Shown here: one piece after another, positions 1-61,915 of the stretch
How positions within the stretch are numbered: position 1 is the first letter of the stretch
Layout of the letters: every line of letters begins with the position of its first letter
Origin: Minisyncoccia bacterium
GTDB lineage: Bacteria > Patescibacteriota > Minisyncoccia > Phycocordibacterales > UBA918
Assembly: GCA_041742075.1 (NCBI GenBank)
Contig: JBGSJJ010000011.1
Coordinates: forward strand, 1-61,915
DNA: 61,915 bases
Direction of reading: 5' to 3'
Notes under the pieces: model-generated
What the model was told of the DNA's origin: nothing
The model's database searches: none
Seen by the model: only the letters and a program-made list of their open reading frames with translations
Program-made: the position numbers and the translations under genes

Positions 1-139
1 ACCAGACCTTGAACTACTACAACGAGCGAAGACTCCACTCCGCACTCAGGTTGTCGCCACGACAGTTTGCTGCTACACAACAACTCTAGTATTATCAAAA
101 GACTTTAGAAAAGGTGTGCCAAATTTGGGGTACCTTCCA
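1..139 (+). mobile_element. 3' end of an IS3-family insertion sequence (partial, runs off the window start). It carries the last codons of the DDE transposase OrfB (stop 87-89) and the terminal inverted repeat ending at 139.
   Basis: Translation from nt 3 gives QTLNYYNERRLHSALRLSPRQFAATQQL*, which parallels the C-terminus of the complete OrfB at 61122-61898 (INYYNQKRIHSALKLPPRLF). The terminal GGGGTACCTTCCA (127-139) is identical to the last 13 nt of the window. Confidence 0.8.
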
Positions 140-424
140 CTCACCATTGTTACCGGCAACCATAGTGTGGCAGAAATTCTTCATCGCGATTATTTCGATA
201 GACTAGCGAACCAGTACAGCAACGTAACAGTCACCTATGTTATCTCAGACAAAGCGCAGTCTGAGTATCCAACTGGGTATATTCAAGACCACATCGCCGG
301 CTATGATTTTTCTAACGCCGATATCTACATGTGCGGACAAGGAGTAGCTTGTACTGCACTAGAAACAGCAATCAAATCTAGTGATCCAAAAAACTCAAAT
401 TTTTTTGTGGAAGATTTCCACTAG
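140..424 (+). pseudogene. C-terminal fragment of an FNR-like FAD/NAD(P)-binding oxidoreductase, 5'-truncated by the IS3 insertion
   Basis: ORF 116-424 starts inside the IS end. The remainder (LTIVTGNHS...VTYVISD...GYIQDHI...DIYMCGQGVACTALETAI...FVEDFH) matches only the NAD-binding half of ferredoxin-reductase-type proteins. Confidence 0.55.
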
Positions 425-524
425 AAAAGATTTCTGATTTTTCAAAGTTTTCCCATCCTAGACGAGTCGCTCTATGTAGAACAAAATATCGTTGTTTTGA
501 CATTATTCGTGCTAGCACGAGTTG

Positions 525-551
525 GCTGGCAGTCTGGGACGATGTTAGAAC
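525..551 (+). repeat. 27-bp imperfect direct repeat, copy 1 (GCTGGCAGTCTGGGACGATGTTAGAAC)
   Basis: Matches 1295-1321 at 25 of 27 positions. The two copies bracket the two-ORF module 625-1225. Confidence 0.7.
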
Positions 552-624
552 CTATTTAAATATAATAATAGTTGAACCCGAACGTGCTCTATGCACATTC
601 GGGTTCATGAAACTAAATAGTCTA

Positions 625-924
625 TCAGGCGCAACCACTGCGGACTTCATGATCGCGCAAAATCGCAGCATCAGGATCAGGCTGGGTTCGTTTTTGGCCC
701 TCAATCTTTTCATCATACCGAAAGTACCAAGGTTCACTCGCTAACTCCTTGGAAACGTCAGACAATCGGGCAGATAATCCTTCTTTCCCTCGGCGATTGA
801 GATCATCACAAACGGCCTGCGGATCCTTACTACGCGGTCGAAGCCAACATACCATATTGTTCTGGCACGTAACCTTTATAACGTCGCCGTTTATGACAAG
901 AGCTACTTTGGGGTGGATTTTCAT
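625..924 (-). CDS. hypothetical protein (99 aa), visibly GC-richer than the flanks
   Basis: Intact ORF, followed by the hairpin GAACCCGAA...TTCGGGTTC (574-606). No recognisable motif. Confidence 0.45.
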   Translation of the reverse strand: MKIHPKVALVINGDVIKVTCQNNMVCWLRPRSKDPQAVCDDLNRRGKEGLSARLSDVSKELASEPWYFRYDEKIEGQKRTQPDPDAAILRDHEVRSGCA

Positions 925-946
925 TTGACTTACCTCTCCTAAAAGA

Positions 947-1225
947 TCAAAGACCCTCTTTATGGGTACGAGTGGCCCATAATAGGAATTCCGCTATTTC
1001 TCCCAGGCATACCTCTTCAAACAGACAATCATTGGCTGGAAAAAATGCATACTTTCGCCATTGCGGGTACCACTTCACGAGTCCCAACAAGTACCCACCT
1101 CTTTTGGCATTCACCTCCCAGACACAAGTCTTTTTATTGCTGGATTGCTCCGCATTAAAGTCAAAATTGATGTGTGTCCCAATCCAGGAGTCGTCATTTG
1201 ACGACTGAGCTGACATAAGTGGCAT
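947..1225 (-). CDS. hypothetical protein (92 aa)
   Basis: Intact ORF co-oriented with 625-924. No recognisable motif. Confidence 0.45.
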   Translation of the reverse strand: MPLMSAQSSNDDSWIGTHINFDFNAEQSSNKKTCVWEVNAKRGGYLLGLVKWYPQWRKYAFFPANDCLFEEVCLGEIAEFLLWATRTHKEGL

Positions 1226-1294
1226 AGAGTTCCCTCTTGGTACGTTGCATCTTATCTACTTATATCACAAAAACTTCTTTTTGGAAACAATTCT

Positions 1295-1321
1295 GCTGGC
1301 CGTCTGGGACGATATTAGAAC
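1295..1321 (+). repeat. 27-bp imperfect direct repeat, copy 2 (GCTGGCCGTCTGGGACGATATTAGAAC)
   Basis: Pairs with 525-551. Confidence 0.7.
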
Positions 1322-1391
1322 TTTTCTGAGAGTATAGAAATGAAAAGCCACCCAGGTGCAGATGGCTTTCCTGTGTGGCTAAGATTGACTG

Positions 1392-1844
1392 TTAGATTCG
1401 CGATTCGCGAAGCATACGCCAACGGTTGGCGATAAATTGACGAAGCGAGCGGAGGTCATTGCGAAGACCTCGTACGAACGACAGATCCTCAAAGTGACGC
1501 TTCGGGATCGGCAGCTGCTCGAAAGGAATACCGATGCGAGCATAGATGGCGTCGTAGAGGTCAATGAAGTCAGAGACGTCACTGCCCTCGATTGCAATCC
1601 TGTACATACGTCGACTGCCGTTGTCGAGCGTCTCGGTCACCCGAGCCTTGGCTCGTCCCATACTGAAGGTCCCGACGACTCCAGTCTGCTCCAAAATGGG
1701 TTTGGGAATGCTATGAAGGTACATTTCATCTCGGAGGCTCAAGATGTACTTTCCGCCTTCCAGGTCCACCGAGTCAAGAAGGAGGTTGCAGACAACCGGT
1801 CCGTGAGGAATGCCAGTCGAAGCGTTGATCGTCAGAATTTTCAT
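1392..1844 (-). CDS. hypothetical protein (150 aa from the ATG at 1844, MKILTINAS...)
   Basis: The ORF track extends to 1982, but that extension overlaps the tRNA-tail element and its promoter. The ATG at 1844 lies downstream of the TTGACA/TATATT promoter. A terminator hairpin AGCCAC...GTGGCTTTT follows at about 1343-1380. Confidence 0.5.
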   Translation of the reverse strand: MKILTINASTGIPHGPVVCNLLLDSVDLEGGKYILSLRDEMYLHSIPKPILEQTGVVGTFSMGRAKARVTETLDNGSRRMYRIAIEGSDVSDFIDLYDAIYARIGIPFEQLPIPKRHFEDLSFVRGLRNDLRSLRQFIANRWRMLRESRI

Positions 1845-1917
1845 GGAACTTCCCTTTCGGTCTGCCAGGAGTTTATCCTTGGTCAGGACGTAGGCGTGTC
1901 GACATTGACACCCAGTA

Positions 1918-1946
1918 AATATAACATATGTTAACACATATGTCAA
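1918..1946 (-). promoter_or_regulatory. sigma70-like promoter (TTGACA, 17-nt spacer, TATATT) immediately after the duplicated tRNA-Gln tail
   Basis: The minus strand reads cagcaagTTGACAtatgtgttaacatatgtTATATTtac. It points into ORF 1392-1844. Confidence 0.6.
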
Positions 1947-1950
1947 CTTG

Positions 1951-2083
1951 CTGCCGGTCAGGGAATCTCTCTTGTTACACAAGCAGTATACCTTTTGGCT
2001 ATATTTTCGCTACGCTCAATCTAGCTCAAAAGCTTTTCGAGCCCCTGACGCGAGTGACATATTAGTCACTCGCTATCTGGCAG
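1951..2083 (-). repeat. tRNA-tail mimic element, type 1 (Gln copy; candidate structured RNA)
   Basis: The minus strand reads, in order: CTGCCAG (anti-acceptor), hairpin GCGAGTGAC-taatat-GTCACTCGC, GTCAGGG (anti-T-stem), CTCGAAAAG, P2 CTTTTG...CAAAAG, GTATACTG, hairpin CTTG-TGTAA-CAAG, then CCCTGACCGGCAG. That last segment copies the tRNA-Gln 3' end with one change. Confidence 0.8.
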
Positions 2084-2126
2084 CTCTAAAGCAAAAATCC
2101 CCTATTCGGGGATTTTATGCTAAGAG

Positions 2127-2197
2127 CTGCCGATCAGGGACTCGAACCCCAATAGCTGGTACCAGAAACCAGAGTCCTACCATTAGACGAATCGGCA
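2127..2197 (-). tRNA. tRNA-Gln (anticodon CTG)
   Basis: Manual cloverleaf: acceptor TGCCGAT/ATCGGCA, anticodon stem CTGGT/ACCAG, loop TTCTGGT, T-loop TTCGAGT. It is followed by the terminator AAAATCCCC-gaat-AGGGGATTTT (plus-strand 2094-2116). Confidence 0.85.
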
Positions 2198-2452
2198 ATG
2201 TGGATATTTATAGCATACAGCCTTGGTAAAAGGAATTGCTTTTAGCTAAGTTGTCGAAAGAAAATAGTGCCAGCACGCTGGCACTAAATATGACCCGAAT
2301 TCTTCTTCTTTGGTTAAGCTTACCTAGCTCGTCGGAAACGTGTAGTTTCTGTTCATCAGGCCGTTTTTACCTCTTCAGGCAATCCGTAGCTATCCGAGAC
2401 CACTACCAAGTGAGTGCACTCTACAACAGAGTACTACTCGATACAAGTGACA

Positions 2453-3097
2453 CTAAGAGAGATGTCGGTCGTCATCAAACGTAACTACCTGCCAGTTACA
2501 CACTCCCTGTGTAGTCGCTTTTTGGCACTGTATGTGCGTAATACTACTGTTTTCAATTGAGGTAATTTTCAGAAAACGTAGCAGGGCCTTAACGTACGAT
2601 ATTGGCTTACCACTGCAAATATGCTCGACAAAAAAGTTAATAAAAACTGCATGTGAGACAACCACAATCCGGGCATCATCAGGATAGCTTTCGAGTATCG
2701 TTTTAGCTTCACCGATTCTTTCGAGAAGCGCTCGGTATGACTCGCCTCTTTTTTCATCTCGGAAAAAAGTGTTACCGGTCAGAAACCATCGTACGAGATA
2801 CACAATGGATGCCCATGAAAAATAATGTCGGTTATGAATCGACTCAGGACGAATAATTTCTACTACTGCCGGTTCTACTTCTACCACCAGGCCAGTTGCT
2901 TTTGCAATTGCCTCCGCAGTTTGTCTGGTACGAAAAAACGGACTGGTGATGAGGTGGGTCGGTTTATAGGAAACTAATACTTTAGCTACTGTTTCCGCCT
3001 GCTCTTGCCCTCGTTCATTAAGGGCCGAAGATGGTCGTTGGTGGATATGCAAACGATTCCCCTCCGTTTGTCCATGTCGTACAAAATAGATATCCAT
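2453..3097 (-). CDS. histidine phosphatase family protein (phosphoglycerate-mutase-like)
   Basis: N-terminal FVRHGQTEGN (RHG motif), SPFFRTRQTA, C-terminal VVSHAVF. Confidence 0.8.
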   Translation of the reverse strand: MDIYFVRHGQTEGNRLHIHQRPSSALNERGQEQAETVAKVLVSYKPTHLITSPFFRTRQTAEAIAKATGLVVEVEPAVVEIIRPESIHNRHYFSWASIVYLVRWFLTGNTFFRDEKRGESYRALLERIGEAKTILESYPDDARIVVVSHAVFINFFVEHICSGKPISYVKALLRFLKITSIENSSITHIQCQKATTQGVCNWQVVTFDDDRHLS

Positions 3098-3099
3098 AC

Positions 3100-3729
3100 T
3101 TATTCAGCGAAGTGTGCTTGGTCGTTAAAGGTATCAAGAAGCCAACGTTCCTTTTCGTCATTAAACTTTAAAACGGTTATACCGGTGTTAGCAGTATCAA
3201 AGCTATGCATCGAACTAAGCCATGCGTCAGGTGAAAGATTTTCTCCAAGAATCGTGTACATGACCATAAAAATAATCAGTCTGCCGTGCGTAATGGCGAG
3301 CACATCCCCTTCCAGGTCAGACATTGTCGCAAAAAGTTCACGTATACGTACAATGACATCATGAAAATTTTCTTCATCAGAAAAATGCCAGTCTGAGTTG
3401 TGAATATTTTCGTCAGCCAACCGTAGGTAGTTTTGAAACTCTTCACTTTTACGAGGTAGGCCAACAAATTCACTCGGTCGTTTTGTTTCCCTAAGAAGCG
3501 GAGTGTACTCAGGTTCAATTTGAATTTTTTCGAGCAGTGGCTCAACCGTTTGTTTGGTTCGATCATAATCACTGACGAGCAGATGACTAAATGAAAGATG
3601 TTGCAGACGATTCGCCAAAACGATTGCTTGGGCACGACCTGTGTCTGAAAGTTGACTACTTCCGTCTTGAAGTAAGTCACCTACATTTGAATCAGTTTGC
3701 CCATGGCGGACGAGATATACTCTTTTCAT
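3100..3729 (-). CDS. histidine phosphatase family protein (paralog of the neighbouring gene)
   Basis: LVRHGQTDSN, SDYDRTKQT, AITHGRL. Confidence 0.8.
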   Translation of the reverse strand: MKRVYLVRHGQTDSNVGDLLQDGSSQLSDTGRAQAIVLANRLQHLSFSHLLVSDYDRTKQTVEPLLEKIQIEPEYTPLLRETKRPSEFVGLPRKSEEFQNYLRLADENIHNSDWHFSDEENFHDVIVRIRELFATMSDLEGDVLAITHGRLIIFMVMYTILGENLSPDAWLSSMHSFDTANTGITVLKFNDEKERWLLDTFNDQAHFAE

Positions 3730-3734
3730 AGTAA

Positions 3735-4772
3735 TTATTTGTCTCCGAGTAAATCGACTAAGGCAATCTCAAGTGGTAGTTGTGGTAGGCTCATTTTTCC
3801 GGTCTGTTCGGCTGACTCAAGGAGACGAAGTAACATGGCGGAGTTGATAGGTGAAGCTTTTTCTTCAGCTAGCTTTTGTATCTGAGCTTGGTCAGCCTGA
3901 GAAAACGGTGCTAGCAAAAGCTCACTACGCGTTGGTGTATGTCTTAAAAGCATCACGGCGCGAACTCGCTCAAGTAAAAGCTTAATGAGTAGTTTAATGT
4001 CGACATTACTTTGTACTGCCTCCTCAAGTGACTGGAGTGCTGCGCCGAGGTCTTTGCTACCAAGCGCACCTAAAAGTCCTGCTAAACTAGAACTTTTTGG
4101 TGCGCCGATAATCCCCGCTACTTCGTCACTACTCCCGATTGTATCGGTTGAGGCCAAAATAACTTTTTGTAGCACTCCGAGTGCATCACGAAACGAGCCG
4201 TCGGCAGTGATAGCAATCAGGTCGGCTGCGTCAGGCGGCAGCGTAAAACCTTCACTTTTTGCCACGTCTATCACGTGCTCGGCCAGAACCGCTCGCCCGG
4301 GTGAACGAAACCGAAACACCTGACAACGGGAAAGAATAGTATCAAGGAGCTTCTCTTCTTCGGTAGTCGCTAGGATAAACACCACATGTGCTGGTGGTTC
4401 TTCAAGTGTTTTAAGGAGGGCATTAAATGCCTCCTTGGTGAGCATATGCACTTCGTCGATGATGTACACCTTCCGTTCACTTTGGTACGGCAGAGTGTGT
4501 ACCGCTTCACGGAGTTCACGAATATCATCAATCCCCCGATTACTCGCGGCATCAATCTCGTAGATGTCGACATCGCTCGTCCCGATAGCACTCGCAAAAA
4601 TTCGTGCTAACGTAGTTTTACCAGTTCCTCTCGTACCAGAAAACAGGATGGCGTGCGGGATTTTATTTTTCTTTATGGCTCCTTCGAGTACCGAGACAAT
4701 GTGTTCTTGGTTTCGGACCTGTGAGAAGGCACTCGGGCGATATTTTCGATAGAGTGCAGTGTATTCAGTCAT
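3735..4772 (-). CDS. dnaX: DNA polymerase III subunit gamma/tau (short form)
   Basis: Walker A GTRGTGKTT, IIDEVHMLT, sensor SRCQVFRF. Confidence 0.92.
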   Translation of the reverse strand: MTEYTALYRKYRPSAFSQVRNQEHIVSVLEGAIKKNKIPHAILFSGTRGTGKTTLARIFASAIGTSDVDIYEIDAASNRGIDDIRELREAVHTLPYQSERKVYIIDEVHMLTKEAFNALLKTLEEPPAHVVFILATTEEEKLLDTILSRCQVFRFRSPGRAVLAEHVIDVAKSEGFTLPPDAADLIAITADGSFRDALGVLQKVILASTDTIGSSDEVAGIIGAPKSSSLAGLLGALGSKDLGAALQSLEEAVQSNVDIKLLIKLLLERVRAVMLLRHTPTRSELLLAPFSQADQAQIQKLAEEKASPINSAMLLRLLESAEQTGKMSLPQLPLEIALVDLLGDK

Positions 4773-4816
4773 AGCTCAAACAGTATAACAAATCATTTAA
4801 GACCGTCACGTTTCAA

Positions 4817-5668
4817 CTACTTTAGTGTAGCCTGAACGTACTCCCGGAGTTCTTCGATGTCGGTTACCAGGTTTTCACTCCCTAAGACGATGTACCCAAA
4901 AGAGCGTTTATCTCCAGATACCTCTTCTTCAAAAATAACAGCTGCCGTCCTTCCGGCTTCGTGAGTGTACCCATGTTTCCCACCAGCATAGCCAGGGAGG
5001 TCTCTAAGCGGACTATTATTCATCCAGGTAGTTTGTGCGCCTACGTATTTAGTTAGTTTGGTGATATCAATTACATGTGGGTACTCATCATAAATAGCTT
5101 TAAGAATGATTGAAAGCGAACGAGCCGAAGATACGTTTCCGGACGAAAGTCCGGAGGCATCTGTGAAAGCAGTGTCGGCTATGCCGAGGGTAGAAACAAA
5201 TTCGTTCATAGCCGATGGCATATTTTTATTAAGTGTTCTCGCTTGGACTGATGACGCATCATTTGAAGACTCTAGTAAGGCTGGGAAAATAAGTTCGTTT
5301 AGTGTATAGGTATCTCCTACTTTTAGATGACCAGCTAAACCTTCAGTAGCTACGTCTGACTCTTGAATTCTAGTCTCAGTTTTCAAATCTGCTACTTTAT
5401 AGAATATCGTAGTACTGATAAGCTTTGTCACTGACGCAATCGGAAGTACTTTCTCTGACTGAAATGACACTACTTCATTACCACTTTCAAGTTCAAAAAC
5501 ATAGTACGCTGAAGCGCTGACAGTTGGCGCTTCGTGCATCACTTCAATAAGTGAAGCCGACTGGGCTTCCACACTGGTAACCGAAAGCGGGCTCGGTAAA
5601 ACGGCGAGGTAAAAAAATACCGCCAGTAAGCTGGCTCCGAGAGTGCCGATGAGAAGTATTTTGGGCAT
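4817..5668 (-). CDS. serine-type D-Ala-D-Ala carboxypeptidase (PBP5/S11-like)
   Basis: SxxK (ASVTKL), SxN (ESSND) and a KTG-like GKHGYT. The start was moved to MPKILLIG because the terminator hairpin at 5686-5710 overlaps the longer ORF. Confidence 0.8.
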   Translation of the reverse strand: MPKILLIGTLGASLLAVFFYLAVLPSPLSVTSVEAQSASLIEVMHEAPTVSASAYYVFELESGNEVVSFQSEKVLPIASVTKLISTTIFYKVADLKTETRIQESDVATEGLAGHLKVGDTYTLNELIFPALLESSNDASSVQARTLNKNMPSAMNEFVSTLGIADTAFTDASGLSSGNVSSARSLSIILKAIYDEYPHVIDITKLTKYVGAQTTWMNNSPLRDLPGYAGGKHGYTHEAGRTAAVIFEEEVSGDKRSFGYIVLGSENLVTDIEELREYVQATLK

Positions 5669-5735
5669 ATATCTATCATAACAAATGAGGGACGCCAAAG
5701 GCGTCCCTCATTTGCACTACTTGAAGTTCTACCAA

Positions 5736-6221
5736 CTACTTCTTGCTGACTGTCTTTTTTGCAACAGCTTTCGTGACGACTTTTTTCGCTGATGATTTTA
5801 CTACCGCTTTCTTGGCTGATGCTTTTTTAGCAGTTACTTTGGCAACTACTTTTTGTACGGCAGCCGCTTTCACTACTCCGCCTTTCATCAAATCTTGCCA
5901 ATTTGCCATCATCTCATTCTTAAAATCTTTGGCTTCTGCTTTTGATAGTTTTTGAACTTTTGTATAGGTATCAGTAACACCGTTTACAAGAGTACTGAAT
6001 TCCTCTTGAGTGATCTCTTTAGCGTTTTCAAGAGCCTCTAGCACTTCTGCCTTAGCCTTAAGTGACCAACTCTTTACCTTCTTGCGGTTCTTAGCTGCAT
6101 CCTTACTACCATACAGAAAATACGCGCCTGCGGCTGTCACCGCTGCCGCTGTAAGTCCGACTCCAATACTAAGTTTTTGGGCATTTGAAATTTCAACTTT
6201 TTTTGCTGGTTTTTTAGCCAT
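5736..6221 (-). CDS. Lys/Ala-rich protein with an N-terminal TM segment (hypothetical)
   Basis: Low-complexity AKK/KKA repeats at both ends and one hydrophobic helix. Confidence 0.55.
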   Translation of the reverse strand: MAKKPAKKVEISNAQKLSIGVGLTAAAVTAAGAYFLYGSKDAAKNRKKVKSWSLKAKAEVLEALENAKEITQEEFSTLVNGVTDTYTKVQKLSKAEAKDFKNEMMANWQDLMKGGVVKAAAVQKVVAKVTAKKASAKKAVVKSSAKKVVTKAVAKKTVSKK

Positions 6222-6241
6222 ACTATTTAAATTATTAGGAG

Positions 6242-6553
6242 TTAATCATCCTCGTCGGTTTTGGTTGTTCGTTTAGACCGAGCTCTACCTCTTGGAACAA
6301 AGAACCGTATAAGTTGTGAGACGAGACTTCCCTCCATCACGAAGGTTCGAAGTTGTGACACATCTTCAGCAATCATCTCACTTCCTGCTTCGAGCCGGTC
6401 GATAATCGAACGAATTTTTTTCACAATCTTTAGTACTTGATACAAAATCAAGCAGACAAGAATAGTGAGTACGACGATCCCAACACTTGCAATGAAGAAA
6501 AAAATGTTTGCTTGTAGTATCTCGCTCATACGTATTAGTGTACCAAGTATCAC
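6242..6553 (-). CDS. small membrane protein (hypothetical)
   Basis: One strong TM helix (FFFIASVGIVVLTILVCLILY) followed by an amphipathic tail. Confidence 0.55.
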   Translation of the reverse strand: MILGTLIRMSEILQANIFFFIASVGIVVLTILVCLILYQVLKIVKKIRSIIDRLEAGSEMIAEDVSQLRTFVMEGSLVSQLIRFFVPRGRARSKRTTKTDEDD

Positions 6554-6569
6554 AGCTCGTAGGAAACGT

Positions 6570-7613
6570 TTAGTTCAAATATTCGTGTACAATCCGTTCT
6601 ACCTCTCTTGCATCAGGTGCATCCATAAGCGTGGCCCGGAGTTCTGAAGCTCCCGGGAAGCCATTCACATATGCCTTGTAGTGTTTTTTCATTACTGCAA
6701 AATTTTTGTGTGGAAGTACGTCTTCAAAAAGTTTAGTGTGTTCGACCAATACCTTAAGCCGTTCAGGTAAGGAAATTATTTCAATATCGCTCGAGCTTGC
6801 TTCTGCTCCAGTCAGTCTCTCCGGTAAGCGCTTAGTTGGGTGAAAGAGCCAGGGGTTACCAAAAATTGCTCGTCCAAGCATTACTCCATCGGCACCAGTT
6901 TGTTCTGCTTTTGCTTTAGCGTCGTGAAGCGAAAGAGCGTCACCGTTGCCGATGATTCGCGTGGTACTACCAAGCTCATCTCTAAGTGTAACCACGCGCG
7001 CTACCCGTTCCCAACGCGCAGGAACTTTGCTCATCTCTTTTCGAGTGCGGGCATGGATAGTTAGTGCACTTGGGTTTTCAGCGAGTACCTCTGGTATCCA
7101 CTCCTCCACCTGGTCACGGTTATACCCGAGACGCGTCTTTACCGACACGGGGATACCGCCCTCATCACTCTTAGCGCCACGCTTCGCGGCCCGCACGATG
7201 GCCCTAGCAAGCGTAGGATTTTTAATCATCGCCGAGCCACAGCCCTGCTTTTCAATACTCCGGTCAGGGCACCCCATGTTGATATCGATACCGTCAAAAC
7301 CAAGCTCAAGACAAAGTTTGGCGGCTTGCTCCATGTACTCTTCGCTCGCAGAAAAAAGTTGCGCCACAATCGGTCGTTCCTCTTCACTATAGATAAGGTC
7401 AGCCATCAATTTCTGCTTTCCTTCGGGAGTCGCCCGCATGAGGCCATCCGCTGACACGAACTCAGTCCACATGACGTCTGGACCACCAATTGAACCATCA
7501 GCTCTCGTGTGAGCTGAATACTTCGCAATCATCTGCCGAAATGACGCGTCAGTCACGTCCGCCATCGGCGCAAGGACAAAGAATGGTTTTTTAAGCTGTT
7601 GCCAAAAAGACAT
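6570..7613 (-). CDS. dus: tRNA-dihydrouridine synthase
   Basis: LAPMADVTDASFR, DINMGCP, TIHARTR. Confidence 0.9.
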   Translation of the reverse strand: MSFWQQLKKPFFVLAPMADVTDASFRQMIAKYSAHTRADGSIGGPDVMWTEFVSADGLMRATPEGKQKLMADLIYSEEERPIVAQLFSASEEYMEQAAKLCLELGFDGIDINMGCPDRSIEKQGCGSAMIKNPTLARAIVRAAKRGAKSDEGGIPVSVKTRLGYNRDQVEEWIPEVLAENPSALTIHARTRKEMSKVPARWERVARVVTLRDELGSTTRIIGNGDALSLHDAKAKAEQTGADGVMLGRAIFGNPWLFHPTKRLPERLTGAEASSSDIEIISLPERLKVLVEHTKLFEDVLPHKNFAVMKKHYKAYVNGFPGASELRATLMDAPDAREVERIVHEYLN

Positions 7614-7662
7614 AGACGTTGTACTTTACTGGTAGAAGAAGATTCTGGCAAGGAGTAGCATT

Positions 7663-7917
7663 GTGAAAGACGCGAACATGCTCACACCCGAGGAGCTAAG
7701 AGAGAGGGCAAGTCACCGCCCCTTTTCACCGGAAGATAGAGCAATGATGGAGGATGCGGTTCGGAGATTAGCCGAAGTCGAAACGGAACTGGCCACCCTG
7801 AAAGTTGCCTCAGAAAATAAACCTTGGTTTAATTCGATGGAATTAATAGTAGCGGGGTATCTTCTATTTATTGCAATTTTCATGGGCATCTTCATTTGGT
7901 TCATGGTGAGGGCATAG
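7663..7917 (+). CDS. small C-terminally membrane-anchored protein (hypothetical)
   Basis: Coiled N-terminal part and a C-terminal TM helix (ELIVAGYLLFIAIFMGIFIWFMV). Confidence 0.5.
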   Translation: MKDANMLTPEELRERASHRPFSPEDRAMMEDAVRRLAEVETELATLKVASENKPWFNSMELIVAGYLLFIAIFMGIFIWFMVRA

Positions 7918-8017
7918 TAGATTGCTCCTCTACCCAAAAAGTTTCTTGAGCGCCAGGCTAACCGTCTGGTGCTTTTTTTATATACCTACAACAATGCAAA
8001 ATACGAACAGCGAATAC

Positions 8018-8983
8018 CTAGTTTGTACTTTCAGTTGTGGTACTCGCAGTTGTACTCCCCGTCTCACCAGACTGGACAATCGGTTCTTCATTTACAAACA
8101 CTTTGTCTCCAAACCGAAGGTCAATGTATTGAAAATTTCCAGGCTCTAGATGCTCAAACTCGCTCGAACTAAGTATCGTTTTTAAATTGCTATAACTGTC
8201 CGCAAACGACTTCGTCTGCGAAACTTTAATCATTCCACCACCCGCTAGAGTAAACTCAAGGTCATACGTTCCGCGCGAATGCACATGGGTTATGAACAAA
8301 CCAAGCTCACGCTCAACGTCTTCTACAAACACTCTGGCTTCGCGTAAAAAAGTACTCGGGAAAACGGATTGACCAAGCTGTGGTTCAGCTTCATCTTTAA
8401 GAAAACGGAGGAGGGCGTTACCAGACAGTTGCGGTGCTACGCCAAACGCATAGCCAACATTGTCGATAAATAGACACGTCTCATCATTTTTCTCCTGACA
8501 CCAAAGTGCGTATGGTTCAAACTCCGTAAACGTAACAATGAGTGTCCTCCCGTCTCTTAAAAGTGCTACCTCCTTCAGTCGAGGAAAGGTCTTAAGGGTG
8601 GCAATCATGTGCTCTTCTGGGTACAGCCATAAAAACCGCCTGGGAATGAGTCTGAAGTATTCACCAGACATTTCTTCTTCTACTACCTGAGTGACCGCTT
8701 CGTGAGAAATAGTAAACCCACCAACCACTTCCACTCGTTCAAGTTGAAAAGAATTAATCCTCGTGACATACCAGGTCGCCGTCATTAAAAGACCTACACC
8801 AAGTAAAAGTACTCCGCCAAATATCAGTTGTCTCTGTAGTGGTGAAAGTATAAAACGACGCTTTTTTTGCGCTCGGGTTTTGGGAGACGAAATTCTCGGA
8901 CCAACAGCCATAGGTTTGTCTATGGTAGCACATGGAAATATACAAAAGCGGGACGGCCTAAGCCGTCCCGCTTTTGTGGCCAC
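8018..8983 (-). CDS. ftsQ: FtsQ/DivIB-like cell division protein (POTRA domain). The true start may be the internal Met at 8911.
   Basis: TM helix followed by VERVEVVGG...LKEVALLRDGRTLIVTFTEFEPYALWC, a typical POTRA pattern. Confidence 0.7.
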   Translation of the reverse strand: MATKAGRLRPSRFCIFPCATIDKPMAVGPRISSPKTRAQKKRRFILSPLQRQLIFGGVLLLGVGLLMTATWYVTRINSFQLERVEVVGGFTISHEAVTQVVEEEMSGEYFRLIPRRFLWLYPEEHMIATLKTFPRLKEVALLRDGRTLIVTFTEFEPYALWCQEKNDETCLFIDNVGYAFGVAPQLSGNALLRFLKDEAEPQLGQSVFPSTFLREARVFVEDVERELGLFITHVHSRGTYDLEFTLAGGGMIKVSQTKSFADSYSNLKTILSSSEFEHLEPGNFQYIDLRFGDKVFVNEEPIVQSGETGSTTASTTTESTN

Positions 8984-10246
8984 TTAGGCAATCAAGTCTT
9001 TTCCGAAGTATGGGCGAAGTGCTTCCGGCACCACAACCGTACTATCTGCTTGCTGGAAGTTTTCAATCAGTGACACCAAGATACGCGGTGTCGGAATAGC
9101 GGTACAGTTAAGCGAGTGGGCGTAGCGCATCTTCCCTTCAGCGTCTTTATAGCGGATATTGAAACGCCTTGTCTGGAAGTCATGAAAGTACGAAGCAGAA
9201 CTAATTTCTCGATACTTGCCTTCAAGTGGTACCCAAAGTTCGATGTCGTACTTCTTCACCTGACCCTGGCCAATGTCTCCTCCGCAGTTCAGTACGGTGT
9301 GGTACGGAATACCGAGTGATTCAATAAACTCTTCGGTGTTGCGGTTGATTTCTTCATGCAAACGCACTGACGTCTCGTGTGAAGCTTCACAAAGCACCAC
9401 TTGCTCAACTTTGAAAAACTCATGGACGCGGATAAGTCCCTTGGTGTCTTTACCATGACTTCCCGCTTCCCGCCTATAGCAAGGTGAAAACGCTAAGTGC
9501 TTAATCGGAAACGCTGACTCAGGAATGATATCGTCAGCGTAATAGCCCATAGTAGAGACTTCACTGGTACCAATCAGGTAATCATTGTCTTGCGTGTTAT
9601 AAACATCTTCGGCATCATTTGGCAGGTGGCCCGTACCATAGAGGTTACTCTTGCGCACAATAGTGGGACCAAGCATTGGAGAAAAGCCCTTCTTGTCCCA
9701 AAACGCATTGGCGTAGTTCCAGATAGCCCAAGAAAGACGAGCTCCGTCACCGATTAAATAATAGCCTCGGAAGCCGTGCACCTTGGTACCGCGGTCAAAG
9801 TCAACCATCTTGAGTTTGGTCATGAGTTCAACATGGTCCTTCGGCGTGAAGCTGAAGTTTGGCTTCTCTCCCCACACCTTCACCTCTTCGTTATCAGCAT
9901 CACTGTCGCCATCGGGAACCGACATATCAGGAATGTTTGGCACCTGGAGCATCAGCGTCTGCCACTCCTCCATCACTGGCTTTAGTTTTTCCTCATCAGT
10001 TTGGATTTCAGTTTTTAACTGCTGCATTTCCGCAATCAGTTGATGACGAATAGCGCTATCACTCGCTCCGGCAATTTCGGTAGAGACTTTGTTCTGCTCA
10101 GCTTTTTTTGTCTCGAGCGAAGACATGATTTCTCGTCGTTCTTCGTCGAGTGTCATGAGTCGATCAAGGTCAACCTTGATTTTCTTTTTTGTTGCCGCCA
10201 TCTTCACGATGTCGAGATTTTCCCTGATGAATTTGATATCGAGCAT
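8984..10246 (-). CDS. serS: seryl-tRNA synthetase
   Basis: N-terminal coiled-coil arm (MLDIKFIREN...), class II core (FSPCYRREAGSHGKDTKGLIRVHEF, GQGQ). Confidence 0.95.
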   Translation of the reverse strand: MLDIKFIRENLDIVKMAATKKKIKVDLDRLMTLDEERREIMSSLETKKAEQNKVSTEIAGASDSAIRHQLIAEMQQLKTEIQTDEEKLKPVMEEWQTLMLQVPNIPDMSVPDGDSDADNEEVKVWGEKPNFSFTPKDHVELMTKLKMVDFDRGTKVHGFRGYYLIGDGARLSWAIWNYANAFWDKKGFSPMLGPTIVRKSNLYGTGHLPNDAEDVYNTQDNDYLIGTSEVSTMGYYADDIIPESAFPIKHLAFSPCYRREAGSHGKDTKGLIRVHEFFKVEQVVLCEASHETSVRLHEEINRNTEEFIESLGIPYHTVLNCGGDIGQGQVKKYDIELWVPLEGKYREISSASYFHDFQTRRFNIRYKDAEGKMRYAHSLNCTAIPTPRILVSLIENFQQADSTVVVPEALRPYFGKDLIA

Positions 10247-10400
10247 AGTAGGTAAATATTATAGTTATCTATTATACACAAGCCTCTCATACAATCTAGG
10301 TAGTGCAAACACAGAAATTAATTCTACCTATCATTAATGATAGGTAGCAATTTTGTCGATAGTTTCTTTGCCAAGGCCTTAGAAATGATACAATTTCAAA

Positions 10401-11285
10401 ATGACTTATCCTATTTATTCCCTTTCGCCTCGGGAATTTCCGACCTCAGGACTGGGTTTACTGACGGAAATCCCCCAGCCGCCAAAGTCTCTTTATTACC
10501 GTGGAGTACTTCCTCCTTCAGAAATTACCCTACTTACCGTTGTCGGTTCACGGAAGTACAGCACGTACGGTAAGCAAGTAATCGATCACCTCATTGGTGG
10601 ACTTCGCGGATATCCGGTTGGAATTGTCTCTGGTCTAGCGCTTGGCACTGACTCGCTGGCGCACGAAGCTGCACTAGCAAACAATCTATACACCATGGCA
10701 GTTCCCGGCAGTGGCATACAGGACGACACGCTCTACCCAAGAACAAACCACGGACTTGCTAAAAGAATCCTTGAACGAGATGGGTGTCTCTTATCTGAGT
10801 TTCCCCCTGAGACCAAGGCTGCTCTTTGGACCTTCCCGCAGAGAAACCGGATTATGGCAGGTCTCGCACCGGCTACCCTCATTATCGAAGCCAGTGAAAA
10901 GTCGGGCACGCTCATCACCGCCCGGATGGCGACTGACTACAACCGCGAACTACTGGTGGTACCAGGAAATATTTTTTCCAAGAACACCGTCGGTCCACAC
11001 CAATTTTTAAAACTCGGCGCAACGCCTGTTACCAGTGCAGTCGATATCTTATACGCGCTAGGGATTGACCCGGAGAACAACACCAAGAGTAGCCAGGCAA
11101 ACATATATAAAGACCTTAGCCCTGAGGAGCTTTTGGTTATTGAGCTCTTAGTCGAGCCGACCGAAAAGGACGAACTCATTAGAAAGTTGAACCTGCCAGC
11201 GCCGGTTCTAAATGTGCTGTTAATGCAAATGGAAATCAAGGGTTTAATCGCTCAAGAACGAAACCAGTACCGGGCTGTTATTTGA
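10401..11285 (+). CDS. dprA: DNA-processing protein DprA/Smf
   Basis: VVGSRKYSTYG, IVSGLALGTDSLAHEAAL, GTLITA. It sits directly upstream of topA, the usual synteny. Confidence 0.9.
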   Translation: MTYPIYSLSPREFPTSGLGLLTEIPQPPKSLYYRGVLPPSEITLLTVVGSRKYSTYGKQVIDHLIGGLRGYPVGIVSGLALGTDSLAHEAALANNLYTMAVPGSGIQDDTLYPRTNHGLAKRILERDGCLLSEFPPETKAALWTFPQRNRIMAGLAPATLIIEASEKSGTLITARMATDYNRELLVVPGNIFSKNTVGPHQFLKLGATPVTSAVDILYALGIDPENNTKSSQANIYKDLSPEELLVIELLVEPTEKDELIRKLNLPAPVLNVLLMQMEIKGLIAQERNQYRAVI

Positions 11286-11327
11286 CATATATATGTAGAG
11301 GTAGTATTTGTATCAGGACTACTCTCT

Positions 11328-13694
11328 ATGGTAACAAAAGTAAAACAAACTCTGGTAATCGTTGAATCCCCTGCCAAAGCCAAAACAATTGAGAAATACT
11401 TAGGCGCTGGCTATACCGTCACTTCCTCAATTGGGCACGTTCGCGACTTACCGAAAAGCAACAAAGACGCCGTCGACATCGAGGGGGGTTTTATTCCGCG
11501 CTACATTATTTCTCCTGGCAAAGAGAAGGTTATTAAAGAACTTCAAAAAGCGGCCAGCAAAGCTGACGAGGTACTTCTGGCGTCTGACCCGGACCGCGAG
11601 GGAGAAGCGATTGCCTGGCATGTGGCTGAACTCATTAAAGGTGACAATGAGAACCTAAAGCGCATCGTTTTTAACGAAATTACTGAGGGTGCAGTGAAGG
11701 AAGCAATTAAGCATCCGCGCGACCTTGATATAAACCTAAAAGAAGCCCAGGAAGCACGGCGCGTGCTTGATAGACTGGTCGGGTACGACCTGTCTGGTCT
11801 TATTTGGAAAAAAGTCCGCTATGGCCTTTCCGCTGGTCGAGTACAGTCACCAGCTCTTCGTATCGTCATGGAACGTGAACGCGAAATCCGGGCTTTCATT
11901 CCAGAAGACTTCTTCGTCTTAACTGCGCACACTGAAAAAGCCAAACTGGCCATTCCGTTTACCTGCACAGTTGAACCAAAAACAAAAGAAGAAGCTGAGC
12001 GCATCAAGAAAGTCGGAGAAGCCCATCCGTGGGAAGTAACTGAAATAAAAGAAGCAGAAGCCAAGCGCTCTCCTCGCCCTCCGTTCACTACCTCTACTCT
12101 TCAACAAGCCGCCTCAACCCGCCTTGGCTTCTCACCTTCACGCACCATGGGAGCGGCTCAGAAACTCTATGAAGGAGGATTCATTACCTACATGCGAACC
12201 GACTCTACCAACATGAGCGCTGTCGCGCAAAAACAAATTATTGCGCTGATTCATAGTGACTACGGTAAAGAGTACGTAGCACCACGCACCTATAAAACGA
12301 AGAGCAAGTCTGCTCAAGAAGCCCATGAAGCCGTTCGTCCAACCAACTTTGCGAAGCATACTGTCGGCGCCACCGGCGACCAAAAAGCCCTCTATGAACT
12401 CATCTGGGCTCGAGCAGTTTCTTCACAAATGAGCGATGCGCGCACCTTGCGGACGAAGGTGCTCACAAACATAACTGGATCAAAAGAAACTATTCCTGAC
12501 TTTGCGGTAAACGGCGCACGAGTGATGTTTGATGGCTGGCTGAAGGCCGACCCACGAGCGCGTGGTGAAGACACCGAAGTACCTAAGCTCGCCGTTGGCG
12601 ATAGTCTCACGCTGAAAGAAATCGAGCTTGAAGGCAAGCAAACTCAGCCACCAAATCGCTACTCAGAAGCCGGTCTTATTAAAGAACTAGAAAAGCGCGG
12701 AATTGGCCGGCCGTCGACCTACGCGTCTATAATGAAAACTATCACTGACCGCGGGTATGTGCTTAAAGAAGGCCGAACCCTTATCCCGACCGATACCGGT
12801 GACGTCGTGTCTTCGTTTCTTGAAGAACACTTTGCTGACTACATCAGCGACACCTTTACGAGTGAAATGGAAGACGAACTAGACCAGATAGCTGAAGGCA
12901 AGCGTACCTACGAAAAAACCCTACGGGAGTTCTATACGCCATTTCAAAAAGATGTGGCTGGAAAAGAGCACATCGAGAAACTCACCAACTTAGGCGCTGG
13001 ACCAAAAGAGTTCCCTTGCCCCAAGTGTGGGAAAGACATGGTGATTAAGCTCGGCCGGAATGGCAAGTTTCTTTCTTGCGCTACCTTTCCTGACTGCGAT
13101 GGTGCACGACTCATAAACGGTAATGAGCTTACTGCGGGCGAACCGCTTGGAAAACATCCTGACACTGGCGAGGACATCTTTGTTCTTGATGGTCGCTTTG
13201 GACCATACGTACAGCTTGGACCAACCCCTGATAAAGCTGACAAGAAAGCACCCAAGCCAAAACGAGCCACGCTCCCTGCTGGCAAGAAACCTGAAGAGGT
13301 TACCCTGACTGATGCGGTTGAGTACCTACTCCTCCCCCGAGAGCTTGGCGTCCACCCAACTACTGGTGAACCCATTGTCGCAAACACCGGTCGCTTCGGC
13401 CCATACATCGCTCACGCGGGTGATTTCCGCTCACTGAAAGGAGCTGACAATCCATACGAAATTACTTTTGAGAGAGCCATGGCTATCCTCAAAGAACCAA
13501 AACAAGGCCGTAAGGGTGAAAAGCTGGTAAAGGAACTTGGGGTCCACCCAAAGACCAAGAAACTAATCAACGTCTACGAGTCAAAGTCGGGACGCTACCT
13601 TAGGAAAGGCTTTAAGCGTATCTCACTGCCTGACACGGTAAAACTTGAACACTTCACTCTGGAGGATGCGGTTGTACTGCTTGGAGGAAAATAG
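11328..13694 (+). CDS. topA: DNA topoisomerase I
   Basis: TOPRIM start LVIVESPAKAKTIEKYLG, the active-site Tyr region (ITYMRTDS) and C-terminal zinc-ribbon repeats. Confidence 0.95.
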   Translation: MVTKVKQTLVIVESPAKAKTIEKYLGAGYTVTSSIGHVRDLPKSNKDAVDIEGGFIPRYIISPGKEKVIKELQKAASKADEVLLASDPDREGEAIAWHVAELIKGDNENLKRIVFNEITEGAVKEAIKHPRDLDINLKEAQEARRVLDRLVGYDLSGLIWKKVRYGLSAGRVQSPALRIVMEREREIRAFIPEDFFVLTAHTEKAKLAIPFTCTVEPKTKEEAERIKKVGEAHPWEVTEIKEAEAKRSPRPPFTTSTLQQAASTRLGFSPSRTMGAAQKLYEGGFITYMRTDSTNMSAVAQKQIIALIHSDYGKEYVAPRTYKTKSKSAQEAHEAVRPTNFAKHTVGATGDQKALYELIWARAVSSQMSDARTLRTKVLTNITGSKETIPDFAVNGARVMFDGWLKADPRARGEDTEVPKLAVGDSLTLKEIELEGKQTQPPNRYSEAGLIKELEKRGIGRPSTYASIMKTITDRGYVLKEGRTLIPTDTGDVVSSFLEEHFADYISDTFTSEMEDELDQIAEGKRTYEKTLREFYTPFQKDVAGKEHIEKLTNLGAGPKEFPCPKCGKDMVIKLGRNGKFLSCATFPDCDGARLINGNELTAGEPLGKHPDTGEDIFVLDGRFGPYVQLGPTPDKADKKAPKPKRATLPAGKKPEEVTLTDAVEYLLLPRELGVHPTTGEPIVANTGRFGPYIAHAGDFRSLKGADNPYEITFERAMAILKEPKQGRKGEKLVKELGVHPKTKKLINVYESKSGRYLRKGFKRISLPDTVKLEHFTLEDAVVLLGGK

Positions 13695-13725
13695 TATTTC
13701 TCAAATCACATAATGGACGCAAAAA

Positions 13726-13746
13726 GGGTCGCGCGCTGCGCGACCC
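13726..13746. terminator. bidirectional GC hairpin between topA and ORF 13776-13988
   Basis: GGGTCGCGC-gctg-CGCGACCC. Confidence 0.6.
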
Positions 13747-13775
13747 TACCCTTCTCCTCACAATGTATTGAATCC

Positions 13776-13988
13776 TTATCTCCCCATAATGCTAAGCAGT
13801 TCCGAGGGATCTGCCGTGTTTAAGGATTCCATCACCCTTGCAATCACTGCTGGATTAGTGATTTTCCGCACGAGTTTGGGTTCGATCCAACCGCAGATGG
13901 CTTTAGCCATGGCTTTATCTGCGCATGACTCGCCTGGTGCGTAGAGTTGACCGCAGAACTTGCAGGCTACTTCGGTATTATTCGGCAC
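13776..13988 (-). CDS. small Cys-containing hypothetical protein (70 aa, GTG start)
   Basis: An AGGAG box lies 8 nt upstream of the GTG. CKFCG...C motif. Visibly GC-richer than its neighbours. Confidence 0.45.
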   Translation of the reverse strand: MPNNTEVACKFCGQLYAPGESCADKAMAKAICGWIEPKLVRKITNPAVIARVMESLNTADPSELLSIMGR

Positions 13989-14052
13989 GATGGTGGCTCC
14001 TGTTATATGTACTTCATCTCCTTAGATGAACTCAATTTATAGCATATATAAT

Positions 14053-14080
14053 TTGCATTGTAAAAATCCCCACGTACAAT
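14053..14080 (+). promoter_or_regulatory. sigma70-like promoter (TTGCAT, 16-nt spacer, TACAAT) ending 6 nt before the rel start codon
   Basis: TTGCAT 14053-14058, TACAAT 14075-14080, ATG 14087. Confidence 0.45.
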
Positions 14081-14086
14081 GACTTT

Positions 14087-15646
14087 ATGCATACCGCTAA
14101 AGAAATTATTGCTCAGCTCAAGAACCCGAACGAGGCGGATCGGCTCTTGATTGAAAAAGCGTTTGAATTTAGTGCCAGAGCTCATGACGGTCATAAACGC
14201 TACTCCGGAGAACCCTACATGTCGCATGTGGCGGCAGTAGCGTACCAACTGGCTCAGATTGGTATGGGTCCGCGTACCATCGCGGCCGGCTTGCTCCACG
14301 ACACTATTGAAGATACAGACATTACGAGTGAAGACATCATGCGCGAGTTTGGTGAAGAGATACTTTTCCTCGTTGAAGGTGTTACCAAACTGAGTTCTGT
14401 TCGTTACTACGGTAGTGATAGACATAACGAAAGTTTGCGAAAGTTGTTTGTCGCTACCAGCCAAGATATCCGTGTGGTTATTATCAAACTGGTTGACCGC
14501 CTGCACAACATTCAAACATTGGAGTTCGTTCCTAGAGAAAAGCAACTGCGAATCGCCCGCGAAACCCTGGAGATTTACGTACCGGTAGCACACCGTCTTG
14601 GTATTGGGCGGATTCGAAAAGAACTCGAGGACTTGGCCTTTCCCTATGTGTACCCGGAAGAGTTCAAACGAGTCCGGACTCTCCTTGACCAGAAATCAGA
14701 AAAGCTGGAACACATCTTAGAGAAGGAACGCAAAACTGTTCAAAAGCGACTCGCTGAGTCTGGACTCCTGACCTTCAATACTTCTTATCGCGTCAAAGGT
14801 TATTACAGTCTGTACCAGAAGCTCAAACGAAGAGAGTGGGATATCGAAAACGTGTATGACCTACTGGCGATGCGAATAGTTGTCGATTCGGTTGAAAACT
14901 GTTATCGAACTTTGGGAATTATTCATGAAATGTGGCGACCGCTCCCAAAACGAGTAAAAGACTACATTGCATTTCCTAAACCAAACGGTTACCAATCACT
15001 TCACACCACAGTAACCACCCCCCATGGCACGATAATGGAGATTCAGATTCGTACCAAAAAAATGCACCAGGAAGCTGAGTTCGGTGTGGCTTCGCACATT
15101 ATCTATAAAGATGACCCCGAAGCGGAAACCCCCCAAAGTAAGGGTTCATGGTTTAGCAACCTCGTTCCGTCTCTTTTCCGTCCATTTGCCCGACCAGAGA
15201 TTGTTCCTGATAAGGAAATTAAAGTAACTCGTGATAAACCGCACCAAGAAAAAATTCCGTTATGGATCAATCAGATTGGCGAGATGTACACCAGTGAAAA
15301 AGCGTCAGGACAAGAGTTTGTCGATGATATGCGCAAAGATTTCTTTAGTAACCGGATCTTTGTTTTTACACCGGTTGGTGATGTGGTTGACCTACCGGTA
15401 GGAGCAACTCCGATTGATTTTGCCTACGCGATTCACTCTGAAATTGGCGACCACATAGCTGGTGTGAAGGTCAACAAAAAATTGGTTCAGCTTGATACTG
15501 AGCTGCAAAATGGTGACATTGTAGAAGTTGAAACCAAGAAGAATGCGCACCCGTCACCCAAGTGGCTCCAAATAGCCAAGACTTCGATTGCGAGAAGAAA
15601 AATAAAAGCTACTCTCCAAGAGCGTGACGTACAGAATGGAAAATAA
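14087..15646 (+). CDS. rel: RelA/SpoT homolog (HD hydrolase, (p)ppGpp synthetase and TGS domains; no ACT region)
   Basis: HD motif LLHDTIEDT, synthetase block YDLLAMRIVV...GYQSLHTTV, TGS GDVVDLPVGATPIDFAYAIHSEIG. Confidence 0.9.
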   Translation: MHTAKEIIAQLKNPNEADRLLIEKAFEFSARAHDGHKRYSGEPYMSHVAAVAYQLAQIGMGPRTIAAGLLHDTIEDTDITSEDIMREFGEEILFLVEGVTKLSSVRYYGSDRHNESLRKLFVATSQDIRVVIIKLVDRLHNIQTLEFVPREKQLRIARETLEIYVPVAHRLGIGRIRKELEDLAFPYVYPEEFKRVRTLLDQKSEKLEHILEKERKTVQKRLAESGLLTFNTSYRVKGYYSLYQKLKRREWDIENVYDLLAMRIVVDSVENCYRTLGIIHEMWRPLPKRVKDYIAFPKPNGYQSLHTTVTTPHGTIMEIQIRTKKMHQEAEFGVASHIIYKDDPEAETPQSKGSWFSNLVPSLFRPFARPEIVPDKEIKVTRDKPHQEKIPLWINQIGEMYTSEKASGQEFVDDMRKDFFSNRIFVFTPVGDVVDLPVGATPIDFAYAIHSEIGDHIAGVKVNKKLVQLDTELQNGDIVEVETKKNAHPSPKWLQIAKTSIARRKIKATLQERDVQNGK

Positions 15647-15679
15647 CAATCGCCGACCCATGGGTCGGCGATTATTATT

Positions 15680-17035
15680 TTAGAGATTAAAGTTTCTCAT
15701 TGAATACAACGAATCATCATCCTCACTTTTCTTTGGTGGTGGCGGTGGTGGTACTTGCACTACCTCAGGTTGTGGGTTAATTGTATGTGGTACCTGCGGG
15801 ACCTGCGGTTTGTATTCCCACTGCTGTTCTTCTTCAACCAGTTGATAGCGACTTTGGTCATAAACGGGAGTTGCTAAAGATGCAGTTTCTTCATTGACTC
15901 GCATCTCAGCTACATAATCGCTCACTGGAATAGCGTGGTGTACAGTTTCTTCGGCCTTATCTTCTAAGTCGGCTGACAAACTAGCCACTTCAGCACTATA
16001 GACTACCGCGTCTTCAATTGACTCAGAAACTGCCTGCTCTACTTCGAGTACTGTCTCGATGTCTGTCCTTGGTAGTTCCTCCTGAGAATCTACCTGTTCT
16101 ACTTCAGGCACAGCCTCAAGTGGTGTTGCGGAAACCAGCCTCTCTACTACTACCGCACTGCTTTCCTCTCCTTCCTCAGTACCGGCCAAATGAAAATCAG
16201 TAATTTTACCTTGCGACTTTACGATAGCGAGTAGTTTGTTCAAATCCTCCTCTGAGAAGTAATCAATAGTGAGTTTACCGCCAAAGTCTGTTTTAGAAAT
16301 CTGTACACGGGTACCAAGACTATCGGTAAACTCTCGCTCAATTTCAATCAAGTGCGGGTCTGTACCAAGCCAGTCATGTTTTCGTACTTTGTCAGTCGCA
16401 ATCTTGCGCGCAATCCGCTCTACTTCACGAACTGAAAGTTTTTTAAGAAGAATCTCTCGATAGACAACATCTTGTTCTTCTGGACGTTCTTTAAGCATGA
16501 GAAGCGTACGCGCATGACCTTCACTGATGTCTCCGACTCGAAGTGAAGATAGCATATACTCAGGCAAGCCAAGCAAGCGGATAGTGTTTGAAACATACTC
16601 TCTAGAACGGCCAACTTTTTTTGCCACTTCAGCATGCGAGAGTTCAAACACCTCAGCAAGTTGTTGAAACGCTAGCGCCCGATCAACAGCATTAAGGTCT
16701 TCACGCTGGAGGTTTTCAATAATTGCCAGTTCAAGTTTTTCTTGCTCGGTATCCTCGCCAGAGCGAATAATAACCGGCACTTGTTCAAGTCCAGCCAGTT
16801 TTGACGCACGCAGACGTCGTTCTCCGGCAATTAATTCGTACTCTGTACGGAAAGAACCATCATCTCGCGGAATTTCTTTACGAGTTACGGTAAGTGGTTG
16901 CAAAATACCGTACATGCGAATCGACTCTGACAACTCTTTAAGCTTGTCTTCGTTAAATTCGCGCCGTGGTTGATACGGATTAGGAACAATTTTTTCTACT
17001 TCCACCCAAAAAATGGAATCACCTTGAAATGACAT
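15680..17035 (-). CDS. parB: ParB/Spo0J-like partition protein with a long acidic, Pro-rich C-terminal extension
   Basis: PNPYQPRREF, LIAGERRLRASKLAG, an HTH region, then roughly 170 aa of low-complexity sequence ending PPPPPPKKSEDDD. Confidence 0.85.
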   Translation of the reverse strand: MSFQGDSIFWVEVEKIVPNPYQPRREFNEDKLKELSESIRMYGILQPLTVTRKEIPRDDGSFRTEYELIAGERRLRASKLAGLEQVPVIIRSGEDTEQEKLELAIIENLQREDLNAVDRALAFQQLAEVFELSHAEVAKKVGRSREYVSNTIRLLGLPEYMLSSLRVGDISEGHARTLLMLKERPEEQDVVYREILLKKLSVREVERIARKIATDKVRKHDWLGTDPHLIEIEREFTDSLGTRVQISKTDFGGKLTIDYFSEEDLNKLLAIVKSQGKITDFHLAGTEEGEESSAVVVERLVSATPLEAVPEVEQVDSQEELPRTDIETVLEVEQAVSESIEDAVVYSAEVASLSADLEDKAEETVHHAIPVSDYVAEMRVNEETASLATPVYDQSRYQLVEEEQQWEYKPQVPQVPHTINPQPEVVQVPPPPPPKKSEDDDSLYSMRNFNL

Positions 17036-17155
17036 ATACGAAAATACCTCCGAGCGGTTACCTCTTTACGATGCTCGTTTCTGTCATTCTAGCACAACCC
17101 TCTTAGACCCTCTGTTTATAACTTTGTCATTTTCTGCTACACTCTTCCTGGCATT

Positions 17156-17237
17156 GCCTCGGTGGCGGAATTGGTATACGCGCACGACTCAAAATCGTGT
17201 ATCGCAAGGTGTGAGGGTTCGACCCCCTCCCGAGGCA
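17156..17237 (+). tRNA. tRNA-Leu (anticodon CAA), class II with a long variable arm
   Basis: Acceptor GCCTCGG/CCGAGGC, anticodon stem CACGA/TCGTG, loop CTCAAAA, T-arm GAGGG-TTCGACC-CCCTC. Confidence 0.9.
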
Positions 17238-17246
17238 CAAAATTCA

Positions 17247-17275
17247 GAGTCAGACTTTTGTCTGGCTTTTAATTT
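17247..17275 (+). terminator. Rho-independent terminator after tRNA-Leu(CAA)
   Basis: AGTCAGAC-tttt-GTCTGGCT followed by TTTTAATTTT. Confidence 0.65.
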
Positions 17276-17279
17276 TGTT

Positions 17280-17377
17280 GGAGGGGGTTGAAAACCTTTT
17301 GAGATAGATTTGACTGAAAGGAAAATATATCCAAAAGGTGTACTGAAGTAGTAAACTTCGACCCCCTCCCGAGGCAC
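17280..17377 (+). repeat. tRNA-tail mimic element, type 1 (Leu-CAA copy 1)
   Basis: GGAGGGGGTTGAA (antisense of the T-loop/T-stem), P2 CCTTTTG...CAAAAGG, GTGTACTGA, hairpin GAAGT-agtaa-ACTTC, then TTCGACCCCCTCCCGAGGCACAAA. The last segment is 24 nt identical to the tRNA 3' end. Confidence 0.85.
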
Positions 17378-17440
17378 AAATTGACAAGTCGTAATTAATG
17401 GTGAATCGGGAGGCACAGCTTTTTTGCTAAAAAAAGCGTT

Positions 17441-17520
17441 GTGCGGGGTCGAAGCCGTTGCCAGTTGCCTGCAACGTCAACGGGTACTGAAACTGTAAGT
17501 TTCGACCCCCTCCCGAGGCT
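17441..17520 (+). repeat. tRNA-tail mimic element, type 1 (Leu-CAA copy 2, short core)
   Basis: GTGC-GGGGTCGAA, P2 CCGTTG...CAACGG, GTACTGA, hairpin GAAAC-TGTAA-GTTTC, then the tail CGACCCCCTCCCGAGGCT (one mismatch to the tRNA). Confidence 0.8.
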
Positions 17521-17600
17521 CAAAATTTAAAGTCGGACTTCTAATTGCACTTTAGTGAAAATACTTTACACTTTGACCTGAACTGAACAGGAGAATAAGT

Positions 17601-17774
17601 ATGTCTGAACCACTGACCCAAGAACAAGCTGAAACTGCCCTTGTGAGAGCTCGTAACGCACTTCGCGATTCTGGTCTTGAAGGAGATGATCTCAGGCTTG
17701 CTCTGGACGCACTGAACCTTTGGACATTCGCACTGGAAAAGCTAACAAGGGGTATTCCAGTGTCAAAAAAATAG
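17601..17774 (+). CDS. small helical hypothetical protein (57 aa; below the ORF-track cutoff)
   Basis: ATG preceded by AGGAGAATAAGT. Translates MSEPLTQEQAETALVRARNALRDSGLEGDDLRLALDALNLWTFALEKLTRGIPVSKK*. Visibly GC-richer. Confidence 0.4.
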   Translation: MSEPLTQEQAETALVRARNALRDSGLEGDDLRLALDALNLWTFALEKLTRGIPVSKK

Positions 17775-17900
17775 TAAAAGTGGGATATGTTTTTAAGCTC
17801 GCGTCGACCACAAGTCGACGCCTTTTCATATTATTTAATTAAAGGTATTGTAAGAGTATCGCCAAAACCAGCACACGGAACATGGAAGGATACCGTACAC

Positions 17901-18599
17901 ATGAACGCTCTTCTTAAACTACTCATTAGAGAAGGTCAGTTTCATACCGGTAAACATTTTGTTTACACTAGTGGGCGTCATGGTGAAGTGTATGTAAATT
18001 TGCGTTTTTTGGATACTCCAAACTTCGAAAATGACATTAGACTTCATAGCTACTCGCTTTTATTGCAGGCACTCAAGGCCATGAAACCAGACTTCACTCG
18101 ACCAATTGTCGTAGTTGGTGTTGAAACTCTTGGTGCTAAAATGGCCAGGTACAGCGTTGAGGAATACAATCGAAGACACAGCACTCGCATTCGCTTCGCT
18201 GTGCTTGAAGCAAACAAACACGAAGACGGTTCAAAATCATTTGTTTGGTCAAGCAAGAATCCAGCTATCAATCACCTACTTCAAGAAGACACGCAGGTGA
18301 TTTGGATGGACGACCTACTCAATACTGCTTCGACATTAAAGCGCACGAGGCAAATCATCGAAACCTTCGCGCCAATCATGACTGTCGCAGTATTGTTTGA
18401 CCGGAGAAGCTTCAGCGTAGAATCACTCCATGTACCATTCACGGTATCGCTTATCAAACGCCCGATTGAAACATTTGACCCTGAAGTAAACCCTTGCCCG
18501 TTCTGTAGAGCAAGTATTCCAGTTGTCACAAACCTAGGTCATGGTGCCAATTGGAAGAAATCCAATCCTGCCTACAAGGGTGGATTTGAAGAAGTTTAA
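17901..18599 (+). CDS. phosphoribosyltransferase-family protein (OPRTase-like)
   Basis: FVYTSGRHGEVYVN and the PRPP loop VIWMDDLLNTASTL. The start was set at MNALLKLL rather than the longer ORF. Confidence 0.65.
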   Translation: MNALLKLLIREGQFHTGKHFVYTSGRHGEVYVNLRFLDTPNFENDIRLHSYSLLLQALKAMKPDFTRPIVVVGVETLGAKMARYSVEEYNRRHSTRIRFAVLEANKHEDGSKSFVWSSKNPAINHLLQEDTQVIWMDDLLNTASTLKRTRQIIETFAPIMTVAVLFDRRSFSVESLHVPFTVSLIKRPIETFDPEVNPCPFCRASIPVVTNLGHGANWKKSNPAYKGGFEEV

Positions 18600-18676
18600 T
18601 CAGCGTTTTTACCCAGCGAATCAATTTGGATTCGCTGGGCTTTTCATTTATGTATAATTATTGGTACACTCGCACT

Positions 18677-19579
18677 ATGACTGAAGAAGAAAAGCTCAAT
18701 ATCGTAGTGATTGTCGGACCGACCGGGTCAGGTAAAACTGCGCTTTCACTGATGATTGCTGGAAAGTATAACGGTGAGGTTATTTCAGCTGACTCCAGAC
18801 AGGTCTACCGTGGACTGGATATTGGAACCGAGAAAATTACTGAAGAAGAAAAGCTCGGTATCCCGCATCACCTTATCAGCATTATTCCCCTCGAGCAGGT
18901 CTATACTGCTGTCGACTTCAAACATGACGCCGAAAGAGCTATTGCTGAAATGGCAAGTCGAGGAAAGTTGCCGGTGATAGCTGGAGGAACTTTTTTCTAC
19001 ATTGATACACTTCTTGGCCGTGTCAGTACACCACCTGTAGCAATAGACGCTTCAATGCGTGCCATCCTTGAAGAGTGGTCTACCGAAGAACTATTTGCTG
19101 AACTCCTAAAGCGTGACCCGCGTCGCGCTCTCACTATTGACAAAAATAACCCACGAAGACTCATACGTGCCCTCGAAATTACTGAAACAATGGGTACTGT
19201 TCCCGAGACAATACTAAAAGAGTGTCCCTATAATGTGCTTATGCTCGGAATTAAAACTAAACCAACAGAATTACGAGAACGACTCCAGGCACGGGCAGAA
19301 AGAGCTATAGACCGAGGTTTGATAGAAGAGACGAAGCAGTTACTTGCTCAGGGTGCGAGCGCAGAGCGTCTGAGAGAGATTGGTCTTGAGTATCGACTCG
19401 TCCTCGATTATCTAGACGGCACAATGACAAAACAAGAACTCATACAAAAGTGTACAGAGAAAAACTGGCAATATGCGAAGCGACAACGTATGTGGCTCAA
19501 GCGCGATACTTCAATAGTTTGGGTAAACATCAACGATACGGAATCAATTCTCAAAATCGTACAAAACTTCCTCAATTGA
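18677..19579 (+). CDS. miaA: tRNA dimethylallyltransferase
   Basis: P-loop VIVGPTGSGKT, SADSRQVYRGLDIGT, GGTFFY. Confidence 0.92.
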   Translation: MTEEEKLNIVVIVGPTGSGKTALSLMIAGKYNGEVISADSRQVYRGLDIGTEKITEEEKLGIPHHLISIIPLEQVYTAVDFKHDAERAIAEMASRGKLPVIAGGTFFYIDTLLGRVSTPPVAIDASMRAILEEWSTEELFAELLKRDPRRALTIDKNNPRRLIRALEITETMGTVPETILKECPYNVLMLGIKTKPTELRERLQARAERAIDRGLIEETKQLLAQGASAERLREIGLEYRLVLDYLDGTMTKQELIQKCTEKNWQYAKRQRMWLKRDTSIVWVNINDTESILKIVQNFLN

Positions 19580-19636
19580 CCAAATGCCCTCTTTCGCCTA
19601 CTATTACTGCCACGCATATTAAGCGTGAAGCAAATT

Positions 19637-19792
19637 GGACCTATAGTTCAGTGGTAAGAGATGTTCTGAAGAACACTCTTTCTGTCATCGTTCGCTCGGT
19701 CATGTGAGAGTAAACTCTCCCCGACCCTCGCTCACTCGACAGGAGAATGCCTAGGTTTCAAATACAAGATATAGTGATGTAATAAAAATTCA
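19637..19792 (+). repeat. tRNA-like 5' mimic upstream of tRNA-Trp (a copy of the acceptor 5' strand and D-arm, followed by hairpins). Not a functional tRNA.
   Basis: GGACCTATAGTTCAGTGGTAAGAGA versus GGGCCTATAGTTCAGTGGTAGAATG of tRNA-Trp. The would-be anticodon arm is TGTTC-tgaa-GAACA (4-nt loop). Also present: hairpin GAGAG-taaa-CTCTC, long-range TTCTGTC/GACAGGA pairing, and TAGGTTT able to pair with the 5' strand. Confidence 0.6.
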
Positions 19793-19863
19793 GGGCCTAT
19801 AGTTCAGTGGTAGAATGCCGGTTTCCAAAACCGTTGACCGAGGTTCGAATCCTCGTGGGCCCG
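19793..19863 (+). tRNA. tRNA-Trp (anticodon CCA)
   Basis: Acceptor GGGCCTA/TGGGCCC, loop TTCCAAA, T-arm CGAGG-TTCGAAT-CCTCG. Confidence 0.9.
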
Positions 19864-19875
19864 CAAAATGAAAAG

Positions 19876-19906
19876 GCCAAAGCGTTTACATAGCTTTGGT
19901 TTTTTC
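19876..19906 (+). terminator. Rho-independent terminator after tRNA-Trp
   Basis: CCAAAGC-gtttacata-GCTTTGG followed by TTTTTT. Confidence 0.7.
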
Positions 19907-19912
19907 TTATTT

Positions 19913-20023
19913 TGCGAGGTCCACGAGGATTCGAAAAGCTTTTGAGATAGATTTGACTGAAAGGAAAATATATCCAAAAGGTATACTGGTCATGTAATGA
20001 CCGAAACTCCTCGTGGGCCCGCA
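19913..20023 (+). repeat. tRNA-tail mimic element, type 1 (Trp copy)
   Basis: TGCGAGGTCCACGAGGA is a near-complete antisense of the tRNA-Trp 3' end. It is followed by TTCGAAAAG, a core 44 nt identical to the Leu-CAA copy, TATACTG, hairpin GGTCA-TGTAA-TGACC, then TCCTCGTGGGCCCGCA (identical to the tRNA tail). Confidence 0.85.
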
Positions 20024-20096
20024 GTAGCAAACAAAACAAACCAGAAGCGCGAGCTTCTGGTTTGTTTTGTTTAGAACGAGCACTTCTGCTCGTTCG

Positions 20097-20278
20097 GCTA
20101 CTGCGGGAGCCGGAGCGGTGTGAGCTTGCGAACCGCGAGGCGGGGTCGCGAGCGCGAGTGGCGACGAGCGACTTGTGACCGCAAGGGAGGTCCACGAGGA
20201 TTCGAAAAGGTTAACTAATATTTTGTGACGCAGGAGCAAAAATATTGATAACCTGTACTGATACTGTAAGAATCGAAA
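20097..20278 (+). repeat. Variant tail-mimic element: inverted copy of the preceding tail, a GC-rich junction module and a type 1-like core, but no 3' tail
   Basis: GCTACTGCGGG (20097-20107) is the reverse complement of CCCGCAGTAGC (20018-20028). It is followed by AGCCGGAGCGGTGTGAGCTTGCGAACCGCGAGGCGGGG, then GGTCCACGAGGATTCGAAAAGG, P2 GGTTA...TAACC and TGTACTGA...TGTAA. Confidence 0.65.
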
Positions 20279-20287
20279 TACTAAATT

Positions 20288-21553
20288 TTAGCTACCATAA
20301 ATCGAGAAGTGTGGGGCTGATATCCAATCACCTAAAACTTTGATATCAGCAGGATTAACTCCGCCAGCTACCAGCTGGTCACGTTGACCACTTGTTACTA
20401 CTTCATACACAGGACGAAGGCCATTCGCTCGAGCAGCATTAATGACTGTAAGTACTTCTTGAGCGTTCATCCCACCCGCCTTACTATAGTCAACGCACGT
20501 TCCATTCATATGGCACTGACTTTTGTGTACCCGTGACGGAGGCATCGCTTCTGTTACCCGCGAACCGATTACCCCAGCTGACACAATATCGGAATGAAAG
20601 GCATTAAATCTACCAACCAAATCGGGAGCAATTGAACAGCTATTTGAATTTGAGCAGGGTACGTTAAGTGGTACACAGGTGCCACCACTGCAACCCTGAC
20701 TCTGAATAGGGTCTTCATCAGTACCACCACCTGGGTCAGTGGTACAGAAGCCACCAATGGTAGAATTCCCTGTCGGCGGAGTCCAAACTCCTCTCATAAA
20801 TCTACAAGTCTCAACGGCTCCGCTACAATCAGCTACCGCGTCAATTCCGCCACCAGCAAGACACGTAATCGGTACTTGATTTGGTCGTCCCACTGCCCCT
20901 TCACGAATACACGTTACCTGGTTATTTTCTGAGATGTCGGCATCGAGGCGACCTCGAATACACGCTTCTACTGCCGGCTGACAGTCAAAGGAGTTAGTCA
21001 AAATAACAAAGAGACATTGAGTGGTCTGATTCAGTTGACCGACTGGCCCTTCTTCAAAGTTAAACCCAAGGTCTTCAAGCGTTGCTCGAGTATTATTAAA
21101 GTCAATTCCATTCCTGTCACTCTCGACTGGTTCCGGTCGATAGATCTCCCCACACTCAACTGGTTCCCAAACACCATAATCACTTCCCGTTAAAGCTTTC
21201 ATGATAGTGTCAACAATTGTCCACGCAGCGACCAGTAGTATCAATCCAATCATGGCATTAACAAAATACGTCTTGGCGTTTTCATACGCCGACTGGTTCC
21301 CGGCTGAAGTCACGAGACCAAAACCAGCATACGCCAACACCATCACAATGAGCAGAATCGAAATGGTAACAATCCAGTCAACGATGACGTCAAACAACTC
21401 GACAAATAAACAAAAATTACAATCTGTTCCACTACAGGTCACTAAGCCGGCAGGTCCGCTGTCTTGCCCAAACGCTATACTTGGAAATAAAAATAGAAAA
21501 AAAACTAACACTGAAGGGATTTTCATAAGATTGTATAATTTTATAAAATTCAT
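20288..21553 (-). CDS. secreted/membrane fusion protein: pilin-like (VirB2/TrbC-like) N-terminal domain, Cys-rich linker and a LAS/M15-like zinc peptidase C-terminal domain
   Basis: Signal peptide, CSGTDCNFC, two TM helices and YGVWEPVEC. The C-terminal HMNGTCVD (H-x6-D) and APHF resemble VanY/M15 D,D-peptidases. Confidence 0.6.
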   Translation of the reverse strand: MNFIKLYNLMKIPSVLVFFLFLFPSIAFGQDSGPAGLVTCSGTDCNFCLFVELFDVIVDWIVTISILLIVMVLAYAGFGLVTSAGNQSAYENAKTYFVNAMIGLILLVAAWTIVDTIMKALTGSDYGVWEPVECGEIYRPEPVESDRNGIDFNNTRATLEDLGFNFEEGPVGQLNQTTQCLFVILTNSFDCQPAVEACIRGRLDADISENNQVTCIREGAVGRPNQVPITCLAGGGIDAVADCSGAVETCRFMRGVWTPPTGNSTIGGFCTTDPGGGTDEDPIQSQGCSGGTCVPLNVPCSNSNSCSIAPDLVGRFNAFHSDIVSAGVIGSRVTEAMPPSRVHKSQCHMNGTCVDYSKAGGMNAQEVLTVINAARANGLRPVYEVVTSGQRDQLVAGGVNPADIKVLGDWISAPHFSIYGS

Positions 21554-21580
21554 AAAAAATATTTATTTTAATCTAAATCG

Positions 21581-22093
21581 TCACGGTTGCTTGCAAAACG
21601 TTAGATCAAATCTTCTACCTTGATAATCAGGATTCACTGAGTATGGCACACCTATATATACATTAAGCTTGCAGGCGTCGACATCTGAAATCTGAAGTAG
21701 TTGCGAAAAGTACCGGCTTGCCAACTCATGATTTAAAGCTATTGGCTCATTTTCAATAGCGATTGAAAATGAGTTATCTATCTCTGAATAAAGAAGTGAA
21801 AATGGAGCATCTGGGTCCCCTACCTCTCCTCTAAGGTGATAAAAGCCTTCTCCAGGTTTTGTAACTTCAGGCAGTGTGCGTATATCAAAGATTTCTATCA
21901 CTCCCGCATCGGTAGGTATAAGGGTTGTGTATGGATCTTCACTTTCTGGACGTTCTACAGTACCAAGATCTTCTAGATCTGTATACCCTGAATTTTTATC
22001 TTTCTGAGAAGTATCCATAAAATATTGAAAAATAATTGTTCCTAAAACAAGAACGGTGATAGTACCAAGAGCTAAGATTAGTATTTTTTGCAT
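21581..22093 (-). CDS. membrane-anchored hypothetical protein
   Basis: MQKILILALGTITVLVLGTIIF anchor. The start was set at the internal Met so it does not overlap the upstream gene. Confidence 0.5.
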   Translation of the reverse strand: MQKILILALGTITVLVLGTIIFQYFMDTSQKDKNSGYTDLEDLGTVERPESEDPYTTLIPTDAGVIEIFDIRTLPEVTKPGEGFYHLRGEVGDPDAPFSLLYSEIDNSFSIAIENEPIALNHELASRYFSQLLQISDVDACKLNVYIGVPYSVNPDYQGRRFDLTFCKQP

Positions 22094-22101
22094 ATTTAAT
22101 A

Positions 22102-23229
22102 CTATTGTAACCCACAACCAGCCGCTGTTGACCATGGTCTCCAGCTATTTCCGGCCTCACGATAAATACGAGCTCCGTTTCGAATGTTACAGGCATGATT
22201 TTGTGCAGCTTCAGCACACTGCTGGTACAAGGCTTCGTTTATTACCACAGCGTCATAGTTACGACCAGAAAAAGCGTCGAGACAACGCATTGTAGCTGGG
22301 TAGCCGGGACAGTCTCGGAGTTCATGTACCGTGAGATTGATCTGCATTGGTCCAAAAGAGAAGGCTCTTCCGTCTACTCGCATTACGTCTGTTCTACTCA
22401 CTCCTGAAGCACCGCACGAACTTTCTGCTTCAATAATACACTGAGCATTACCAGTGTTGCTTCCAAAAAATGGTCCAATAACAGAAGTACTGCAAGCCCC
22501 ACCCGCTGATCGATCAGGGGGCCGTCTTCGGTCTGAAGGAAGTACTGAAACATCATTGGTTATAACACACTCAAACTGTCCAAGACCTTCGCCTGCTCTA
22601 ATTTGCCCCCCTTCCGCACGACACCAGTCAATACAGCCACCCGGAACAGCTGTAACTTCATCTGGACAATCTATCACATCAAAACCTCCCGCAATAAGCC
22701 TGTCTCTTGGCGTAACGCGAAGTTCATCGATAATCCAACCGCAATTAAGTCTTTCAAATTCAGGCGGTGGTAAGTCAGGATTGGTACAAGAAACCAAGTC
22801 AATACCCTGTCTATCACTTTCAAACTCCTGAGGTTCATAAGCACTCTGGTCAACACACTCAACACTATTCCACACGCCATACTCTCCCTCCCTGAGCAAA
22901 CCTTTCAAGACAGTATCAACAATAAGCCAAGCCGCGAGTGCAATTACAATCCCGAGCGCAAGGTTTGAAATAGTTTTCTTAATAAACGTTAAACCATTAT
23001 CATTACCCATTGAAGTAACCGAAACCAGTCCAGCGTACACAATTGCCACCCCAGCCAAAATAGCGAGCATACTAATGAGCCACGTCATCACGTTGCTAAT
23101 GAGTGGAATAATGTGACAGGTCTGACACGCTTCCTCACCGGGATTTCCACATGGCACGAGATTAGCTGAGAAAACAGACTCTGGGACAAGAGCACACGCT
23201 ACTAAAAATATGAACGCGATATACCGCAT
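22102..23229 (-). CDS. secreted/membrane fusion protein: pilin-like N-terminal domain and a lytic-transglycosylase (SLT/lysozyme-like) C-terminal domain
   Basis: Signal peptide, CGNPGEEACQTC, two TM helices and YGVWNSVEC. The C-terminal IIEAESSCGASG...SFGPMQINL matches the E-S...G-x-MQ pattern of family-1 lytic transglycosylases. Confidence 0.6.
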   Translation of the reverse strand: MRYIAFIFLVACALVPESVFSANLVPCGNPGEEACQTCHIIPLISNVMTWLISMLAILAGVAIVYAGLVSVTSMGNDNGLTFIKKTISNLALGIVIALAAWLIVDTVLKGLLREGEYGVWNSVECVDQSAYEPQEFESDRQGIDLVSCTNPDLPPPEFERLNCGWIIDELRVTPRDRLIAGGFDVIDCPDEVTAVPGGCIDWCRAEGGQIRAGEGLGQFECVITNDVSVLPSDRRRPPDRSAGGACSTSVIGPFFGSNTGNAQCIIEAESSCGASGVSRTDVMRVDGRAFSFGPMQINLTVHELRDCPGYPATMRCLDAFSGRNYDAVVINEALYQQCAEAAQNHACNIRNGARIYREAGNSWRPWSTAAGCGLQ

Positions 23230-23294
23230 ATATTATAGTAATGGTAGCACAGACCCATCTACCCTTTTCTTACTGCCGTGAATATGGTAGCTTT

Positions 23295-23545
23295 ATGCGC
23301 ATGCTCGGGTGGCAGAGTAGAAACAAATAGTTTTCTTTCTACTTGTAAATGACGAGCGATCTGAGTTTACAAAGCAGTGAGTCATAAACTCAAAACAACA
23401 TATAAAGTACAACTTAATAACTATGCGTCGATGGCAGATTTAAAGTAAACTGCTTTACTTTAAATCAAAAGCTGAGCATAATGCGAGTTTACGAGCTAGT
23501 GCGAAATAAACTCAAATGTACAATGTCTACAATTGAATAATAACA
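23295..23545 (+). repeat. Two tandem units of about 125 bp upstream of tRNA-Tyr, each beginning with a copy of the tRNA 5' end
   Basis: Unit A starts ATGCGCATGCTCGGGTGGCAGAG and unit B starts ATGCGTCGATGGCAGA; the tRNA context is ATGCGTCGATGGCGGA. Both units carry a variable first hairpin, then GAGTTTA...TAAACTC, then AAA..TACAA..AATAA. Confidence 0.7.
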
Positions 23546-23547
23546 AT

Positions 23548-23631
23548 GCGTCGATGGCGGAGTGGTCAATCGCAACAGACTGTAAATCTGTCGGACATCG
23601 TCCTACGAAGGTTCGAATCCTTCTCGGCGCA
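23548..23631 (+). tRNA. tRNA-Tyr (anticodon GTA), class II
   Basis: Acceptor GCGTCGA/TCGGCGC, stem ACAGA/TCTGT, loop CTGTAAA, long variable arm, T-arm GAAGG-TTCGAAT-CCTTC. The terminator ATACCC...GGGGTATTTT follows. Confidence 0.9.
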
Positions 23632-23728
23632 CTTTTTAAAATACCCTTATTTATAGGGGTATTTTGTTGAGACAGAACAACTGGTTAGAACCTTTGCTAT
23701 ATTTAATCTTTTGGACTAAGATTTGGAC

Positions 23729-24382
23729 ATGAAAAGTGATTACCAAGAAAAACTCACCTCCCTATCCTCTCACGTTTCTAAAACTCTATTAAAATGGCAG
23801 GGTTTTAAAAAAAGAAGAAACGCATTCAATCGAAAATTGGACGGCGGAATAGTCCAAATAATAAGTTTCCAAGCTGGCAGTTACGAGCCATTTGCTATAG
23901 ACGTCCCAAACATGAACTACTTCCCTAACAGTTTATATGGAAAGTTTACAATCAACTTAGGAATATACATTGATGATTTACAAATTTTCATGCATGGTAA
24001 GAAACCAAAAGATTTTGTAAACGAATACGATTGCCAATTGAGAACGAGAGCTTCACACTTAGTTACCTCAACAGATGAATGGATTTCAATTGATAAAGAT
24101 TTCGATAAATTATCGAAAGAAACTACTAATCTAATTGAAAAATATGCACTACCTTTTCTAGATAGGTTTAATTCAAGAGAAAAAATAGAAGAATATTTTA
24201 AAACTGAAGGGACTACATTAACTAATATCCCTTTGGCATATTTAGCAATAATGTGCCATAAAGATGGTAACAATGAAGCAAGTTCTTCCTACATGAAAAA
24301 ACACATCGACTCAATCGTAAATCATGAAGGTCACAAAGAATATATGTTTGCGTTGGCTAAAAAACTTGGTCTGGATATTTAA
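23729..24382 (+). CDS. hypothetical protein (217 aa), AT-rich; the N-terminus resembles DUF4304-type proteins
   Basis: LLKWQGFKKRRNAFNRKLDGGIVQIISFQ follows the GFKK-x-GN-x-F-x-R...I-x-FQ pattern I recall for DUF4304 (from memory, unverified). The ORF is bracketed by GGTTAGAAC (23683-23691) and GTTCTAACC (24424-24432). Confidence 0.5.
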   Translation: MKSDYQEKLTSLSSHVSKTLLKWQGFKKRRNAFNRKLDGGIVQIISFQAGSYEPFAIDVPNMNYFPNSLYGKFTINLGIYIDDLQIFMHGKKPKDFVNEYDCQLRTRASHLVTSTDEWISIDKDFDKLSKETTNLIEKYALPFLDRFNSREKIEEYFKTEGTTLTNIPLAYLAIMCHKDGNNEASSSYMKKHIDSIVNHEGHKEYMFALAKKLGLDI

Positions 24383-24440
24383 CAAAATTTGGTAGAAAAC
24401 AGTAATCTGACTTAATAATCGCAGTTCTAACCTCTAGCAG

Positions 24441-24490
24441 TCCTGTGCACTTTTTAAAAACGAGCATCCACATTTGTGGGTGCCGTTTTT
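24441..24490 (+). repeat. Degenerate copy of the tRNA-Tyr tail plus downstream TTTTTAAAA and a terminator hairpin
   Basis: TCCTGTGCACTTTTTAAAAA compares with TCCTTCTCGGCGCACTTTTTAAAA at the tRNA, followed by GCATCCACA-ttt-GTGGGTGC and TTTTT. Confidence 0.6.
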
Positions 24491-24494
24491 ATTA

Positions 24495-24630
24495 GTGTGC
24501 CGAGAGTGAGTGACTCAATGTCACTCACGTAAAGATTCGAAAACCTTGCCTACTATTTTATGACGTTAGGAAATAAAATAGTGACAAGGTGTACTGAAGC
24601 TGTAAGCTTCGAAACTCCTTCTCGGCGCAC
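24495..24630 (+). repeat. tRNA-tail mimic element, type 1 (Tyr copy)
   Basis: GTGTGCCGAGA (anti-acceptor), hairpin GTGAGTGAC-tcaat-GTCACTCAC, GATTCGAAAA, P2 ACCTTG...CAAGGT, GTGTACTGA, hairpin GAAGC-TGTAA-GCTTC, then CGAAACTCCTTCTCGGCGCAC. Confidence 0.85.
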
Positions 24631-24635
24631 ATAAC

Positions 24636-24664
24636 TTGACAATACACTAGAAATGGTGTATTGT
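24636..24664 (+). promoter_or_regulatory. sigma70-like promoter (TTGACA, 17-nt spacer, TATTGT) 6 nt after the duplicated tail
   Basis: TTGACA 24636-24641, TATTGT 24659-24664. It points at ORF 24847-25236. Confidence 0.55.
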
Positions 24665-24846
24665 TTTGCATAAATCTAATCAGTATGGAGTCTGCTATGA
24701 GGTATCCCAGATAGCGGCTTCGGCTGCTTATTTTGTTCTTTTTCTTTCAAAAATCAAACCGCAACCCGCTCCCTATCAAATTCGTGATGGACCGCGTTCG
24801 GCCATAACCGCCGACCACCCATAACGAAGAAAGCTAGGAGCACAAC

Positions 24847-25236
24847 ATGAAGAAGCGTAACGAACATGGTCTGACTCAAAGTCAGGTTCGCAGGTTAGCG
24901 AATATTCTTTTGGAACTCCAGGGTGCACTCGAATCAGTGCGCAATGGGAACGGAACAACCGCCGACGTAGAGCAGTGGAAGAAACCCCTGTTCGAAAGAA
25001 CATCAGCGATTCTGGGTGAAAACCTAACGCGATACCATCAGACCATTGCCGCCCTCAGGCGACATGGAATCGTGGACGAGTTTCAGGAAGAAGCTGACCG
25101 AGAGGAAGCCGTGAAGCGTGATTTCAGGATGAGGCGTGCCGAACGATTCGGTCTCCCCTACGACTCCAAAGATAGCGCTTTCCTGGATAGGTACGAAGCG
25201 GAAGCAAATTGGCTCGACCAGTACGGTTCAAGCTAA
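24847..25236 (+). CDS. hypothetical protein (129 aa), visibly GC-richer
   Basis: Intact ORF with AGGAG 6 nt upstream. A hairpin and T-run follow at about 25271-25300. Confidence 0.5.
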   Translation: MKKRNEHGLTQSQVRRLANILLELQGALESVRNGNGTTADVEQWKKPLFERTSAILGENLTRYHQTIAALRRHGIVDEFQEEADREEAVKRDFRMRRAERFGLPYDSKDSAFLDRYEAEANWLDQYGSS

Positions 25237-25329
25237 TCGTAACCTCAATTATCAACAAGTCGTCACTCAAACGGAAAAGACCGTTTGGAGGGACGGCTTT
25301 TTCTATTGCCTCCTCACCACACAAAAGTG

Positions 25330-25354
25330 TCGAACCAGCTCCATCCCGGCGCAC
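25330..25354 (+). repeat. Further copy of the tRNA-Tyr tail (TCGAACCAGCTCCATCCCGGCGCAC) followed by TTTTAAAAAA and a terminator
   Basis: Same tail + TTTTAAAA + hairpin organisation as at 23612-23675 and 24441-24490. Confidence 0.6.
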
Positions 25355-25514
25355 TTTTAAAAAATGACCTTGTTTTGCAAGGACATTTTTCTTAGGAAAA
25401 GATAGAGTTCAAAAAATACTATATCCGTGCCATTTTTCTATAAATATTAAAGACTTGATCTTCTTGGATCCTTGTGTATAATTTGGATATCACGACGAAG
25501 AGGGTTCCGAACGG

Positions 25515-26040
25515 TTAATTGCCTAAGGAGCCCTTTTCTTTTGCTATCTTTTTTCTTACATCTAAATAGGACAGATCTGCAAAAAATTCAGCGCCCAATA
25601 CTTTATACAAAGACGACGCATAGCGTTGATTCGGAAACAATATTTTCTCCAGCTTATTCTCTTCCAGAAGAAAATCGACAAGCATTTTATAATCACCATC
25701 TCCAGACACAAGAACGATTTTAGCAAACGTGTCATCCTTATATACTTTTTTCATTATCGAAAAGATAATGTCAGAATCAACATTACCTTTCTTTTTACCA
25801 ATCATAGCTGAATTATGTTGGCGAAATACTAGAATAAATCCAGCCGACTGGATCTCTTCGTATAATTCTTGAGACCTTTCACTAATCTTGGACGTAACCG
25901 AGGAAATAGTATGCCTGATCAACATCGTACTTCTCCCTAAGGAAAACCCTAAATCTTGCCAAATCAACCTTCCACGAAGGTTCTCTCTTAGTGGTTCCCA
26001 TAAATAGATTCTGTCCGTCAACGTAAGTGAGATTTTTCAT
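25515..26040 (-). pseudogene. NYN/LabA-like (PIN-like) domain gene split by a 1-nt frameshift near 25885
   Basis: The N-terminal part lies in ORF 25882-26136 (MKNLTYVDGQNLF...YYFLGYVQD*). The C-terminal part lies in ORF 25515-26021 (...SQELYEEIQSAGFILVF...VLVSGDGDYKMLVDFL). Confidence 0.6.
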
Positions 26041-26059
26041 TGTAAAATTATACCAAACA

Positions 26060-26264
26060 AAGGTTCGAACCTTCTCCAATCTATACAGATTCCTTACAGG
26101 AACTGTCCACTCATTGGACCTTATGTTTCGCTTCACTTACAAAAGTTCCTCAATGAGTCTTGCGACAAGCTCCCAGCTTGTCTCACTATTCAGGTTGTAT
26201 GATATTTTTGCAAAATATCGACAACTTCTTGCGACAGTTTCCCAAACTGTCTCACCCGGCGCAC
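26060..26264 (+). repeat. tRNA-Tyr T-arm copy, two tandem type 2 modules and an acceptor-tail copy
   Basis: AAGGTTCGAACCTTCTCC; then CCTTACAGGAACTGT, P2 ACTCATTG...CAATGAGT, CTTGCGA, hairpin CAAGCT-ccc-AGCTTG and TCTCA; then hairpin TTGTATGATATTTT/AAAATATCGACAA, CTTGCGA, hairpin CAGTTT-ccc-AAACTG, TCTCA and CCCGGCGCAC. Confidence 0.75.
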
Positions 26265-26267
26265 TAC

Positions 26268-26298
26268 TTGACAAACTCCTTAAATAGTGTATTATAAT
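26268..26298 (+). promoter_or_regulatory. sigma70-like promoter (TTGACA ... TATTATAAT) 4 nt after the duplicated tail
   Basis: TTGACA 26268-26273. TATTAT 26290-26295 overlaps TATAAT 26293-26298. It points at the glycoside hydrolase gene. Confidence 0.55.
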
Positions 26299-26364
26299 GA
26301 AAATTCCTTCTGCCGTGAAATATTTGTCCTCACACAACGTCTTCGAACGGAATTGGTAATAACT

Positions 26365-27393
26365 ATGTCAAAATCGCTTAAAATCACCCTTTTTATCGTG
26401 CTTCTCTCAGCTTTAATAGCGGGGTCATTTTTTGTATGGATTAATTCCCTTAAAGCCGAACCGGGCGATATTGTCTGGGGAGTCACCTTCTCAGACAGCC
26501 AAGCCGAGTACCTAGGACTTAATGCAGACGAAACCTACTCGGCAATCATTAACGATCTTGGGGCTAAGCAGATTAAACTCCATGTCAACTGGAACGCAAC
26601 CGAACCAGAAGCTGGCGTACTTGATTTCAAGACTCTTGATAGACGCGTAAAAGAAGCCGAGGCAAACGATGTGAAGCTTATTATCGTTATTGGTATGAAA
26701 ACTGGGCGTTGGCCAGAATGCCACACTCCAGAGTGGTTTATGGATGTTCCTACAGACGAGCGTCAGGATATAGTGATTCAATATGTGCGCACCATAGTGG
26801 GAAGGTACCACGACTCTAAAGCAATTGAATACTGGCAAATCGAAAACGAACCGTTTCTTCAGTTCGGTACCTGTCCAAAGTGGTATTACGACCAAGGCAC
26901 AACTATGCTTGAAGCGGAAGTTGCTGCGGTACGTTCACTTGACCCAGCTCGTAAGATAATTGTTTCTGAGTCTGGTGAGCTTTCGACCTGGACCAAGGCA
27001 GCGGGTATTGCTGACGTAGTCGGAGTGACTATGTATCGTAGCAGTTGGGACGCTACAGAAAAAACGTTCGGTATCAATCCTTACACTTTCCTCGCGCCAG
27101 AATTTTACTCAGCCAAGTCAGCCTTCATTGAAAATACCTACGGCAAGCCGGTCTTTAGTATAGAACTGCAGGCAGAGCCCTGGGCTTCTCGTGGCCTGGC
27201 TGACGCCAGTCTGGCAGAACAAGACCAATCGATGAACGTCGAACTTTTCAAAGAGAATATCGAATTTGCGAGGGAAGCCGGACTTGATGCCTACTATTTT
27301 TGGGGAGCAGAGTGGTGGTACTGGATGAAGGTAAAACACAACCAACCAGAAATCTGGAACCATGCACAAGAATTGTTTACAGAGCAAAACTAG
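26365..27393 (+). CDS. membrane-anchored clan GH-A (GH5-like) glycoside hydrolase
   Basis: N-terminal TM anchor (MSKSLKITLFIVLLSALIAG), acid/base motif WQIENEP, and a later ELQAEPW. Confidence 0.65.
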   Translation: MSKSLKITLFIVLLSALIAGSFFVWINSLKAEPGDIVWGVTFSDSQAEYLGLNADETYSAIINDLGAKQIKLHVNWNATEPEAGVLDFKTLDRRVKEAEANDVKLIIVIGMKTGRWPECHTPEWFMDVPTDERQDIVIQYVRTIVGRYHDSKAIEYWQIENEPFLQFGTCPKWYYDQGTTMLEAEVAAVRSLDPARKIIVSESGELSTWTKAAGIADVVGVTMYRSSWDATEKTFGINPYTFLAPEFYSAKSAFIENTYGKPVFSIELQAEPWASRGLADASLAEQDQSMNVELFKENIEFAREAGLDAYYFWGAEWWYWMKVKHNQPEIWNHAQELFTEQN

Positions 27394-27468
27394 CAGAAAG
27401 TTTTAAAATCACTCAAATAGTTTTAAAAAATACACTTGGTCAAAACCAAGTGTATTTTAGTAACAGTA

Positions 27469-28056
27469 CTAATTCCTTAGGGCACGGAGTGCCTCCCCCC
27501 ACTTCACCAGTTGTTTTGCCATGGACTGCGCTTTTTCAGAATACTTGGCAAACATTGCTTCTGGATCAGTTCCGCCAAAATACATCGGGAAATAATCACT
27601 TCCTTCAAAGTGAATCGCTTCACGTATTGGCGCCATTTGGAGCTCAATTGCGTTTAGTCGCAATTGCTCGACTGCTCGAGCGCCACCCACACTACCGTAC
27701 GCTACAAACGCAATCGGCTTATTGCCCCACTCTTGATAGACCCAATCCAAGGCATTTTTAAGCACTGCTGAAGTCCCTCGGTTGTATTCCGGAGTAACAA
27801 CGACGAACGCTTCGCCCTCAGCAATTTTTTTAGTAAAGCGGGCTACCGCGTCATTAGTATATGGTTCTTGTTTAAAGCTCGGACTAACGGAGCTGTCAAA
27901 AAACGGCATTTCATAATCGCGTAAATCGAGCACCTCTACCTCAACGTTGTCGTGCTTTTTAAATTCTTCCGCAATCCACGTAGCGGCTTTGTCGCTAAAC
28001 CTCCCTTCGCGGGTACTTCCGGCTATAACTTTGATCACTAATTTTTTACTTTCCAT
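27469..28056 (-). CDS. NAD(P)H-dependent FMN reductase family protein
   Basis: VIAGSTREGRFSDK, VVVTPEYNRGTSAVLKNALDW. Confidence 0.85.
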   Translation of the reverse strand: MESKKLVIKVIAGSTREGRFSDKAATWIAEEFKKHDNVEVEVLDLRDYEMPFFDSSVSPSFKQEPYTNDAVARFTKKIAEGEAFVVVTPEYNRGTSAVLKNALDWVYQEWGNKPIAFVAYGSVGGARAVEQLRLNAIELQMAPIREAIHFEGSDYFPMYFGGTDPEAMFAKYSEKAQSMAKQLVKWGEALRALRN

Positions 28057-28098
28057 ATATTCAAAAACAAATTTTACTAAGACATACATGGTACCATT

Positions 28099-28162
28099 TA
28101 CTACTTTACAAAGTAAAGTAGTAACATATTAGAGAACAGTTACTTTACATTGTACAGTAACT
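28099..28162. promoter_or_regulatory. Candidate HxlR operator(s): two palindromes sharing TACTTTAC half-sites in the divergent promoter region
   Basis: TACTACTTTAC-aaa-GTAAAGTAGTA (28099-28123) and AGTTACT-n11-AGTAACT (28138-28162). Confidence 0.5.
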
Positions 28163-28187
28163 AATTTAATGCTAGGCTACACAAATC

Positions 28188-28487
28188 ATGCCAAGGAAAA
28201 CTACCCACAAGACGTGTGCGATTGCTAAAACTGTCTCACTCCTCTCTGACAGCTGGACGATGCTCATTATGCGTGCCTTAACAGAAAGTCCGAAGAGATT
28301 TTGTGAACTTGAGCGCTGGCTCGATGGCATCTCGACCCGTACCCTTACCCTCAAGCTAAAAAAACTGCAAGCTGACGGCATGCTTAAAAAGTCGAAAGAC
28401 GGTGTGTACTCAGCAACGAAAAAAGGAATGGGGTTACAGATTATCGAGGAAGCCATGATTAAGTACAGTACTCTGTATTTACGATAG
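28188..28487 (+). CDS. HxlR-family winged-helix transcriptional regulator
   Basis: CAIAKTVSLLSDSWTMLIMRAL...PKRFCELERWLDGISTRTLTLKLKKLQADGML. Confidence 0.85.
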   Translation: MPRKTTHKTCAIAKTVSLLSDSWTMLIMRALTESPKRFCELERWLDGISTRTLTLKLKKLQADGMLKKSKDGVYSATKKGMGLQIIEEAMIKYSTLYLR

Positions 28488-28585
28488 TTTAAAACATATC
28501 CTAAAATGTTTTGACGAATTGTCAGAAGCCAGATTATACCGTAGGCTAGTAGTTAGGAAGTTGTACCCCGAAGAGGAACCGGCCC

Positions 28586-29101
28586 ATGCGTACTCTCTTG
28601 ACGTACCTTACACTCTGCTTTTCTCTTGCATGGAGCGTCGCTTATGCCAGAACCCGTGAGGAAGACTGTGTCTTAAAGCTGGGCAGTGATATCCAGTCTC
28701 TCTCATCTAGACCTCAGATAGAAGGGTTCATAGAACGGCACATTGATTTCATGTACATTGTAAAGGAAGCCTACCGCAGAAATGCCAGTGCTAGTCAACC
28801 TGGTTGGGACTCACTGCCCAAAAGCCGGCAAAAGCTGTACAAAGAAGCCGCCATTGTTGAGATTGCCTCTGACATCATTCCGAGCCTGCAGGGTCAGAAT
28901 ATCGGCTCAATTAACCGGCTCACCACTTCAAATGGTAAAGCTGGGGGTCGGACAACGAAACGTGTATCAGGCCTAGTTGGCCGGACCGAAACAATTGTCG
29001 TACTATGGCCAAACGAATGCCGAATCGTGGATGCGAAATATAGTGAGTTTTCAGTTATAGGCAACATACAAGACAGGTTTGCTGGAATTAGATTTGACTG
29101 A
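28586..29101 (+). CDS. secreted hypothetical protein (171 aa), visibly GC-richer
   Basis: Signal peptide MRTLLTYLTLCFSLAWSVAYA. A TTGACG ... TATAC promoter-like site lies at about 28521-28550, and the terminator at 29108-29138 follows. Confidence 0.5.
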   Translation: MRTLLTYLTLCFSLAWSVAYARTREEDCVLKLGSDIQSLSSRPQIEGFIERHIDFMYIVKEAYRRNASASQPGWDSLPKSRQKLYKEAAIVEIASDIIPSLQGQNIGSINRLTTSNGKAGGRTTKRVSGLVGRTETIVVLWPNECRIVDAKYSEFSVIGNIQDRFAGIRFD

Positions 29102-29107
29102 ACCGCT

Positions 29108-29138
29108 GGCCGGAGCTTTGCTCCGGCCTCTTTTTTTT
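29108..29138 (+). terminator. Rho-independent terminator
   Basis: GGCCGGAGC-tttg-CTCCGGCC followed by TCTTTTTTTT. Confidence 0.8.
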
Positions 29139-29170
29139 AAAGAACCAAAACTGCTATACTGGCGGTACCT

Positions 29171-30733
29171 ATGGAAAAATACATCCGACCTATTCTATTC
29201 ACCACTGTTTTTCTTACTGGCGCTGGGGTACTGATTATGGAAGTCTCGGCAGTCCGTATGTTGGCCCCCTACTTTGGTTCGTCGCTCTATGTGCTGTCTA
29301 GTGTCCTCACGGTAGTTCTGTTTGCTTTAGCGCTTGGCTACTACTACGGCGGAAAGTTGTCTGACCGCTTTCCGTACCACCTTCCGTTATACGTGCTAAT
29401 TACGCTCGGGGGTCTTTCGTTACTTCTCATGACAGTCGTGGCTTCTTATACACTCCCAAACACAGCTGTCATGATGCCTCTTCTCCTCGGCCCACTTATG
29501 TACTCGATTGTGTTCTTCTTTCTTCCAGCTTTTTTACTTGGAATCGATTCCCCGTTTGTGATAAAACTTCTTTCACAAGAAACTACTGAAGCGGAGTCAG
29601 GGAGCGTCGTGGGGGCAACTTTTTTTTGGAGCACAGCCGGAAGCATTAGCGGTAGTCTCCTTTCAGGGTTTTTTCTCATCCCTACATTTGGACTCATTAT
29701 GACCATGACCATGACAGGTATAGTGATTGTTGCACTTGGTATTGGTGGCGGACTCGTACTGAGGACCATACTGCGTAAGCGAAAAAACTACGATCAGAGA
29801 AATGAGCTCCGGATGAAACCATTTATCCTTGGTGTGATTACACTACTCATCATCGTCACCTATCTTTTATTTACAAACCCCGCTTATGCCGATTCACTGT
29901 ACGCTAAAGACGGGTACTATGCCCACATCAATATATTTGACGGTAGTTACTTCGGCCAGACAGTGCGTTTCTTAAAGCAAGATACCAACAATTCCTCAGC
30001 AATATATCTCGAAAGTGACGAGTTGGTATATCCCTACACCCAGTTTAGCCACGTGTATAAGGAACTATTCCCCGAGCCAAAAAACTTTTTAATGCTGGCC
30101 GGTGGTGCCTACACTATTCCGCGAGCTCTCAACCAAGCCATGCCTGAACTCGAGATTGACGTCGTAGAAATTGAACCAGAGCTATTTGAACTGGCACATA
30201 CCTATTTTAAACTTCCGATTACTGACAAAATCCAAAACCACACCATGGACTCCCGTTCCTACTTAGCTCGAACAGACAGAACGTATGATTATATTTTTGT
30301 GGATACATTCTCAAGCGGTCACTTCGTACCACCACACTTAGTTACCAAAGAATTTTTGGAGCTCATGAAAGCGAGGCTTTCACCAAACGGTATTGTGGTA
30401 ATGAATTTTATCGCTTCTCGCCCAGTTGCTACCGAACGCTCACTGACTGGTTCGTTTACCAAAACCGTAGCCAGTGTGTTCTCTAATTTCTCTATCTATA
30501 CGATGCGTCGTGAAATACCCGAACAGCCCCAAAACCTCATGTATGTCATGAGAAATGGAGATGAATCTCTTGAACTGAGCGCAAGTAGTAGTGTACGCAT
30601 CAAAAACAGACAGGTACTGCTCTCAACTTTAAAACTTGACCCTAACTCACTTGTATCAACGTCAGACATTGTTTTTACTGATGACCACGCACCAGTAGAA
30701 ACGCTCCTGTTAAAGGAGCGTTTCCGGTTCTAA
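29171..30733 (+). CDS. fused polytopic membrane domain and spermidine-synthase-like aminopropyltransferase/methyltransferase
   Basis: About 6-8 N-terminal TM helices, then LMLAGGAYTIPRAL and YDYIFVDTFSS. Confidence 0.75.
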   Translation: MEKYIRPILFTTVFLTGAGVLIMEVSAVRMLAPYFGSSLYVLSSVLTVVLFALALGYYYGGKLSDRFPYHLPLYVLITLGGLSLLLMTVVASYTLPNTAVMMPLLLGPLMYSIVFFFLPAFLLGIDSPFVIKLLSQETTEAESGSVVGATFFWSTAGSISGSLLSGFFLIPTFGLIMTMTMTGIVIVALGIGGGLVLRTILRKRKNYDQRNELRMKPFILGVITLLIIVTYLLFTNPAYADSLYAKDGYYAHINIFDGSYFGQTVRFLKQDTNNSSAIYLESDELVYPYTQFSHVYKELFPEPKNFLMLAGGAYTIPRALNQAMPELEIDVVEIEPELFELAHTYFKLPITDKIQNHTMDSRSYLARTDRTYDYIFVDTFSSGHFVPPHLVTKEFLELMKARLSPNGIVVMNFIASRPVATERSLTGSFTKTVASVFSNFSIYTMRREIPEQPQNLMYVMRNGDESLELSASSSVRIKNRQVLLSTLKLDPNSLVSTSDIVFTDDHAPVETLLLKERFRF

Positions 30734-30754
30734 GTATGAATGAGAGGTGACTAC

Positions 30755-33475
30755 CTAGACTGAGACTGGGGTAGCTCTCTTTGTGCGAGTAATTTGAGCA
30801 GTTGCTTCCGTCTTCTTTTTTCGTGGAGTACGGGTACGTTCGATATCGAACTCAAGTTCACCTTTTTTAAGAGTGACCCGAACCACTCCACCCTGAAGCA
30901 TACCTTCCTGTACCATTTGAGAAGCAATCGGAGTCAAAATTTTGCTCTGAATAACTCGCTTGAGTGGTCGTGCTCCAAACTTAGGGTCGTACCCTTCAGT
31001 AGCCAGATACGCGTAGACTTCTTCGCTTACCGTAAGCTTAATATCTTTACCAGCTAGACGCTTAGCTACTTCTGCTACTTGGATCTCAACAATGTTTCGA
31101 ATAGTCTCCGGTGAAAGAATATCGAAGATGATTGTTTCATCGAGACGATTAAGAAACTCTGGCCGGAAATACAGCTTAAGACTTTCCATTACTTTATCTT
31201 TTGCTTGCACATACTGAGCTTTTTCACCTTTGTCTCTTGTAAAGCCAAAGTTCGACATACGGTCAATATGCTCAGCACCAATGTTTGACGTCATAATGAT
31301 GACGGTATTCTTGAAGTTTACCTTGCGTCCTTTGGCGTCAGTTAAGTGACCTGAGTCGAGTACCTGCAGAAGCACATTGAAGACTTCCGGATGAGCTTTT
31401 TCGATTTCATCGAGCAAGATAACTGCGTACGGTCGGTGACGGATTTTTTCCGTAATCGAACCTGCTTCTTCGTGACCAACGTAGCCTGGCGGAGCACCCA
31501 AGATTTTTGAAACCGAGTGCTTCTCCATAAATTCTGACATGTCGATTCGTACCAGGGCGTCTGTGTCATCAAACATGAATTCAGCCAGCGCTTTAGAAAG
31601 CTCAGTCTTACCAACGCCGGTTGGGCCGAGAAAGAGGAATGAGCCAATCGGTCGATTTGGGTCGGCAATTCCAGCTCTCGAACGTTTTACCGCGTCAGAC
31701 ACTAGCTTCACAGCGTGTTCTTGTCCAACCACTTTTTTATGCAGTTCTTCTTCCATCCGTGACAGCTTCTGTGCCTCTGCTTCGAGCATGCGCGAGACAG
31801 GTATACCAGTCCACCTTGAAACTACTGCGGCAATGTCTTCTTCAGTTACCTCTTCTTTAAGGAGACGACGACTACGTTGTAGTTTTTTGAGCTTTTGTTG
31901 CCGATCAAGAAGTTCGCGCTCTACCGCTGGGATAGTGTCGTAACGGATTTCTGCGGCTCTCGTGAGGTCAGCCATCGCTTCTGCACTTTCTGCTTCGAGC
32001 CTGAGTGTTTCAAGCTCTTTCTTGCGCGCACGTATTTCACCAAGCGCTACACGTTCATTGTTCCATTTCGTTTCAATGGCGGCTGTCTGTTCGCGCAACT
32101 CACCAATCTCTTTATCAATTTCTTTTAGTCGAACCGTGAGTTTGCGCTTAAGTAGCGGTTCAGCTACCACAGAGTCTTTTCGAAGTGCTTCGCGCTCTAT
32201 CTCAAGCCGACGTACACTCCGGTCTGACGCCACGAGTTCTTCTGGCTTGTTTTCAAGCGCAATCCGAAGTGCAGAGGCAGCTTCGTCGATTAGGTCAACT
32301 GCTTTGTCAGGCAAAAAACGATCACTAATGTAGCGACTTGAAAACTGCACCGCCGACACAATAGCGTCGTCAGTAATCCGAACACCATGAAAGAGTTCAT
32401 ACTTTTCGGCAATACCGCGCAAAATAGCGATAGCATCTGCTTCGTTCGGCTCCTGGACGTAGACTGGTTGGAAACGCCGAGTGAGTGCTGGGTCACGCTC
32501 AATATACTTTTGGTATTCTTTGAGTGTGGTGGCACCGATAATTCTTATTTCGCCACGAGCAAGGGCCGGCTTCAACATATTTGAAGCGTCCATGGAGCCT
32601 TCCGCTGCACCAGCTCCGACGATTGTGTGAAGCTCGTCGATAAACAAAATAATGTTTCCTTGTGCGGATTCAACTTCTTTCATCACTGCTTTGAGTCGTT
32701 CTTCAAACTCACCACGAAACTTTGTCCCAGCTACCAAGAGACCGAGGTCAAGGGTCAGAATTTCTTTTTCCTTAATTGACTCTGGTACATTCCCTTGACT
32801 AATCATTTGTGCGAGACCTTCAGCGATAGCTGTCTTACCGACACCAGCCTCGCCAATGAGGACTGGGTTGTTTTTGGTTCGCCTGGATAAAATCTGAATC
32901 ACTCGAGACACTTCGACGTCACGACCAATTACTGGATCGAGGTTATTTTCTTGAGCCAGTTTGGTTAAGTTACGAGTGTACTTTGAAAGAGCGCGGAATT
33001 TTTTTGGTTGCTGAGCATCAGAAACATTGTTTTCTCGAATGTCCGCGACCGCTTTCATGACCTGGTCACGGTCAACACCAGCTCGTCTCAAGGCTTCAGT
33101 GGCTGGCCCGGCCGATTCGATTCCAGCAACAAACAAGTGCTCAACACCCACGTATGAGTCACCAAGCTCAGTAGCAATTTGTCCTGACCGTTCGAGGGCC
33201 TTAGCAAGCTCAGGCGTAAGGTAAAGTTGGTAGGACTGAGAAACTGAAGATTGCATTTCTGGTGTTTCCAGTGATTCAAGCAAGACGTCGGTAAGCGCAA
33301 TAATGTCGATATCGAGTTGATCGAGAATAGAAATAACCGCACTCTCGTCTTGCATCGTAAGAGCGGTCAGCAAGTGAACTGGACTGACGTGATTCTGCCC
33401 ACGCTCAATCGCCAGCTCATGTGCTTTTCGAATGGCTTCTTTGGCACGTGAGGTAAAATTATTGAAGTTAGGCAT
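30755..33475 (-). CDS. clpB: ATP-dependent chaperone ClpB
   Basis: Two AAA+ modules (GEAGVGKTA and GPTGVGKTE), a middle coiled-coil, and the Clp N-domain beginning [15 protein letters not shown]. Confidence 0.95.
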
Positions 33476-33594
33476 AAAGTAATTCCTGTTTCCAGATTCT
33501 AGTAATAACTCTAGTATAAAGCACGGGCGGGTTAAAAGGCGTTCGGACAACTGTTTACTCTATACGTTCTTTATATATTGCAACTAAACAAAGC

Positions 33595-34806
33595 TTAAGT
33601 CAAGAATGGTGTTGTCGATCGAACTTTTTCTATATGCTGTTGTAGTTTTGAAACAAAAACAGCAATTTCTTCTTTAGTGGTTTCTTTTCCCAACGTAATT
33701 CGAAGTGTAGTTTCCGCTCGTTTTGTGTCACCAGTAATGGTTCGTACGACCACACTTCCGCCACCACTACCGCTACTACAAGCACTTTTCGTTGCTACGG
33801 CAACACCCCACGCGTCAAGGGAAATAACCGCAAACTCTGCATCGACTCCTTTGATAGAAATGTTGATGTTGTTGGCGACTCGATGGCTCTGACTACCGTT
33901 TAACACCACGTCCGGAAGCGCGAGAAGAAGGGTAAGACAGTAGTCACGTAAGCCAGAAACTCGTATCGCCAGTTCAGTATGCTCATTTTGCGCATGTACG
34001 ATAGCTTCAACTGCCCCCACTACACCGGGAGTGTTTTCCGTTCCGGAGCGAAGACCAAACTCCTGTCCTCCGCCATACAGATAGGGCGAAAGTGTCACGC
34101 CGTGACGAAACGCCAGTACGCCGACTCCTTTGGGACCATAACACTTCCCCGCATCAAGCGACATAATATCCACCTGCATCGAAGGTAGCTGGCACGGAAG
34201 CCAAAGAGGAGCTTGCGCGGCGTCAGTGTGCACCACAATTTTGACTCCCTGCTCTACTTCAAAAGCCCGAACTACTCTGGAAAGTGCTCCAATGTCTTGC
34301 ACTACCCCGATTTCACTATTAACGTACGCGACACTGACTAACTTAGTTTTTTTAGACAGTAGTTCAGGAAGGGATTTAAGAATTAATCTTCCTTCAGAGT
34401 CAACCGGGATCATTTTAATTACTACCCCTTTCGCTTGCAGTGCCAAAAGTGGCTCCATGATGGAAGCGTGCTCAATTTCCGTGGTGATGACTTCTATGTC
34501 TTCGTATAAAGCACCAGCCTCACGACAGGCGTCAACGACTCCAAACAAAGCAAGATTATTGCTTTCAGTACCACTGCCGGTAAACACAATTCCAGACGAC
34601 CGAATCCCCAATGTCCGAGCGAGCCGAGTCCGGGCACCTTCAACCACTCTCTTAGCCGTTGCACCTTCTGTATGTATTGCACTCGGGTTGGCAAACTGGT
34701 TGCTCCAGAATGGCTCCATCGCTTGCTTCACCCGTTCGTCAAGCGGGGTGGCTGAAGCATAGTCCAAATATATGCGCTTTTTCTTCGGTTTTAGAAACTC
34801 AAACAT
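33595..34806 (-). CDS. cysteine desulfurase (NifS/IscS-like class V aminotransferase)
   Basis: IEHASIMEP, PLP-lysine context SLDAGKCYGPKGVG, C-terminal active-site region ATKSACSSG. Confidence 0.85.
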   Translation of the reverse strand: MFEFLKPKKKRIYLDYASATPLDERVKQAMEPFWSNQFANPSAIHTEGATAKRVVEGARTRLARTLGIRSSGIVFTGSGTESNNLALFGVVDACREAGALYEDIEVITTEIEHASIMEPLLALQAKGVVIKMIPVDSEGRLILKSLPELLSKKTKLVSVAYVNSEIGVVQDIGALSRVVRAFEVEQGVKIVVHTDAAQAPLWLPCQLPSMQVDIMSLDAGKCYGPKGVGVLAFRHGVTLSPYLYGGGQEFGLRSGTENTPGVVGAVEAIVHAQNEHTELAIRVSGLRDYCLTLLLALPDVVLNGSQSHRVANNINISIKGVDAEFAVISLDAWGVAVATKSACSSGSGGGSVVVRTITGDTKRAETTLRITLGKETTKEEIAVFVSKLQQHIEKVRSTTPFLT

Positions 34807-34972
34807 AGCTCAATATTCTCTCATCCTAGCATCCACTCCCACTTGCGTCACGGGTTCGGTTTGGTTAGGCCTACCTTTCCAAAGACAGTGAATTGTGGTA
34901 TTGTTTTCGGCACACATTACTGCCGGAACTACGGCTTTTTTGATTACCAGACCTTATACTCACAATCCTTAA

Positions 34973-36469
34973 ATGGCAAAGAAAATCTCCCTAAAAACTG
35001 ACTTCGTAAAACGACCACCGGTAGTGGTGGTGATGGGTCATATTGACCACGGAAAGTCGACGCTCCTTGACTACATTCGAAAAACTAACGTCGTTGGTGG
35101 CGAAGCCGGTGGTATTACCCAGCACCTCTCTGCCTACGTAGTTGAACATAAGACAAAAGACGGTGCTGATGAACGTATTACCTTTCTCGACACCCCAGGA
35201 CATGCTGCCTTTCAGCAAATGCGCCTCCGCGGAGCTGATGTAGCTGATATCGCCATCTTAATTGTTTCAGCTGAAGACGGTGTGAAACCTCAGACGCTTG
35301 AGGCACTCGAGTGTATTAAGTCTGCAAAAATTCCTTACATTGTTGCGATAAACAAAATCGATAAGTCGGGAGCTGACATCGTCCGTACCCAAACGAGTTT
35401 GATTGAAAACGAGATCTATATTGAAGGTATGGGTGGCGATATTCCATGGGTAGGTGTGTCAGCTAAAACTGGTGTCGGTATCTCTGACCTACTCGACCTC
35501 GTGGTACTTGCTTCTGACCTGGCCGAACTAACCGCCGATAGAAATGCCCCAGCGGAAGGCACGGTGATTGAAGGGTACTTAGACGGAAAACGCGGAACTA
35601 CCGCCACGCTCATTATCCAAAACGGTACTCTCAAGAGTGGAAGTTTTGTCGTAACAGGTCGCGCGTTTGCACCGGTCCGTATCATGGAAGACTTTGCCGG
35701 ACGAAGTATTAAAGAAGCCCATGTCTCAGAACCAGTAGCAGTAGTTGGTTTTAGTAGTACACCTAAGGTCGGTGAGCGGTTTGTAACTGTCGGTAGCAAA
35801 AAAGAGGCTGAGGTACTCGTCTCAGCGGTTGAAGGAAAAGTTGGTAATGAGTTCAAACGAACCACCCTACCTTTGGTACCAATTCTGATTAAAGCTGACA
35901 TGCTCGGTACCCTTGATGCGATTACGCATCAACTCGATACTTTTGAGTCTGACCGTATTTCCGTCCGGATAACCGAAGCGACAGTTGGCGACATTACGGT
36001 AACTGATGTCCAAAATGTAAGCGCTACTAAAAACGCTATCATTGTCGGTTTCAACGTAAAGGTTGAACGCGCCGCTCAAGAGCTAGCCGATAGACTCGGT
36101 GTAGAAATTGAGACCTTTAGTATTATTTATGAACTCGCTGACTGGCTTGAAACAGCGCTTAAGAACCGCACCCCTAAACTTGAAGAGGAAGTAAAAACAG
36201 GTACCGCTAAGATTCTCAAAGCCTTCAGTGTGCAAAAAAATACCCACGTACTGGGCGGTCGGGTTGAAGAAGGTACCCTTAAACTTAAGCAACTGGTACG
36301 AATCCTTCGTCGCGATATTGAGGTAGGTAAAGGAACACTCATCAACCTTCAGCAACTGAAGTCCGACGTCAGCGCAGTTAGTGAAGGCGAGTTTGGTATG
36401 CAGATCACGACCAGGGTAGATATCGCTCCAGGAGACCTGATTGAAACCTACGACACCATCATTACCTAA
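34973..36469 (+). CDS. infB: translation initiation factor IF-2 (short form lacking the N-terminal region)
   Basis: GTPase motifs GHIDHGKST, DTPGH, NKID. Confidence 0.93.
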   Translation: MAKKISLKTDFVKRPPVVVVMGHIDHGKSTLLDYIRKTNVVGGEAGGITQHLSAYVVEHKTKDGADERITFLDTPGHAAFQQMRLRGADVADIAILIVSAEDGVKPQTLEALECIKSAKIPYIVAINKIDKSGADIVRTQTSLIENEIYIEGMGGDIPWVGVSAKTGVGISDLLDLVVLASDLAELTADRNAPAEGTVIEGYLDGKRGTTATLIIQNGTLKSGSFVVTGRAFAPVRIMEDFAGRSIKEAHVSEPVAVVGFSSTPKVGERFVTVGSKKEAEVLVSAVEGKVGNEFKRTTLPLVPILIKADMLGTLDAITHQLDTFESDRISVRITEATVGDITVTDVQNVSATKNAIIVGFNVKVERAAQELADRLGVEIETFSIIYELADWLETALKNRTPKLEEEVKTGTAKILKAFSVQKNTHVLGGRVEEGTLKLKQLVRILRRDIEVGKGTLINLQQLKSDVSAVSEGEFGMQITTRVDIAPGDLIETYDTIIT

Positions 36470-36473
36470 CTAT

Positions 36474-36836
36474 ATGTCTGACCGTCAATTAAAAGTCCAG
36501 CAGGAACTTCAATCGCATATCGCGACCTTTATTCAACATGAGGCCAACACCAATCCCCTCATTACCGTGACTCATGTCGACATCTCACCGGAGTTTAAAA
36601 ACGCAACCGTGTATTTCACGACTATTCCAGCCGAAAAAGAAAATGACGCCCTCATCTTTCTCAAGCGTGAAGGAACAGCGCTTCGTACCTACGTAAAAAA
36701 CCACATGCGTATAAAACAAATCCCCCACTTCTCTTTTTCTGTAGACTATGGTGAACGTCACCGTCAACACATCGACGAGCTTGTACGTGAGACCGGCACC
36801 CCAGCCAGCGAGTATTTCGCTGAACCTGAAAAATAG
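36474..36836 (+). CDS. rbfA: ribosome-binding factor A
   Basis: Directly follows infB. VTHVDISPEFKNATVYF pattern. Confidence 0.8.
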   Translation: MSDRQLKVQQELQSHIATFIQHEANTNPLITVTHVDISPEFKNATVYFTTIPAEKENDALIFLKREGTALRTYVKNHMRIKQIPHFSFSVDYGERHRQHIDELVRETGTPASEYFAEPEK

Positions 36837-36902
36837 CTCAATCGGGCTTCGATTCCCTTTGACCAAAATAAAAGGCCTGACATAAAGTCTGGCCAATCAT
36901 TT

Positions 36903-36989
36903 TGGTGCCGGGAGCGGGAATCGAACCCGCACGGCCGTGAGGCCACAAAATTTTAAGTCTTGCGTGGCTACCAATTACACCATCCCGGC
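36903..36989 (-). tRNA. tRNA-Leu (anticodon TAA), class II, CCA encoded
   Basis: The minus strand reads GCCGGGA...CAAGA-CTTAAAA-TTTTG...GCGGG-TTCGATT-CCCGC-TCCCGGC-A-CCA. Confidence 0.9.
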
Positions 36990-37062
36990 AACGTCGCAAA
37001 TAATAGCACAAATGCTTGGTAATGTAAGGCGAAAATGATACAGTATTAAGCGCCTATTTAAT

Positions 37063-37134
37063 GGCCGGGTGGCGAAGTGGTAACGCAGCGGTTTGCAAAA
37101 CCGACATGCGCGGGTTCAATTCCCGCCCCGGCCT
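37063..37134 (+). tRNA. tRNA-Cys (anticodon GCA)
   Basis: Acceptor GGCCGGG/CCCGGCC, loop TTGCAAA, T-arm GCGGG-TTCAATT-CCCGC. Confidence 0.9.
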
Positions 37135-37154
37135 CAGCAACGAAGTTGATGAAT

Positions 37155-37254
37155 GGCGGGAATTGAAGACCTTGCGAGACAAGTTTGACTGAAAGGAAAA
37201 CATGTCCACAAGGTGTACTGAAACTGTAAGTTTCAATTCCCGCCCCGGCCTCAG
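37155..37254 (+). repeat. tRNA-tail mimic element, type 1 (Cys copy; minimal, no intervening terminator)
   Basis: GGCGGGAATTGAA (exact antisense of TTCAATTCCCGCC), P2 ACCTTG...CAAGGT, GTGTACTGA, hairpin GAAAC-TGTAA-GTTTC, then TTCAATTCCCGCCCCGGCCTCAG. The last segment is 23 nt identical to 37115-37137. Confidence 0.85.
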
Positions 37255-37325
37255 GGATTGATGTTTACGACAGTGCAATTTTAAACTTGTATTTTAGCGC
37301 ATATCTTGTACACTTTGCGCTACAT

Positions 37326-37398
37326 CCACCCTTAGCTCAGATGGTAGAGCAGCTCCCTCTTAAGGAGACGGTCCAAGGTTCGATCCCTTGAGGGTGGA
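37326..37398 (+). tRNA. tRNA-Lys (anticodon CTT)
   Basis: Acceptor CCACCCT/AGGGTGG, D-arm GCTC/GAGC, loop CTCTTAA, T-arm CAAGG-TTCGATC-CCTTG. The terminator TTAACCCTGGAC-ataa-GTCCAGGGTTAA follows. Confidence 0.85.
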
Positions 37399-37529
37399 CA
37401 TCGGTATACTAAAATTAACCCTGGACATAAGTCCAGGGTTAATTTAAATGACGACAAATAAGCCTGGGTTTCAACTAATGAAAATAATATTGAACTGTGA
37501 TACACTCTTTCGGCACACACATTTTAATT

Positions 37530-37611
37530 GCGCGGGTGGTGAAATTGGTATACACGTTAGTCTTAGGAACTAATGGGGCAACCCGTGGAGGTTCAAGTCC
37601 TCTCCCGCGCA
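37530..37611 (+). tRNA. tRNA-Leu (anticodon TAG), class II
   Basis: Acceptor GCGCGGG/CCCGCGC, stem TTAGT/ACTAA, loop CTTAGGA, T-arm GGAGG-TTCAAGT-CCTCT. Confidence 0.9.
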
Positions 37612-37650
37612 CAAAGTAAAAGCTAGGCCTTGTGTCTAGCTTTTTGCTTT

Positions 37651-37852
37651 GTGCGTGAGCTTGCGTGGGGTGGACTTGAAAACCTTGTGTGACAGATTCG
37701 ACCAGAGGAGAATATGTCCACAAGGTGTACTGAACCTGTAAGGTTCAAGTCCTCTTCTTACAGAAGCTGTATACCTTATCAGTATTCCTCGCTTCGCTCA
37801 GAATACTAGATAAGGTCTTGCAAAGTGCTCCCAGCACTTTTCACCCGCGCAC
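37651..37852 (+). repeat. tRNA-tail mimic element, type 1 (Leu-TAG copy 1), with its tail split by a nested type 2 module
   Basis: GTGCG-TGAGCTTGCG-TGGGGTGGACTTGAA, P2 ACCTTGTG...CACAAGGT, GTACTGA, hairpin GAACC-TGTAA-GGTTC, CAAGTCCTCT, then an 88-nt insert, then CCCGCGCAC. Confidence 0.85.
37756..37843 (+). repeat. type 2 module nested between the T-stem copy and the acceptor copy of the duplicated Leu-TAG tail
   Basis: TCTTACAGAAGCTGTAT, P2 ACCTTATCAGTATT...AATACTAGATAAGGT, CTTGCAA, hairpin AGTGCT-ccc-AGCACT, TTTCA. Same 88-nt length and same first 22 nt as 45644-45731. Confidence 0.8.
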
Positions 37853-37880
37853 AAAATAAAACGCCTTCGGGCGTTTTATT

Positions 37881-38025
37881 GTGCGCGGAGCAAACGATAG
37901 TTTGCGGAGAGGACTTGAAAAGATGGAGTATATCGCACGGAGTGAAATAGTCTGGGAGACTATTTCATCGAGTACGATACGACATCTGTACCGCTCCTGT
38001 AAGGAGAAAGATTCCTCTCCCACAC
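37881..38025 (+). repeat. tRNA-tail mimic element, type 1 (Leu-TAG copy 2, divergent core, degenerate tail)
   Basis: GTGCGCGG, hairpin GCAAAC-gata-GTTTGC, GGAGAGGACTTGAAAA (exact antisense of the tRNA 3' end), P2 GATG...CATC, TGTACCG, hairpin CTCC-TGTAA-GGAG, then ATTCCTCTCCCACAC. Confidence 0.7.
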
Positions 38026-38060
38026 AAAATTAAAAGCCAGGCTTTGTGTCTTTTAATTTT

Positions 38061-38078
38061 GTGCGTGAGCTTGCGTGG
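38061..38078 (+). repeat. Truncated 5' piece of another Leu-TAG element (GTGCGTGAGCTTGCGTGG)
   Basis: Identical to 37651-37668. It is cut off by the 3' end of trhO. Confidence 0.6.
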
Positions 38079-38085
38079 TGATGAT

Positions 38086-39117
38086 TTATGAGCTCTTCAA
38101 GCGATGTTTCTTAAACTGAGCTGGGCGGAAATACTGATTATAGGTACGGGCATACCATTTCTTAAACCGTGCTGGCAAAAAGTCTGAAAGTAGACACCAA
38201 TACGAACAATACCCCTGCTTCTGTCTAATACACGAATCACACCCGAGGAACAAGACATGACAGACTTTGTTTTTGCAGTGGTAATGCGTGTCACTTTTTG
38301 CCGTATGGCAGAGGTGGCAGTTTGAAATAATTTCCTCACCAATTCGTTCTCCAAGCCGTTCGTCAAACACAAAGTTCTTCCCTAGAAATTTATTTGGAAG
38401 CCCCTCACGCTCCACCTGATGCTTGTAGTCGATAATTCCTCCTCGCAAATGGCGAACATCAGTATAGCCATTATGCTTAAGCCATGCGCTCGCCTTTTCA
38501 CAGCGAATACCACCAGTGCAATACAGCGCTATTTTTTTATTTTTATGAACGCGAAGTAGTTCAGGTGCCACCATGAGTTCTTCCCGAAACGTATCAACTT
38601 GAGGCAGGATAGCGCCATCAAAATGTCCAATTTCACTTTCATAGGCGTTGCGCATATCAACCACAATCGCATCCGGATCGGCTATGTACTCATTCATCTC
38701 ACGAGCCGTAAGATATGCTCCAGTGTTAGTCACGTCAAACGAAGCATCGTCAAGCCCGTCAGCCACAATCTTATCCTTCACCTTTACCGTGAGCTTATAG
38801 AACGAACTACTATCCCCTTCTTCAACCGCGATTTTATACGGAATACCCTGAAACTCTGGGATGTTTTTTATGAACGCATCAAACTGATCAAACAGATAGG
38901 CCGGCACATTCATTTGGGCATTGATACCTTCACAAGCAACATAGATACGCCCCAAACAACCAAGCGCATGCAGGCGTTCAAATAGTCTGTCCCGCATCGC
39001 TTCTGGGTCAGCAATCTCAACATATTTATAAAACGACAAGGTACGCCGTGGAATACCGTCACTCTGTACTGACTGACGTTTTTCGTCTCGCGGGCGCATG
39101 TCCTTTACTATAGCCAT
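38086..39117 (-). CDS. trhO: rhodanese-domain tRNA uridine(34) hydroxylase (UPF0176/YceA family)
   Basis: SFYKYVEIADPEAMRD...GRIYVACEGINAQ, rhodanese active-site loop YCTGGIRCEKA, C-terminal Cys cluster. Confidence 0.85.
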   Translation of the reverse strand: MAIVKDMRPRDEKRQSVQSDGIPRRTLSFYKYVEIADPEAMRDRLFERLHALGCLGRIYVACEGINAQMNVPAYLFDQFDAFIKNIPEFQGIPYKIAVEEGDSSSFYKLTVKVKDKIVADGLDDASFDVTNTGAYLTAREMNEYIADPDAIVVDMRNAYESEIGHFDGAILPQVDTFREELMVAPELLRVHKNKKIALYCTGGIRCEKASAWLKHNGYTDVRHLRGGIIDYKHQVEREGLPNKFLGKNFVFDERLGERIGEEIISNCHLCHTAKSDTHYHCKNKVCHVLFLGCDSCIRQKQGYCSYWCLLSDFLPARFKKWYARTYNQYFRPAQFKKHRLKSS

Positions 39118-39236
39118 ATTTCGTGGTGGGTATGATACCGCAGGGCCGGTTGCTACGCAACCGGCCCTGCGTACCTAAGTATCTAAAAATCCTTTATTTA
39201 AAGCCTCAAATATAGCCTAAAACACGCGTTCCTCTA

Positions 39237-39265
39237 TTGACTTATAAGGTGTTTTATGCTATTAT
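39237..39265 (+). promoter_or_regulatory. consensus-like sigma70 promoter (TTGACT, 17-nt spacer, TATTAT)
   Basis: TTGACT 39237-39242, TATTAT 39260-39265. It lies upstream of the GC-rich two-gene island. Confidence 0.6.
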
Positions 39266-39345
39266 AGTAATTGGAATGGGCGACTCATCGCTCAATAGTT
39301 TGCGGAAGCCTTCGTGGCTCCGCCCTGACAACAAAAGGACAACAC

Positions 39346-40137
39346 ATGGCCAAGTTTAATCTCGGCAACATGCTCGACATCATGAGCGTGTTTCACATGC
39401 TGGCTGACGGGCTGAAAGCCCTCCAAGGCAACGAACCTGCTTCTGAGGCAAAGCCGACCATCAAGGCGCTCTATGGCATCTTTGGCAAGGGCGACGAGCA
39501 AGCAGTGATGCAAATCCTGCTTGCCATGCCTTTGGCAAGTCAAGAACGCTTCGTCGACTTCTGTGGGTGGTTGTTTACACCCGCCCCTGGCGACGCAATA
39601 GAGTGGATTGAATCGCTCTTCTACCGGAACAGCTTCTTCACCTTCATTGCCCGAAAACACCAACTCGGGGAATCGGTCAAGATCGGTGACGACGTCACCG
39701 TGAGCGACCTCGAAGTACCGAATCTCAAGATAAAGAATACCAGAAACGTCGGTGTCTTCTCTCATCCCGAATCGGACGGCAAGAAGCTCGCTGACAACAT
39801 CTTGGCTCGCCTCCAGGCGAGCCTCGACAAGCATGGTGGAGACAAGGAACCGGCGTATAGGGAAGTGTATGCGTACCTGAAGACATCACCTGTTCCCTGC
39901 AGTAAGGTCGGCGAAACCGACTGGACACAGTGGATGGAAGACACCTACGGCTGGAGCAAAGCTCAAGCCGAAGCCTTCCGGGCCTTAGCCATCCCCTTCT
40001 ACCACGCCAAAGTAAACCCAAAACTCGAGCAGATGCAAACCTCGATTGCCGGTTTCGCCCAGGCCCGTCGCGAACGCGACAAGAAGGTGGGCGGGCTTCG
40101 TGCCTTCATCCGAAATATCAGCCGTCTCGGCGTCTAG
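39346..40137 (+). CDS. hypothetical protein (263 aa from MAKFNLGNML), GC-rich island gene 1
   Basis: Intact ORF. Long antisense ORFs across it are typical of high GC content. No recognisable motif. Confidence 0.55.
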   Translation: MAKFNLGNMLDIMSVFHMLADGLKALQGNEPASEAKPTIKALYGIFGKGDEQAVMQILLAMPLASQERFVDFCGWLFTPAPGDAIEWIESLFYRNSFFTFIARKHQLGESVKIGDDVTVSDLEVPNLKIKNTRNVGVFSHPESDGKKLADNILARLQASLDKHGGDKEPAYREVYAYLKTSPVPCSKVGETDWTQWMEDTYGWSKAQAEAFRALAIPFYHAKVNPKLEQMQTSIAGFAQARRERDKKVGGLRAFIRNISRLGV

Positions 40138-40156
40138 TCAAAGAAAGGGCTAAAAG

Positions 40157-41041
40157 ATGCTCAGCATCAAACAGACCGGAGTCGACGCGGTTTCCATCGT
40201 CGACAGCATCACTGAGGAAATCCACCAAAGGCTGGTCATCCTGATTCTCCAGATCGGCGGTTTGTTCCTGGGGATCTGGGGACTGAACGCTGTCGGCATG
40301 ATGCGTCTGAACTGGTTTTTCTTCTTCGCTATCTTAATTCTCTACCTAACGGCACTCTCTTCTCCGCGGAAACTCTTCGCGGTGATGGGTGTCGGGGTGG
40401 CGCTGCAAGGTGTGAGCCTGAGTGTGAAGGACATTCTTTCCGGCGCGGCAACGGGCCTGAAAGTGTACTACAGCATCATCTTGCATGTCCTCCTCTACCT
40501 CCTCACGATCACGGCGTTCTTCGCATCGTGGTCGTTTGAGAACAATCCGACCGCGGTATTCCCGTTCGTCGCTGGAGGAGTCATTATCTTCCTCGCTGCT
40601 GGCCGCATGAACGGTTCAGGACAGCTTGGAACGATGATTGCGCTCGCCCTTGGTGTCGTTATTGTCGGAAGCTCCCTCTGGTCGACCTGGTCAGACGCCG
40701 GCGCCAGTCAGCGTCAGTCGGTCAGTCAGTCTGAGGGTCCGGTCAGCTACGCCGAACCGCCCATGTTGCTCGAGGTCTGCACGGAGGGTAAAACGCCAGC
40801 GACGGGAAGAATCAGCGTCTTCAAGCCGCTCAAGCCTCCCTTCCCGGGGTCCTGGGTGCTCACCAACAACAACAACGTTGGCGACGTCAAAATCTGGGTT
40901 GAGGTGGCAAAGGATCAATTCGTCCTCCAGACCGAGCGTGACATTGCGGTCAGCTACGACTCCGTGTATGCGTGCGCAGAGAGCGTGAAGGCACGGTACA
41001 CCGGCTTCGTCTGGACGCCGGCTCGGACCATCACGAATTGA
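40157..41041 (+). CDS. polytopic membrane protein with a soluble C-terminal domain (hypothetical), GC-rich island gene 2
   Basis: About 6 TM helices. The terminator AAGCCCGAC...GTCGGGCTTTTT at 41107-41145 follows. Confidence 0.55.
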   Translation: MLSIKQTGVDAVSIVDSITEEIHQRLVILILQIGGLFLGIWGLNAVGMMRLNWFFFFAILILYLTALSSPRKLFAVMGVGVALQGVSLSVKDILSGAATGLKVYYSIILHVLLYLLTITAFFASWSFENNPTAVFPFVAGGVIIFLAAGRMNGSGQLGTMIALALGVVIVGSSLWSTWSDAGASQRQSVSQSEGPVSYAEPPMLLEVCTEGKTPATGRISVFKPLKPPFPGSWVLTNNNNVGDVKIWVEVAKDQFVLQTERDIAVSYDSVYACAESVKARYTGFVWTPARTITN

Positions 41042-41156
41042 CCGCGGACCATGTTCCTACAACCAACGTTGGCAGACACAGAAGCTGCCAACCAATCCAA
41101 CAACTCAAGCCCGACCTCATGCTATGCATGAGTGTCGGGCTTTTTATATTAAAAGA

Positions 41157-41504
41157 CTATACGGTTACGGTAAGACCAAACGTGCCAGCGGCAATACGCA
41201 GAATGGCGATAGCGGAAAGCATAATCACCATACCAATCACACCATAAAGCATATGGCGTTGCCCTTGTGAGCGGTCACTATAGCTACTGGCACCTTTAAT
41301 GTATTCAAACACGCCAAACATAAACACCGCAAAAGCGATTCCGAGCATTAGGGTAATCAGTGGGAAAACCAAGTTTGCTTCAAGACGCCCAACAAACTCT
41401 TGGGAAGCAGCGCGCGCTCTATCTTCGGCACTTTCAGCCAGCAAAAGAGAAGGGTACAAGAAGATTGTGAGCAAAAGTAATCGTAGGTGTTTCATAAATA
41501 TCAT
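41157..41504 (-). CDS. pilin-like small membrane protein (signal peptide and two TM helices; VirB2/TrbC-like architecture), divergent member
   Basis: Same architecture as the five paralogs downstream of it: signal peptide, TM, charged loop (KGASSYSDRSQGQRH), TM. Confidence 0.55.
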   Translation of the reverse strand: MIFMKHLRLLLLTIFLYPSLLLAESAEDRARAASQEFVGRLEANLVFPLITLMLGIAFAVFMFGVFEYIKGASSYSDRSQGQRHMLYGVIGMVIMLSAIAILRIAAGTFGLTVTV

Positions 41505-41561
41505 TAGCTAGTCCTTTAATTGTACTACACAGGAGATTTATAGTGACTCTTGTACACAAGT

Positions 41562-41921
41562 TTAGAAACCGGTAGTAGGGCCTTCTCCAAGGGAAGATAC
41601 AAATGAATCCAATATAAAATTAACAACACCCCAGATGGCTACTATGAGGACCAAACCAAGTACCCCCCACACCATAAGCGCCTTACCACTCTCCCGTGCC
41701 TCTTGATTGTCTGCGCCCGCAATAAAGTACCGAAAAATACCATAACAAAACACAAACACAGCCAGAGCAAATACGAGTGGTAGCAGGGTACTAGAAATAA
41801 AATCAGTAGCGCTCAAAAAAACCCGATTCAAACCTCCGAGATTATTAGCAGTTTGAGCAAAAGCGAGACTTGGAACAAGCAACGTAACTGTACCAAAAAG
41901 ACTACGTGGGATATGCTTCAT
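41562..41921 (-). CDS. pilin-like small membrane protein (paralog)
   Basis: AFAQTANNLGGLN...LLPLVFALAVFVFCYGIFRYFIAGADNQEARESGKALMVWGVLGLVLIVAIWGVVNFI. Confidence 0.65.
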   Translation of the reverse strand: MKHIPRSLFGTVTLLVPSLAFAQTANNLGGLNRVFLSATDFISSTLLPLVFALAVFVFCYGIFRYFIAGADNQEARESGKALMVWGVLGLVLIVAIWGVVNFILDSFVSSLGEGPTTGF

Positions 41922-42057
41922 ATATTATACCTACATTAAAGCATAGTCTAAGCAGACTGTAACAAACAATCTGAACACAACTTAAAACTCTTCTGCGAAA
42001 GCAGAAGAGTTTTAAGTAACAATTTTAGCCGGAAGGCGAAAGAGTTATAGTTTATAA

Positions 42058-42447
42058 CTATGCACCTGGAACAGTTGGAAGGTTTACACCTTGCCCATCG
42101 AGAGCAGTACCGCCTGTTGCGCCACTTAAGATATCGATCACGAGGTTTACAATACCCCATACCGCTACAATGAGTACTAGACCGAGGATACCCCAGATCA
42201 TGAGACTCTTGCCACTCTCTCGAGCTGCTTCGTCTCCACCACCAAGGATGAAGTACTTGAAGATACCGTATACGAATACGAGTAGAGCGAGTGCAAAAAC
42301 AAGTGGTAGAAGTGTGCTTGAAACAAAGTCTGTAATCGCAAGGAAAAAGTTGTTAAGACCACCAAGATCATCTGCTGTTTGGGCAAACGCAAATACTGGG
42401 AATAAGAAGACTGCTACAGGTGCTAAATAAGAAAATGATTTTTTCAT
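42058..42447 (-). CDS. pilin-like small membrane protein (paralog)
   Basis: AFAQTADDLGGLN...LLPLVFALALLVFVYGIFKYFILGGGDEAARESGKSLMIWGILGLVLIVAVWGIVNLVI. Confidence 0.65.
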   Translation of the reverse strand: MKKSFSYLAPVAVFLFPVFAFAQTADDLGGLNNFFLAITDFVSSTLLPLVFALALLVFVYGIFKYFILGGGDEAARESGKSLMIWGILGLVLIVAVWGIVNLVIDILSGATGGTALDGQGVNLPTVPGA

Positions 42448-42575
42448 AAACTAAATAAATATTAATAATTCCGACTTACTGGTAATGATAGCACCAAATT
42501 TTACGTAAACAAAGGCTCATTACACTGACTGTGTATAAGCTGTAATGGAGATTACAGGGAAAAGTGGGCTTGAAA

Positions 42576-42965
42576 CTAGACTGGCATCGCAGGCACATTT
42601 ACCGTGTTGTCAAACGGAGTAGCGCCGGTAGAGCTGTCAAGAACACTGATCACGAGGTTTACAATCCCCCATACTGCCACTATAAGTACCAAACCAAGGA
42701 TACCCCAGATCATGAGACTCTTGCCACTCTCTCGATCATCTTCGTTGGCGCCACCAAGGATAAAGTACTTGAAAATGCCGTAGACAAAGGCTACGAGAGC
42801 AATCGCAAACAGAAATGGCAATATGGTACTACCAAGAAAAGCGGTGATATTAAGGAAAAACGTGTTGAGTCCACCAAAAGCGGCAGCATCGCCTTGAGCA
42901 GCAAACACCATAAGGGGTGAAAGAATTGAAGCAATAACAGCTAAATGTAAAAATGTTTTTTTCAT
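42576..42965 (-). CDS. pilin-like small membrane protein (paralog)
   Basis: Start set at MKKTFLHLAVIAS. Contains ...ILPFLFAIALVAFVYGIFKYFILGGANEDDRESGKSLMIWGILGLVLIVAVWGIVNLVI. Confidence 0.65.
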   Translation of the reverse strand: MKKTFLHLAVIASILSPLMVFAAQGDAAAFGGLNTFFLNITAFLGSTILPFLFAIALVAFVYGIFKYFILGGANEDDRESGKSLMIWGILGLVLIVAVWGIVNLVISVLDSSTGATPFDNTVNVPAMPV

Positions 42966-42991
42966 ATAAGTATAATTATGGTAATCGTTGC

Positions 42992-43246
42992 CTAGTAAAA
43001 GAGACTCGACCGCAAGAGTTGCACCAGTCCCCAAAAGCCAAACATAACCACAAGACCAATAATAGTCGCTAAGAGCACCTGCTTCCCTTCTGAGACTTTT
43101 TTCTCGTCTCCACCATGGATAATCCAGATATTGATGATTTGCCATACTGCAAAAGCAAACGTAACGGCAAAGATAAGATACACGAGTGAATTCATTATCT
43201 CTAAGAAACGAGCGACGAGTCCAGCAAAGGTAGTTGGGGTTGGCAT
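42992..43246 (-). CDS. pilin-like two-TM protein without an obvious signal peptide
   Basis: LVYLIFAVTFAFAVWQIINIWIIHGGDEKKVSEGKQVLLATIIGLVVMFGFWGLVQLL. Confidence 0.55.
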   Translation of the reverse strand: MPTPTTFAGLVARFLEIMNSLVYLIFAVTFAFAVWQIINIWIIHGGDEKKVSEGKQVLLATIIGLVVMFGFWGLVQLLRSSLFY

Positions 43247-43254
43247 ATACGTAC

Positions 43255-43611
43255 TTAGCCTGTCATGGCGGTTATAAGGTTACTCACGATAGTAATTATA
43301 CCGTAGGCACCAAGTATGAGTAATCCCCCGATGATGGCGTAGAGCAAGGCTCTGTTAGCCTGGGTGATAGTCTGTTCATTACCGCGAGCCGTTACGTACA
43401 AAAAGCCAGCGTAAATAATGAAAAAAACAATAATCGGTGTTGCAAAGACGATGACGATCGCAATAAGCGCCATGAAGAAGTCTTGAATGTTGGTGGCGAT
43501 AAGCGGACTCTCTATCTGCACGGCGTAGACATGAGACGCTAGCGTAAGAGCTGTTAAAAGAATGCTAAGTTTTGTATACAGCCTCACAAAATTGTTTTTA
43601 AGCAGTAGCAT
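43255..43611 (-). CDS. pilin-like small membrane protein (divergent paralog)
   Basis: Signal peptide, then IVFATPIIVFFIIYAGFLYVTARGNEQTITQANRALLYAIIGGLLILGAYGIITIV. Confidence 0.55.
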   Translation of the reverse strand: MLLLKNNFVRLYTKLSILLTALTLASHVYAVQIESPLIATNIQDFFMALIAIVIVFATPIIVFFIIYAGFLYVTARGNEQTITQANRALLYAIIGGLLILGAYGIITIVSNLITAMTG

Positions 43612-43617
43612 ATAATT

Positions 43618-44922
43618 TTAATAGTTTAATCTCAAACGGGAATCAGCATCATTAGCAGCGTCGTTTACATTGGTTCGGTTAGAGACAACATCCTCAACCA
43701 TAATTGAAAAAATATCGTCACTCGTAGCAGAGTTTGGATCAAGCCAGGTTCTTGAAATTATAGCTGACTCAAAAGTAATTTGTTCATATTGATTCAAGTC
43801 ACCTCGAGAGAGAGAATCTCGCCTTGCTGGGGTTAAGCCAAGAGAAGTTGATAAGACACCACCAGTTTGACTATCTGTGAGTATCTGACTCACCGCTAAT
43901 GCGCCGGCTTTATTAGTCGATGCACGAGGAATCGCGAAGCCTATCAAGTCACCATAGGTTCGTCTCACCGTCGCGTTGCTTCCTTGTGGAACTAAGGCGA
44001 CATCGAAGTTTAGATTAGGGTTTTTAGCAGCAATGTTTTTAACTTCTGAACCAAAACCAAAATACATGGCTAAATCTCCGGCAATAAAGGCACTTTGGTC
44101 GTTTGGAAGTGATCGATTCCACGAGTACAGTGGGCTGTTTGAGTTACTAAAACTGGTATAAAACTGAAGTGAGGTGGCTAGTGGGGTCGCCTGTTCGTCA
44201 ACTAAAGAACGGTTAAGTTTGACTTCATAGCGGTTTCGGTCTTCGCGCACCATGGCGCTCCCAGACTGCAACATGAGTGAAACTAAAACGGCTTTGGCAT
44301 TTTCCACATTGCGATACTCACCAAAGGCGACAGCGCTTTTTTCGATAGTTCGTCTACTATCACGCACGGTTAATGTAGGCACAATGGTCGAAACCATAGT
44401 CTCCCAGGTCTGAGGTGGTTGAATGATACCTTTGTTTGAAAAGGTGTCTCGATTCCAATACATAATCAGTGGGTCAATTGCGAGCGGGAGCATATACACC
44501 CCATCACTTAGGAGTACAATATCTGAAATATCGACATAGGTGTCTTTAAACGTTCGAACAGGTATAGTTTCGTACGGGATTGGCTGGAGCTTATTTCGAT
44601 GACGCACCAATTTATCAACACTCACAAGGAGTAAGTCTGGTGACTGACCTTCAGCGAGCGCATTTACAAAATCATCGTCAATTGTCCGTTCGTCTTTCTT
44701 TACGTAATCAATCACCCCTAAGGCTGGATTGGTGTCGAGCAGTTCTGTTACCACCTTATCAAACACCACATCATCATAAATACCCCAAATAACCACTTTG
44801 TCACCGTAAGCCTGTTCAGCTTTATCATTGGAAGATTCATACCCATTAAGGAGGATAATCGCCAACACTGCCAAAAAGCCGAAGATGGAGAGGAGAACGA
44901 CTTGAAAGGGTCTAATATTCAT
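43618..44922 (-). CDS. membrane-anchored extracellular protein, possibly solute-binding-protein-like
   Basis: N-terminal anchor and a roughly 400-aa periplasmic-type domain. The assignment rests only on size and general pattern. Confidence 0.4.
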   Translation of the reverse strand: MNIRPFQVVLLSIFGFLAVLAIILLNGYESSNDKAEQAYGDKVVIWGIYDDVVFDKVVTELLDTNPALGVIDYVKKDERTIDDDFVNALAEGQSPDLLLVSVDKLVRHRNKLQPIPYETIPVRTFKDTYVDISDIVLLSDGVYMLPLAIDPLIMYWNRDTFSNKGIIQPPQTWETMVSTIVPTLTVRDSRRTIEKSAVAFGEYRNVENAKAVLVSLMLQSGSAMVREDRNRYEVKLNRSLVDEQATPLATSLQFYTSFSNSNSPLYSWNRSLPNDQSAFIAGDLAMYFGFGSEVKNIAAKNPNLNFDVALVPQGSNATVRRTYGDLIGFAIPRASTNKAGALAVSQILTDSQTGGVLSTSLGLTPARRDSLSRGDLNQYEQITFESAIISRTWLDPNSATSDDIFSIMVEDVVSNRTNVNDAANDADSRLRLNY

Positions 44923-44927
44923 ATCTA

Positions 44928-45479
44928 TTACTTGCGGAATGCCATACCATAGTGGTGGTCACCAGAGTCAAAAGTACGTTCAAACACAAAGCCGGTGGAT
45001 TCAACATAGGCTCGAGCGTCACGTTCAGTCACTATCTGTTCAAACTGTGGGCCAAGTCCCCCAAACGAATCAGTCCAGTCGATAAGGAAAAACTTCCCAC
45101 CAACTCGGAGCGTTCGGTAGACTTCTCGTAGTGCTGTACCTTTGTCGTCAAACTGAAACAGTGTGTTCACCATCACTCCCGCGTCTAGTGACCCGTCAGG
45201 AATCGGGAGTCCGCCCTCTGCTTCAATATCGCACCACTTGGGATCAATATTTAAAAGACCTTTCCGTCTGGCTGAATCGCCAATTTTTTCAACTAATTCT
45301 TTTTGAATTTCACACGCCACCACTCGCCCACTAGGACCAACAACGCGAGCAAGTATTTCGGAAAAAAAACCAGCGCCAGCACCGAAGTCTGCCACCACAT
45401 CACCCTCACGCAAGTGAAAATGCGACGCCACTACCGCTGGTTCTACAAAACGTCCTTGCATTTGAAGTGCGTTGCTCAT
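44928..45479 (-). CDS. class I SAM-dependent methyltransferase
   Basis: VVADFGAGAGFFSEIL motif I. The start was set at MSNALQMQ; the ORF track extends to 45572. Confidence 0.8.
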   Translation of the reverse strand: MSNALQMQGRFVEPAVVASHFHLREGDVVADFGAGAGFFSEILARVVGPSGRVVACEIQKELVEKIGDSARRKGLLNIDPKWCDIEAEGGLPIPDGSLDAGVMVNTLFQFDDKGTALREVYRTLRVGGKFFLIDWTDSFGGLGPQFEQIVTERDARAYVESTGFVFERTFDSGDHHYGMAFRK

Positions 45480-45643
45480 TTCTTTAAGTATACCTTGTCT
45501 GTTCGTAAAAAAACTGCACCGGGTGTGTAAAGAGCTTTGCTTATATAGTTTGCCCGACACGGATAGTGCCAAGCTCCCGCAGGACGCAAACGCGGTTCCT
45601 CCCTAGGCATATTTTCCTAAGCAAGACGCCAAGCGCCATTTCT

Positions 45644-45731
45644 TCTTACAGAAGCTGTATACCTTGTCAGTATTTTTCATTCTTCAAAATACTAGGCAAG
45701 GTCTTGCGAAGTGACATTGAATCACTTCTCA
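45644..45731 (+). repeat. type 2 module, orphan copy with no tRNA nearby
   Basis: TCTTACAGAAGCTGTAT, P2 ACCTTGTCAGTATT...AATACTAGGCAAGGT, CTTGCGA, hairpin AGTGA-cattgaa-TCACT, TCTCA, then CCCTGGTGGG. Confidence 0.75.
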
Positions 45732-45955
45732 CCCTGGTGGGTTGTGTAAATCACAGAGCGAAGCGACGCGCTGTGCGTATGAAAATCATAGTCACTTTGT
45801 TCCTTGATTTACACAATGATTTTCATACATAGAAAATTCTATTCCTAATGGATTTTCTATGCAGCTATTTATTATTTCCCTTTGTCCAGCGATTTTCTCT
45901 GGGGAGAAAAAATCGGGACATAAGTTCGCAATAGTCGCTACGCTCCTTTGCTTAC

Positions 45956-48427
45956 TTAAAAGAAGACAATCGAGGCAATTGAGTCCCCTGGTCGCATCTT
46001 CATCACCTTAACCCCTTGCGTGTCTCTACCAAGCGATGGTACGTCAGTAAGCGAAAGTTTAATTACCTGCCCCTTCTTACTCATGACGACGAGTTCTCCT
46101 TCTGCTTTATCTTCTTTGGTAACCACGGCTACTCCCACCACCTTACCAGTTTTGCTCGTCACCTTGGCGGTTTTAATACCAGAACCACCACGATTTTGGG
46201 TCTTATATTCTGAGGCTGGCGTTGTCTTACCAAAACCATTTTCCATCACCACGAGAATTTCACGACCAGAGTCACCTGGTGTAAGAATATCGGCTGACAC
46301 AATATGGTCACCCTTCTTAATCTTCATACCCGTTACCCCAGCAGCCGTACGGCCCATTTCACGAACATCATCTGAGCTAAATCTGATTGCCTGACCGTTG
46401 TAGGTAACGAGTGAAATTTCGTCTTTTTTACCGACAAAGCGAGCAGCTATCAAAGCATCGTTATCTTTAAGGGTAATTGCGATTAAGCCACTCCGACGGA
46501 CATCTTTAAATGCTCCAGCATCAGATTTTTTAACGACACCATTTTTGGTTACCATTAACAGGCTCCACTGCCCTACCCAGTCTTCTTTGCGAACGGCCAA
46601 AACCGAAGTGACTCGTTCTTCTCCAGTGAGAGAGAGGAAATTCATAATTGACTTTCCTTTGGTCGCTCGCCTCCCTTCAGGAATTTCATACATTTTGCAC
46701 TGATACACCTTACCTTTGTCAGTAAAGAAGAGAAGATCACTATGGGCTGAGGTGGTAAGAAGGGTTGTTACCACGTCCTCCTCCTTGGTATTTAAGTCAA
46801 CCACGCCAACTCCACCACGTTTCTGGGTTTTGTACTCAGCTGGGTTCGTCCGCTTGACGTATCCTCCGGCCGTTAAAACGAGCACGCTCTCTTCGTCAGC
46901 AATCAAGTCTTCAGCTGACATGTTTTTCACTCCGCCTTTGACAATCTTAGTCCGCCGATCGTCACCAAAACGCTCTGCTGCCTCAGCGAGTTCTTTTTTC
47001 ACAATTGACATCATTTTCTTCGCACTGCTCAGAATTGCTTCAAGCTCCTTGATGAGCGCTTGTACTTCTTTGAGTTCGTCCTCAATCTTCTTGCGTTCAA
47101 GGCCAGCGAGTTTCTGGAGACGCATATCAAGAATTGCCTGCGCTTGGATGGCGGAGAATTTAAATTCTTTCATTAAGGCAGCGTGAGCGGTTGGCACATC
47201 TTTAGCCGCCCTGATGAGCTTGATTATCTTATCGATATGATCAAGGGCTTTCTTGAGACCAAGCAAAATATGTTCACGGTCTTTTGCTTTCGTGAGGTCG
47301 TACTGTGTTCGACGCTTCACTACCTCAGCTCGATGCTTAATGTACTCTTCTAAAATCGCCTTAAGCGAAAGAGTTTGTGGTACACCATTTACCAGGGCCA
47401 CCATGTTGTAGTGGAAGGTATCTTCGAGCTGGGTATGCTTGTAGAGTTTATTTAAAACGGTTTGTGGGTTAGCACCACTTTTTAGTTCGATTACTACGCG
47501 AATGTCCGAAGTCGATTCGTCACGCATTTCACGAATACCTTCAATCTTTTTTTCACGAACCAAGTTGGCAATTTTCTCTTGCATGTCAGCCTTGTTCACG
47601 CGGAACGGAATAGAGGTAATCACGATAGCGTAGTTACCTTTCTTGTCTTCAATAATCTCCGCTTCACCGCGCACCACAACCCCTCCCCGGCCGTTGGCGT
47701 AGGCGTGGGCAATTGCTTTACGGTCAAACGCCACACCGCCCATCGGGAAGTCTGGCCCTTTTACAAAATTAAGGAGATCATCAGTTGTCGCTTTTGGATT
47801 GTCAATCAAATGCGCAATCGCGTCCGCGAGCTCACGCAAATTGTGCGGAGGGATATTGGTCGCCATCCCGACCGCAATTCCGAGCGTACCCATGAGAAGT
47901 AAGTTAGGGAGTCCCGCTGGCAGTACTTCTGGTTCTTTCTTTGTACCATCGAAGTTAGGTCGCCAATTGACCGTATCTTTCTCGAGGTCACGGAGCATTT
48001 CTTCGGCAATCTTCGACATCTTGGCTTCGGTGTATCGATACGCCGCCGCTGAGTCACCATCGATAGAACCAAAGTTACCTTGTCCAAGAATAAGCGGGTA
48101 GCGGGTCGAAAACTGCTGAGCAAGCTTTACCATTGACTCATACACCGCCGCGTCGCCGTGGGGGTGAAAACTTCCGAGCACATCTCCCACTACCGTTGCT
48201 GACTTTTTAAACTTTGCACTTGAGGTAAGTCCATTGAGACGCATTGAGTAGAGAATTCTTCGGTGCACCGGCTTTAAGCCATCGCGAACGTCAGGCAAGG
48301 CGCGCGAAGTAATCACGCTCATAGCGTAATCAAGATAGGCCGTCTCCATTTCAGAGGTAATACTCTGAGGCACGATGCGATTCCCTTCGTGTGGTGCAGC
48401 TTCCGGAATGATAGTCTTTTTCGGCAT
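45956..48427 (-). CDS. gyrA: DNA gyrase subunit A
   Basis: [12 protein letters not shown], active-site region [13 protein letters not shown]-terminal beta-pinwheel repeats. Confidence 0.96.
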
Positions 48428-48541
48428 ACGATTGCTTGGCTCTAACGATTAATAGTGGCGCTAGTATAGCATAAAACACTCTCTTAGTTCACCTAGCGTG
48501 CCCTAGTAAGGTAGTTTAAAGAGGTAGCGTGGTGGACGTTT

Positions 48542-49057
48542 TTACTGAGTACTGGTGGCTTTGGAGCTGGTTCCAATCAAGACCACTCTCGGTACAAACG
48601 GCGGAGTAACTGTTGCAGTAGCGCTGGCGCTTGTTTCGGTACTTGAAGACATCTCTTGTATTTCATACCCATCTTCATAATACTCTTCATAGTACTCTTC
48701 TTCGTAAGGCTCTGGTTCTGTTTCAATCATAGAACTAAAATCAAGTGTATTTGCGTCAGTTGTGGTCGCCACCACTTCAGTTGTCGTGGCAGTTTCTTCT
48801 GTTTTAGGTAGTTCTTCTGCTATATCAGACACTGTCGCTGTTAGATTTTCGCGCACATTTCTAATCACTCGAGCGAAGTTTCCTTCAGGCTCAGTCAGGT
48901 CAGTGACAGCTCCTTCTGAAATACGACTAACTTTACCTGGAATAAATGCCAACCAGCACACAGCGAGCACCGCGGTCACACCAAAGGCGTACCAAAAAGC
49001 GTAGTTCACTCGAACTGACTTTGGTCGCGCGCGCATTTTTTCGTGATACTTATGCAT
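48542..49057 (-). CDS. membrane-anchored acidic/Thr-rich hypothetical protein
   Basis: One TM helix and low-complexity EEYYEEYYEDGYE. Confidence 0.5.
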   Translation of the reverse strand: MHKYHEKMRARPKSVRVNYAFWYAFGVTAVLAVCWLAFIPGKVSRISEGAVTDLTEPEGNFARVIRNVRENLTATVSDIAEELPKTEETATTTEVVATTTDANTLDFSSMIETEPEPYEEEYYEEYYEDGYEIQEMSSSTETSASATATVTPPFVPRVVLIGTSSKATSTQ

Positions 49058-49102
49058 ACCTCATTTGACCAAGAGCCGGCTTGTCTCGGCGGATCTTTTT
49101 AC

Positions 49103-49723
49103 TTAGACAGACAGAACCGCCACTTCACCCTCCATCACACTGACGTCTTTTTTCTTAAGGGTGAGCTTATCAACCGGCTTTACGTCTTCTACCCCCTCTT
49201 CTTTCAAGAACGCTTTAAGGGCAGTTGCATCATAGTGCATCGGGATCACCAGCTTCGCTTCGAGCTTCACTGCCAACTTAGAAGCTTGCGGTACCTCAAG
49301 CACGTCACCACCCCCAATTGGCACAAACAGAATATCTATGTCACCCAGTTCACCAAGAATCTTAGGATCAATCTCTGGAGTACTCACGGCTCCGAGAAAG
49401 ATAATATTCATATCCTCTAGGCGCACTTGGTAAATAGTATTGAAGTGGGTTTTTTTATCGTAGATAGTTTCTACCCCAAAGCCTCGCACCGTCACGGTGC
49501 CGATTTCGTATTCACCAGGACCGGAGACCACAAATGGTTCTTTACTACCAAGCGCCACCTGCTCAGCCCCATTGAAGTCGGGATGGTTCATGGTAATAAA
49601 GGCAACATCTGAACCAAACTTCACAACTGGTAATTTTGATTGTTTTGAAATGGGATTAAAAGCCAGCGTAACGTCACCAAACGTGATTTTGAAACACTGC
49701 CCCCCGTGATGCGTAATAACCAT
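49103..49723 (-). CDS. metallo-beta-lactamase-fold hydrolase (UPF0173-like)
   Basis: MVITHHGGQCFKITFGDVTLAFNPIS start and about 200 aa, typical of the family. Confidence 0.7.
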   Translation of the reverse strand: MVITHHGGQCFKITFGDVTLAFNPISKQSKLPVVKFGSDVAFITMNHPDFNGAEQVALGSKEPFVVSGPGEYEIGTVTVRGFGVETIYDKKTHFNTIYQVRLEDMNIIFLGAVSTPEIDPKILGELGDIDILFVPIGGGDVLEVPQASKLAVKLEAKLVIPMHYDATALKAFLKEEGVEDVKPVDKLTLKKKDVSVMEGEVAVLSV

Positions 49724-49801
49724 AGTAATGAGAGTATAGCAGACTTAAGAAGTAGCGAGAAACCGGCCAGTCCTATGTCTGACTTCTTAGTCTGGGACAC
49801 T

Positions 49802-49829
49802 TTGACTTTTACCTTGTTTTTGGTATAGT
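49802..49829 (+). promoter_or_regulatory. sigma70-like promoter (TTGACT, 16-nt spacer, TATAGT) upstream of rpsA, giving a leader of about 120 nt
   Basis: TTGACT 49802-49807, TATAGT 49824-49829. Confidence 0.5.
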
Positions 49830-49953
49830 TCCCCCACCTATAAAGGTATTAATAGCTTCCTAGCGGCACACGTTAACCCCGGACTCAAGCACATGGCTAT
49901 GAGAGATGGTTGTCCGGACGCGTGTCGTCGGAAATAAACATATATAGAGAAGT

Positions 49954-51060
49954 ATGTCAGAGACAGAAACAGTTGCTACCGCAACTGAGCAAAAAGGCGT
50001 GATGGGTGGATTCCTCGCGGAAACCCCTGCGTCGCCAAAGGAGGGTGATTTAGTAGAAGGTGTTGTAAGTGCAATCGGTCGCGCTCGCGTGTATGTAGAC
50101 CTCCACCCATTTGGATCAGGTCTTATCTTCGGACGTGAGTACATGAACGCTCGCGATATTCTTCGCAAAGTATACGTCGGCGACACTATCGCTGCCAAAA
50201 TCGTTGACACGAAGAACGAAGACGGGTACTTCGAGCTCTCACTTAAAGAAGCTCGCCAAGCCCTCATCTGGGCTGATGCAGAATCAGCCGTGAAGAAGCA
50301 AAGTGTGCTTTCACTCGTGGTTAAAGAAGCCAACAAAGGTGGTCTTATCATTGAGTGGCAAGGCATCCAAGGCTTCCTCCCAGCTTCACAGCTTTCAGCC
50401 GAAAACTACCCACGAGTTGCCGACGGTGACAAGGACAAGATTCTGGTTGAACTCAACAACTTAGTGGGCAAGCACCTCAGTGTGGTCATCATCACTGCTG
50501 ACCCGAAAGAAGGTAAGCTTATCTTCTCTGAAAAGGGACCACAAGAAAAAGAGGATAAGGAAGAGAAAGTAAGTCGCTACGAAGTTGGAAATGTACTCCA
50601 AGGCGAAGTGACCGGCGCAGTAGACTTCGGTGTCTTTGTGAAGATTGAAGACGGCCTTGAAGGACTCGTACACATTTCTGAACTTGACTGGGGTCTCGTG
50701 GAAGACACTCGTGCCCTCTTCAAGGTAGGAGATAAGGTAAAGGTAAAAGTAATTGAAGTGAAAGACGACAAGATTTCTCTTTCTATCAAGCAACTCCGTG
50801 AAAACCCATGGACAACGGCGTCAAGTAAGTACAAGAAGGATGACGTCGTAAACGCAGTAGTGATTAAGTACAACAAACACGGTGCTCTCGCTTCTATCGA
50901 GGAAGGTGTGGCTGGTTTGGTACACATCTCTGAGTTTGCGAGTGAAGAAGAACTGAAGAACACCCTACCACTTGGTAGTGTGCACAAGTTTAAGATTTCT
51001 CTCTTTGAACCAAAAGATCAACGCATGACGCTCCTCTTTAAGGATGCTCAAGTAGCGTAA
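49954..51060 (+). CDS. rpsA: 30S ribosomal protein S1 (four S1 domains)
   Basis: Repeated G-x-V...GVFV...GL.H.SE patterns (GEVTGAVDFGVFVKIEDGLEGLVHISEL and others). Confidence 0.9.
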   Translation: MSETETVATATEQKGVMGGFLAETPASPKEGDLVEGVVSAIGRARVYVDLHPFGSGLIFGREYMNARDILRKVYVGDTIAAKIVDTKNEDGYFELSLKEARQALIWADAESAVKKQSVLSLVVKEANKGGLIIEWQGIQGFLPASQLSAENYPRVADGDKDKILVELNNLVGKHLSVVIITADPKEGKLIFSEKGPQEKEDKEEKVSRYEVGNVLQGEVTGAVDFGVFVKIEDGLEGLVHISELDWGLVEDTRALFKVGDKVKVKVIEVKDDKISLSIKQLRENPWTTASSKYKKDDVVNAVVIKYNKHGALASIEEGVAGLVHISEFASEEELKNTLPLGSVHKFKISLFEPKDQRMTLLFKDAQVA

Positions 51061-51242
51061 AGCTCGGTAAAAATCGCAATCTACTTCGTTGGACTACGAA
51101 AAAGGACCCTCACTGGACACATTCGTCCCGTTCGGGTCTTTTTTCTTATCCTCCTCGTATATCATCGATTTTTAACAAGCTTTAATGATAATGATAGATT
51201 TTATGAAATCGGTGGTGTTTTAGTATGCAGACAGGAGTTTTA

Positions 51243-51271
51243 TTGACTTTTTGCTTTAAATATGTTATTAT
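51243..51271 (+). promoter_or_regulatory. consensus-like sigma70 promoter (TTGACT, 17-nt spacer, TATTAT)
   Basis: TTGACT 51243-51248, TATTAT 51266-51271. Confidence 0.6.
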
Positions 51272-51299
51272 ACTTGTGAGTGTTCTCAAGGAGAAAGTC

Positions 51300-51464
51300 G
51301 TGAATAAAATCATCGCCTTCATCATCGTCGCCGTAATCGCCGTCGTGCTGTGTGCCTTATCCCTCATCGGTCTGCCGGTCTGGCTCGTCGTCATCGTCGG
51401 TGCCGTCTTATCCATCATCGGACTCGTTGTCTTCGACGTCCTTACCAGCAACCCGCACCGCTAA
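51300..51464 (+). CDS. small two-TM membrane protein (54 aa, GTG start), visibly GC-richer
   Basis: AGGAGA lies 5 nt before the GTG. VNKIIAFIIVAVIAVVLCALSLIGLPVWLVVIVGAVLSIIGLVVF. Confidence 0.5.
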   Translation: MNKIIAFIIVAVIAVVLCALSLIGLPVWLVVIVGAVLSIIGLVVFDVLTSNPHR

Positions 51465-51476
51465 GGAGACCCAAGC

Positions 51477-51803
51477 ATGAAACACCCTCACCCGGGTTCC
51501 GCGCTTCTCTACAAGATGATCCTGCTTGCCGCAGTCGGAATGATTCTCATCGGCATCTTTGGCGAAGTTGCATTGCTAGAATGGCCGCTCGTTGCCGCAG
51601 GAAGCTGTCTTATCGCCACCTGTGCCTGGGCCATCGGCGACCACCGCTACAAGTTGCAGAGTCACCGACTCTCACTTGTTAACCTAGAATTAAACGAACA
51701 GCTTCGCCGAGAAGGATACTTACCGTTTAATATATTCAAAAAAATGGACACTATGGATACGGAAGAAGAGGATGAATACAGCAGACTCCTGATTAAACGA
51801 TGA
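51477..51803 (+). CDS. small membrane protein (108 aa), visibly GC-richer
   Basis: AAGGAGA lies upstream. Two TM helices and an acidic tail. Confidence 0.5.
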   Translation: MKHPHPGSALLYKMILLAAVGMILIGIFGEVALLEWPLVAAGSCLIATCAWAIGDHRYKLQSHRLSLVNLELNEQLRREGYLPFNIFKKMDTMDTEEEDEYSRLLIKR

Positions 51804-51818
51804 GGGCTCATTTAAACC

Positions 51819-52409
51819 TCAATTAAACCGGTTCATCGCCACCTCCCGCCCTTCCGCGAGAAGTACACCAAGAACCAGAACCACCTCAGACGCCACAGCC
51901 TCAAGCTCGTGGCGTTCTTTTTTTGTAAACGGGGCGAGGACAAAGTTGCCGAGACGGTCACCACTCGGGCGACGCACGTCACCTTTTTCCCACGGCCACT
52001 GCGTGGTCTGAGCCACACCAATACGTACACGCACAAAATCTTTGGTACCCAGACTCGCAATGATGGACTTAATCCCATTGTGTCCTCCATCTCCCCTGCC
52101 GAACGAGACTTTCACTTCACCAAGCAGTATATCTACGTCGTCATAGAGCACTACTAACTGGTCTGCCTCACTTTTTGGAACTAGCTTTGTAACGGCGCTC
52201 CCCGAGTGATTCATAAAGGTATCAGGATACAGACACATGACTTCGACTCCACCGACTACTCCCGTACTCAGGCGCCCGCTATATTCAGCTGACGTATGTG
52301 GCGAGGGCAACCCTTCTCTTGTAATAAACGCATCGAGCATCAACCACCCGACGTTGTGTCGTGTATCGGCGTATTTGTCTCCCGGATTTCCGAGTCCAAC
52401 GATGTACAT
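51819..52409 (-). CDS. pth: peptidyl-tRNA hydrolase
   Basis: IVGLGNPGDKYADTRHNVGW, GHNGIKS. Confidence 0.92.
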   Translation of the reverse strand: MYIVGLGNPGDKYADTRHNVGWLMLDAFITREGLPSPHTSAEYSGRLSTGVVGGVEVMCLYPDTFMNHSGSAVTKLVPKSEADQLVVLYDDVDILLGEVKVSFGRGDGGHNGIKSIIASLGTKDFVRVRIGVAQTTQWPWEKGDVRRPSGDRLGNFVLAPFTKKERHELEAVASEVVLVLGVLLAEGREVAMNRFN

Positions 52410-52551
52410 CATAAATGTATTGTACACGATGAGTTGTCACTCGCACCTCTAAAACTTTGTTTCCTTTGCCCTAAAGGAACGAAAAATCAGTAAGTTTGTT
52501 TTTATATGGAACTTCACTTATACTAGTGAATATTATTTGCTCCCTCTGCAT

Positions 52552-53196
52552 ATGTCTATCACTGAATTAGAAGAAAATGACGCGCCACACGCACCAGAAA
52601 CAAACGTGAAAGCACGGTCTCTTCACCCCATTCTTGAGATTATTCAGTTTGCGCTTATTGCACTCGTGATTGTGATTCCAATCCGAATGTTTATTGCCCA
52701 ACCATTTATCGTGTCCGGCGCCTCTATGGAAGACACCTTCCACACTGGCGAATACCTGATTGTCGATCAAGTCACGTACAAGTTCAATGAGCCAACTCGA
52801 GGCGATGTGATTGTTTTTCGTTACCCACGTGACCCATCTAAATACTTTATCAAGCGTGTTATTGGTACCCCAGGAGACACTGTGGCTATCGACGGCAACA
52901 TAGTGACTATTTTCAACGAAACGTACCCAGATGGTCTCGTACTCGATGAAAGCTATATCAAGTCCATGGAGCCAAATACTGAGCTCAAAGAGACGCTCGG
53001 CGACCGGGAGTACTTTGTGATGGGTGACAATCGTGACCAAAGCTCTGACTCCAGGGTTTGGGGTGTACTCCAGGAAGAAAACATCATTGGCCGTGCTTTG
53101 GTACGACTCTTCCCGGTAAATGAAGCTGGAGTATTCCCTGGGTTTGTTCGGTTCACTGAGACAGGCGAAGCACGGGCGGGCATTATTACTGAGTAA
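52552..53196 (+). CDS. lepB: signal peptidase I
   Basis: SGASMEDTF (catalytic Ser), KRVIG (Lys box), GDNRDQSSDSR. Confidence 0.92.
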   Translation: MSITELEENDAPHAPETNVKARSLHPILEIIQFALIALVIVIPIRMFIAQPFIVSGASMEDTFHTGEYLIVDQVTYKFNEPTRGDVIVFRYPRDPSKYFIKRVIGTPGDTVAIDGNIVTIFNETYPDGLVLDESYIKSMEPNTELKETLGDREYFVMGDNRDQSSDSRVWGVLQEENIIGRALVRLFPVNEAGVFPGFVRFTETGEARAGIITE

Positions 53197-53207
53197 CCTC
53201 TATTTGT

Positions 53208-54380
53208 ATGGATATTCAAGTCACACAATTCTTAAAGCAGGGTATCTCGACTGCTGAGCACTTTGGTTTTCGAAATATTGAGACTTTGAAGAAACATCCA
53301 GACTGCCTCGCCTGTCCTAAAAAACTTGAGCACACTGTCTCCGCTAACTCAAAAAAGACCGACGCCCTTCATGGCATCCTCGCCGGTGGTACCCAGCAGT
53401 TCTGTGACGCGAAGCTTCACGGTATTACTGAACCCGTCTTGTTTTACTCTATAGAACAAGTACCAAGAACCGGTGAGGCTGCACTTGCTCTTCATATCTA
53501 TAACGTCGAACGGAGTATTGCTGAAGCCATCCTCATCCAGACTATGCGCTCACTAACCCTTGACCTCGGTATTCAAGATCACACCGTTCGTATTAACTCC
53601 CTTGGTGACCGAGACTCATCAGTCCGCTATGTACGCGAGCTCACCAACTACCTGAAGAAGCGTATGGATGAGATGCCAGAAACTGCCCGTGAACTGATGA
53701 AGGAGCACGTCCTCTATGCCCTCATGCACCTCATCGAAAAAGAACACGACCTGGCCTACCGCTCACCGAACCCACTTGAATACTTAAGCGATGGTAGTCG
53801 AAAACACTTTAGAGAAATTATCGAGTTTTTGGACATGAGTGAAATTGCGTATGAAATTGATCCAAAGCTCATCGGTCACCACGAATGCTACAGTGACGCT
53901 CTGTTTGCTATTGACCTCTTAACCGAAGATGGGGCTCGAGACCTTGAAACACCACTCCAAATCCGTGGTGGTCGCTATAGCGAGTTTGTACAGAGAAACA
54001 CCAAGCGCATCATTCCAGCAGCGGGAGCAGTTGCTATCTTGAAAAACAAAAAGGCACCGGTTCGACTCCCCCGCTCGCCTGAGCATAAGCCAGCCGTCTA
54101 TGTGGTACAACTTGGCTTTGGACCAAAGGTGCGCACCCTGCAACTTATCGACACACTCAGAAAGGCAAACATTCAGGTCTTCCAGAACCTGGCGAGCGAC
54201 TCACTGTCGACTCAACTTCGCGCTGCGGAGGCGCTCGGAGTGAAATACACGATTATTATGGGTCAAAAGGAATACGTCGATAAAACAGTCATTCTGCGTG
54301 ACATGGCCGCCCGTAACCAAGAGCATGTTTCACTGAGCGAACTGCCGGGCAAGCTGAAGCGAATGGCGGTAGCCGTCTAA
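53208..54380 (+). CDS. histidyl-tRNA-synthetase-like protein with a divergent catalytic core
   Basis: HisRS-type RGGRYSEF (compare GGGRYD) and a class IIa anticodon-binding-like C-terminus (VYVVQLG...KYTIIMGQKE). I could not find the usual motif-2 fRyErPQ.GR.ReF. Confidence 0.6.
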   Translation: MDIQVTQFLKQGISTAEHFGFRNIETLKKHPDCLACPKKLEHTVSANSKKTDALHGILAGGTQQFCDAKLHGITEPVLFYSIEQVPRTGEAALALHIYNVERSIAEAILIQTMRSLTLDLGIQDHTVRINSLGDRDSSVRYVRELTNYLKKRMDEMPETARELMKEHVLYALMHLIEKEHDLAYRSPNPLEYLSDGSRKHFREIIEFLDMSEIAYEIDPKLIGHHECYSDALFAIDLLTEDGARDLETPLQIRGGRYSEFVQRNTKRIIPAAGAVAILKNKKAPVRLPRSPEHKPAVYVVQLGFGPKVRTLQLIDTLRKANIQVFQNLASDSLSTQLRAAEALGVKYTIIMGQKEYVDKTVILRDMAARNQEHVSLSELPGKLKRMAVAV

Positions 54381-54428
54381 GACTACCCTTGCAGTACAAC
54401 CTTGTCCGTGCTATTCTTGCGCCCACAT

Positions 54429-54674
54429 ATGGCAACAAACGTACAAGTTGAGAAAAACCAAAATGAGAGTAGTGCGAACGTAATCCGTCGCTTTACCAAG
54501 CGTATGCAAAACGCTGGTGTAATCCCACGAGTACGAAAAATCCGCTACCATGCCCGCGTGAAAAGTGAGAACGTTCGCCGAGGCGCTAAGCTCAAAAAAC
54601 TGGTCAAAAAGGTTGAGTACGAGAAACAACTCAAGCTCGGAAAAGTCCAAGAACGACAACCGAGACGACGTTAA
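54429..54674 (+). CDS. rpsU: 30S ribosomal protein S21
   Basis: MATNVQVEKNQNESSANVIRRFTKRMQNAGV...RYHARVKSE. The terminator AAACAAATCCATCCCC...GGGGATGGATTTGTTT follows. Confidence 0.85.
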   Translation: MATNVQVEKNQNESSANVIRRFTKRMQNAGVIPRVRKIRYHARVKSENVRRGAKLKKLVKKVEYEKQLKLGKVQERQPRRR

Positions 54675-54744
54675 GAGAAACAAATCCATCCCCAAACACT
54701 GTTTGGGGATGGATTTGTTTTGGATGCTATACTTTCCAGTATCT

Positions 54745-55125
54745 ATGCAAACATTTACCCAATCCAGTACCGTGACCGGGGTTCCGGTACTTCCCTTTGA
54801 AGCAATGAAGAACACTATCTTAGGTAAGCGCTATGAACTTACTCTGAACTTTGTCGGAAGCACGCGAGCTCGTACCTTAAACCAAACCTCTCGCGGTAAA
54901 GACTACGTGCCAAACGTACTCTCATTTCCACTCACTGAAGCCTGTGGCGAAATCTATATTTGTCCACAAAAAGCCAACCAAGAAGCTAAAAGCTTTGGCA
55001 TGACTCCAACCGGACACCTCGGCTACCTCTACGTCCACGGCTTACTTCACCTCAAAGGCCTCGACCACGGCGCGGAGATGGAAACCCTCGAAAAGAAGTA
55101 CTCAAAGCAGTTCAAGCTCAGCTAA
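54745..55125 (+). CDS. ybeY: rRNA maturation RNase YbeY
   Basis: Zinc motif HGLLHLKGLDHG. Confidence 0.88.
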   Translation: MQTFTQSSTVTGVPVLPFEAMKNTILGKRYELTLNFVGSTRARTLNQTSRGKDYVPNVLSFPLTEACGEIYICPQKANQEAKSFGMTPTGHLGYLYVHGLLHLKGLDHGAEMETLEKKYSKQFKLS

Positions 55126-55147
55126 GTCAGCGTGGTACTATACTGGT

Positions 55148-56317
55148 ATGAAGGAACGTATTATTACGGGTATTGACGTCGGCACGTACCACATCAAAGT
55201 GGTCGTGGTGAAAGTTCCTGGTGAAAAAGATACTCGTATTTTGCCTCAAATCATTGGCACGGGCTACGCGGAAAGTCGCGGTCTTCGAAATGGCTACATT
55301 GTAAATGGACCAGATGTCACGAGAGCTATCCGCACTGCGGTTGGACAGGCTGAAAAAGCGTCTGGTCTAGAAATTAAAAAAGCCTACGTCAGTATTGGTG
55401 GAGTAGGTATTGATGAAGTCACCTCTAAAGGTGAGGTAATTACCTCACGCGCCGACTCTGAGATTACCTCAATTGATATTGACAAAGCCACTGTCGACAG
55501 TGAGGAAAGAATCATTGAACACATCCCGAACCGCAAAGTCCTCCACGCCATCCCGCTTAGCTACGCGATTGATGGCGTACCAGTCCTCGGCAGACCAAAC
55601 GGTATGCGTGGCACGAAGCTCGAAGTCCAAACACTTTTCATCACCACGATTGAACAGCACCTCAATGAACTGGTGAACTCAATCGAAAGCGCCGGCATAG
55701 GGGTTGAAGACATTATGGCCTCACCGATTGCAGCGAGCTTCGTGATGCTCACCAAGGCCCAGAAGCGAGCTGGGTGTGTCCTCGCGAACATCGGAGCGGA
55801 AACCGTCTCAATCGCGGTATTTGAGAACGGTACCCCTATCTCAGTCAAAGTCTTCCCTATCGGTTCAAACGATGTCACGAACGACATTGCGCTTGGACTT
55901 AAGATTCCCCTTGAAGAAGCCGAGAAGATTAAGCGCGGTGCCATGACTGGTGTGGTCTACACGAAAAAAAAGCTCGATGAAATCATTGCCGCTCGCCTCA
56001 CCGATATCTTTGAACTGATTGACCTCCACCTTAAGCGCATAAGGCGTGATGGCATGCTTCCAGCCGGTATCATCATTACAGGTGGTGGTTCAGCGATTGC
56101 TTCGATTCAAGACATAGCCAAAGCCACCCTGCGCCTCCCGGCCCGTATAACGACCCTTGACCCTGGCCAAAACGGCAAGATTCGTGACGCTTCCTGGGCT
56201 GTCGCGTACGGCCTATGCATGTGGGGAGCGAGCGATGAAGTCGACGAATCCGCTATCGGCATGGCTAAGAAAACCAAGAACAACATTCTCTCTTGGCTTT
56301 CTCAATTTCTTCCTTAA
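55148..56317 (+). CDS. ftsA: cell division protein FtsA
   Basis: Actin-fold start ITGIDVGTYHIKVVV, GGGSA, and a position directly upstream of ftsZ. Confidence 0.92.
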   Translation: MKERIITGIDVGTYHIKVVVVKVPGEKDTRILPQIIGTGYAESRGLRNGYIVNGPDVTRAIRTAVGQAEKASGLEIKKAYVSIGGVGIDEVTSKGEVITSRADSEITSIDIDKATVDSEERIIEHIPNRKVLHAIPLSYAIDGVPVLGRPNGMRGTKLEVQTLFITTIEQHLNELVNSIESAGIGVEDIMASPIAASFVMLTKAQKRAGCVLANIGAETVSIAVFENGTPISVKVFPIGSNDVTNDIALGLKIPLEEAEKIKRGAMTGVVYTKKKLDEIIAARLTDIFELIDLHLKRIRRDGMLPAGIIITGGGSAIASIQDIAKATLRLPARITTLDPGQNGKIRDASWAVAYGLCMWGASDEVDESAIGMAKKTKNNILSWLSQFLP

Positions 56318-56490
56318 TTAAGACTAACGTACCTTCGTTAAAAACATAAACCACTGATTCGTCAATCACACGAAACCGAGTGATGTCAATATCGTGACAG
56401 ACCCGAAACACACGTGTATGATGTGCCTACTTACTAGTTTCCATACCTAGGGATGGGTTTGGAGGTAATTGTTTAACAGAAATATTTCGT

Positions 56491-57735
56491 ATGGAACAAA
56501 TTAAAACAGACGTTGAATCCTTTGCACGTATTCGTGTCATCGGTGTTGGAGGTTCAGGAAACAATGCAGTCAACCACATGGTCTCTTCAAAGATTAAGGG
56601 CGTTGAGTTTATTGCTATAAACAGTGACGCACAAGACCTACACCACTCACTCGCGAAGAAAAAGATTCACGTTGGCAAAAACCTCACTCGTGGTCTTGGT
56701 GCCGGCGGTAACCCAGACATGGGCCGCAGAGCAGCTGAAGAAACTCGTGAAGAGATTGCGAACTCACTCAAAGGCTCAGACATGATCTTCATCACTGGTG
56801 GTATGGGTGGTGGTACTGGTACTGGTGCTGCACCGGTCGTCGCTAAGATAGCGAGAGACAGTGGCGCCCTCACTGTGGGTGTTGTAACAAAGCCTTTCCT
56901 CTTTGAGGGTCAGGAACGAATGCGCCTCGCTCTCCAAGGTATTGAAGAACTGAAGAAAGAAGTAGACGCACTCATCACCATCCCAAATGATCGACTCCTC
57001 GCTATCGTGGACAAGGAAACAACTGTCCGTAGTGCCTTCGGCATGTGTGACGACATCTTGAAGCAAGCAGTTGAAGGTATTTCAGACCTCATCACGATGC
57101 CTGGTATCATCAACGTCGACTTCGCCGACATCAGAAGTGTCATGGAAAACGCTGGTTCAGCGCTCATGGGTATTGGTCTCTCAACTGGTGAGAAGCGAGC
57201 CGAAGAAGCAGCCCGCGCTGCCATCAATTCCCCACTCCTTGAAGTATCTATAACTGGAGCTAAGGGTGTCCTCTTCGCTATCGCTGGTGGAGATGACCTC
57301 GGTATGCTTGAAATCCAAGACGCTGCTCGGGTGATAACTGAAACCATCGACCCACACGCCAAGGTTATCTTTGGAGCAATCAAGGACGACAAACTTAAGA
57401 AGAATGAAATCAAGGTCACTGTCATCGCTACCGGCTTCCCTGAACCAGGCGGTGGCGGAAGTGGTCATAGCAATACGATTGTTCGTACTCCCCCTTCATT
57501 CCAAAGTCACGTGAGTGAACCAAAGGAAGAAGAAGACACTCGTGGAAGAATCTTCAACTCACTTTCAAACCCTCGCAAGAAGGAAGAAGAAGCCACTGAG
57601 GCACAAAATAAACCTCCTCTCTCTAAAATCTCTGACATCAAGCAGGAGTCAAAGCCTGTCGATGCCATCGACGAAGAGGATGATGATGATTGGGGCGCGG
57701 TTCCTGCATTTCTTCGTCGTTCAAAATTAAAATAA
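56491..57735 (+). CDS. ftsZ: cell division protein FtsZ
   Basis: [10 protein letters not shown], tubulin signature [15 protein letters not shown]-terminal peptide [12 protein letters not shown]. Confidence 0.97.
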
Positions 57736-57763
57736 TTTTGAACGCGAAGATGCAGGAACCGCG
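57695..57763. repeat. Inverted repeat of about 30 bp formed by the last 11 codons and stop of ftsZ together with the sequence immediately downstream
   Basis: Left arm 57695-57728 is GCGCGGTTCCTGCATTTCTTCGTCGTTCAAAATT. Right arm 57734-57763 is AATTTTGAACGCGAAGATGCAGGAACCGCG. The reverse complements match except for 3 bulged nt. Confidence 0.8.
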
Positions 57764-57815
57764 AGCCGGAGCGATGTGAGGTGCTATTACTAATGCACCG
57801 AACCAGCGAGGCCGG
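57764..57815 (+). repeat. GC-rich module shared with the tRNA-Trp locus (20108-20145)
   Basis: AGCCGGAGCGATGTGAG...CGAACCAGCGAGGCCGGG versus AGCCGGAGCGGTGTGAG...CGAACCGCGAGGCGGGG. Confidence 0.65.
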
Positions 57816-58002
57816 GCAGGAGGTTCTTAACGAACGAAGTGAGTTTAGAAACCTGACGCCGGTGCCAGCCTATCGAATCCCTACCTTCCTTTGAAGTTAA
57901 AATGAATATACAAAACACCGCACCCTCCTCGGGTGCGTTGTTTTGTACTACTGCCTGCGGTACAATATCGTACCTATTAAATAACCCGTAGAGCAAAAAC
58001 GT

Positions 58003-58923
58003 ATGTACGAACTTATAATCATCGGAGGTGGACCAGCGGGTGTTTCAGCCGGAGTATACTCAGCCCGAAAGCAACTGAAAACACTTTTTGTCACTAAGGA
58101 ATGGGGTGGCCAGAGTACGGTTTCGCCTGACATTCAAAACTGGATTGGTACACCAAGTATTGATGGACTAAAGCTAGCGAGCGACCTCAAAGCTCACCTA
58201 CATGCCTACGCAGATGGATACCTCGATACCAAAGACAACACCATGGTCACTCGGATTGAAAAGACTGACACTGGCTTTACCGTCACGCTCGAAAGTGGTG
58301 AGGTACACGAAACAAAAGCGGTCCTTATCACCAGTGGCTCAAAACGCCGTCAGCTACCAGCCCCGGGAGCCGATGTGTTTGAACACAAAGGACTGACCTA
58401 CTGTGCTAGTTGTGACGGACCGCTTTTTGCCGGGCAAGATGTTGCGGTGATTGGTGGAGGAAACGCCGGTTTTGAAACCGCTGCTCAACTCCTCGCATAC
58501 ACCAAAAGCGTCACCTTACTCCAACACGGACCTGCCTATAAAGCTGACCCAGTAACAGTCGAGAAAGTACTTGCCCACCCAAACATGCGCGGTATTTTGA
58601 ACGCCGACGTTGCTGAAGTCCAAGGTGAGACGTTTGTAAACGGCCTTACCTACCGCGATCAAGAGAGTGCAATCATTAGCCTCCCTGTTACCGGTATCTT
58701 TGTAGAAATCGGTATGATGCCAAATACAGACTTCCTCGCAGGTGTAGTGCCACTTGATGACTACAAGCGAGTCGTCATTGACCCATGGACCCAAAAAACT
58801 GAAACACCAGGTATTTGGGCCGCTGGTGATTGTACCAACGTAAAATACCACCAAAACAACATTGCCGCCGGTGATGCGGTCCGCGCCCTTGAAGACATCT
58901 ACCTCACCCTCCGCGCTCGCTAA
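58003..58923 (+). CDS. trxB: thioredoxin-disulfide reductase
   Basis: IIIGGGPAGVSAGVY, redox-active CASCDG, GGGNAGFE. Confidence 0.92.
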   Translation: MYELIIIGGGPAGVSAGVYSARKQLKTLFVTKEWGGQSTVSPDIQNWIGTPSIDGLKLASDLKAHLHAYADGYLDTKDNTMVTRIEKTDTGFTVTLESGEVHETKAVLITSGSKRRQLPAPGADVFEHKGLTYCASCDGPLFAGQDVAVIGGGNAGFETAAQLLAYTKSVTLLQHGPAYKADPVTVEKVLAHPNMRGILNADVAEVQGETFVNGLTYRDQESAIISLPVTGIFVEIGMMPNTDFLAGVVPLDDYKRVVIDPWTQKTETPGIWAAGDCTNVKYHQNNIAAGDAVRALEDIYLTLRAR

Positions 58924-58928
58924 ACACA

Positions 58929-59537
58929 ATGAAATCAACTCCTACAAAAAAATATTACGACAAAAATGCTTTCTTGTGGATTAACAACAAAACCAACTCG
59001 TTTCATCACGAGGAGCAACTTACAAAACTGTTTTCTCTTTTACCCAAGAAGGCGAACGTCATCGATATTGGTTGCGCAGGTGGAATACTTGTTCCGGTGT
59101 TTCTTGGTATCGGTCGTCATCTTTCCTATGTTGGAATAGATATCAGCAACTCTTTTATCAAGGTAGCTGCGCGACGCTACCCGCAATTACATTTTTCACT
59201 TGGTGACATTACTGAGAAAAAATCACTCCCTAAGAAAAAGTTTGATGGCTTTGTAGCTGCCGCCGTCATAATGCACGCCTCAGAAAATGAAATCGACACT
59301 ACACTTGATAATATTGAGTCAATTGTTAAGCCTGGTGGTTTCGGTTTTATAACCCTACCCACCTCTCACCCCAGCGGACCAAAAGCAGATAGTGACCCGA
59401 GGCACTTCACGCTACTTTCTCCTGCCGAGCAAAGACAACTATTTAAAAAACATAACTGGACGATTATCTCAAGAGGCACGATAGACGGTACCTATGTAGA
59501 AAAGGCCTGGCAGTGGTACATTGTGGAGTTGCCATAG
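58929..59537 (+). CDS. class I SAM-dependent methyltransferase
   Basis: VIDIGCAGGIL motif I. The terminator ACACAAACGCGCCG...CGGCGCGTTTGTGT at 59567-59600 follows. Confidence 0.8.
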   Translation: MKSTPTKKYYDKNAFLWINNKTNSFHHEEQLTKLFSLLPKKANVIDIGCAGGILVPVFLGIGRHLSYVGIDISNSFIKVAARRYPQLHFSLGDITEKKSLPKKKFDGFVAAAVIMHASENEIDTTLDNIESIVKPGGFGFITLPTSHPSGPKADSDPRHFTLLSPAEQRQLFKKHNWTIISRGTIDGTYVEKAWQWYIVELP

Positions 59538-59980
59538 CTGAATACACAAAATCAAAATCCATATACACACAAACGCGCCGAGGTATCGGCGCGTTTGTGT
59601 ATTTGTACAACGTAGAGCTTTTTTTAAGTTTGCACGCCTTTGTTGCCTACCACAGCAACTAAGTATGTAATTCACCACCGTGCAAACCTAGTACTAAGGT
59701 TCTCATATCTAAATAATACGTCAACAAAATCAAAAAACGTTATTTTAAGCCACTACTGTGCATAACCTGTGGAGATGTCTGTTGAGAAGTCTGTCTATAA
59801 GTCGGTGCATATACCCCCTTATAGCGTGATTGACAAAAGTCAGCTAGTTCTAGACAATTTTGCCCATTTTTATAGTTGTAGATGATTCTTTTGTACGTGC
59901 ACTCTGCCCTAGCTTTTTTCAGCTTATTTGGTACTATATGGCGCACTGCTTACAGCAGACACTGATTTTAAGTCAGAGCC

Positions 59981-60052
59981 GGTCCCATCGTCTAGCGGCT
60001 AGGACACTTGGTTTTCATCCAAGAAACCGGAGTTCGATTCTCCGTGGGATCA
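59981..60052 (+). tRNA. tRNA-Glu (anticodon TTC)
   Basis: GGTCCCA-TC-GTCT-AGCGGCTA-GGAC-A-CTTGG-TTTTCAT-CCAAG-AAAC-CGGAG-TTCGATT-CTCCG-TGGGATC-A. Confidence 0.9.
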
Positions 60053-60789
60053 CAAACAGCAACAAATCGGTTCTCAAAGGCTTCAAATCCTTTTTTAACC
60101 TTGTATTGCAACACATCTTGAGCGACATAAAGTTCTGAAAAGATAACTCGAATGATTTTCTCCTTTTCGTTTGGTTTTGCGAAATCATAAACAAGTACAA
60201 CATCTTTTATGAGTTCTGAAAGTTTCTCTATATCTTTCATTGTCTCTCGCATAGCAACGTCAGATACATCTTCACCATCTTTGAGTGCAGATAATTCTGT
60301 TTCGAGCTTCTCTTCTTCAGCAACGTATTCCTCTGGCGTATACACTCCTGATTTCAAGAGAGGGATTTTATTTGTACGAAGGTAACCTAGGTCCTCACGT
60401 ATCTTTTTCTTCTTTCGTTCCATTTGGTCAAAACCTTTTTGACGCTTTTCTTCAAGTAGTGCGATCTCAGTACCAGCACGTGCATCCATTTCGGCAATTT
60501 CATCTTCAGTAAAATAAAGATTTGACAGTAACCCTTTCACTTCTTTATCAATAAAAGCAAAGTTAAAGTTTTTGAATGTATTCTCACAGCCACTAATACA
60601 ACGGGCATTGTAATATTGAATACCTTTCTTCGGATATGGCGTGTACACACGACTACAGTGAGCACACCGAATAATGCCTCGAAGTGGCAGGTCGAGCTTT
60701 TCGGTATAATGAATGCTCACTTTCTTTTTTTTGAGGACTGCCTGTACATCATCAAACAACTCTTGGGTCACCAATGGCTCGTGACTGAT
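59992..60789 (-). pseudogene. large serine recombinase, C-terminal part only (recombinase domain tail, zinc ribbon, coiled coil). The N-terminal catalytic domain was removed by the IS3 insertion.
   Basis: The reading frame is open up to the IS boundary (ISHEPLVTQELFDDVQ...). It contains CAHC...C..GC zinc-ribbon cysteines and a long charged coiled-coil. The 3' end reads into tRNA-Glu. Confidence 0.7.
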
Positions 60790-60852
60790 TGAAAGGTACC
60801 CCTTTCTTAAGACAACAATTCTAAGTATTATAACTAAGCAAATACAAAGAAT

Positions 60853-61128
60853 ATGGCAAAACAGGGCTACCGAATTTCAACCGAAATAAAAGAAGAAATC
60901 ATCAAAAAGATAAAGCACGAAGGTTTAAGTGTGATGGACGCCGCCAAACAATACGGCATCAGTGATAAAACCATCTATAACTGGCTTGGTACCAAAGCGC
61001 GGGGTACGGTGAGTATCCTTGAACACAACAAAGTGAAGAAAGAAAACGAGCAGTTAAAACAGATCATCGGTGACCTCACCATCAAAATGTCCATGGACGC
61101 AAAAAAAGGGCTCTCCAAGGTTTGGTAA
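60853..61128 (+). CDS. IS3-family transposase OrfA (HTH and leucine zipper)
   Basis: MAKQGYRISTEIKEEIIKKIKHEGLSVMDAAKQYGISDKTIYNW. Confidence 0.85.
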   Translation: MAKQGYRISTEIKEEIIKKIKHEGLSVMDAAKQYGISDKTIYNWLGTKARGTVSILEHNKVKKENEQLKQIIGDLTIKMSMDAKKGLSKVW

Positions 61129-61898
61129 TTGGTTTCTCAAGAACACACCAGTACTATCACCATAGACAGCCAGCCAAGGACTGGGCGACCAAGCAGCTCA
61201 TAGAGATGGCTCTGCGTGATCACCCCAGCTATGGCCACAAACGTCTGGCACTCCACCTCAAACTAAACAAGAAACGTATCCTGCGAGTGATGCAGCTATT
61301 CGGTATTAAACCATACCGCCGGATCACTCCTAAACTCTATAAAAAGCCTAAGGACAGCGTCTTTCCTAACCTTCTAATGACGGAAACACCCCTTGGTCCC
61401 GGTGATATCTATGCGAGTGATTTCACCTATCTGAAGTACTACGGACGCTGGGTGTATGTGGCCACAATACTTGATGTGTTCACGCGGGAGATTGTGGGTG
61501 TCTCGGTATTAACGACTCACCACACCCAGCTGGTATTAAACGCGCTTGGTGCAGCCGTACTCAATCGTCCACCGCCTCGGATCATCCACTCTGATCAAGG
61601 GAGTGAGTATACTTCAGCAGACTATACTAACTTGGTGCAGTCTCTCAAGATTAAGCAGTCTATGAGTGCGCCGGGGTGCCCTTGGGAGAATGGGTACCAG
61701 GAGTCCTTTTATAAAGGCTTCAAACTTGATCTAGGTGACCCTAATCGGTTTGAGACACTTGGTGAACTAGTGGCAGCGGTGTATCAAACGATTAATTACT
61801 ATAATCAAAAGCGGATACACTCAGCCCTGAAACTACCACCGCGGTTGTTTAAAGAGCAGTTTGAGGTATCATTAATGGACTTAGAAAAGGTGTCTTAA
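61101..61898 (+). CDS. IS3-family transposase OrfB (DDE/rve core), expressed by a -1 frameshift at A AAA AAA G (61101-61108)
   Basis: DFTYLKY...HSDQGSEYTS...ENGYQESFYKGFK (D, D, E spacing). The -1 frame from 61101 reads KKRALQGLVIGFSRTH. Confidence 0.85.
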   Translation, partial: KKRALQGLVIGFSRTHQYYHHRQPAKDWATKQLIEMALRDHPSYGHKRLALHLKLNKKRILRVMQLFGIKPYRRITPKLYKKPKDSVFPNLLMTETPLGPGDIYASDFTYLKYYGRWVYVATILDVFTREIVGVSVLTTHHTQLVLNALGAAVLNRPPPRIIHSDQGSEYTSADYTNLVQSLKIKQSMSAPGCPWENGYQESFYKGFKLDLGDPNRFETLGELVAAVYQTINYYNQKRIHSALKLPPRLFKEQFEVSLMDLEKVS

Positions 61899-61915
61899 TT
61901 TTGGGGTACCTTCCA

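What the first reader, a model, noticed from the sequence alone, without database searches (positions are those of the whole stretch)
1918..1963. Outward-facing TTGACA promoters sit 4-7 nt after the duplicated tRNA tails and drive accessory ORFs
A TTGACA hexamer follows the duplicated tail directly in four places.
- Gln copy (minus strand): ...CCGGCAGcaagTTGACA, 17-nt spacer, TATATT. This reads into ORF 1392-1844.
- Tyr type 1 copy: ...GGCGCACataacTTGACA, 17-nt spacer, TATTGT. This reads into ORF 24847-25236.
- Tyr type 2 copy: ...GGCGCACtacTTGACA, 16-nt spacer, TATTAT. This reads into the GH gene.
- Leu-CAA copy 1: ...GAGGCACaaaTTGACAagtcgtaattAATGGTG, which resembles the Tyr version TTGACAatacactagaAATGGTG.
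A near-consensus -35 recurring at a fixed distance from the tail suggests the tail boundary doubles as an expression platform for whatever lies downstream.
Basis: partly seen in the sequence, partly recalled or inferred. Interest (0 to 1): 0.62.

Follow-up and report, generated by a model that had tools for sequence, protein, structure and literature searches.

The report
Promoter-headed gene cassettes behind tRNA genes
The TTGACA boxes just after spare copies of tRNA gene ends look like real promoters, and they form the standard front end of small mobile gene cassettes stacked behind tRNA genes in an ultra-small (CPR) bacterium, so each inserted gene brings its own on-switch.

Summary
TTGACA lies 3-5 nt after a tRNA-tail copy at four places in the window. 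About 0.016 such cases are expected by chance, and TTGACA is itself under-represented. Three of the four are complete sigma-70-type promoters and are the three best-scoring promoter-like sites in window 1-40000. The Leu-CAA case is a truncated stub.

The promoter is not a property of the tail or of the hairpin mini-element. None of the other 11 tail copies in this genome has TTGACA within 10 nt; most are followed by terminators. The promoter is the first feature of a discrete gene cassette:
- a 2-6 nt linker;
- TTGACA, a 17-nt spacer, then TAnnnT, often with the spacer filled by an 8-12 bp inverted repeat;
- a leader and a cargo ORF that is usually an orphan or accessory gene;
- a terminator;
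- a ~30-nt tRNA-tail-like end.

The ORF129 cassette recurs whole in four other contigs with different neighbours. The glycosidase gene keeps its promoter in nine genomes, and homology begins exactly at TTGACA. One promoter type (TTGACAATACACTA-N4/5-TAGTGTATTRT) precedes at least 10 unrelated genes behind tRNA-Tyr tails in relatives (13 pattern hits against 0 in the control).

The parts
2126..2197 (-). tRNA-Gln(CTG) gene, anchor of the Gln array
   Evidence: ARAGORN; Rfam tRNA, 50.7 bits
1950..2125 (-). Hairpin mini-element behind tRNA-Gln: terminator, anti-tail, conserved core GGTATACTG plus a GTAA hairpin, then the tail copy at 1950-1967
   Evidence: Sequence; homologous to Gln loci of relatives
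1918..1949 (-). Head of Gln cassette A: linker AAG; -35 TTGACA at 1941-1946; spacer holding the inverted repeat ACATATGT-GTTA-ACATATGT (1924-1943); -10 TATATT at 1918-1923, preceded by TG
   Evidence: 11/12, best site in window 1-20000; palindrome arm of 8 bp; hairpin -10.6 kcal/mol, z = -4.9
1392..1844 (-). Cargo ORF150, an orphan with no Pfam hit. Its 5'UTR (1845-1911) has AAAGGGAAG just upstream of the ATG
   Evidence: No homologue in 150 family genomes. One 49%-identical homologue was found, and its 5'UTR also matches this one
1295..1371 (-). Terminator (1342-1371) and the 27-nt tail-like end of cassette A (1295-1321, GTTCTAATATCGTCCCAGACGGCCAGC)
   Evidence: The same end sequence punctuates Gln arrays in G528 and G546
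525..1294 (-). Gln cassette B: a weak TTGTTT/palindrome/TGTGATATAAG head, ORF92 (947-1225), ORF99 (625-924), a terminator (573-607) and the end-tail (525-551). The native flank follows at 501-524
   Evidence: In relative G546:C55 the native flank CAAYTCGTGC..AGCAC directly follows a tail
17378..17416 (+). Promoter stub behind Leu-CAA tail copy 1: AAA, then TTGACAAGTCGTAATTAATGGTG, then AAT and the partial tail CGGGAGGCAC. There is no -10. It looks like the remnant of a deleted cassette
   Evidence: It is absent from the promoter list
24440..24630 (+). Partial tail plus terminator (24440-24490) and the mini-element ending in Tyr tail copy 1 (24608-24630)
24631..24664 (+). Head of the ORF129 cassette: linker ATAAC; -35 TTGACA at 24636-24641; inverted repeat ACAATACAC (24639-24647) / GTGTATTGT (24656-24664) around a GAAA-containing loop; -10 TATTGT at 24659-24664
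   Evidence: 10/12; 9-bp arms; -14.1 kcal/mol, z = -5.3; conserved in 4 homologous cassettes and in front of unrelated cargo
24665..25354 (+). Body of the ORF129 cassette: leader with a 5-codon mini-ORF (24697-24714) overlapping a hairpin plus U-run (24713-24743); ORF129 (24847-25236); terminator (25281-25296); end-tail AAAAGTGTCGAACCAGCTCCATCCCGGCGCAC (25323-25354)
26062..26264 (+). Tyr tail copy split by nested inverted element(s): 5' half GGTTCGAACCTTCTCC (26062-26077) and 3' half CCCGGCGCAC (26255-26264)
26265..27393 (+). Glycosidase unit: linker TAC; -35 at 26268-26273; -10 TATTAT at 26290-26295; 69-nt leader; glycoside-hydrolase-like ORF (ATG at 26365, stop at 27393)
   Evidence: 11/12; Pfam Glyco_hydro_10/42. 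It is an accessory paralogue present in about 10% of the genus, and its promoter is conserved there

Best explanation
The TTGACA hexamers are the -35 boxes of working sigma-70-type promoters. These promoters form the standardised 5' 'head' of small mobile gene cassettes. The cassettes accumulate in arrays behind tRNA genes in this ~1 Mb Paceibacteria (Kaiserbacteria-like) genome and its genus.

A cassette reads as follows:
- a 2-6 nt A/C-rich linker;
- TTGACA, 16-18 nt, then TAnnnT, with the spacer often filled by an 8-12 bp inverted repeat;
- a leader with a Shine-Dalgarno site;
- usually one cargo ORF, mostly an orphan;
- an intrinsic terminator;
- a ~30-nt 'foot' that ends in the last 8-10 nt of the tRNA.

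Cassettes enter at, or recombine through, the tail. The head therefore always lies a few bases after some tail copy. That copy can be the tRNA gene's own tail, the tail of a hairpin mini-element, or the foot of the preceding cassette. The near-constant spacing is thus a consequence of where cassettes start.

The promoter makes each cassette transcriptionally self-sufficient. This is needed because everything upstream (the tRNA, a mini-element or an earlier cassette) ends in a terminator.

Shown here: the sites, their enrichment, their recurrence in relatives, conservation of whole cassettes with changing neighbours, one head type before many unrelated cargos, and co-orientation with the cargo.

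Inferred: that transcription starts there, that insertion is site-specific recombination at the tail, and which enzyme does it. The two unlinked tyrosine recombinases are candidates only.
For: 1. Enrichment and quality.
- 4 of 15 tail copies have TTGACA at +3 to +5, against 0.016 expected.
- The three complete sites are the top-scoring promoter-like sites of window 1-40000.

2. Recurrence.
- In 150 family genomes, about 9 further cases of mini-element tail, 4-6 nt, then TTGACA-N17-TAnnnT were found, with Tyr, Gln, Asn and other tails (24 hits against 7 in the control).
- CGGCGCAC-N0-12-TTGACA gives 13 hits against 0 in the control across 101 genus genomes.

3. The cassette is a unit.
- ORF129 homologues (60-84% identity) sit in 4 other contigs. 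Linker, promoter, leader, ORF, terminator and end-tail are all conserved, while the left and right neighbours differ.
- The accessory glycosidase keeps TTGACAAAnnCCnnTAAATAGTGTTATAAT in 9 genomes. Upstream similarity ends at TTGACA. The promoter follows a Tyr tail in 3 of them.

4. One head, many cargos.
- Among 10 Tyr-array units, pairwise identity is 0.28 at -40..-21.
- It is 1.0 at TTGACA and 0.82/0.69 across the spacer and -10.
- It falls to 0.33 and then 0.25 right after the -10.
- The ORFs are unrelated by BLASTP and co-oriented wherever an ORF could be called.

5. In the nine Tyr arrays, nearly every tail is followed either by a terminator or by a TTGACA promoter. The promoter also follows a real tRNA-Tyr gene (G482b) and a real tRNA-Gln gene (G528).

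6. Other TTGACA/TGnTAnnnT sites in this genome look like ordinary promoters, and its tRNA genes carry TGCTATnAT extended -10 boxes. This supports sigma-70-type recognition in this organism.
Against:
- The promoter of ORF150 could not be compared: its only homologue lies on a 544-bp contig cut just before the promoter.
- Many heads are also strong hairpins followed by U-rich runs, so part of the conservation may serve another function.
- The head is shared by unrelated cargos, which would also fit a platform that stays put while the cargo is swapped.
- No recombinase is linked to the arrays, and no circular or empty-site form was seen.
- At class level (400 genomes) the mini-element-anchored pattern gave 19 hits against 5 in the control, and most hits did not look like the element. 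The arrangement may therefore be confined to this family.
Confidence: 0.7

Rival explanations
1. Platform reading. The tail plus promoter is a resident expression platform, comparable to an integron's Pc/attI. Promoterless cargo is captured downstream of it, with the exchange point just after the -10.
For: - The same 45-nt tail-linker-promoter junction precedes at least 10 unrelated ORFs.
- Identity falls to background immediately after the -10.
Against: - The head moves with its cargo. In the ORF129 cassette, the leader and ORF stay attached to the same head in 5 contigs at different array positions.
- The glycosidase carries its head into loci without any tail.
- Arrays hold one head per cassette, not one per array.
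- Most tails have no head.
Confidence: 0.15
2. The TTGACA...TAnnnT palindrome is primarily a structural site. It could be a recombination hairpin or recombinase-binding site at the cassette junction. It could also be an intrinsic terminator that insulates the cassette from upstream read-through. On this view its likeness to a promoter is secondary.
For: - 7 of 15 tail-adjacent heads have perfect 7-9 bp inverted repeats, against 1 of 43 other TTGACA promoters in the genome.
- Predicted stems reach 12 bp, at -11 to -18 kcal/mol and z = -5 to -8, and are often followed by TTTT.
- Arm changes between homologues are compensatory or top-strand G-T wobbles.
Against: - TTGACA, the 16-18 nt spacing and TAnnnT persist where the hairpin is lost: the glycosidase head, G475 and G488.
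- TTG lies outside most stems yet is present in every head-type unit seen.
- Each head is followed by a co-oriented ORF with a Shine-Dalgarno site.
- A dual role is not excluded.
Confidence: 0.1
3. The promoters make short antisense RNAs aimed at the neighbouring tRNA-like mini-element. Earlier notes of this scan describe such pairs in other CPR genomes.
For: - The Tyr head is followed after about 45-75 nt by a hairpin plus U-run, so a short RNA is possible.
- Earlier notes e1-1043365 and e1-4354118 report tRNA-like element plus TTGACA promoter plus antisense RNA.
Against: - Duplex energies between the predicted 5' transcripts and the upstream element or the tRNA are no better than shuffles for the Tyr and glycosidase heads (z between -0.65 and +0.3).
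- The Gln leader against its own mini-element was borderline: z = -1.86, and 14 of 300 shuffles paired at least as well.
- In all five ORF129 cassettes the leader continues into a conserved protein gene.
Confidence: 0.03
4. Coincidence: these are ordinary promoters of downstream resident genes that happen to lie near tail copies in a compact genome.
For: Intergenic regions are short, and the glycosidase promoter is also found away from tails in other genomes.
Against: - Poisson P is about 3e-9 in this genome.
- The pattern gives 13 hits against 0 in the control across the genus.
- The downstream genes are orphan or accessory genes, not resident core genes.
Confidence: 0.02

Closest known systems
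Integron gene cassettes (attC) expressed from the platform promoter Pc
   Same: - Arrays of small, mostly single-gene units of unrelated function.
- Each unit is bounded by a conserved recombination-type end.
- Conserved ends combine with unique cargo.
   Different: - Here every cassette carries its own consensus promoter at its 5' edge. Integron cassettes are mostly promoterless (general knowledge).
- The 3' end imitates a tRNA tail and is not an attC with a GTTRRRY core.
- The array is anchored on a tRNA gene, not on intI/attI.
- No linked integrase was found.
Tandem genomic islands at tRNA genes (Islander-type islands, PMC4383910; tycheposons of Prochlorococcus, bioRxiv 10.1101/2020.12.28.424599)
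   Same: - Inserts are flanked by partial tRNA copies.
- Successive integrations push older elements further from the tRNA.
- Degenerate remnants are present.
   Different: - The units here are 0.65-1.2 kb and hold a single gene without an integrase.
- The paper's text never mentions a promoter, so no standard promoter head at the junction is described there.
- Here 100-180 bp hairpin mini-elements share the same sites.
Cis-mobilisable elements and site-specific accretion (CIMEs of streptococcal ICESt1/ICESt3; general knowledge)
   Same: - Elements bounded by att repeats and lacking their own recombinase.
- Accumulation in tandem at the 3' end of a gene.
   Different: CIMEs are decayed integrative conjugative elements (ICEs). 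They have no conserved promoter head in front of unrelated single genes.
Repeat elements with outward-facing promoters (Neisseria Correia elements; IS elements such as ISEcp1; general knowledge)
   Same: A strong promoter at the edge of a mobile unit switches on the adjacent gene.
   Different: - There the promoter lies inside the repeat and reads outward into host genes.
- Here it lies outside the repeated mini-element, is absent from most copies, and reads into the cassette's own cargo.

Membership tests
Sigma-70 (housekeeping) type promoter | -35 hexamer close to TTGACA | tested here: met
   Exact TTGACA at 1941-1946(-), 17381-17386, 24636-24641 and 26268-26273
Sigma-70 (housekeeping) type promoter | 16-18 bp spacer followed by a -10 hexamer TAnnnT | tested here: met
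   Met at three sites: 17 nt/TATATT, 17 nt/TATTGT and 16 nt/TATTAT. Not met at the Leu-CAA stub (AATCGG)
Sigma-70 (housekeeping) type promoter | Co-oriented downstream gene with a ribosome-binding site at a sensible distance | tested here: met
   ATG lies 73, 182 (32 to the leader mini-ORF) and 69 nt after the -10. All callable cargo ORFs in relatives are co-oriented
Sigma-70 (housekeeping) type promoter | Hexamers conserved between homologous loci while the flanks diverge | tested here: met
   Glycosidase loci, ORF129 cassettes, Tyr-array units
Sigma-70 (housekeeping) type promoter | Mapped transcription start 6-9 nt after the -10 | not testable with these tools
Integron cassette / attC | Promoterless ORF expressed from the platform promoter Pc | tested here: not met
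   Each cassette has its own head promoter, and several heads occur per array
Integron cassette / attC | attC: imperfect inverted repeat with RYYYAAC / GTTRRRY cores at the cassette's 3' end | tested here: not met
   The 3' ends are AAAAGTGTCGAACC...CGGCGCAC (Tyr) and AAAAGTTCTAAYATCGTCCCAGAYGGCCAGC (Gln). They are tRNA-tail-like and have no GTTRRRY core
Integron cassette / attC | Adjacent intI integrase and attI | tested here: not met
   The only two PF00589 hits lie on other contigs (C4:71853 and C16:84785)
tRNA-gene integrating island (Islander type / tycheposon) | Insert flanked by direct repeats of the tRNA 3' end | tested here: met
tRNA-gene integrating island (Islander type / tycheposon) | Element-encoded integrase next to the att site | tested here: not met
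   The cargo ORFs have no integrase domain, and the recombinase genes are unlinked
Repeat element with outward-facing promoter (Correia / IS type) | Promoter lies inside the repeated element's terminal sequence | tested here: not met
   Most mini-element copies end in tail plus terminator. The promoter occurs after real tRNA genes and after cassette end-tails without any mini-element

The most novel reading that the evidence does not exclude
Kaiserbacteria-like CPR bacteria may run an integron-like gene-capture system. In it, every cassette carries a standard ~45-nt head and a tRNA-tail-like foot. Head and foot would together make the recombination site in the excised form.

The head would be one sequence with three roles:
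- a consensus promoter for the cassette's own cargo;
- a hairpin terminator that insulates the cassette from upstream read-through;
- the structured recognition site for a recombinase acting in trans.
Probability: 0.2. Interest if true: 0.8.

Novelty: new variant of a known kind. Interest (0 to 1): 0.58.

Why it matters
CPR/Patescibacteria have tiny genomes and few recognisable mobile elements, so how they acquire and express new genes is poorly understood. This finding gives a concrete, testable anatomy for that process.

- Single orphan genes are packaged between a standard strong promoter and a tRNA-tail-like end, and are stacked behind tRNA genes.
- The cassette boundaries are now defined to within a few bases.
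- This tells experimenters which ~45-nt pieces to test as portable promoters or insulators for these uncultivated lineages.
- It also gives a search key (tail, short linker, TTGACA) for finding accessory genes and the missing recombinase.
- The promoter itself is ordinary. What is unusual is its standardisation across unrelated cargo and its position flush with the recombination junction.

Tried and rejected
- Promoter as part of the hairpin mini-element: rejected. Most copies lack it, and it occurs without the element.
- Pure cargo promoter with no shared module: revised. One head type precedes at least 10 unrelated ORFs.
- Antisense sRNA against the tRNA-like element: no convincing complementarity.
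- Rfam: only tRNAs reach gathering thresholds. In 24400-26500 the only weak hit is ctRNA_p42d-like, 26 bits.
- Class-wide pattern scan of 400 genomes: 19 hits against 5 in the control, and most were not elements.
- Homologues of ORF150 and ORF129 in 150 and 100 relatives: none.
- ORF150 in the 5.8-billion protein set: one homologue, on a 544-bp contig cut before the promoter.
- Pfam on 13 cargo proteins: only Glyco_hydro_10/42 (the glycosidase), HNH_5, and a below-cutoff Nuc_deoxyri_tr2 hit; no regulators. The palindromes are therefore unlikely to be operators for the cassette's own product.
- Genome-contig scan with ORF129: nothing found.

Full report
**Setting**

The window is contig C11 of a 995,925-bp, 16-contig genome rated 99.9% complete. 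Its close relatives carry names such as Candidatus Kaiserbacteria, Paceibacterota and Patescibacteria group.

The window holds nine tRNA genes. Most are followed by a terminator and a 100-180 bp structured mini-element. The mini-element ends in a copy of the tRNA's last ~20 nt, here called the tail. Other agents of this scan have already described those elements. This report deals with what lies just after the tails.

**Observation**

TTGACA follows a tail copy after 3-5 nt at four places:
- Gln copy: tail 1950-1967 on the minus strand, TTGACA at 1941-1946.
- Leu-CAA copy 1: tail ends at 17377, TTGACA at 17381.
- Tyr copy 1: tail ends at 24630, TTGACA at 24636.
- A Tyr tail whose 3' half is 26255-26264: TTGACA at 26268.

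Three of these have a 16-17 nt spacer and a TAnnnT -10 box. They are the three best promoter-like sites in window 1-40000, scoring 11/12, 11/12 and 10/12.

The Leu-CAA site has no -10. After 23 nt it runs into a partial tail and a second mini-element, so it is a stub.

Its 5' half (26062-26077) is split from the 3' half by nested inverted elements.

**Is it chance?**

- TTGACA is depleted in the window: 23 found against 44 +/- 6 expected.
- It occurs 353 times on both strands of the genome.
- Fifteen clear tail copies lie within 3.5 kb downstream of their own tRNA. About 0.016 would have TTGACA at offsets 2-7 by chance. Four do (P about 3e-9).
- Only 46 sites in the genome fit TTGACA-N16-18-TAnnnT, and three of them abut tails.
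- None of the other 11 tail copies has TTGACA within 10 nt. Most are followed by a hairpin and a T-run.

**Relatives**

- A pattern anchored on the mini-element core (GTRTACWG-N25-55-TTGACA-N16-18-TAnnnT) gave little across 400 genomes of the class: 19 hits against 5 in the control, most of them not elements.
- In 150 genomes of the family it gave 24 hits against 7. About nine of these are further clear cases behind Tyr, Gln, Asn and other tails, each with a different downstream ORF.
- The Tyr tail end followed by TTGACA (CGGCGCAC-N0-12-TTGACA) gave 13 hits against 0 in the control across 101 genus genomes.
- In a 60-genome sample, most mini-element tails are followed by terminators and only a few percent by TTGACA.

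**Whose promoter is it?**

Three lines of evidence show that it belongs to the inserted gene unit.

1. *The glycosidase gene (26365-27393).* It is an accessory paralogue found in about 10% of the genus at 61-70% identity. A 37%-identical core paralogue is present in nearly every genome.
   - In nine genomes it keeps the promoter TTGACAAAnnCCnnTAAATAGTGTTATAAT.
   - The sequence upstream of TTGACA is unrelated between loci.
   - In three loci that upstream sequence is a Tyr-type tail.
2. *ORF129 (24847-25236).* It has no homologue in 100 genus genomes. It has 60-84% identical homologues on four metagenome or NCBI contigs.
   - In all of them the whole stretch is conserved: linker, TTGACA(A/G)TA(C/T)ACTA-N4-TAGTGTAT..., leader, ORF, terminator and a ~32-nt end AAAGTTGTCGAACCAACTCCAnCTCGGCGCAC.
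   - The sequence to the left varies: a mini-element tail in some contigs, the end of another cassette in one, and in one contig the unit follows a mini-element behind tRNA-Tyr.
   - The sequence to the right also differs.
   - The cassette here is therefore 24631-25354.
3. *The Gln locus.* Two cassettes (1295-1949 and 525-1294) each end in the 27-nt repeat GTTCTAAYATCGTCCCAGACNGCCAGC.
   - The same repeat punctuates Gln arrays in G528 and G546.
   - The native flank that follows the last repeat here (501-524) follows a tail directly in G546.
   - In G528 a TTGACA promoter sits 3 nt after the real tRNA-Gln gene.

**A shared head**

The promoter is more than each gene's private promoter.
- In nine Tyr arrays, nearly every tail is followed either by a terminator or by TTGACA.
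- The TTGACA units occur after a real tRNA-Tyr gene (G482b), after mini-element tails, and after cassette end-tails.
- Their ORFs show no similarity to each other apart from the glycosidase, and are co-oriented with the promoter wherever an ORF could be called.

Ten of thirteen units share one promoter type, TTGACAATACACTA-N4/5-TAGTGTATTRT. Anchored pairwise identity among them is:
- 0.28 at -40..-21;
- 0.48 over the tail's 3' part;
- 0.60 in the linker;
- 1.0 at TTGACA;
- 0.82 and 0.69 across the spacer and -10;
- 0.33 and then 0.25 from the first base after the -10.

Cassettes therefore have a standard ~45-nt head and a standard ~30-nt foot around unique cargo.

**Hairpin in the head**

- Seven of 15 tail-adjacent heads contain perfect 7-9 bp inverted repeats running from the -35 into the -10. 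Among the other 43 TTGACA promoters of this genome, one does.
- Folded as single strands, they form stems of up to 12 bp with 4-nt loops (GAAA, UAAA, UUUU). Energies are -11 to -18 kcal/mol, with z = -5 to -8. Many are followed by TTTT.
- Differences between homologous heads are compensatory (ACACTA/TAGTGT against CCCTA/TAGGG) or top-strand G-T wobbles.
- The hexamers and the spacing persist where the hairpin is lost (the glycosidase head, G475, G488). Promoter function therefore seems to be the constant feature, and the hairpin an added and unexplained one.
- The hairpin may be an insulator terminator or a recombination structure.

**Other checks**

- Native tRNA promoters in this genome have TGCTATnAT extended -10 boxes. 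Many of the 46 TTGACA sites look like ordinary promoters. Sigma-70-type recognition is therefore plausible for this organism.
- The cargo proteins are almost all without Pfam hits. None is a recognisable DNA-binding protein or integrase.
- The genome's two tyrosine recombinases lie on other contigs.
- An antisense-RNA role suggested by earlier notes on other CPR genomes was tested. It found no convincing support: z was between -0.65 and +0.3, except the Gln leader against its own mini-element, at z = -1.86.
- No read data could be obtained.

**Verdict**

- These are very probably working promoters that drive accessory genes, and the tail-promoter junction is a recurring module.
- But the module is the front end of each mobile cassette. 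It is not a property of the tail or of the mini-element.
- The closest known systems are integron cassettes and tandem tRNA-gene islands such as tycheposons (PMC4383910). This system differs in three ways. Its units are single genes without an integrase. Each unit has its own promoter. One promoter head is standardised across unrelated cargo and sits flush with the junction.

Noticed in passing
window 24697-24743 (+): The leader of the ORF129 cassette holds a 5-codon mini-ORF (MRYPR*) preceded by GGAG. Its stop codon overlaps a hairpin plus U-run. The mini-ORF (MRYxR/K*) and the hairpin are conserved in the four homologous cassettes. This looks like a translation-coupled attenuator.
   Followed up: partly
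window 24638-24667 (+), 1921-1945 (-), and heads in L072, L074, L080-L084: Promoter spacers form stems of up to 12 bp with 4-nt loops, followed by T-runs. Changes between homologues are compensatory or G-T wobbles on the top strand. This hints at a role as RNA or single-stranded DNA in addition to the promoter role.
   Followed up: partly
window 25455-25544 (+): A promoter-like site (TTGATC, 16 nt, TATAAT at 25455-25482) is followed by a weak ctRNA_p42d-like match (25499-25544; 26 bits, E = 0.007). The match overlaps the 3' end of the NYN-domain gene (25515-26021, minus strand) on the opposite strand.
   Followed up: no
window 26078-26254: One or two inverted copies of a second element type split a Tyr tail copy into its T-arm half and its acceptor half. 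This type has hairpins GACAAGCT-CCC-AGCTTGTC and GACAGTTT-CCC-AAACTGTC, and a TGTAAG loop on the minus strand.
   Followed up: partly
window 525-551 and 1295-1321 (-), 25323-25354 (+): Cassette 3' ends share the form AAAAGT(G/T)TC(G/T)AAC..., then about 10 nt, then the tRNA's last 8-10 nt. This is a T-loop-like mimic that differs from the host tRNA's own T-arm. The same ends recur in Gln and Tyr arrays of other genomes.
   Followed up: partly
window 1845-1911 (-) and L089:1-65: The only homologue of ORF150 is 49% identical in protein, yet its 5'UTR aligns closely with this one by eye. The leader may be more constrained than the coding sequence.
   Followed up: no
G000:C4:25054-25100, G000:C4:90121-90170 and other tRNA 3' flanks: Several tRNA terminators are long palindromes. 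In them the tRNA tail, the terminator hairpin and an anti-tail form one continuous inverted repeat (for example GGGCGGAC-AAATTAAAAACACCC...GGGTGTTTTTAATTT-GTCCGCCC).
   Followed up: no
whole window and genome: TTGACA is under-represented: 23 against 44 expected in the window, and 353 in the genome against a median of 438 for permutations of the same hexamer. tRNA genes use TGCTATnAT extended -10 promoters with weak -35 boxes.
   Followed up: partly
G000:C15:23331-33171: Seven strong TTGACA-N16-18-TAnnnT sites cluster within 10 kb. Two of them are divergent, starting at 31633(-) and 31751(+). This may be another cassette-rich region, though no tRNA lies next to it.
   Followed up: no

Follow-up and report, generated by a model that had tools for sequence, protein, structure and literature searches.

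A putative, apparently undescribed family of small hairpin-rich mobile elements at the 3' ends of tRNA and other genes in Patescibacteria

The T-loop is a classical sublocation for integration into tRNA genes, and the integrative elements that target it, including CIMEs, are the closest described counterparts of the repeats reported here. They insert at the T-loop, provide a replacement 3' end and leave the old tail as a direct repeat, with the newest unit located beside the tRNA. A large part of bacterial diversity belongs to Patescibacteria, whose genomes are tiny and contain few recognised mobile elements. In a 61,915-nt stretch of DNA from this group, hereafter called the window, we found 12–13 copies of a short repeat in 62 kb that are located behind six of nine tRNA genes and exhibit the same arrangement, including direct repeats of the tRNA 3' segment (17–45 nt); the host gene survives the insertion in both systems because the replacement 3' end is carried along. 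The Patescibacteria units differ from integrative elements in being non-coding, only 120–170 bp long and without a neighbouring integrase. Moreover, a single structured core, which preserves pairing rather than sequence, serves 18+ tRNAs as well as the ends of protein genes, an antisense copy of the target is present, and armless copies are inserted free of repeats. On balance, these repeats probably represent a Patescibacteria-specific family of ~100–170 bp non-autonomous, hairpin-rich mobile elements residing on the 3' ends of genes, above all of tRNA genes.

The consensus of 61 and of 117 copies reads AARACC-P2-GGTRTACTG-P3(TGTAA) with the flanks TCGAA and TTCGA. The constant core of ~75 nt is composed of the AARACC junction, P2 (a long hairpin that has a variable tip and a bulged A), GGTRTACTG, and P3 (a hairpin of 4–5 bp capped by TGTAA). 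A GAG-hairpin-CG module (P1.1) often lies ahead of the core, and it often splits the antisense arm at the acceptor/T-stem junction into arm a and arm b. The covariation of P2 and P3, which had been proposed from the window copies, is borne out by 117 copies, in which 89.4% of the cells are paired compared with 63.6% after shuffling. The covariation score of both helices is 0.564 versus 0.135 when shuffled, and none of 500 shuffles reached the observed value. Double changes were found in all 21 pairs, and pairing falls to 36–54% when the partners are slid by one to three columns. P3 is ~97% paired and exhibits all four Watson-Crick pair types; RNAalifold applied to a MAFFT alignment recovered P3 only, and P2 was taken from a hand-given structure. 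The helices consist of 87% Watson-Crick, 2.4% G-T and 1.9% A-C pairs. G-T and A-C pairs number 58 versus 45 in the core (57:26 after dropping one fixed C-A column) and 14:3 in arm b. The tRNA stems of the same loci contain 85 versus 6, a somewhat inflated ratio, given that G-T already passed as paired when the tRNAs were selected. The unpaired sequences GTACTG, TGTAA and GAG...CGAA show a very strong conservation across the classes of Patescibacteria. GTACTG, initially considered invariant, reads ATACTG in the Gln copy and the first Trp copy and ATACAG in two extra copies.

All ten copies listed in the preliminary description of this DNA were retrieved in their places, and a covariance model made from 61 copies, which gives 12 window matches at E≤4e-4, adds three further ones. 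The motif GTACYG-N3-8-DGTAA occurs nine times in the window versus 0.77 expected by chance. The structural composition is exemplified by tRNA-Leu(CAA), located at 17156..17238 (+) according to ARAGORN and Rfam, whose segment from the T-loop to the 3' end (X1, 17218-17237) is the repeated target. A terminator scan identified a terminator-like hairpin with a T-run at 17246..17279 (+), with the antisense of the tRNA trailer (aattttgt, 17271-17278) behind it in the same interval. The element unit is predicted to fold as single-stranded DNA into three hairpins (z = -5.8), with 17246..17279 forming the apex of a long X1/antisense hairpin. The sequence and the arm-b statistics place arm b, the reverse complement of the T-loop and the T-stem 3' strand (ggagggggttgaa), at 17280..17292 (+). 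It overlaps the conserved core at 17287..17360 (+), which is documented by the covariance model (71.3 bits) and by covariation and contains P2 with its bulged A and variable apex (17294-17339), GTACTG (17340-17345) and P3 with an AGTAA loop (17345-17359). The sense copy of the tRNA tail (X2, 17357..17378, +) begins with a TTC that serves as the 3' strand of P3. The second copy behind this tRNA (17406..17521, +; 53 bits and sequence) comprises arm a (17406-17413), P1.1 (17414-17443), arm b (17444-17453), the core (17448-17504) and a sense copy (17501-17521).

The other tRNA-associated copies follow the same plan with individual deviations. The tRNA-Gln copy (1948..2087, -; core 1969-2041 by the covariance model) has an arm a that takes in the antisense of the CTCT trailer, then P1.1, arm b and the core, and two extra nucleotides are inserted in its sense copy. 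Behind tRNA-Trp, the first copy (19909..20023, +) has an unbroken antisense arm that includes the trailer (19909-19935), a core at 19930-20003 and a sense copy at 20002-20023. The second one (20190..20275, +), with arm b at 20190-20206 and the core at 20201-20275, has lost the sense copy that had been ascribed to every listed element. The tRNA-Tyr copy (24496..24630, +) consists of arm a (24496-24506), P1.1 (24507-24528), arm b (24529-24541), core (24536-24611) and sense copy (24608-24630); between it and its tRNA lies a DUF4304 gene flanked on both sides by a 13-nt repeat. The tRNA-Cys unit of ~120 nt (37136..37254, +) is composed of a small hairpin, arm b (37155-37167), core (37162-37235) and a 23-nt sense copy (37232-37254).

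A small array is located behind tRNA-Leu(TAG). Its newest unit (37613..37755, +; core 37675-37747) contains a new trailer and terminator, arm a, a GTGAG hairpin, arm b, the core and the first half of the sense copy. The apparent insertion in this sense copy is itself a reverse-oriented armless copy (37756..37843, -; core match 37752-37823; 58.3 bits and sequence), which sits exactly between the T-stem and acceptor halves without any target duplication; the exactness of this nesting marks where the armless form starts and stops. The older and divergent second copy (37859..38085, +; core 37914-38008) carries the GTACCG variant and a sense copy and is followed by the stub of a further unit (38037-38085, +). 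Apart from the tRNA genes, an intergenic armless copy with the structure GGGTGAG-P1.1-CGCAAGACC-P2-GTATACAG-P3 is located at 45640..45745 (-; core 45640-45709; 58.4 bits and sequence) between two same-strand genes, and two degenerate tandem copies lie upstream of a NYN-domain gene (26088..26260, -; core match 26088-26165; 34.2 bits and sequence).

An exact-pattern scan of GTDB species genomes yielded at least 120 loci among the matches listed, nearly all of them in Patescibacteria. Among these matches, ~59 copies have a same-strand tRNA just upstream compared with a single one in the opposite orientation. Copies within one genome share their cores and differ in the arms, which correspond to different tRNAs. 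At Rfam 15 gathering thresholds the tRNAs were the only matches, and in searches of two element-rich stretches at E≤10 and E≤1 no family covered a core. Neither the phages of INPHARED nor the plasmids of PLSDB contained a match to the element, and a pattern scan of 2.9 million viral contigs from IMG/VR returned 23 chance matches and one true match, the latter of which resembles a Patescibacteria chromosome fragment. Literature on Patescibacteria tRNAs, mobile elements, RNA motifs, palindromic elements and integrons provided nothing relevant. The novelty that had been claimed for the family thus stands as far as Rfam 15, phages, plasmids and literature are concerned, and its sequences point to an apparently undescribed family of mobile elements across Patescibacteria. 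Exact-protein matches of the window ParB and rhodanese were confined to contigs of the same organism, which are identical to the window where checked, and no such match is on record for MiaA. One public contig of this organism has a contig break inside tRNA-Leu.

The arms were evaluated at 59 independent loci, those among the matches listed that have a same-strand tRNA just upstream, representing 18+ isoacceptors. Both arms follow the adjacent tRNA in other genomes, just as had been described for the window. The antisense arm scores 15.7 against the last 15 nt of its own tRNA and 10.4 ± 2.7 against other tRNAs, and the sense copy scores 19.6 and 9.6 ± 2.8, respectively. Arm b is 92.6% Watson-Crick complementary to tRNA nucleotides 54–65 in 54 of the 59 loci. 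However, the clamp originally envisaged, in which the antisense arm pairs with the sense copy downstream, is not the pairing that is preserved best, since at 50 of the 59 loci the arm is better matched to the real upstream tRNA tail with its genomic trailer; the downstream copy often resembles a displaced, decaying tail. A terminator with a T-run usually lies between tRNA and element, and the antisense arm copies the trailer and runs on into the terminator stem. Among the 28 loci with a clear arm a, 19 show complementarity to at least three of four trailer nucleotides and one shows complementarity to CCA, which is encoded by five of the 59 tRNA genes. A guide directed at mature tRNA is unlikely, given that the arm is matched to the genomic trailer rather than to CCA. 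The direct repeats of the tRNA loci (17–45 nt) start at the T-loop, the antisense arm ends with TCGA(A), the sense copy starts with (T)TCGA, and the unit boundaries lie at the same G^TTC on either side. T54 is located 0–2 nt inside the P3 end in 24 of 29 well-preserved loci.

The distribution of filled and empty sites was compared with a syntenic relative (L148), whose neighbouring rhodanese protein is 87% identical to that of the window. Occupancy is swapped at four tRNAs. The tRNA-Cys site is filled in the window and empty in L148, while those of tRNA-Lys and tRNA-Leu(TAA) are empty in the window and filled in L148, the latter by a tandem array of four identical 167-nt units. At tRNA-Leu(TAG), both share the old copy, and the newest unit (37613..37755), which stands between the tRNA and this copy, is absent from L148. 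In a further locus (L149), this tRNA cluster is devoid of intact copies and contains just a decayed remnant behind tRNA-Lys. The flank of the downstream copy corresponds to the ancestral flank, and the trailer and terminator that follow the tRNA are new. The swapped sites and the tandem array are thus indicative of gain and loss of the element; deletion instead of insertion may apply to some sites, since the compared genomes differ by ~13% in one protein. The idea of a non-autonomous mobile module with small cassette-like arrays gains support from these filled and empty sites and from the tandem units, and that of a decoy or sponge for tRNA gains none, as the copies vary in presence, are amplified in tandem and have often decayed.

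The element is not specific for tRNA genes, as had been supposed. Copies of the same logic also occupy the 3' ends of protein genes, among them rplK, and the duplicated gene ends include the stop codon. Of ~45 non-tRNA copies that could be evaluated, 19 show an overlap with the region of the stop codon of an ORF on the same strand. Armless copies have a left flank that always reads ...GG, lack any duplication and carry hairpins at both ends; several of them directly precede a Shine-Dalgarno sequence and start codon that are able to pair with the 5' flank. One locus (L116) has the spacer on the other side of the core. An intron reading, based on GGTGAG at the 5' end and a restored frame in L141, was rejected: the gene start is duplicated rather than split in L116, and in L071 and L141 merely the last few codons are replaced by the element. 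[quoted passage not shown]

Neighbour-gene clustering of the 112 loci (8 kb each) revealed housekeeping families only and no protein family linked to the element, and Pfam detected no recombinase among the ~30 ORFs of the window. Since no transposase, integrase or HUH gene was found in either set, we can only infer the catalytic step. The best reading, which we hold with slightly more confidence than doubt, is that the element inserts at the T-loop and supplies a replacement tRNA 3' end. A tRNA-gene unit runs from T54 and comprises the replacement tail, its own trailer and terminator, the antisense tail (arm a, P1.1, arm b) and the core, while the original tail is displaced downstream and then decays. 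Arrays grow from the tRNA outwards because new units enter next to it. The unit would be moved by a structure-specific cut-and-join at G53^T54, where the left flank always ends with GG, and the responsible enzyme may be encoded elsewhere in the genome. The acting form would most likely be single-stranded and folded, so that the carried tail and the antisense arm could form one long stem, which would present its junction beside P2 and P3. The tRNA-specific versions might have originated when an armless element just behind a tRNA was mobilised along with the tail of that tRNA, and they could then have spread with the tRNA undamaged. One simple mechanism may not cover all copies, because the repeats vary from 0 to 45 nt and the spacer side differs in L116.

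Several observations count against the mobile-element reading in this form. Tail capture leaves the antisense arm unexplained, and likewise the placement of P1.1 exactly at the acceptor/T-stem junction, which has the look of a deliberate imitation of a tRNA minihelix. An RNA would agree equally well with the strong co-orientation of element and upstream gene and with the modest excess of G-T over A-C pairs. A tentative alternative, which we regard as possible rather than probable, is a target-templated element with a new transposition chemistry, whose tiny non-coding unit would write a copy of each new target and its antisense into itself. Its junction would mimic the tRNA acceptor/T-minihelix, as single-stranded DNA or RNA, to a host enzyme of tRNA handling or recombination, and natural competence would account for the spread throughout the radiation.

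Rather unlikely, in our judgement, is a functional structured RNA that is transcribed with or just after the upstream gene, with the duplications as a side effect of spreading. It might act as an acceptor/T-minihelix mimic, a processing or stability signal, or a cis-antisense regulator of pre-tRNA 3' maturation, and in the armless form as a 5'-UTR regulator, in line with the Shine-Dalgarno sequences and start codons behind several such copies. An RNA would fit the orientation common to almost all copies, the strongly conserved unpaired sequences, the G-T excess in arm b and in the core without its fixed column, and the position of P1.1, which leaves the antisense arm exactly where the 5' strand of a tRNA leaves the acceptor/T stack. 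However, the T-run terminator usually separates the element from the tRNA, the arm complements the genomic trailer instead of the mature CCA end, and G-U pairs are much rarer than in the tRNA stems of the same loci. Copies that are present or absent between close relatives, tandemly amplified, reverse-nested and often decayed likewise disagree with this explanation, as do downstream genes without a common function and the lack of an Rfam match.

The mobile-element reading also has to be weighed against ordinary scars of tyrosine integrases, i.e. attL/attR remnants or CIME-like leftovers of prophages or islands in the T-loop region with the core as a conserved attP arm. Direct repeats from the T-loop to the tRNA 3' end, accretion of arrays with the newest unit adjoining the tRNA, and other insertions at the same tRNA ends, such as the DUF4304 gene with its 13-nt repeat, are all compatible with such scars. 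We nevertheless consider them improbable, as an integrase adjoins none of ~112 loci, whole units measure just 120–170 bp, and the same core occurs behind 18+ different tRNAs and protein genes of distant classes. Furthermore, P2 and P3 keep base pairing and not sequence, which is not how protein-binding arm sites evolve, and armless copies insert without an att-like repeat.

A by-product of replication template-switching (sense-hairpin-antisense-hairpin-sense), with functionless arms and no dedicated enzyme, appears very improbable. Folding back on the terminator hairpin and on the highly stable hairpins P2/P3, guided by microhomology of the palindromic T-loop TCGA, would explain the TCGA(A) end of the antisense arm, the (T)TCGA start of the sense copy, the continuity of the copied trailer with the terminator stem and the almost purely Watson-Crick helices, but it accounts neither for a conserved 75-nt core across a phylum-level group nor for P1.1 within the arm, the strict orientation or the precise armless insertions. 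Least credible of all is an RNA-mediated replicon or retro-element, in which a core ribozyme cuts unit-length RNA from tandem or read-through transcripts that is possibly circularised and copied into T-loops: identical tandem units, boundaries at the same G^TTC and a rod-like, multi-hairpin predicted fold would agree with it, but no reverse transcriptase is linked to the 112 loci, known ribozyme families do not match, and G-U pairs are rare.

The element family is of practical relevance, as it breaks assemblies at tRNA genes and remodels tRNA 3' flanks, terminators and occasionally protein C-termini; the covariance model lets annotators mask and track these repeats. Target-matched arms and a replacement tail within ~120 nt suggest a very economical and safe invasion of essential genes, and should retargeting turn out to be templated, programmable insertion might profit from it in practice.

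The comparison with further known systems reveals partial likenesses. Rickettsia palindromic elements, Correia/NEMIS, ERIC and RUP are also small, hairpin-forming, non-coding selfish repeats of reduced genomes in or at the ends of genes including RNA genes, but their sequence and architecture are unrelated and none has arms rewritten for each target gene. A classical MITE was rejected, as the inverted arms differ at each site and match the target, and the length of the repeats ranges between 0 and 45 nt. Primer-binding sites of retroviruses, the T-box discriminator and RNase P external guide sequences each contain a segment able to pair with the T-stem and acceptor 3' strand of specific tRNAs, and three-way-junction guides share the topology of arm a, hairpin and arm b; the Patescibacteria arm differs in complementing the trailer rather than CCA, in its cis position behind a terminator, and in its presence/absence polymorphism. 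Resemblances to hammerhead and hairpin ribozymes, box C/D and H/ACA RNAs and attC did not hold against the consensus.

Integron cassettes, including those of CALINs, resemble the element in their structure-conserved and sequence-variable hairpin sites at gene 3' ends, often over the stop codon, with a variable hairpin tip, a G^TT crossover, the newest cassette beside the entry site and homogeneity within a genome. The Patescibacteria consensus differs in lacking the R''/L''-L'/R' boxes (RYYYAAC...GTTRRRY) and in having two to three separate hairpins instead of one; its copies are scattered behind housekeeping genes, and neither the 112 loci nor the ~30 window ORFs revealed an IntI. IS200/IS605 PATEs, REPINs of the REP/RAYT system and IS91/Helitron elements share the lack of own terminal inverted repeats, subterminal hairpins and a strict orientation. 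They likewise insert beside a short fixed target, here ...GG^T in the T-loop GTTC and GTTC/CTTG in IS91, take up neighbouring host sequence, occur as tandem copies and include non-autonomous forms mobilised in trans. They differ in the absence of long target repeats and of an antisense target copy, and there is neither sequence similarity nor a Y1/Y2 HUH gene in the 8-kb loci and the 62-kb window. The armless copies fit the features of IS200/IS605 with their ...GG flank and missing duplication, whereas the tRNA-type copies have long flanking repeats.

The tRNA-Leu(CAA) gene on the forward strand, whose 3' end is located at 17238, illustrates the composition of the element. It is followed by a terminator-like hairpin with a T-run (17246-17269; terminator scan), the antisense of the tRNA trailer (the genomic sequence just 3' of the tRNA), T-loop and T-stem 3' strand (17271-17292), the long hairpin P2 (17294-17339) and GTACTG, the short hairpin P3, whose loop has 5 nt (17345-17359), and the tRNA tail once more as a 22-nt sense copy (17357-17378). 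The same order of parts recurs in a second unit (17406-17521), with its antisense arm split into arms a and b by an extra hairpin, P1.1, which has the form GAG-stem-loop-CG and usually breaks the arm at the acceptor/T-stem junction. The window sequence has the same layout behind tRNA-Gln, Trp (twice), Tyr, Cys and Leu-TAG. Because the parts occur in the stated order at 17238-17521 and behind these other tRNAs, the architecture given in the preliminary description is accurate apart from small details. The P2 tip of many copies (e.g., database loci L064, L103 and L079; window 17312-17322) often reads GAG-(mini-hairpin, e.g., GCGAAGC or TCGAAAGA)-CGAA, which echoes the GAG...CG frame of P1.1 and possibly forms tandem sheared G-A pairs. 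The spacer between both Trp copies (20026-20189) is GC-rich and hairpin-rich within a lower-GC window, and its GAGGCGGGGTCGCGAGCG-like motif, seen again beside elements in L045, L102, L110 and L131, may be another repeat family.

The pattern GTACYG-N3-8-DGTAA occurs nine times in the window versus 0.77 expected. In an alignment of 61 copies with the P2/P3 structure supplied by hand, pairing amounts to 86.5% versus 64.8% after shuffling and the covariation score to 0.469 versus 0.127, a value reached by none of 500 shuffles; unaided, RNAalifold recovers P3 as the sole helix. The covariance model derived from this alignment finds 12 copies in the window. A larger set of 117 copies from about 100 sources is 89.4% paired (shuffled: 63.6%), all 21 pairs show double changes, and sliding the partners by 1-3 columns causes a sharp fall in pairing. 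Two degenerate tandem copies upstream of an NYN-domain gene (26088-26260, reverse strand) carry the variant core TGGACAG for TGTACTG, so the family extends beyond the exact search pattern.

Scanning GTDB for the exact pattern, with each species represented by one genome, retrieved at least 120 loci, and those listed all belong to Patescibacteria except for about six chance hits; the hosts among the listed matches are Saccharibacteria, Nomura-, Kaiser-, Zambryski- and Taylorbacteria, Paceibacterota and Minisyncoccia. Among the matches listed, a same-strand tRNA of at least 18 isoacceptor types ends 70-250 nt upstream in 59 loci, and the opposite orientation towards a tRNA tail was seen in a single copy. 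With the universal T-loop left out of the scoring, the antisense arms of these 59 listed loci score 15.7 against their own tRNA versus 10.4 +/- 2.7 against others, and the sense copies 19.6 versus 9.6 +/- 2.8, documenting that both arms track the adjacent tRNA in other genomes. Arm b and nt 54-65 of the tRNA upstream are 92.6% Watson-Crick complementary, and the antisense arm extends into the genomic trailer, not CCA. The proposed clamp between the antisense arm and the downstream sense copy is not the best-kept pairing, since in 50 of the 59 listed loci the arm complements the genuine upstream tail and trailer better. The predicted single-strand fold is therefore a tail/terminator/antisense hairpin followed by P2 and P3. 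The downstream copy, which is often decayed, would be unpaired in this fold.

The comparison with relatives revealed filled and empty sites. L148, a JGI metagenome contig with a rhodanese 87% identical to that of the window, has the tRNA cluster in common. The tRNA-Cys site is filled in the window and empty in L148; the tRNA-Lys site is empty in the window and filled in L148 (22-nt tail repeat, essentially without antisense arm); and the empty tRNA-Leu-TAA site of the window corresponds to four identical 167-nt units in L148. At tRNA-Leu-TAG, L148 has only an old divergent copy, which is accompanied in the window by a younger unit between it and the tRNA. Each filled site exhibits an ancestral-like flank after the downstream copy, and the trailer and terminator that immediately follow the tRNA are new, so the T-loop is where the inserted unit starts, and the unit supplies a replacement for the tail. 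In L149, a third relative, the cluster lacks intact copies, and what is left behind tRNA-Lys is a decayed remnant (7930-8000: P1.1-like hairpin, trailer antisense, AAAAGGTACAG), whose deleted P2 shows the mode of copy erosion. Copies of one genome have cores and P1.1 or P3-loop variants in common, yet serve different tRNAs (e.g., L030, L058 and L064 of one MAG). The tandem Leu(TAA) units of L148 (7000-7650) and its tRNA-Lys copy have the P3 loop GGTAC instead of TGTAA, a shared variant that suggests homogenisation within the genome or a recent burst. The L148 Lys core is homologous to that of Leu-TAG-1 in the window, with compensatory changes in outer P2. L001, a public contig of the same organism (Logan SRR28170467), ends inside tRNA-Leu(CAA), as expected if these repeats interrupt short-read assemblies at tRNA genes.

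Unlike in the preliminary model, the element is not confined to tRNAs. The final codons of rplK (L049, L078, L114), and those of other protein genes, carry copies in the order gene end, antisense, core, gene end, stop codon included, and 19 of the roughly 45 copies away from tRNAs that could be evaluated among the matches listed overlap with the stop region of an ORF on their own strand. An armless form, GGTGAG-P1.1-CGCAAGACC-P2-GGTGTACTG-P3, lacks the target-matched arms. One such copy is located at 45640-45745 (reverse strand); another lies reverse-oriented inside the Leu-TAG-1 sense copy (37756-37843), and its precise insertion without duplication defines clean element ends. GG always ends the left flank of armless copies, and the 5' strand of the T-stem, just ahead of T54, likewise ends in GG. 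In 24 of 29 well-preserved loci, T54 of the copied tail lies 0-2 nt inside the P3 3' end. The length of the flanking repeat varies between copies. The palindromic TCGA is both the end of the antisense arm and the start of the sense copy. In L116 (7332-7600) the element is flanked by a 44-nt copy of a kinase gene start, with a spacer 3' of the core; in L141 (3872-4100) the last 11 codons of a Cys-rich ORF follow the element, whose removal would preserve the reading frame.

A DUF4304 gene (23723-24382) sits between tRNA-Tyr and its element (region 23620-24461), bracketed by the 13-nt direct repeat GCACTTTTTAAAA of tRNA end and trailer, and resembles an insertion of a second, different type at the same tail. 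Strong promoter-like TTGACA-N17-TATAxT sites directly after the sense copy (about 1915-1950, reverse; 24636-24665, forward; also L084, L054, L123) point to small downstream ORFs without Pfam match.

A structure-specific enzyme acting in trans would insert the unit at G53^T54, with a folded single strand as its substrate, and tRNA-specific forms would arise from co-mobilisation of the adjacent tRNA tail; the armless-type Lys copy of L148 with its plain 22-nt flanking repeat looks like an intermediate. Two rival explanations are a functional RNA and an RNA replicon. The core helices comprise 2095 Watson-Crick, 58 G-T, 45 A-C and 211 other pairs, versus 85 G-T and 6 A-C in the acceptor and T stems of the tRNAs at the same loci, a ratio somewhat inflated by counting G-T as paired at selection. 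Once one subfamily-fixed C-A column is removed, the core G-T:A-C ratio is 57:26, and that of arm b is 14:3, ratios that mildly favour the tRNA-sense strand but are far from a typical RNA signature. The terminator is normally ahead of the element. This position and the weak G-T excess tend to speak for DNA in single-stranded form or for very recent templating, and make RNA less likely. Integrase scars are another rival explanation. No recombinase was found among the about 30 window ORFs, and clustering of all ORFs (minimum length 70 aa) across 112 of the listed loci revealed no linked protein family: the most frequent families are housekeeping, and no family was present in more than 12 loci. 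The element is non-autonomous or served by ubiquitous host enzymes. Replication template switching is a further rival explanation. Several T4SS-pilin/TrbC-like genes (clustered at 20288-23229 and 41157-43145) and DprA (10401-11285) suggest DNA-uptake or transfer machinery, a possible source of single-stranded DNA.

The assignment to a new family agrees with our searches of known systems. No matching family exists in Rfam 15 even at E<=10, annotated phages and plasmids have no match, and the literature searched contains no description. IMG/VR contributed one true hit, adjoining tRNA-Ser; this only "viral" contig with the element (L008, UViG_3300000970_000154) has two tRNA-Ser genes in an ordinary Patescibacteria-like context and may be a misclassified chromosome fragment or prophage region. 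The element represents an apparently new, widespread, structured, orientation-specific and polymorphic repeat family at gene 3' ends, which at tRNAs carries a replacement tail and an antisense tail.

What the first reader, a model, noticed from the sequence alone, without database searches (positions are those of the whole stretch)
19913..20023. An identical 44-nt core at two different tRNAs, with both arms retargeted
CTTTTGAGATAGATTTGACTGAAAGGAAAATATATCCAAAAGGT is identical in the Leu-CAA copy (17295-17338) and the Trp copy (19938-19981).
- Upstream arm: GGAGGGGGTTGAA in the Leu-CAA copy, TGCGAGGTCCACGAGGATTCGAA in the Trp copy.
- P3 arms: GAAGT/ACTTC versus GGTCA/TGACC.
- Tails: each differs and matches its own tRNA.
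An identical core with fully re-specified flanks argues for recent copying combined with a mechanism that rewrites both the antisense and the sense arm from the target. Slow independent drift would not produce this.
Basis: seen in the sequence. Interest (0 to 1): 0.85.

Follow-up and report, generated by a model that had tools for sequence, protein, structure and literature searches.

The report
Conserved RNA module beside tRNA genes
The two identical 44-base stretches are the same conserved hairpin of a small structured RNA element, absent from Rfam, that sits just after many tRNA genes in Patescibacteria; the shared hairpin looks swapped between resident copies, and the tRNA-matching flanks do not look rewritten.

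Summary
Each element has a 5' arm antisense to that tRNA's 3' end, a core hairpin P2 (the 44-mer), a small hairpin P3 and a 3' tail that copies the tRNA 3' end.

At least 12 relatives lie in the window, 103 more in 59 Patescibacteria loci, and at least 120 'bare' copies (Px-P2-P3, no arms) in metagenomes. P2 and P3 covary strongly. No Rfam family matches. No phage or plasmid carries it, and no protein gene recurs beside it.

- The same P2 type differs by 0-5 nt between genomes of different classes.
- Copies within one genome tend to be closer (0, 1, 1, 5 differences).
- An orthologous tRNA-Trp unit in another genome keeps the trailer, arm, P3 and tail (93-95% identical) but carries a different P2.

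So the core is exchanged or homogenised while the arms stay with the locus.

Bare copies behave as insertion elements: removing one 88-nt copy restores 26/26 identity to a tRNA 3' end. The function is unknown.

The parts
19793..19864 (+). tRNA-Trp(CCA), the gene whose 3' end the element matches
   Evidence: ARAGORN; Rfam tRNA, 67.4 bits
19877..19899 (+). Terminator-like hairpin. Its stem continues outward into a long palindrome made of the tRNA 3' end plus trailer on one side and the anti-trailer plus arm on the other
   Evidence: Sequence; spurious miRNA-type hairpin hit spanning 19841-19940
19913..19935 (+). Trp#1 arm, antisense to the tRNA-Trp T-loop, T-stem 3' strand, acceptor 3' strand and discriminator. 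Contains one G.U pair and one bulged A
   Evidence: duplex energy -47.2 kcal/mol with the tRNA 3' end versus -34.9 with its own tail
19939..19981 (+). Trp#1 P2 hairpin (type A).
   Evidence: Exact repeat; covariation in the family alignment
19988..20002 (+). Trp#1 P3 hairpin, GGUCA-UGUAA-UGACC, preceded by the conserved junction UAUACU
   Evidence: 4 of 5 P3 pairs show double changes
20003..20023 (+). Trp#1 tail, a sense copy of the tRNA-Trp 3' end. It has a 2-nt insertion in the T-loop part (GAAACUCC versus GAAUCC)
17156..17238 (+). tRNA-Leu(CAA)
17280..17378 (+). LeuCAA#1 element. Arm 17280-17292; P2 17295-17338 (the 44-mer is 17296-17339); P3 17345-17359; tail 17357-17378
   Evidence: CM R1 score 101.7 bits
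17406..17522 (+). LeuCAA#2, the second unit of the array. Split arm (g1 17406-17413, inserted hairpin Px, g2 17444-17453), divergent P2, tail 17501-17522
   Evidence: CM R1 50.4 bits
20185..20290 (+). Trp#2, the second unit of the Trp array. Arm 20185-20206 still matches tRNA-Trp; P2 is type-B-like; the tail has decayed
   Evidence: CM R1 70.5 bits; arm:tRNA -36.4 versus arm:tail -7.0 kcal/mol
1949..2086 (-). Element downstream of tRNA-Gln(CTG) (2126-2197, minus strand), with Px between the two halves of the arm
   Evidence: CM R1 72.4 bits; sequence
24495..24631 (+). Tyr element (g1, Px, g2, type-B P2, P3, tail). An ~0.8-kb DUF4304 cassette separates it from tRNA-Tyr
   Evidence: CM R1 112.9 bits
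37155..37254 (+). Cys element. Its arm AAUUGAA is the exact complement of the non-palindromic T-loop UUCAAUU
   Evidence: CM R1 101.8 bits
37646..37755 (+). LeuTAG#1 element up to the T-stem part of its tail. The acceptor part of the tail resumes at 37844-37852
   Evidence: CM R1 94.5 bits
37756..37843 (-). Bare S-type copy (Px-P2-P3, no arms). It is inserted in reverse into the LeuTAG#1 tail exactly at the T-stem/acceptor junction
   Evidence: Deleting it restores 26/26 identity to the tRNA-Leu(TAG) 3' end plus trailer; CM R1 39.2 bits
37881..38026 (+). LeuTAG#2 element with a long, divergent P2
   Evidence: CM R1 31.2 bits; fold z = -5.6
45642..45731 (-). Bare S-type copy not next to any tRNA
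   Evidence: CM R1 49 bits
26060..26260 (-). Two nested S-type copies (inner one 26090-26185) inside a Tyr-like tRNA 3'-end copy

Best explanation
What it is. Both loci are members of one Patescibacteria-wide family of small structured non-coding elements. The conserved core is a series of hairpins joined by conserved linkers:
- Px, which is optional;
- P2, which is the 44-mer;
- P3, which has a UGUAA loop.

At tRNA genes the core sits in a 'socket' made of two pieces. One is an inverted copy of the tRNA's 3' end: the arm, often split by Px at the T-stem/acceptor junction. The other is a direct copy: the tail. On the tRNA-sense strand the RNA folds as a three-way junction. Its closing helix P1 (arm:tail) has the sequence of the cognate tRNA's T-stem/acceptor helix. 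The arm can pair instead with the real tRNA 3' end plus trailer.

Shown:
- the family, its fold and its covariation;
- arrays of up to five or more units behind one tRNA;
- bare Px-P2-P3 copies that behave as clean DNA insertions, some of them nested;
- the absence of any linked protein gene.

Inferred for this finding. The arms and tails are resident at each tRNA locus and are inherited with it. P2 is a highly conserved, interchangeable module. It is homogenised or swapped among the resident copies of a genome by homologous recombination: gene conversion between copies, or unequal crossing-over within arrays. That gives an identical core between unrelated arms without any arm-rewriting step.

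Inferred more weakly, on function. The family is a non-autonomous, largely selfish insertion and recombination element. Its tRNA-flank form persists because the direct tRNA-end repeats allow duplication, deletion and transfer by ordinary recombination. The RNA fold is selected, but for an unknown reason.
For: - Exact 44-mer, present twice, with identity ending at the P2 borders.
- Twelve copies in the window at E<1e-4. 103 copies in 394 kb of 59 Patescibacteria loci.
- A same-strand tRNA of 16 isotypes lies just upstream in most loci, and the tail shares up to 23 nt with it.
- P2 and P3: 90.6% of cells paired, 16 of 22 pairs with double changes, covariation score 0.514 versus 0.151 in shuffles (0/500 reach it) and <=0.082 when the partners are slid. 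G.U is common and A.C rare, so the fold is on the tRNA-sense strand.
- Type-A P2 differences: median 4 of 43 between genomes. Within-genome pairs at different tRNAs differ by 0, 1, 1 and 5.
- Window versus L027 tRNA-Trp unit: everything but P2 is 93-100% identical, while P2 is type A versus type B.
- P2 and P3 types are shuffled across tRNAs.
- Arrays hold mixed P2 types (L028/L058).
- Arm:tRNA pairing is at least as strong as arm:tail pairing in 7 of 9 window copies, and tails decay.
- A clean 88-nt insertion. Nested copies. Filled and empty tandem paralogues.
- No recurrent neighbouring protein. No recombinase, transposase or RT in the 62-kb window.
- Absent from phage, plasmid and viral collections.
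Against: - The within-genome comparison rests on four or five pairs. Type-B P2 copies of one genome are not obviously homogenised (reading).
- The apparent P2 swap in L027 could instead come from differential loss of units from an ancestral mixed array.
- Homology flanking P2 is short (~10 nt on the left, ~35 nt on the right), which is poor substrate for RecA.
- The model does not explain how arms complementary to each tRNA's own T-loop first arose.
- It does not explain why no arm/tail socket without a core was found.
- It does not explain why RNA structure is so strongly conserved in a supposedly selfish element.
- All related loci were retrieved with patterns derived from this window, so the sample is biased.
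- Expression of the RNA is not shown.
Confidence: 0.55

Rival explanations
1. First reader's model. The element is a mobile unit that copies itself to new tRNAs, and its antisense arm and sense tail are regenerated from the target at each insertion. Possible routes are fold-back or templated synthesis on the tRNA 3' end, or insertion that turns the flanks into arms.
For: - Arms are exact complements of each tRNA's own T-loop, even non-palindromic ones (Cys AAUUGAA versus UUCAAUU). They also extend into the tRNA's own trailer. Templated inverted copying therefore happened at least once per lineage.
- No socket without a core was found: the arm-to-tail spacing is never <40 nt.
- A bare copy inserted in reverse into a tRNA-end copy automatically acquires flanks complementary to the tRNA.
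- The core variant shared by the two window copies was seen nowhere else.
Against: - Identity is confined to P2. The junction bases and P3 differ between the two copies.
- An orthologous locus has the same arms and a different P2.
- Near-identical P2 occurs in distant genomes.
- No RT, polymerase or recombinase is linked to the element.
Confidence: 0.12
2. Miniature integrative elements moved by an unlinked site-specific (tyrosine-type) recombinase that crosses over in the T-loop. Each unit brings a replacement tRNA 3' end, trailer and terminator. The tail is the displaced original 3' end (attR).
For: - Direct repeats begin in the T-loop and run to just past the discriminator. From my own knowledge, this is the classical T-loop sublocation of tRNA att sites.
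- Arrays appear to grow next to the tRNA: the sequence after the first tail in L028 matches the tRNA trailer of L032.
- Tails decay while the arm keeps matching the tRNA-proximal copy.
- Gene cassettes of 1-2 kb lie between the tRNA and the element (window Tyr locus; L003, L017, L023, L047).
Against: - No integrase is present in the window or recurrent in 180 loci.
- The element is not found on phages, plasmids or viral contigs.
- Sixteen or more different tRNA targets would need one very permissive enzyme or many enzymes.
- The model does not explain the antisense arm or the RNA-type covariation.
- Bare copies insert at many non-tRNA sites without repeats.
Confidence: 0.12
3. A host-beneficial, tRNA-linked functional RNA. 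Candidate roles:
- a new self-cleaving ribozyme;
- a processing handle whose P1 mimics the acceptor/T helix, so that RNase P, RNase Z or the CCA-adding enzyme act on it;
- a guide whose arm pairs with the tRNA 3' end or a 3' tRNA fragment, for quality control or regulation.
For: - Phylum-wide conservation of unpaired junction and loop nucleotides (UGUACUG, UGUAA, GAC...AGGA) together with covarying stems.
- Elements at orthologous tRNAs are 81-92% identical between genomes whose flanking genes are ~70% identical.
- 79 of 134 tRNAs in the fetched DNA carry an antisense copy of their own T-arm downstream.
- P1 reproduces the continuous 3' strand of the tRNA acceptor/T stack, with Px where the tRNA body would branch off.
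Against: - A terminator-like hairpin lies between the tRNA and the arm, and no convincing promoter is present.
- Copy number per tRNA varies from 0 to 5 or more, and many tRNAs have none.
- Tails decay.
- In Ala elements the arm gives A3-U70 instead of the G3.U70 identity pair, so faithful tRNA mimicry for charging is unlikely.
- Nested and reverse insertions look selfish.
- No known ribozyme model matches.
Confidence: 0.3
4. The identity is only strong purifying selection on P2, with no recent exchange at all.
For: Between-genome type-A P2 pairs differ by 0-1 nt in 19 of 267 comparisons. One pair from different genomes and different tRNAs (L034, L055) is identical.
Against: Only 1 of 267 between-genome pairs is identical. 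Within-genome pairs are closer than the between-genome median (0, 1, 1, 5 versus 4). The window's variant combination is not seen elsewhere.
Confidence: 0.15

Closest known systems
Integrative elements at tRNA genes (attL/attR repeats of the tRNA 3' end starting in the T-loop; tandem arrays of islands)
   Same: Both have a direct repeat of the tRNA 3' end bounding the inserted DNA. Both form tandem arrays and both can have cargo cassettes between the tRNA and the distal repeat.
   Different: Units here are only ~100-190 nt. No integrase is linked, there is no phage or plasmid form, there is an extra antisense copy of the tRNA end, and the RNA fold is conserved and covarying.
HDV-like 'theta' ribozymes next to phage tRNAs (PMC10879173; title and abstract only)
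   Same: A small structured RNA placed immediately 3' of tRNA genes.
   Different: No HDV-type model matches. A terminator hairpin separates the tRNA from the element here. The element carries antisense and sense copies of the tRNA end. It is chromosomal in Patescibacteria and is not found in viral contigs.
Guide-bearing RNAs of mobile or defence systems: IS110 bridge RNA, TIGR-Tas tigRNA arrays (PMC12045711), IS200/IS605 omega-RNA
   Same: A conserved scaffold is interleaved with target-specific segments, one antisense and one sense to the target. Units are arrayed. TIGR systems are also reported from parasitic bacteria.
   Different: No recombinase, Tas or TnpB gene lies nearby. The two specific segments here cover the same target stretch and pair with each other. 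Units are 100 nt or more, not 36 nt.
REP/BIME elements, MITEs and PATEs (small non-coding dispersed repeats of bacteria)
   Same: High copy number (about one per 5 kb in the window). Non-coding and hairpin-rich. Insertions are nested, and there is no coding capacity.
   Different: Sequence and structure are conserved across a whole phylum rather than within a species. There are no terminal inverted repeats and no target-site duplication. Covariation is of the RNA type. A specialised tRNA-flank form exists.
Primer-binding sites of retroviruses and LTR retroelements (from my own knowledge)
   Same: A stretch complementary to the 3' part of one specific host tRNA.
   Different: The arm here does not include the complement of CCA. 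It runs through the whole T-loop and into the gene's trailer, so it matches the gene or precursor and not the mature tRNA. No RT is present.

Membership tests
Any Rfam 15 family (including hammerhead, twister, twister-sister, pistol, hatchet, HDV, group I/II domains, T-box, tmRNA) | Covariance-model match at or near the gathering score | tested here: not met
   Only tRNAs reach threshold in the window and in 27 related loci. The permissive scan (E<=10) over 17100-20400 gave only spurious miRNA-type hairpin hits.
Hammerhead ribozyme | Three-way junction with the CUGANGA and GAAA cores | tested here: not met
   The junction reads UGUACUG directly into P3. The G8/A9 positions are absent or variable (GUACUGAAGC, GUACUGAAAC, AUACUGGUCA).
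tRNA-targeting integrative element (integrase/att) | Direct repeats of the tRNA 3' end flank the inserted DNA | tested here: met
   Tails share 15-23 nt with the adjacent tRNA 3' end.
tRNA-targeting integrative element (integrase/att) | An integrase encoded in or next to the element, or the element carried on a phage, plasmid or ICE | tested here: not met
   Pfam scan of 40 window ORFs found no recombinase. No protein family recurs in more than 4 of 59 loci, and none recurs near 120 S-type loci. Phage, plasmid and viral searches gave no hits.
IS110 bridge RNA / TIGR-Tas array | Adjacent DEDD/serine recombinase or Nop-domain Tas gene, with guides for adjacent target halves held in internal loops | tested here: not met
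   No such gene is nearby. The arm and tail cover the same tRNA stretch and form a helix. The description of TIGR is taken from PMC12045711.
IS200/IS605-type PATE / omega-RNA | A specific 4-5-nt target 5' of the left end, with TnpA or TnpB in cis or nearby | tested here: not met
   The 5' flanks share only a terminal purine-G. No TnpA or TnpB appears in the window or among the neighbours. A trans-acting copy elsewhere in the genome could not be tested.
MITE | Terminal inverted repeats and a target-site duplication | tested here: not met
   The 88-nt copy at 37756-37843 has neither. Its removal restores the target exactly.
tRNA intron (group I, or archaeal bulge-helix-bulge type) / split tRNA | Removing the insert restores a functional tRNA | tested here: not met
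   For none of the S-type copies tested (the metagenome, genome-locus and window copies matching the search pattern) did removal give an ARAGORN tRNA across the junction, with 20 boundary offsets each. The host sequences are truncated tRNA copies lying next to intact genes.
Structured RNA (generic) | Compensatory base changes that support conserved helices | tested here: met
   P2/P3: 306 cells with double changes versus 112 in shuffles, 0/500 shuffles as high, and slid controls collapse. In S-type copies 13 of 18 pairs show double changes, Px included.
Self-cleaving ribozyme (new class) | Site-specific self-scission in vitro | not testable with these tools
   Only the conserved junction nucleotides and the high copy number are suggestive.

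The most novel reading that the evidence does not exclude
The Px-P2-P3 scaffold may be a new class of catalytic or effector-binding RNA. Its tRNA-flank form would then be a programmable, tRNA-specific device. The arm would guide it to the 3' part of one tRNA: the precursor, a 3' tRNA fragment, or the gene's sense strand. The sense tail would be its substrate, product or decoy. In that case the arrays behind tRNA genes would be a record of RNA-guided or tRNA-templated insertion, and Patescibacteria would hold a previously unknown tRNA-directed RNA system.
Probability: 0.2. Interest if true: 0.9.

Novelty: new variant of a known kind. Interest (0 to 1): 0.62.

Why it matters
Patescibacteria have tiny, streamlined genomes. 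Yet this window carries about one copy of this non-coding element per 5 kb, and most tRNA genes sampled have at least one copy behind them.

The family has no Rfam model, and I found no description of it in six literature searches. It has several unusual properties:
- Its sequence and fold are conserved across a whole phylum.
- It has a form tailored to each tRNA's 3' end, with one antisense and one sense copy.
- Its bare form shows clear insertion behaviour without any linked enzyme.

It may be a selfish element that exploits tRNA conservation and recombination, or a functional tRNA-directed RNA. Either way it bears on three things: how tRNA loci evolve in these symbionts, the annotation of CPR intergenic DNA, and the search for new ribozymes or guide RNAs.

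For the specific finding, the lesson is narrower. An identical core between different arms reflects a modular, exchangeable hairpin. It is not evidence for automatic retargeting.

Tried and rejected
- **Hammerhead reading of the three-way junction.** The core nucleotides are missing.
- **All Rfam families**, at gathering and permissive thresholds. Nothing matched.
- **Small ORF starting in P2** (AGGAG..ATG in the Cys and LeuTAG copies). The start codon is absent in the two copies of the finding, and the stems covary.
- **Arm as a copy of the tRNA's own 5' acceptor and T-stem strands** (a decayed tRNA with an insert). Rejected for three reasons: the arm is the complement of non-palindromic T-loops, it gives A3-U70 in Ala elements, and it extends into the trailer.
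- **Phage or plasmid attP.** No hits.
- **Linked protein.** ORF clustering around 59 + 120 loci found none. An NYN-domain gene recurs in 4 loci but in no fixed arrangement.
- **TIGR-Tas or bridge RNA.** The architecture and the gene context do not fit.
- **S-type copies as tRNA introns.** Removal never restores a tRNA.
- **S-type copies inside rRNA.** No rRNA was found in 20 loci.
- **Exact 43-mer in JGI metagenomes**, to find strain-level relatives. None found.
- **Arm/tail sockets without a core.** None found.
- **Literature searches** for a described Patescibacteria tRNA-flank RNA or ribozyme. Nothing relevant.

Full report
**1. The observation**

The 44-mer is present exactly twice, at 17296-17339 and 19939-19982. 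There are no near matches, and none are expected by chance. The copies lie 42 and 49 nt after tRNA-Leu(CAA) and tRNA-Trp.

- a 5' arm antisense to that tRNA's T-loop, T-stem 3' strand and acceptor 3' strand;
- the 44-mer, which is a hairpin (P2);
- a conserved linker, U(G/A)UACU;
- a 5-bp hairpin with a UGUAA loop (P3), which differs between the copies (GAAGU/ACUUC versus GGUCA/UGACC);
- a tail that repeats the tRNA 3' end from the T-loop to just past the discriminator.

Both fold as three-way junctions with z-scores of -6.2 and -8.4. Identity ends precisely at the borders of P2.

**2. A family, not a pair**

K-mer comparison with the nine tRNAs showed the same arrangement behind the Tyr, Cys and Leu(TAG) genes, and second units behind Leu(CAA) and Trp.

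A pattern taken from the conserved part retrieved 60 loci from species-representative genomes. All but one chance hit (Xenorhabdus) are Patescibacteria MAGs or contigs probably mis-binned from them. In most of them a same-strand tRNA ends ~80-120 nt upstream. Sixteen isotypes are represented, and the tail shares up to 23 nt with that tRNA.

An alignment of 66 copies supports P2 and P3:
- 90.6% of cells are paired.
- 16 of 22 pairs have changes on both sides.
- The covariation score is 0.514, against 0.151 in shuffles (0/500 as high) and <=0.082 when the partners are slid.
- G.U pairs are frequent and A.C pairs rare, so the fold is on the tRNA-sense strand.

A covariance model built from this alignment finds 12 copies in the window at E<1e-4 and 103 copies in 394 kb of the loci.

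No Rfam family matches, even permissively. The element is absent from INPHARED phages, PLSDB plasmids and IMG/VR contigs.

**3. Anatomy in detail**

Everywhere the order is as follows:
1. the tRNA;
2. a short trailer and a terminator-like hairpin;
3. an anti-trailer plus g1, the complement of the acceptor 3' strand;
4. an optional hairpin Px, placed exactly at the T-stem/acceptor junction;
5. g2, the complement of the T-stem 3' strand and the T-loop;
6. the linker RA;
7. P2;
8. the linker UGUACUG;
9. P3;
10. the tail.

The arm is a true complement and not a copy of the tRNA's 5' strands. Three facts show this:
- It matches non-palindromic T-loops (Cys: AAUUGAA for UUCAAUU).
- It gives A3-U70 in Ala elements.
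- It continues into the tRNA's own trailer.

As a result, the tRNA 3' end, the terminator and the arm together form one long palindrome.

In the window the arm pairs with the real tRNA end at least as well as with the tail in 7 of 9 copies. Examples are Trp#1 (-47.2 versus -34.9 kcal/mol) and Trp#2 (-36.4 versus -7.0). In several genomes the acceptor part of the tail has decayed while the arm is intact.

Units form arrays. One MAG has at least five units with different P2 types behind tRNA-Trp (L028/L058).

**4.

*(a) Type-A P2 is very conserved.* Among 24 copies from 18 genomes, between-genome pairs differ by a median of 4 of 43 nt. Copies from other classes differ from the window's by 1-3 nt.

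*(b) Within-genome pairs at different tRNAs are closer.* They differ by 0, 1, 1 and 5 nt. The window's variant was seen in no other fetched locus, and the exact 43-mer is absent from JGI metagenome contigs. This suggests homogenisation within a genome, but n is small.

*(c) The orthologous tRNA-Trp unit of L027 keeps everything but P2.* The tRNA is 72/72 identical to the window, trailer plus arm 66/71, and junction plus P3 plus tail 36/38. Its P2 is type B where the window has type A.

*(d) P2 and P3 types combine freely across tRNAs*.

Together these say that the arms belong to the locus and that P2 is the piece that moves or is converted. Differential loss from a mixed array could mimic (c). 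That alternative also needs no arm rewriting.

**5. The bare form and mobility**

The model also hit copies that lack arms. Their consensus is G|UGAGAA-Px-YGCAAGA-P2-URNACMG-P3.

One copy (37756-37843, minus strand) sits in reverse inside the tail of LeuTAG#1, exactly at the T-stem/acceptor junction. Deleting it restores 26/26 identity to the tRNA 3' end plus trailer. It is therefore a clean 88-nt insertion with no target duplication. Two nested copies lie at 26060-26260, and a solitary one at 45642-45731.

Of the 123 distinct copies examined in those contigs:
- 32 are within 400 nt of a tRNA;
- several sit inside truncated 5' copies of tRNAs, at positions 24/25 or 51-54, just upstream of the intact gene;
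- some sit inside the loop of another element's P2;
- some sit inside one of two tandem paralogues of an unknown repeat, leaving the other empty;
- removal never restores a functional tRNA, so they are not introns of live genes.

Their stems covary, including a Px helix whose base is formed by UGAGAA/UUCGCA.

No protein family recurs near either form. The 62-kb window encodes housekeeping genes only, among them SerRS, DprA, TopA, RelA, ParB, MiaA, ClpB, IF-2, GyrA, S1, Pth, FtsA and FtsZ. It has no recombinase, transposase or RT.

**6. Best reading and its limits**

*Shown:*
- a phylum-wide, unannotated family of structured elements;
- a tRNA-flank form with inverted and direct copies of the tRNA end;
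- arrays;
- insertion behaviour of the bare form;
- modular P2 and P3.

*Inferred:* the identical 44-mer results from conservation plus recombinational exchange of P2 among resident copies.

*Not explained:*
- how tRNA-specific arms first arise; templated inverted copying is needed, and no empty sockets exist;
- what enzyme, if any, moves the bare form;
- why the RNA fold is conserved;
- whether the RNA is made at all. A terminator-like hairpin precedes the arm, and only weak promoter-like matches exist.

None is excluded. They are scored accordingly.

**7. Comparison with known systems and verdict**

The element resembles tRNA-targeted integrative elements in its repeats and arrays. It resembles guide-bearing RNAs in interleaving scaffold and specific segments. 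It resembles REP- and MITE-like repeats in copy number and nesting.

It fails a defining feature of each:
- no integrase;
- no effector gene and no loop-held guides;
- no terminal repeats and no target duplication.

It is also unlike the theta ribozymes that follow phage tRNAs.

I file it as a new variant among small non-coding structured or mobile elements. There is a real chance (~0.2) that it is something categorically new. The specific claim of arm rewriting is not supported.

Noticed in passing
window 19637-19790 (+); also L027 4586-4750: A decayed copy of the 5' part of tRNA-Trp lies just upstream of the real tRNA-Trp (CCTATAGTTCAGTGGTA at 19640 and again at 19796). It carries a ~115-nt structured insert in the D-loop. 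The whole arrangement is conserved in L027.
   Followed up: partly
window 23629-23641 and 24447-24459; ORF 23723-24382: A DUF4304 gene cassette lies between tRNA-Tyr and its element. It is bounded by a 13-bp direct repeat, GCACTTTTTAAAA, and a decayed tRNA-Tyr 3'-end copy sits at its right edge. It looks like a separate island insertion at the extreme 3' end of the tRNA.
   Followed up: partly
window 23425-23435: An 11-nt copy of the 5' end of tRNA-Tyr (GCGTCGATGGC) lies 123 nt upstream of the gene and is followed by a hairpin.
   Followed up: no
window 24636-24664, 26268-26295, 1918-1946 (-); L020: Near-consensus promoters (TTGACA-N17-TATNNT) start 3-5 nt after the tails. One also follows the interrupted Tyr-like tail at 26250. 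The 24632-26260 segment (an ORF plus an NYN-domain gene) may therefore be a further island bounded by tail-plus-promoter copies.
   Followed up: no
window 20085-20185; motif GTGAGCTTGCG at 20120, 37655, 38065: A GC-rich block and a repeated 11-mer lie between or inside the arms. They are related to the 'GCGACGAACCGCGAGCCGGGG ... CUUAGUA-type hairpin ... CUUGACCCC' flanks seen around S-type copies in metagenomes (L136, L152, L170, L036, L057). This may be another module of the same system.
   Followed up: partly
window 25515-26021 (-); L025, L037, L058: An NYN-domain (PF01936) gene lies next to element arrays in four loci, in no fixed orientation. It may be common island cargo or a candidate RNase partner.
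   Followed up: partly
L101, L074, L114, L176: An unknown ~95-nt repeat occurs in tandem (GAGACGYGGA - variable hairpin - CUCRCGGAAAUUCGCYAUWGUCG...). One copy is interrupted in its hairpin loop by an S-type element while the neighbouring copy is intact. No Rfam match.
   Followed up: partly
L031 ~150-400, L047 ~4100-4300: An S-type copy sits inside a decayed duplicate of the first ~30 nt of a Rossmann-type gene (MKIGFIGQGW...), just upstream of the intact gene. This mirrors the tRNA 5'-copy arrangement.
   Followed up: no
window ~36780-36860 (-): Downstream of tRNA-Leu(UAA) there is a terminator, then GGGAATCGAA (the complement of its T-loop and T-stem), then a GCCCGATTGAGC... segment that resembles the P2 of a unit in L028. 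This is a possible degenerate or divergent element that the model missed.
   Followed up: no
L073 ~2900-3000, L038, L037: Some arm/tail sockets hold quite different cores (for example AGACGGANCC...). This suggests that more core families exist than the A and B types modelled here.
   Followed up: no
L160 3539-3779 (-): A group I intron (Rfam, 79.6 bits) lies on a metagenome contig that also carries an S-type copy. They are 1.5 kb apart and probably unrelated.
   Followed up: no
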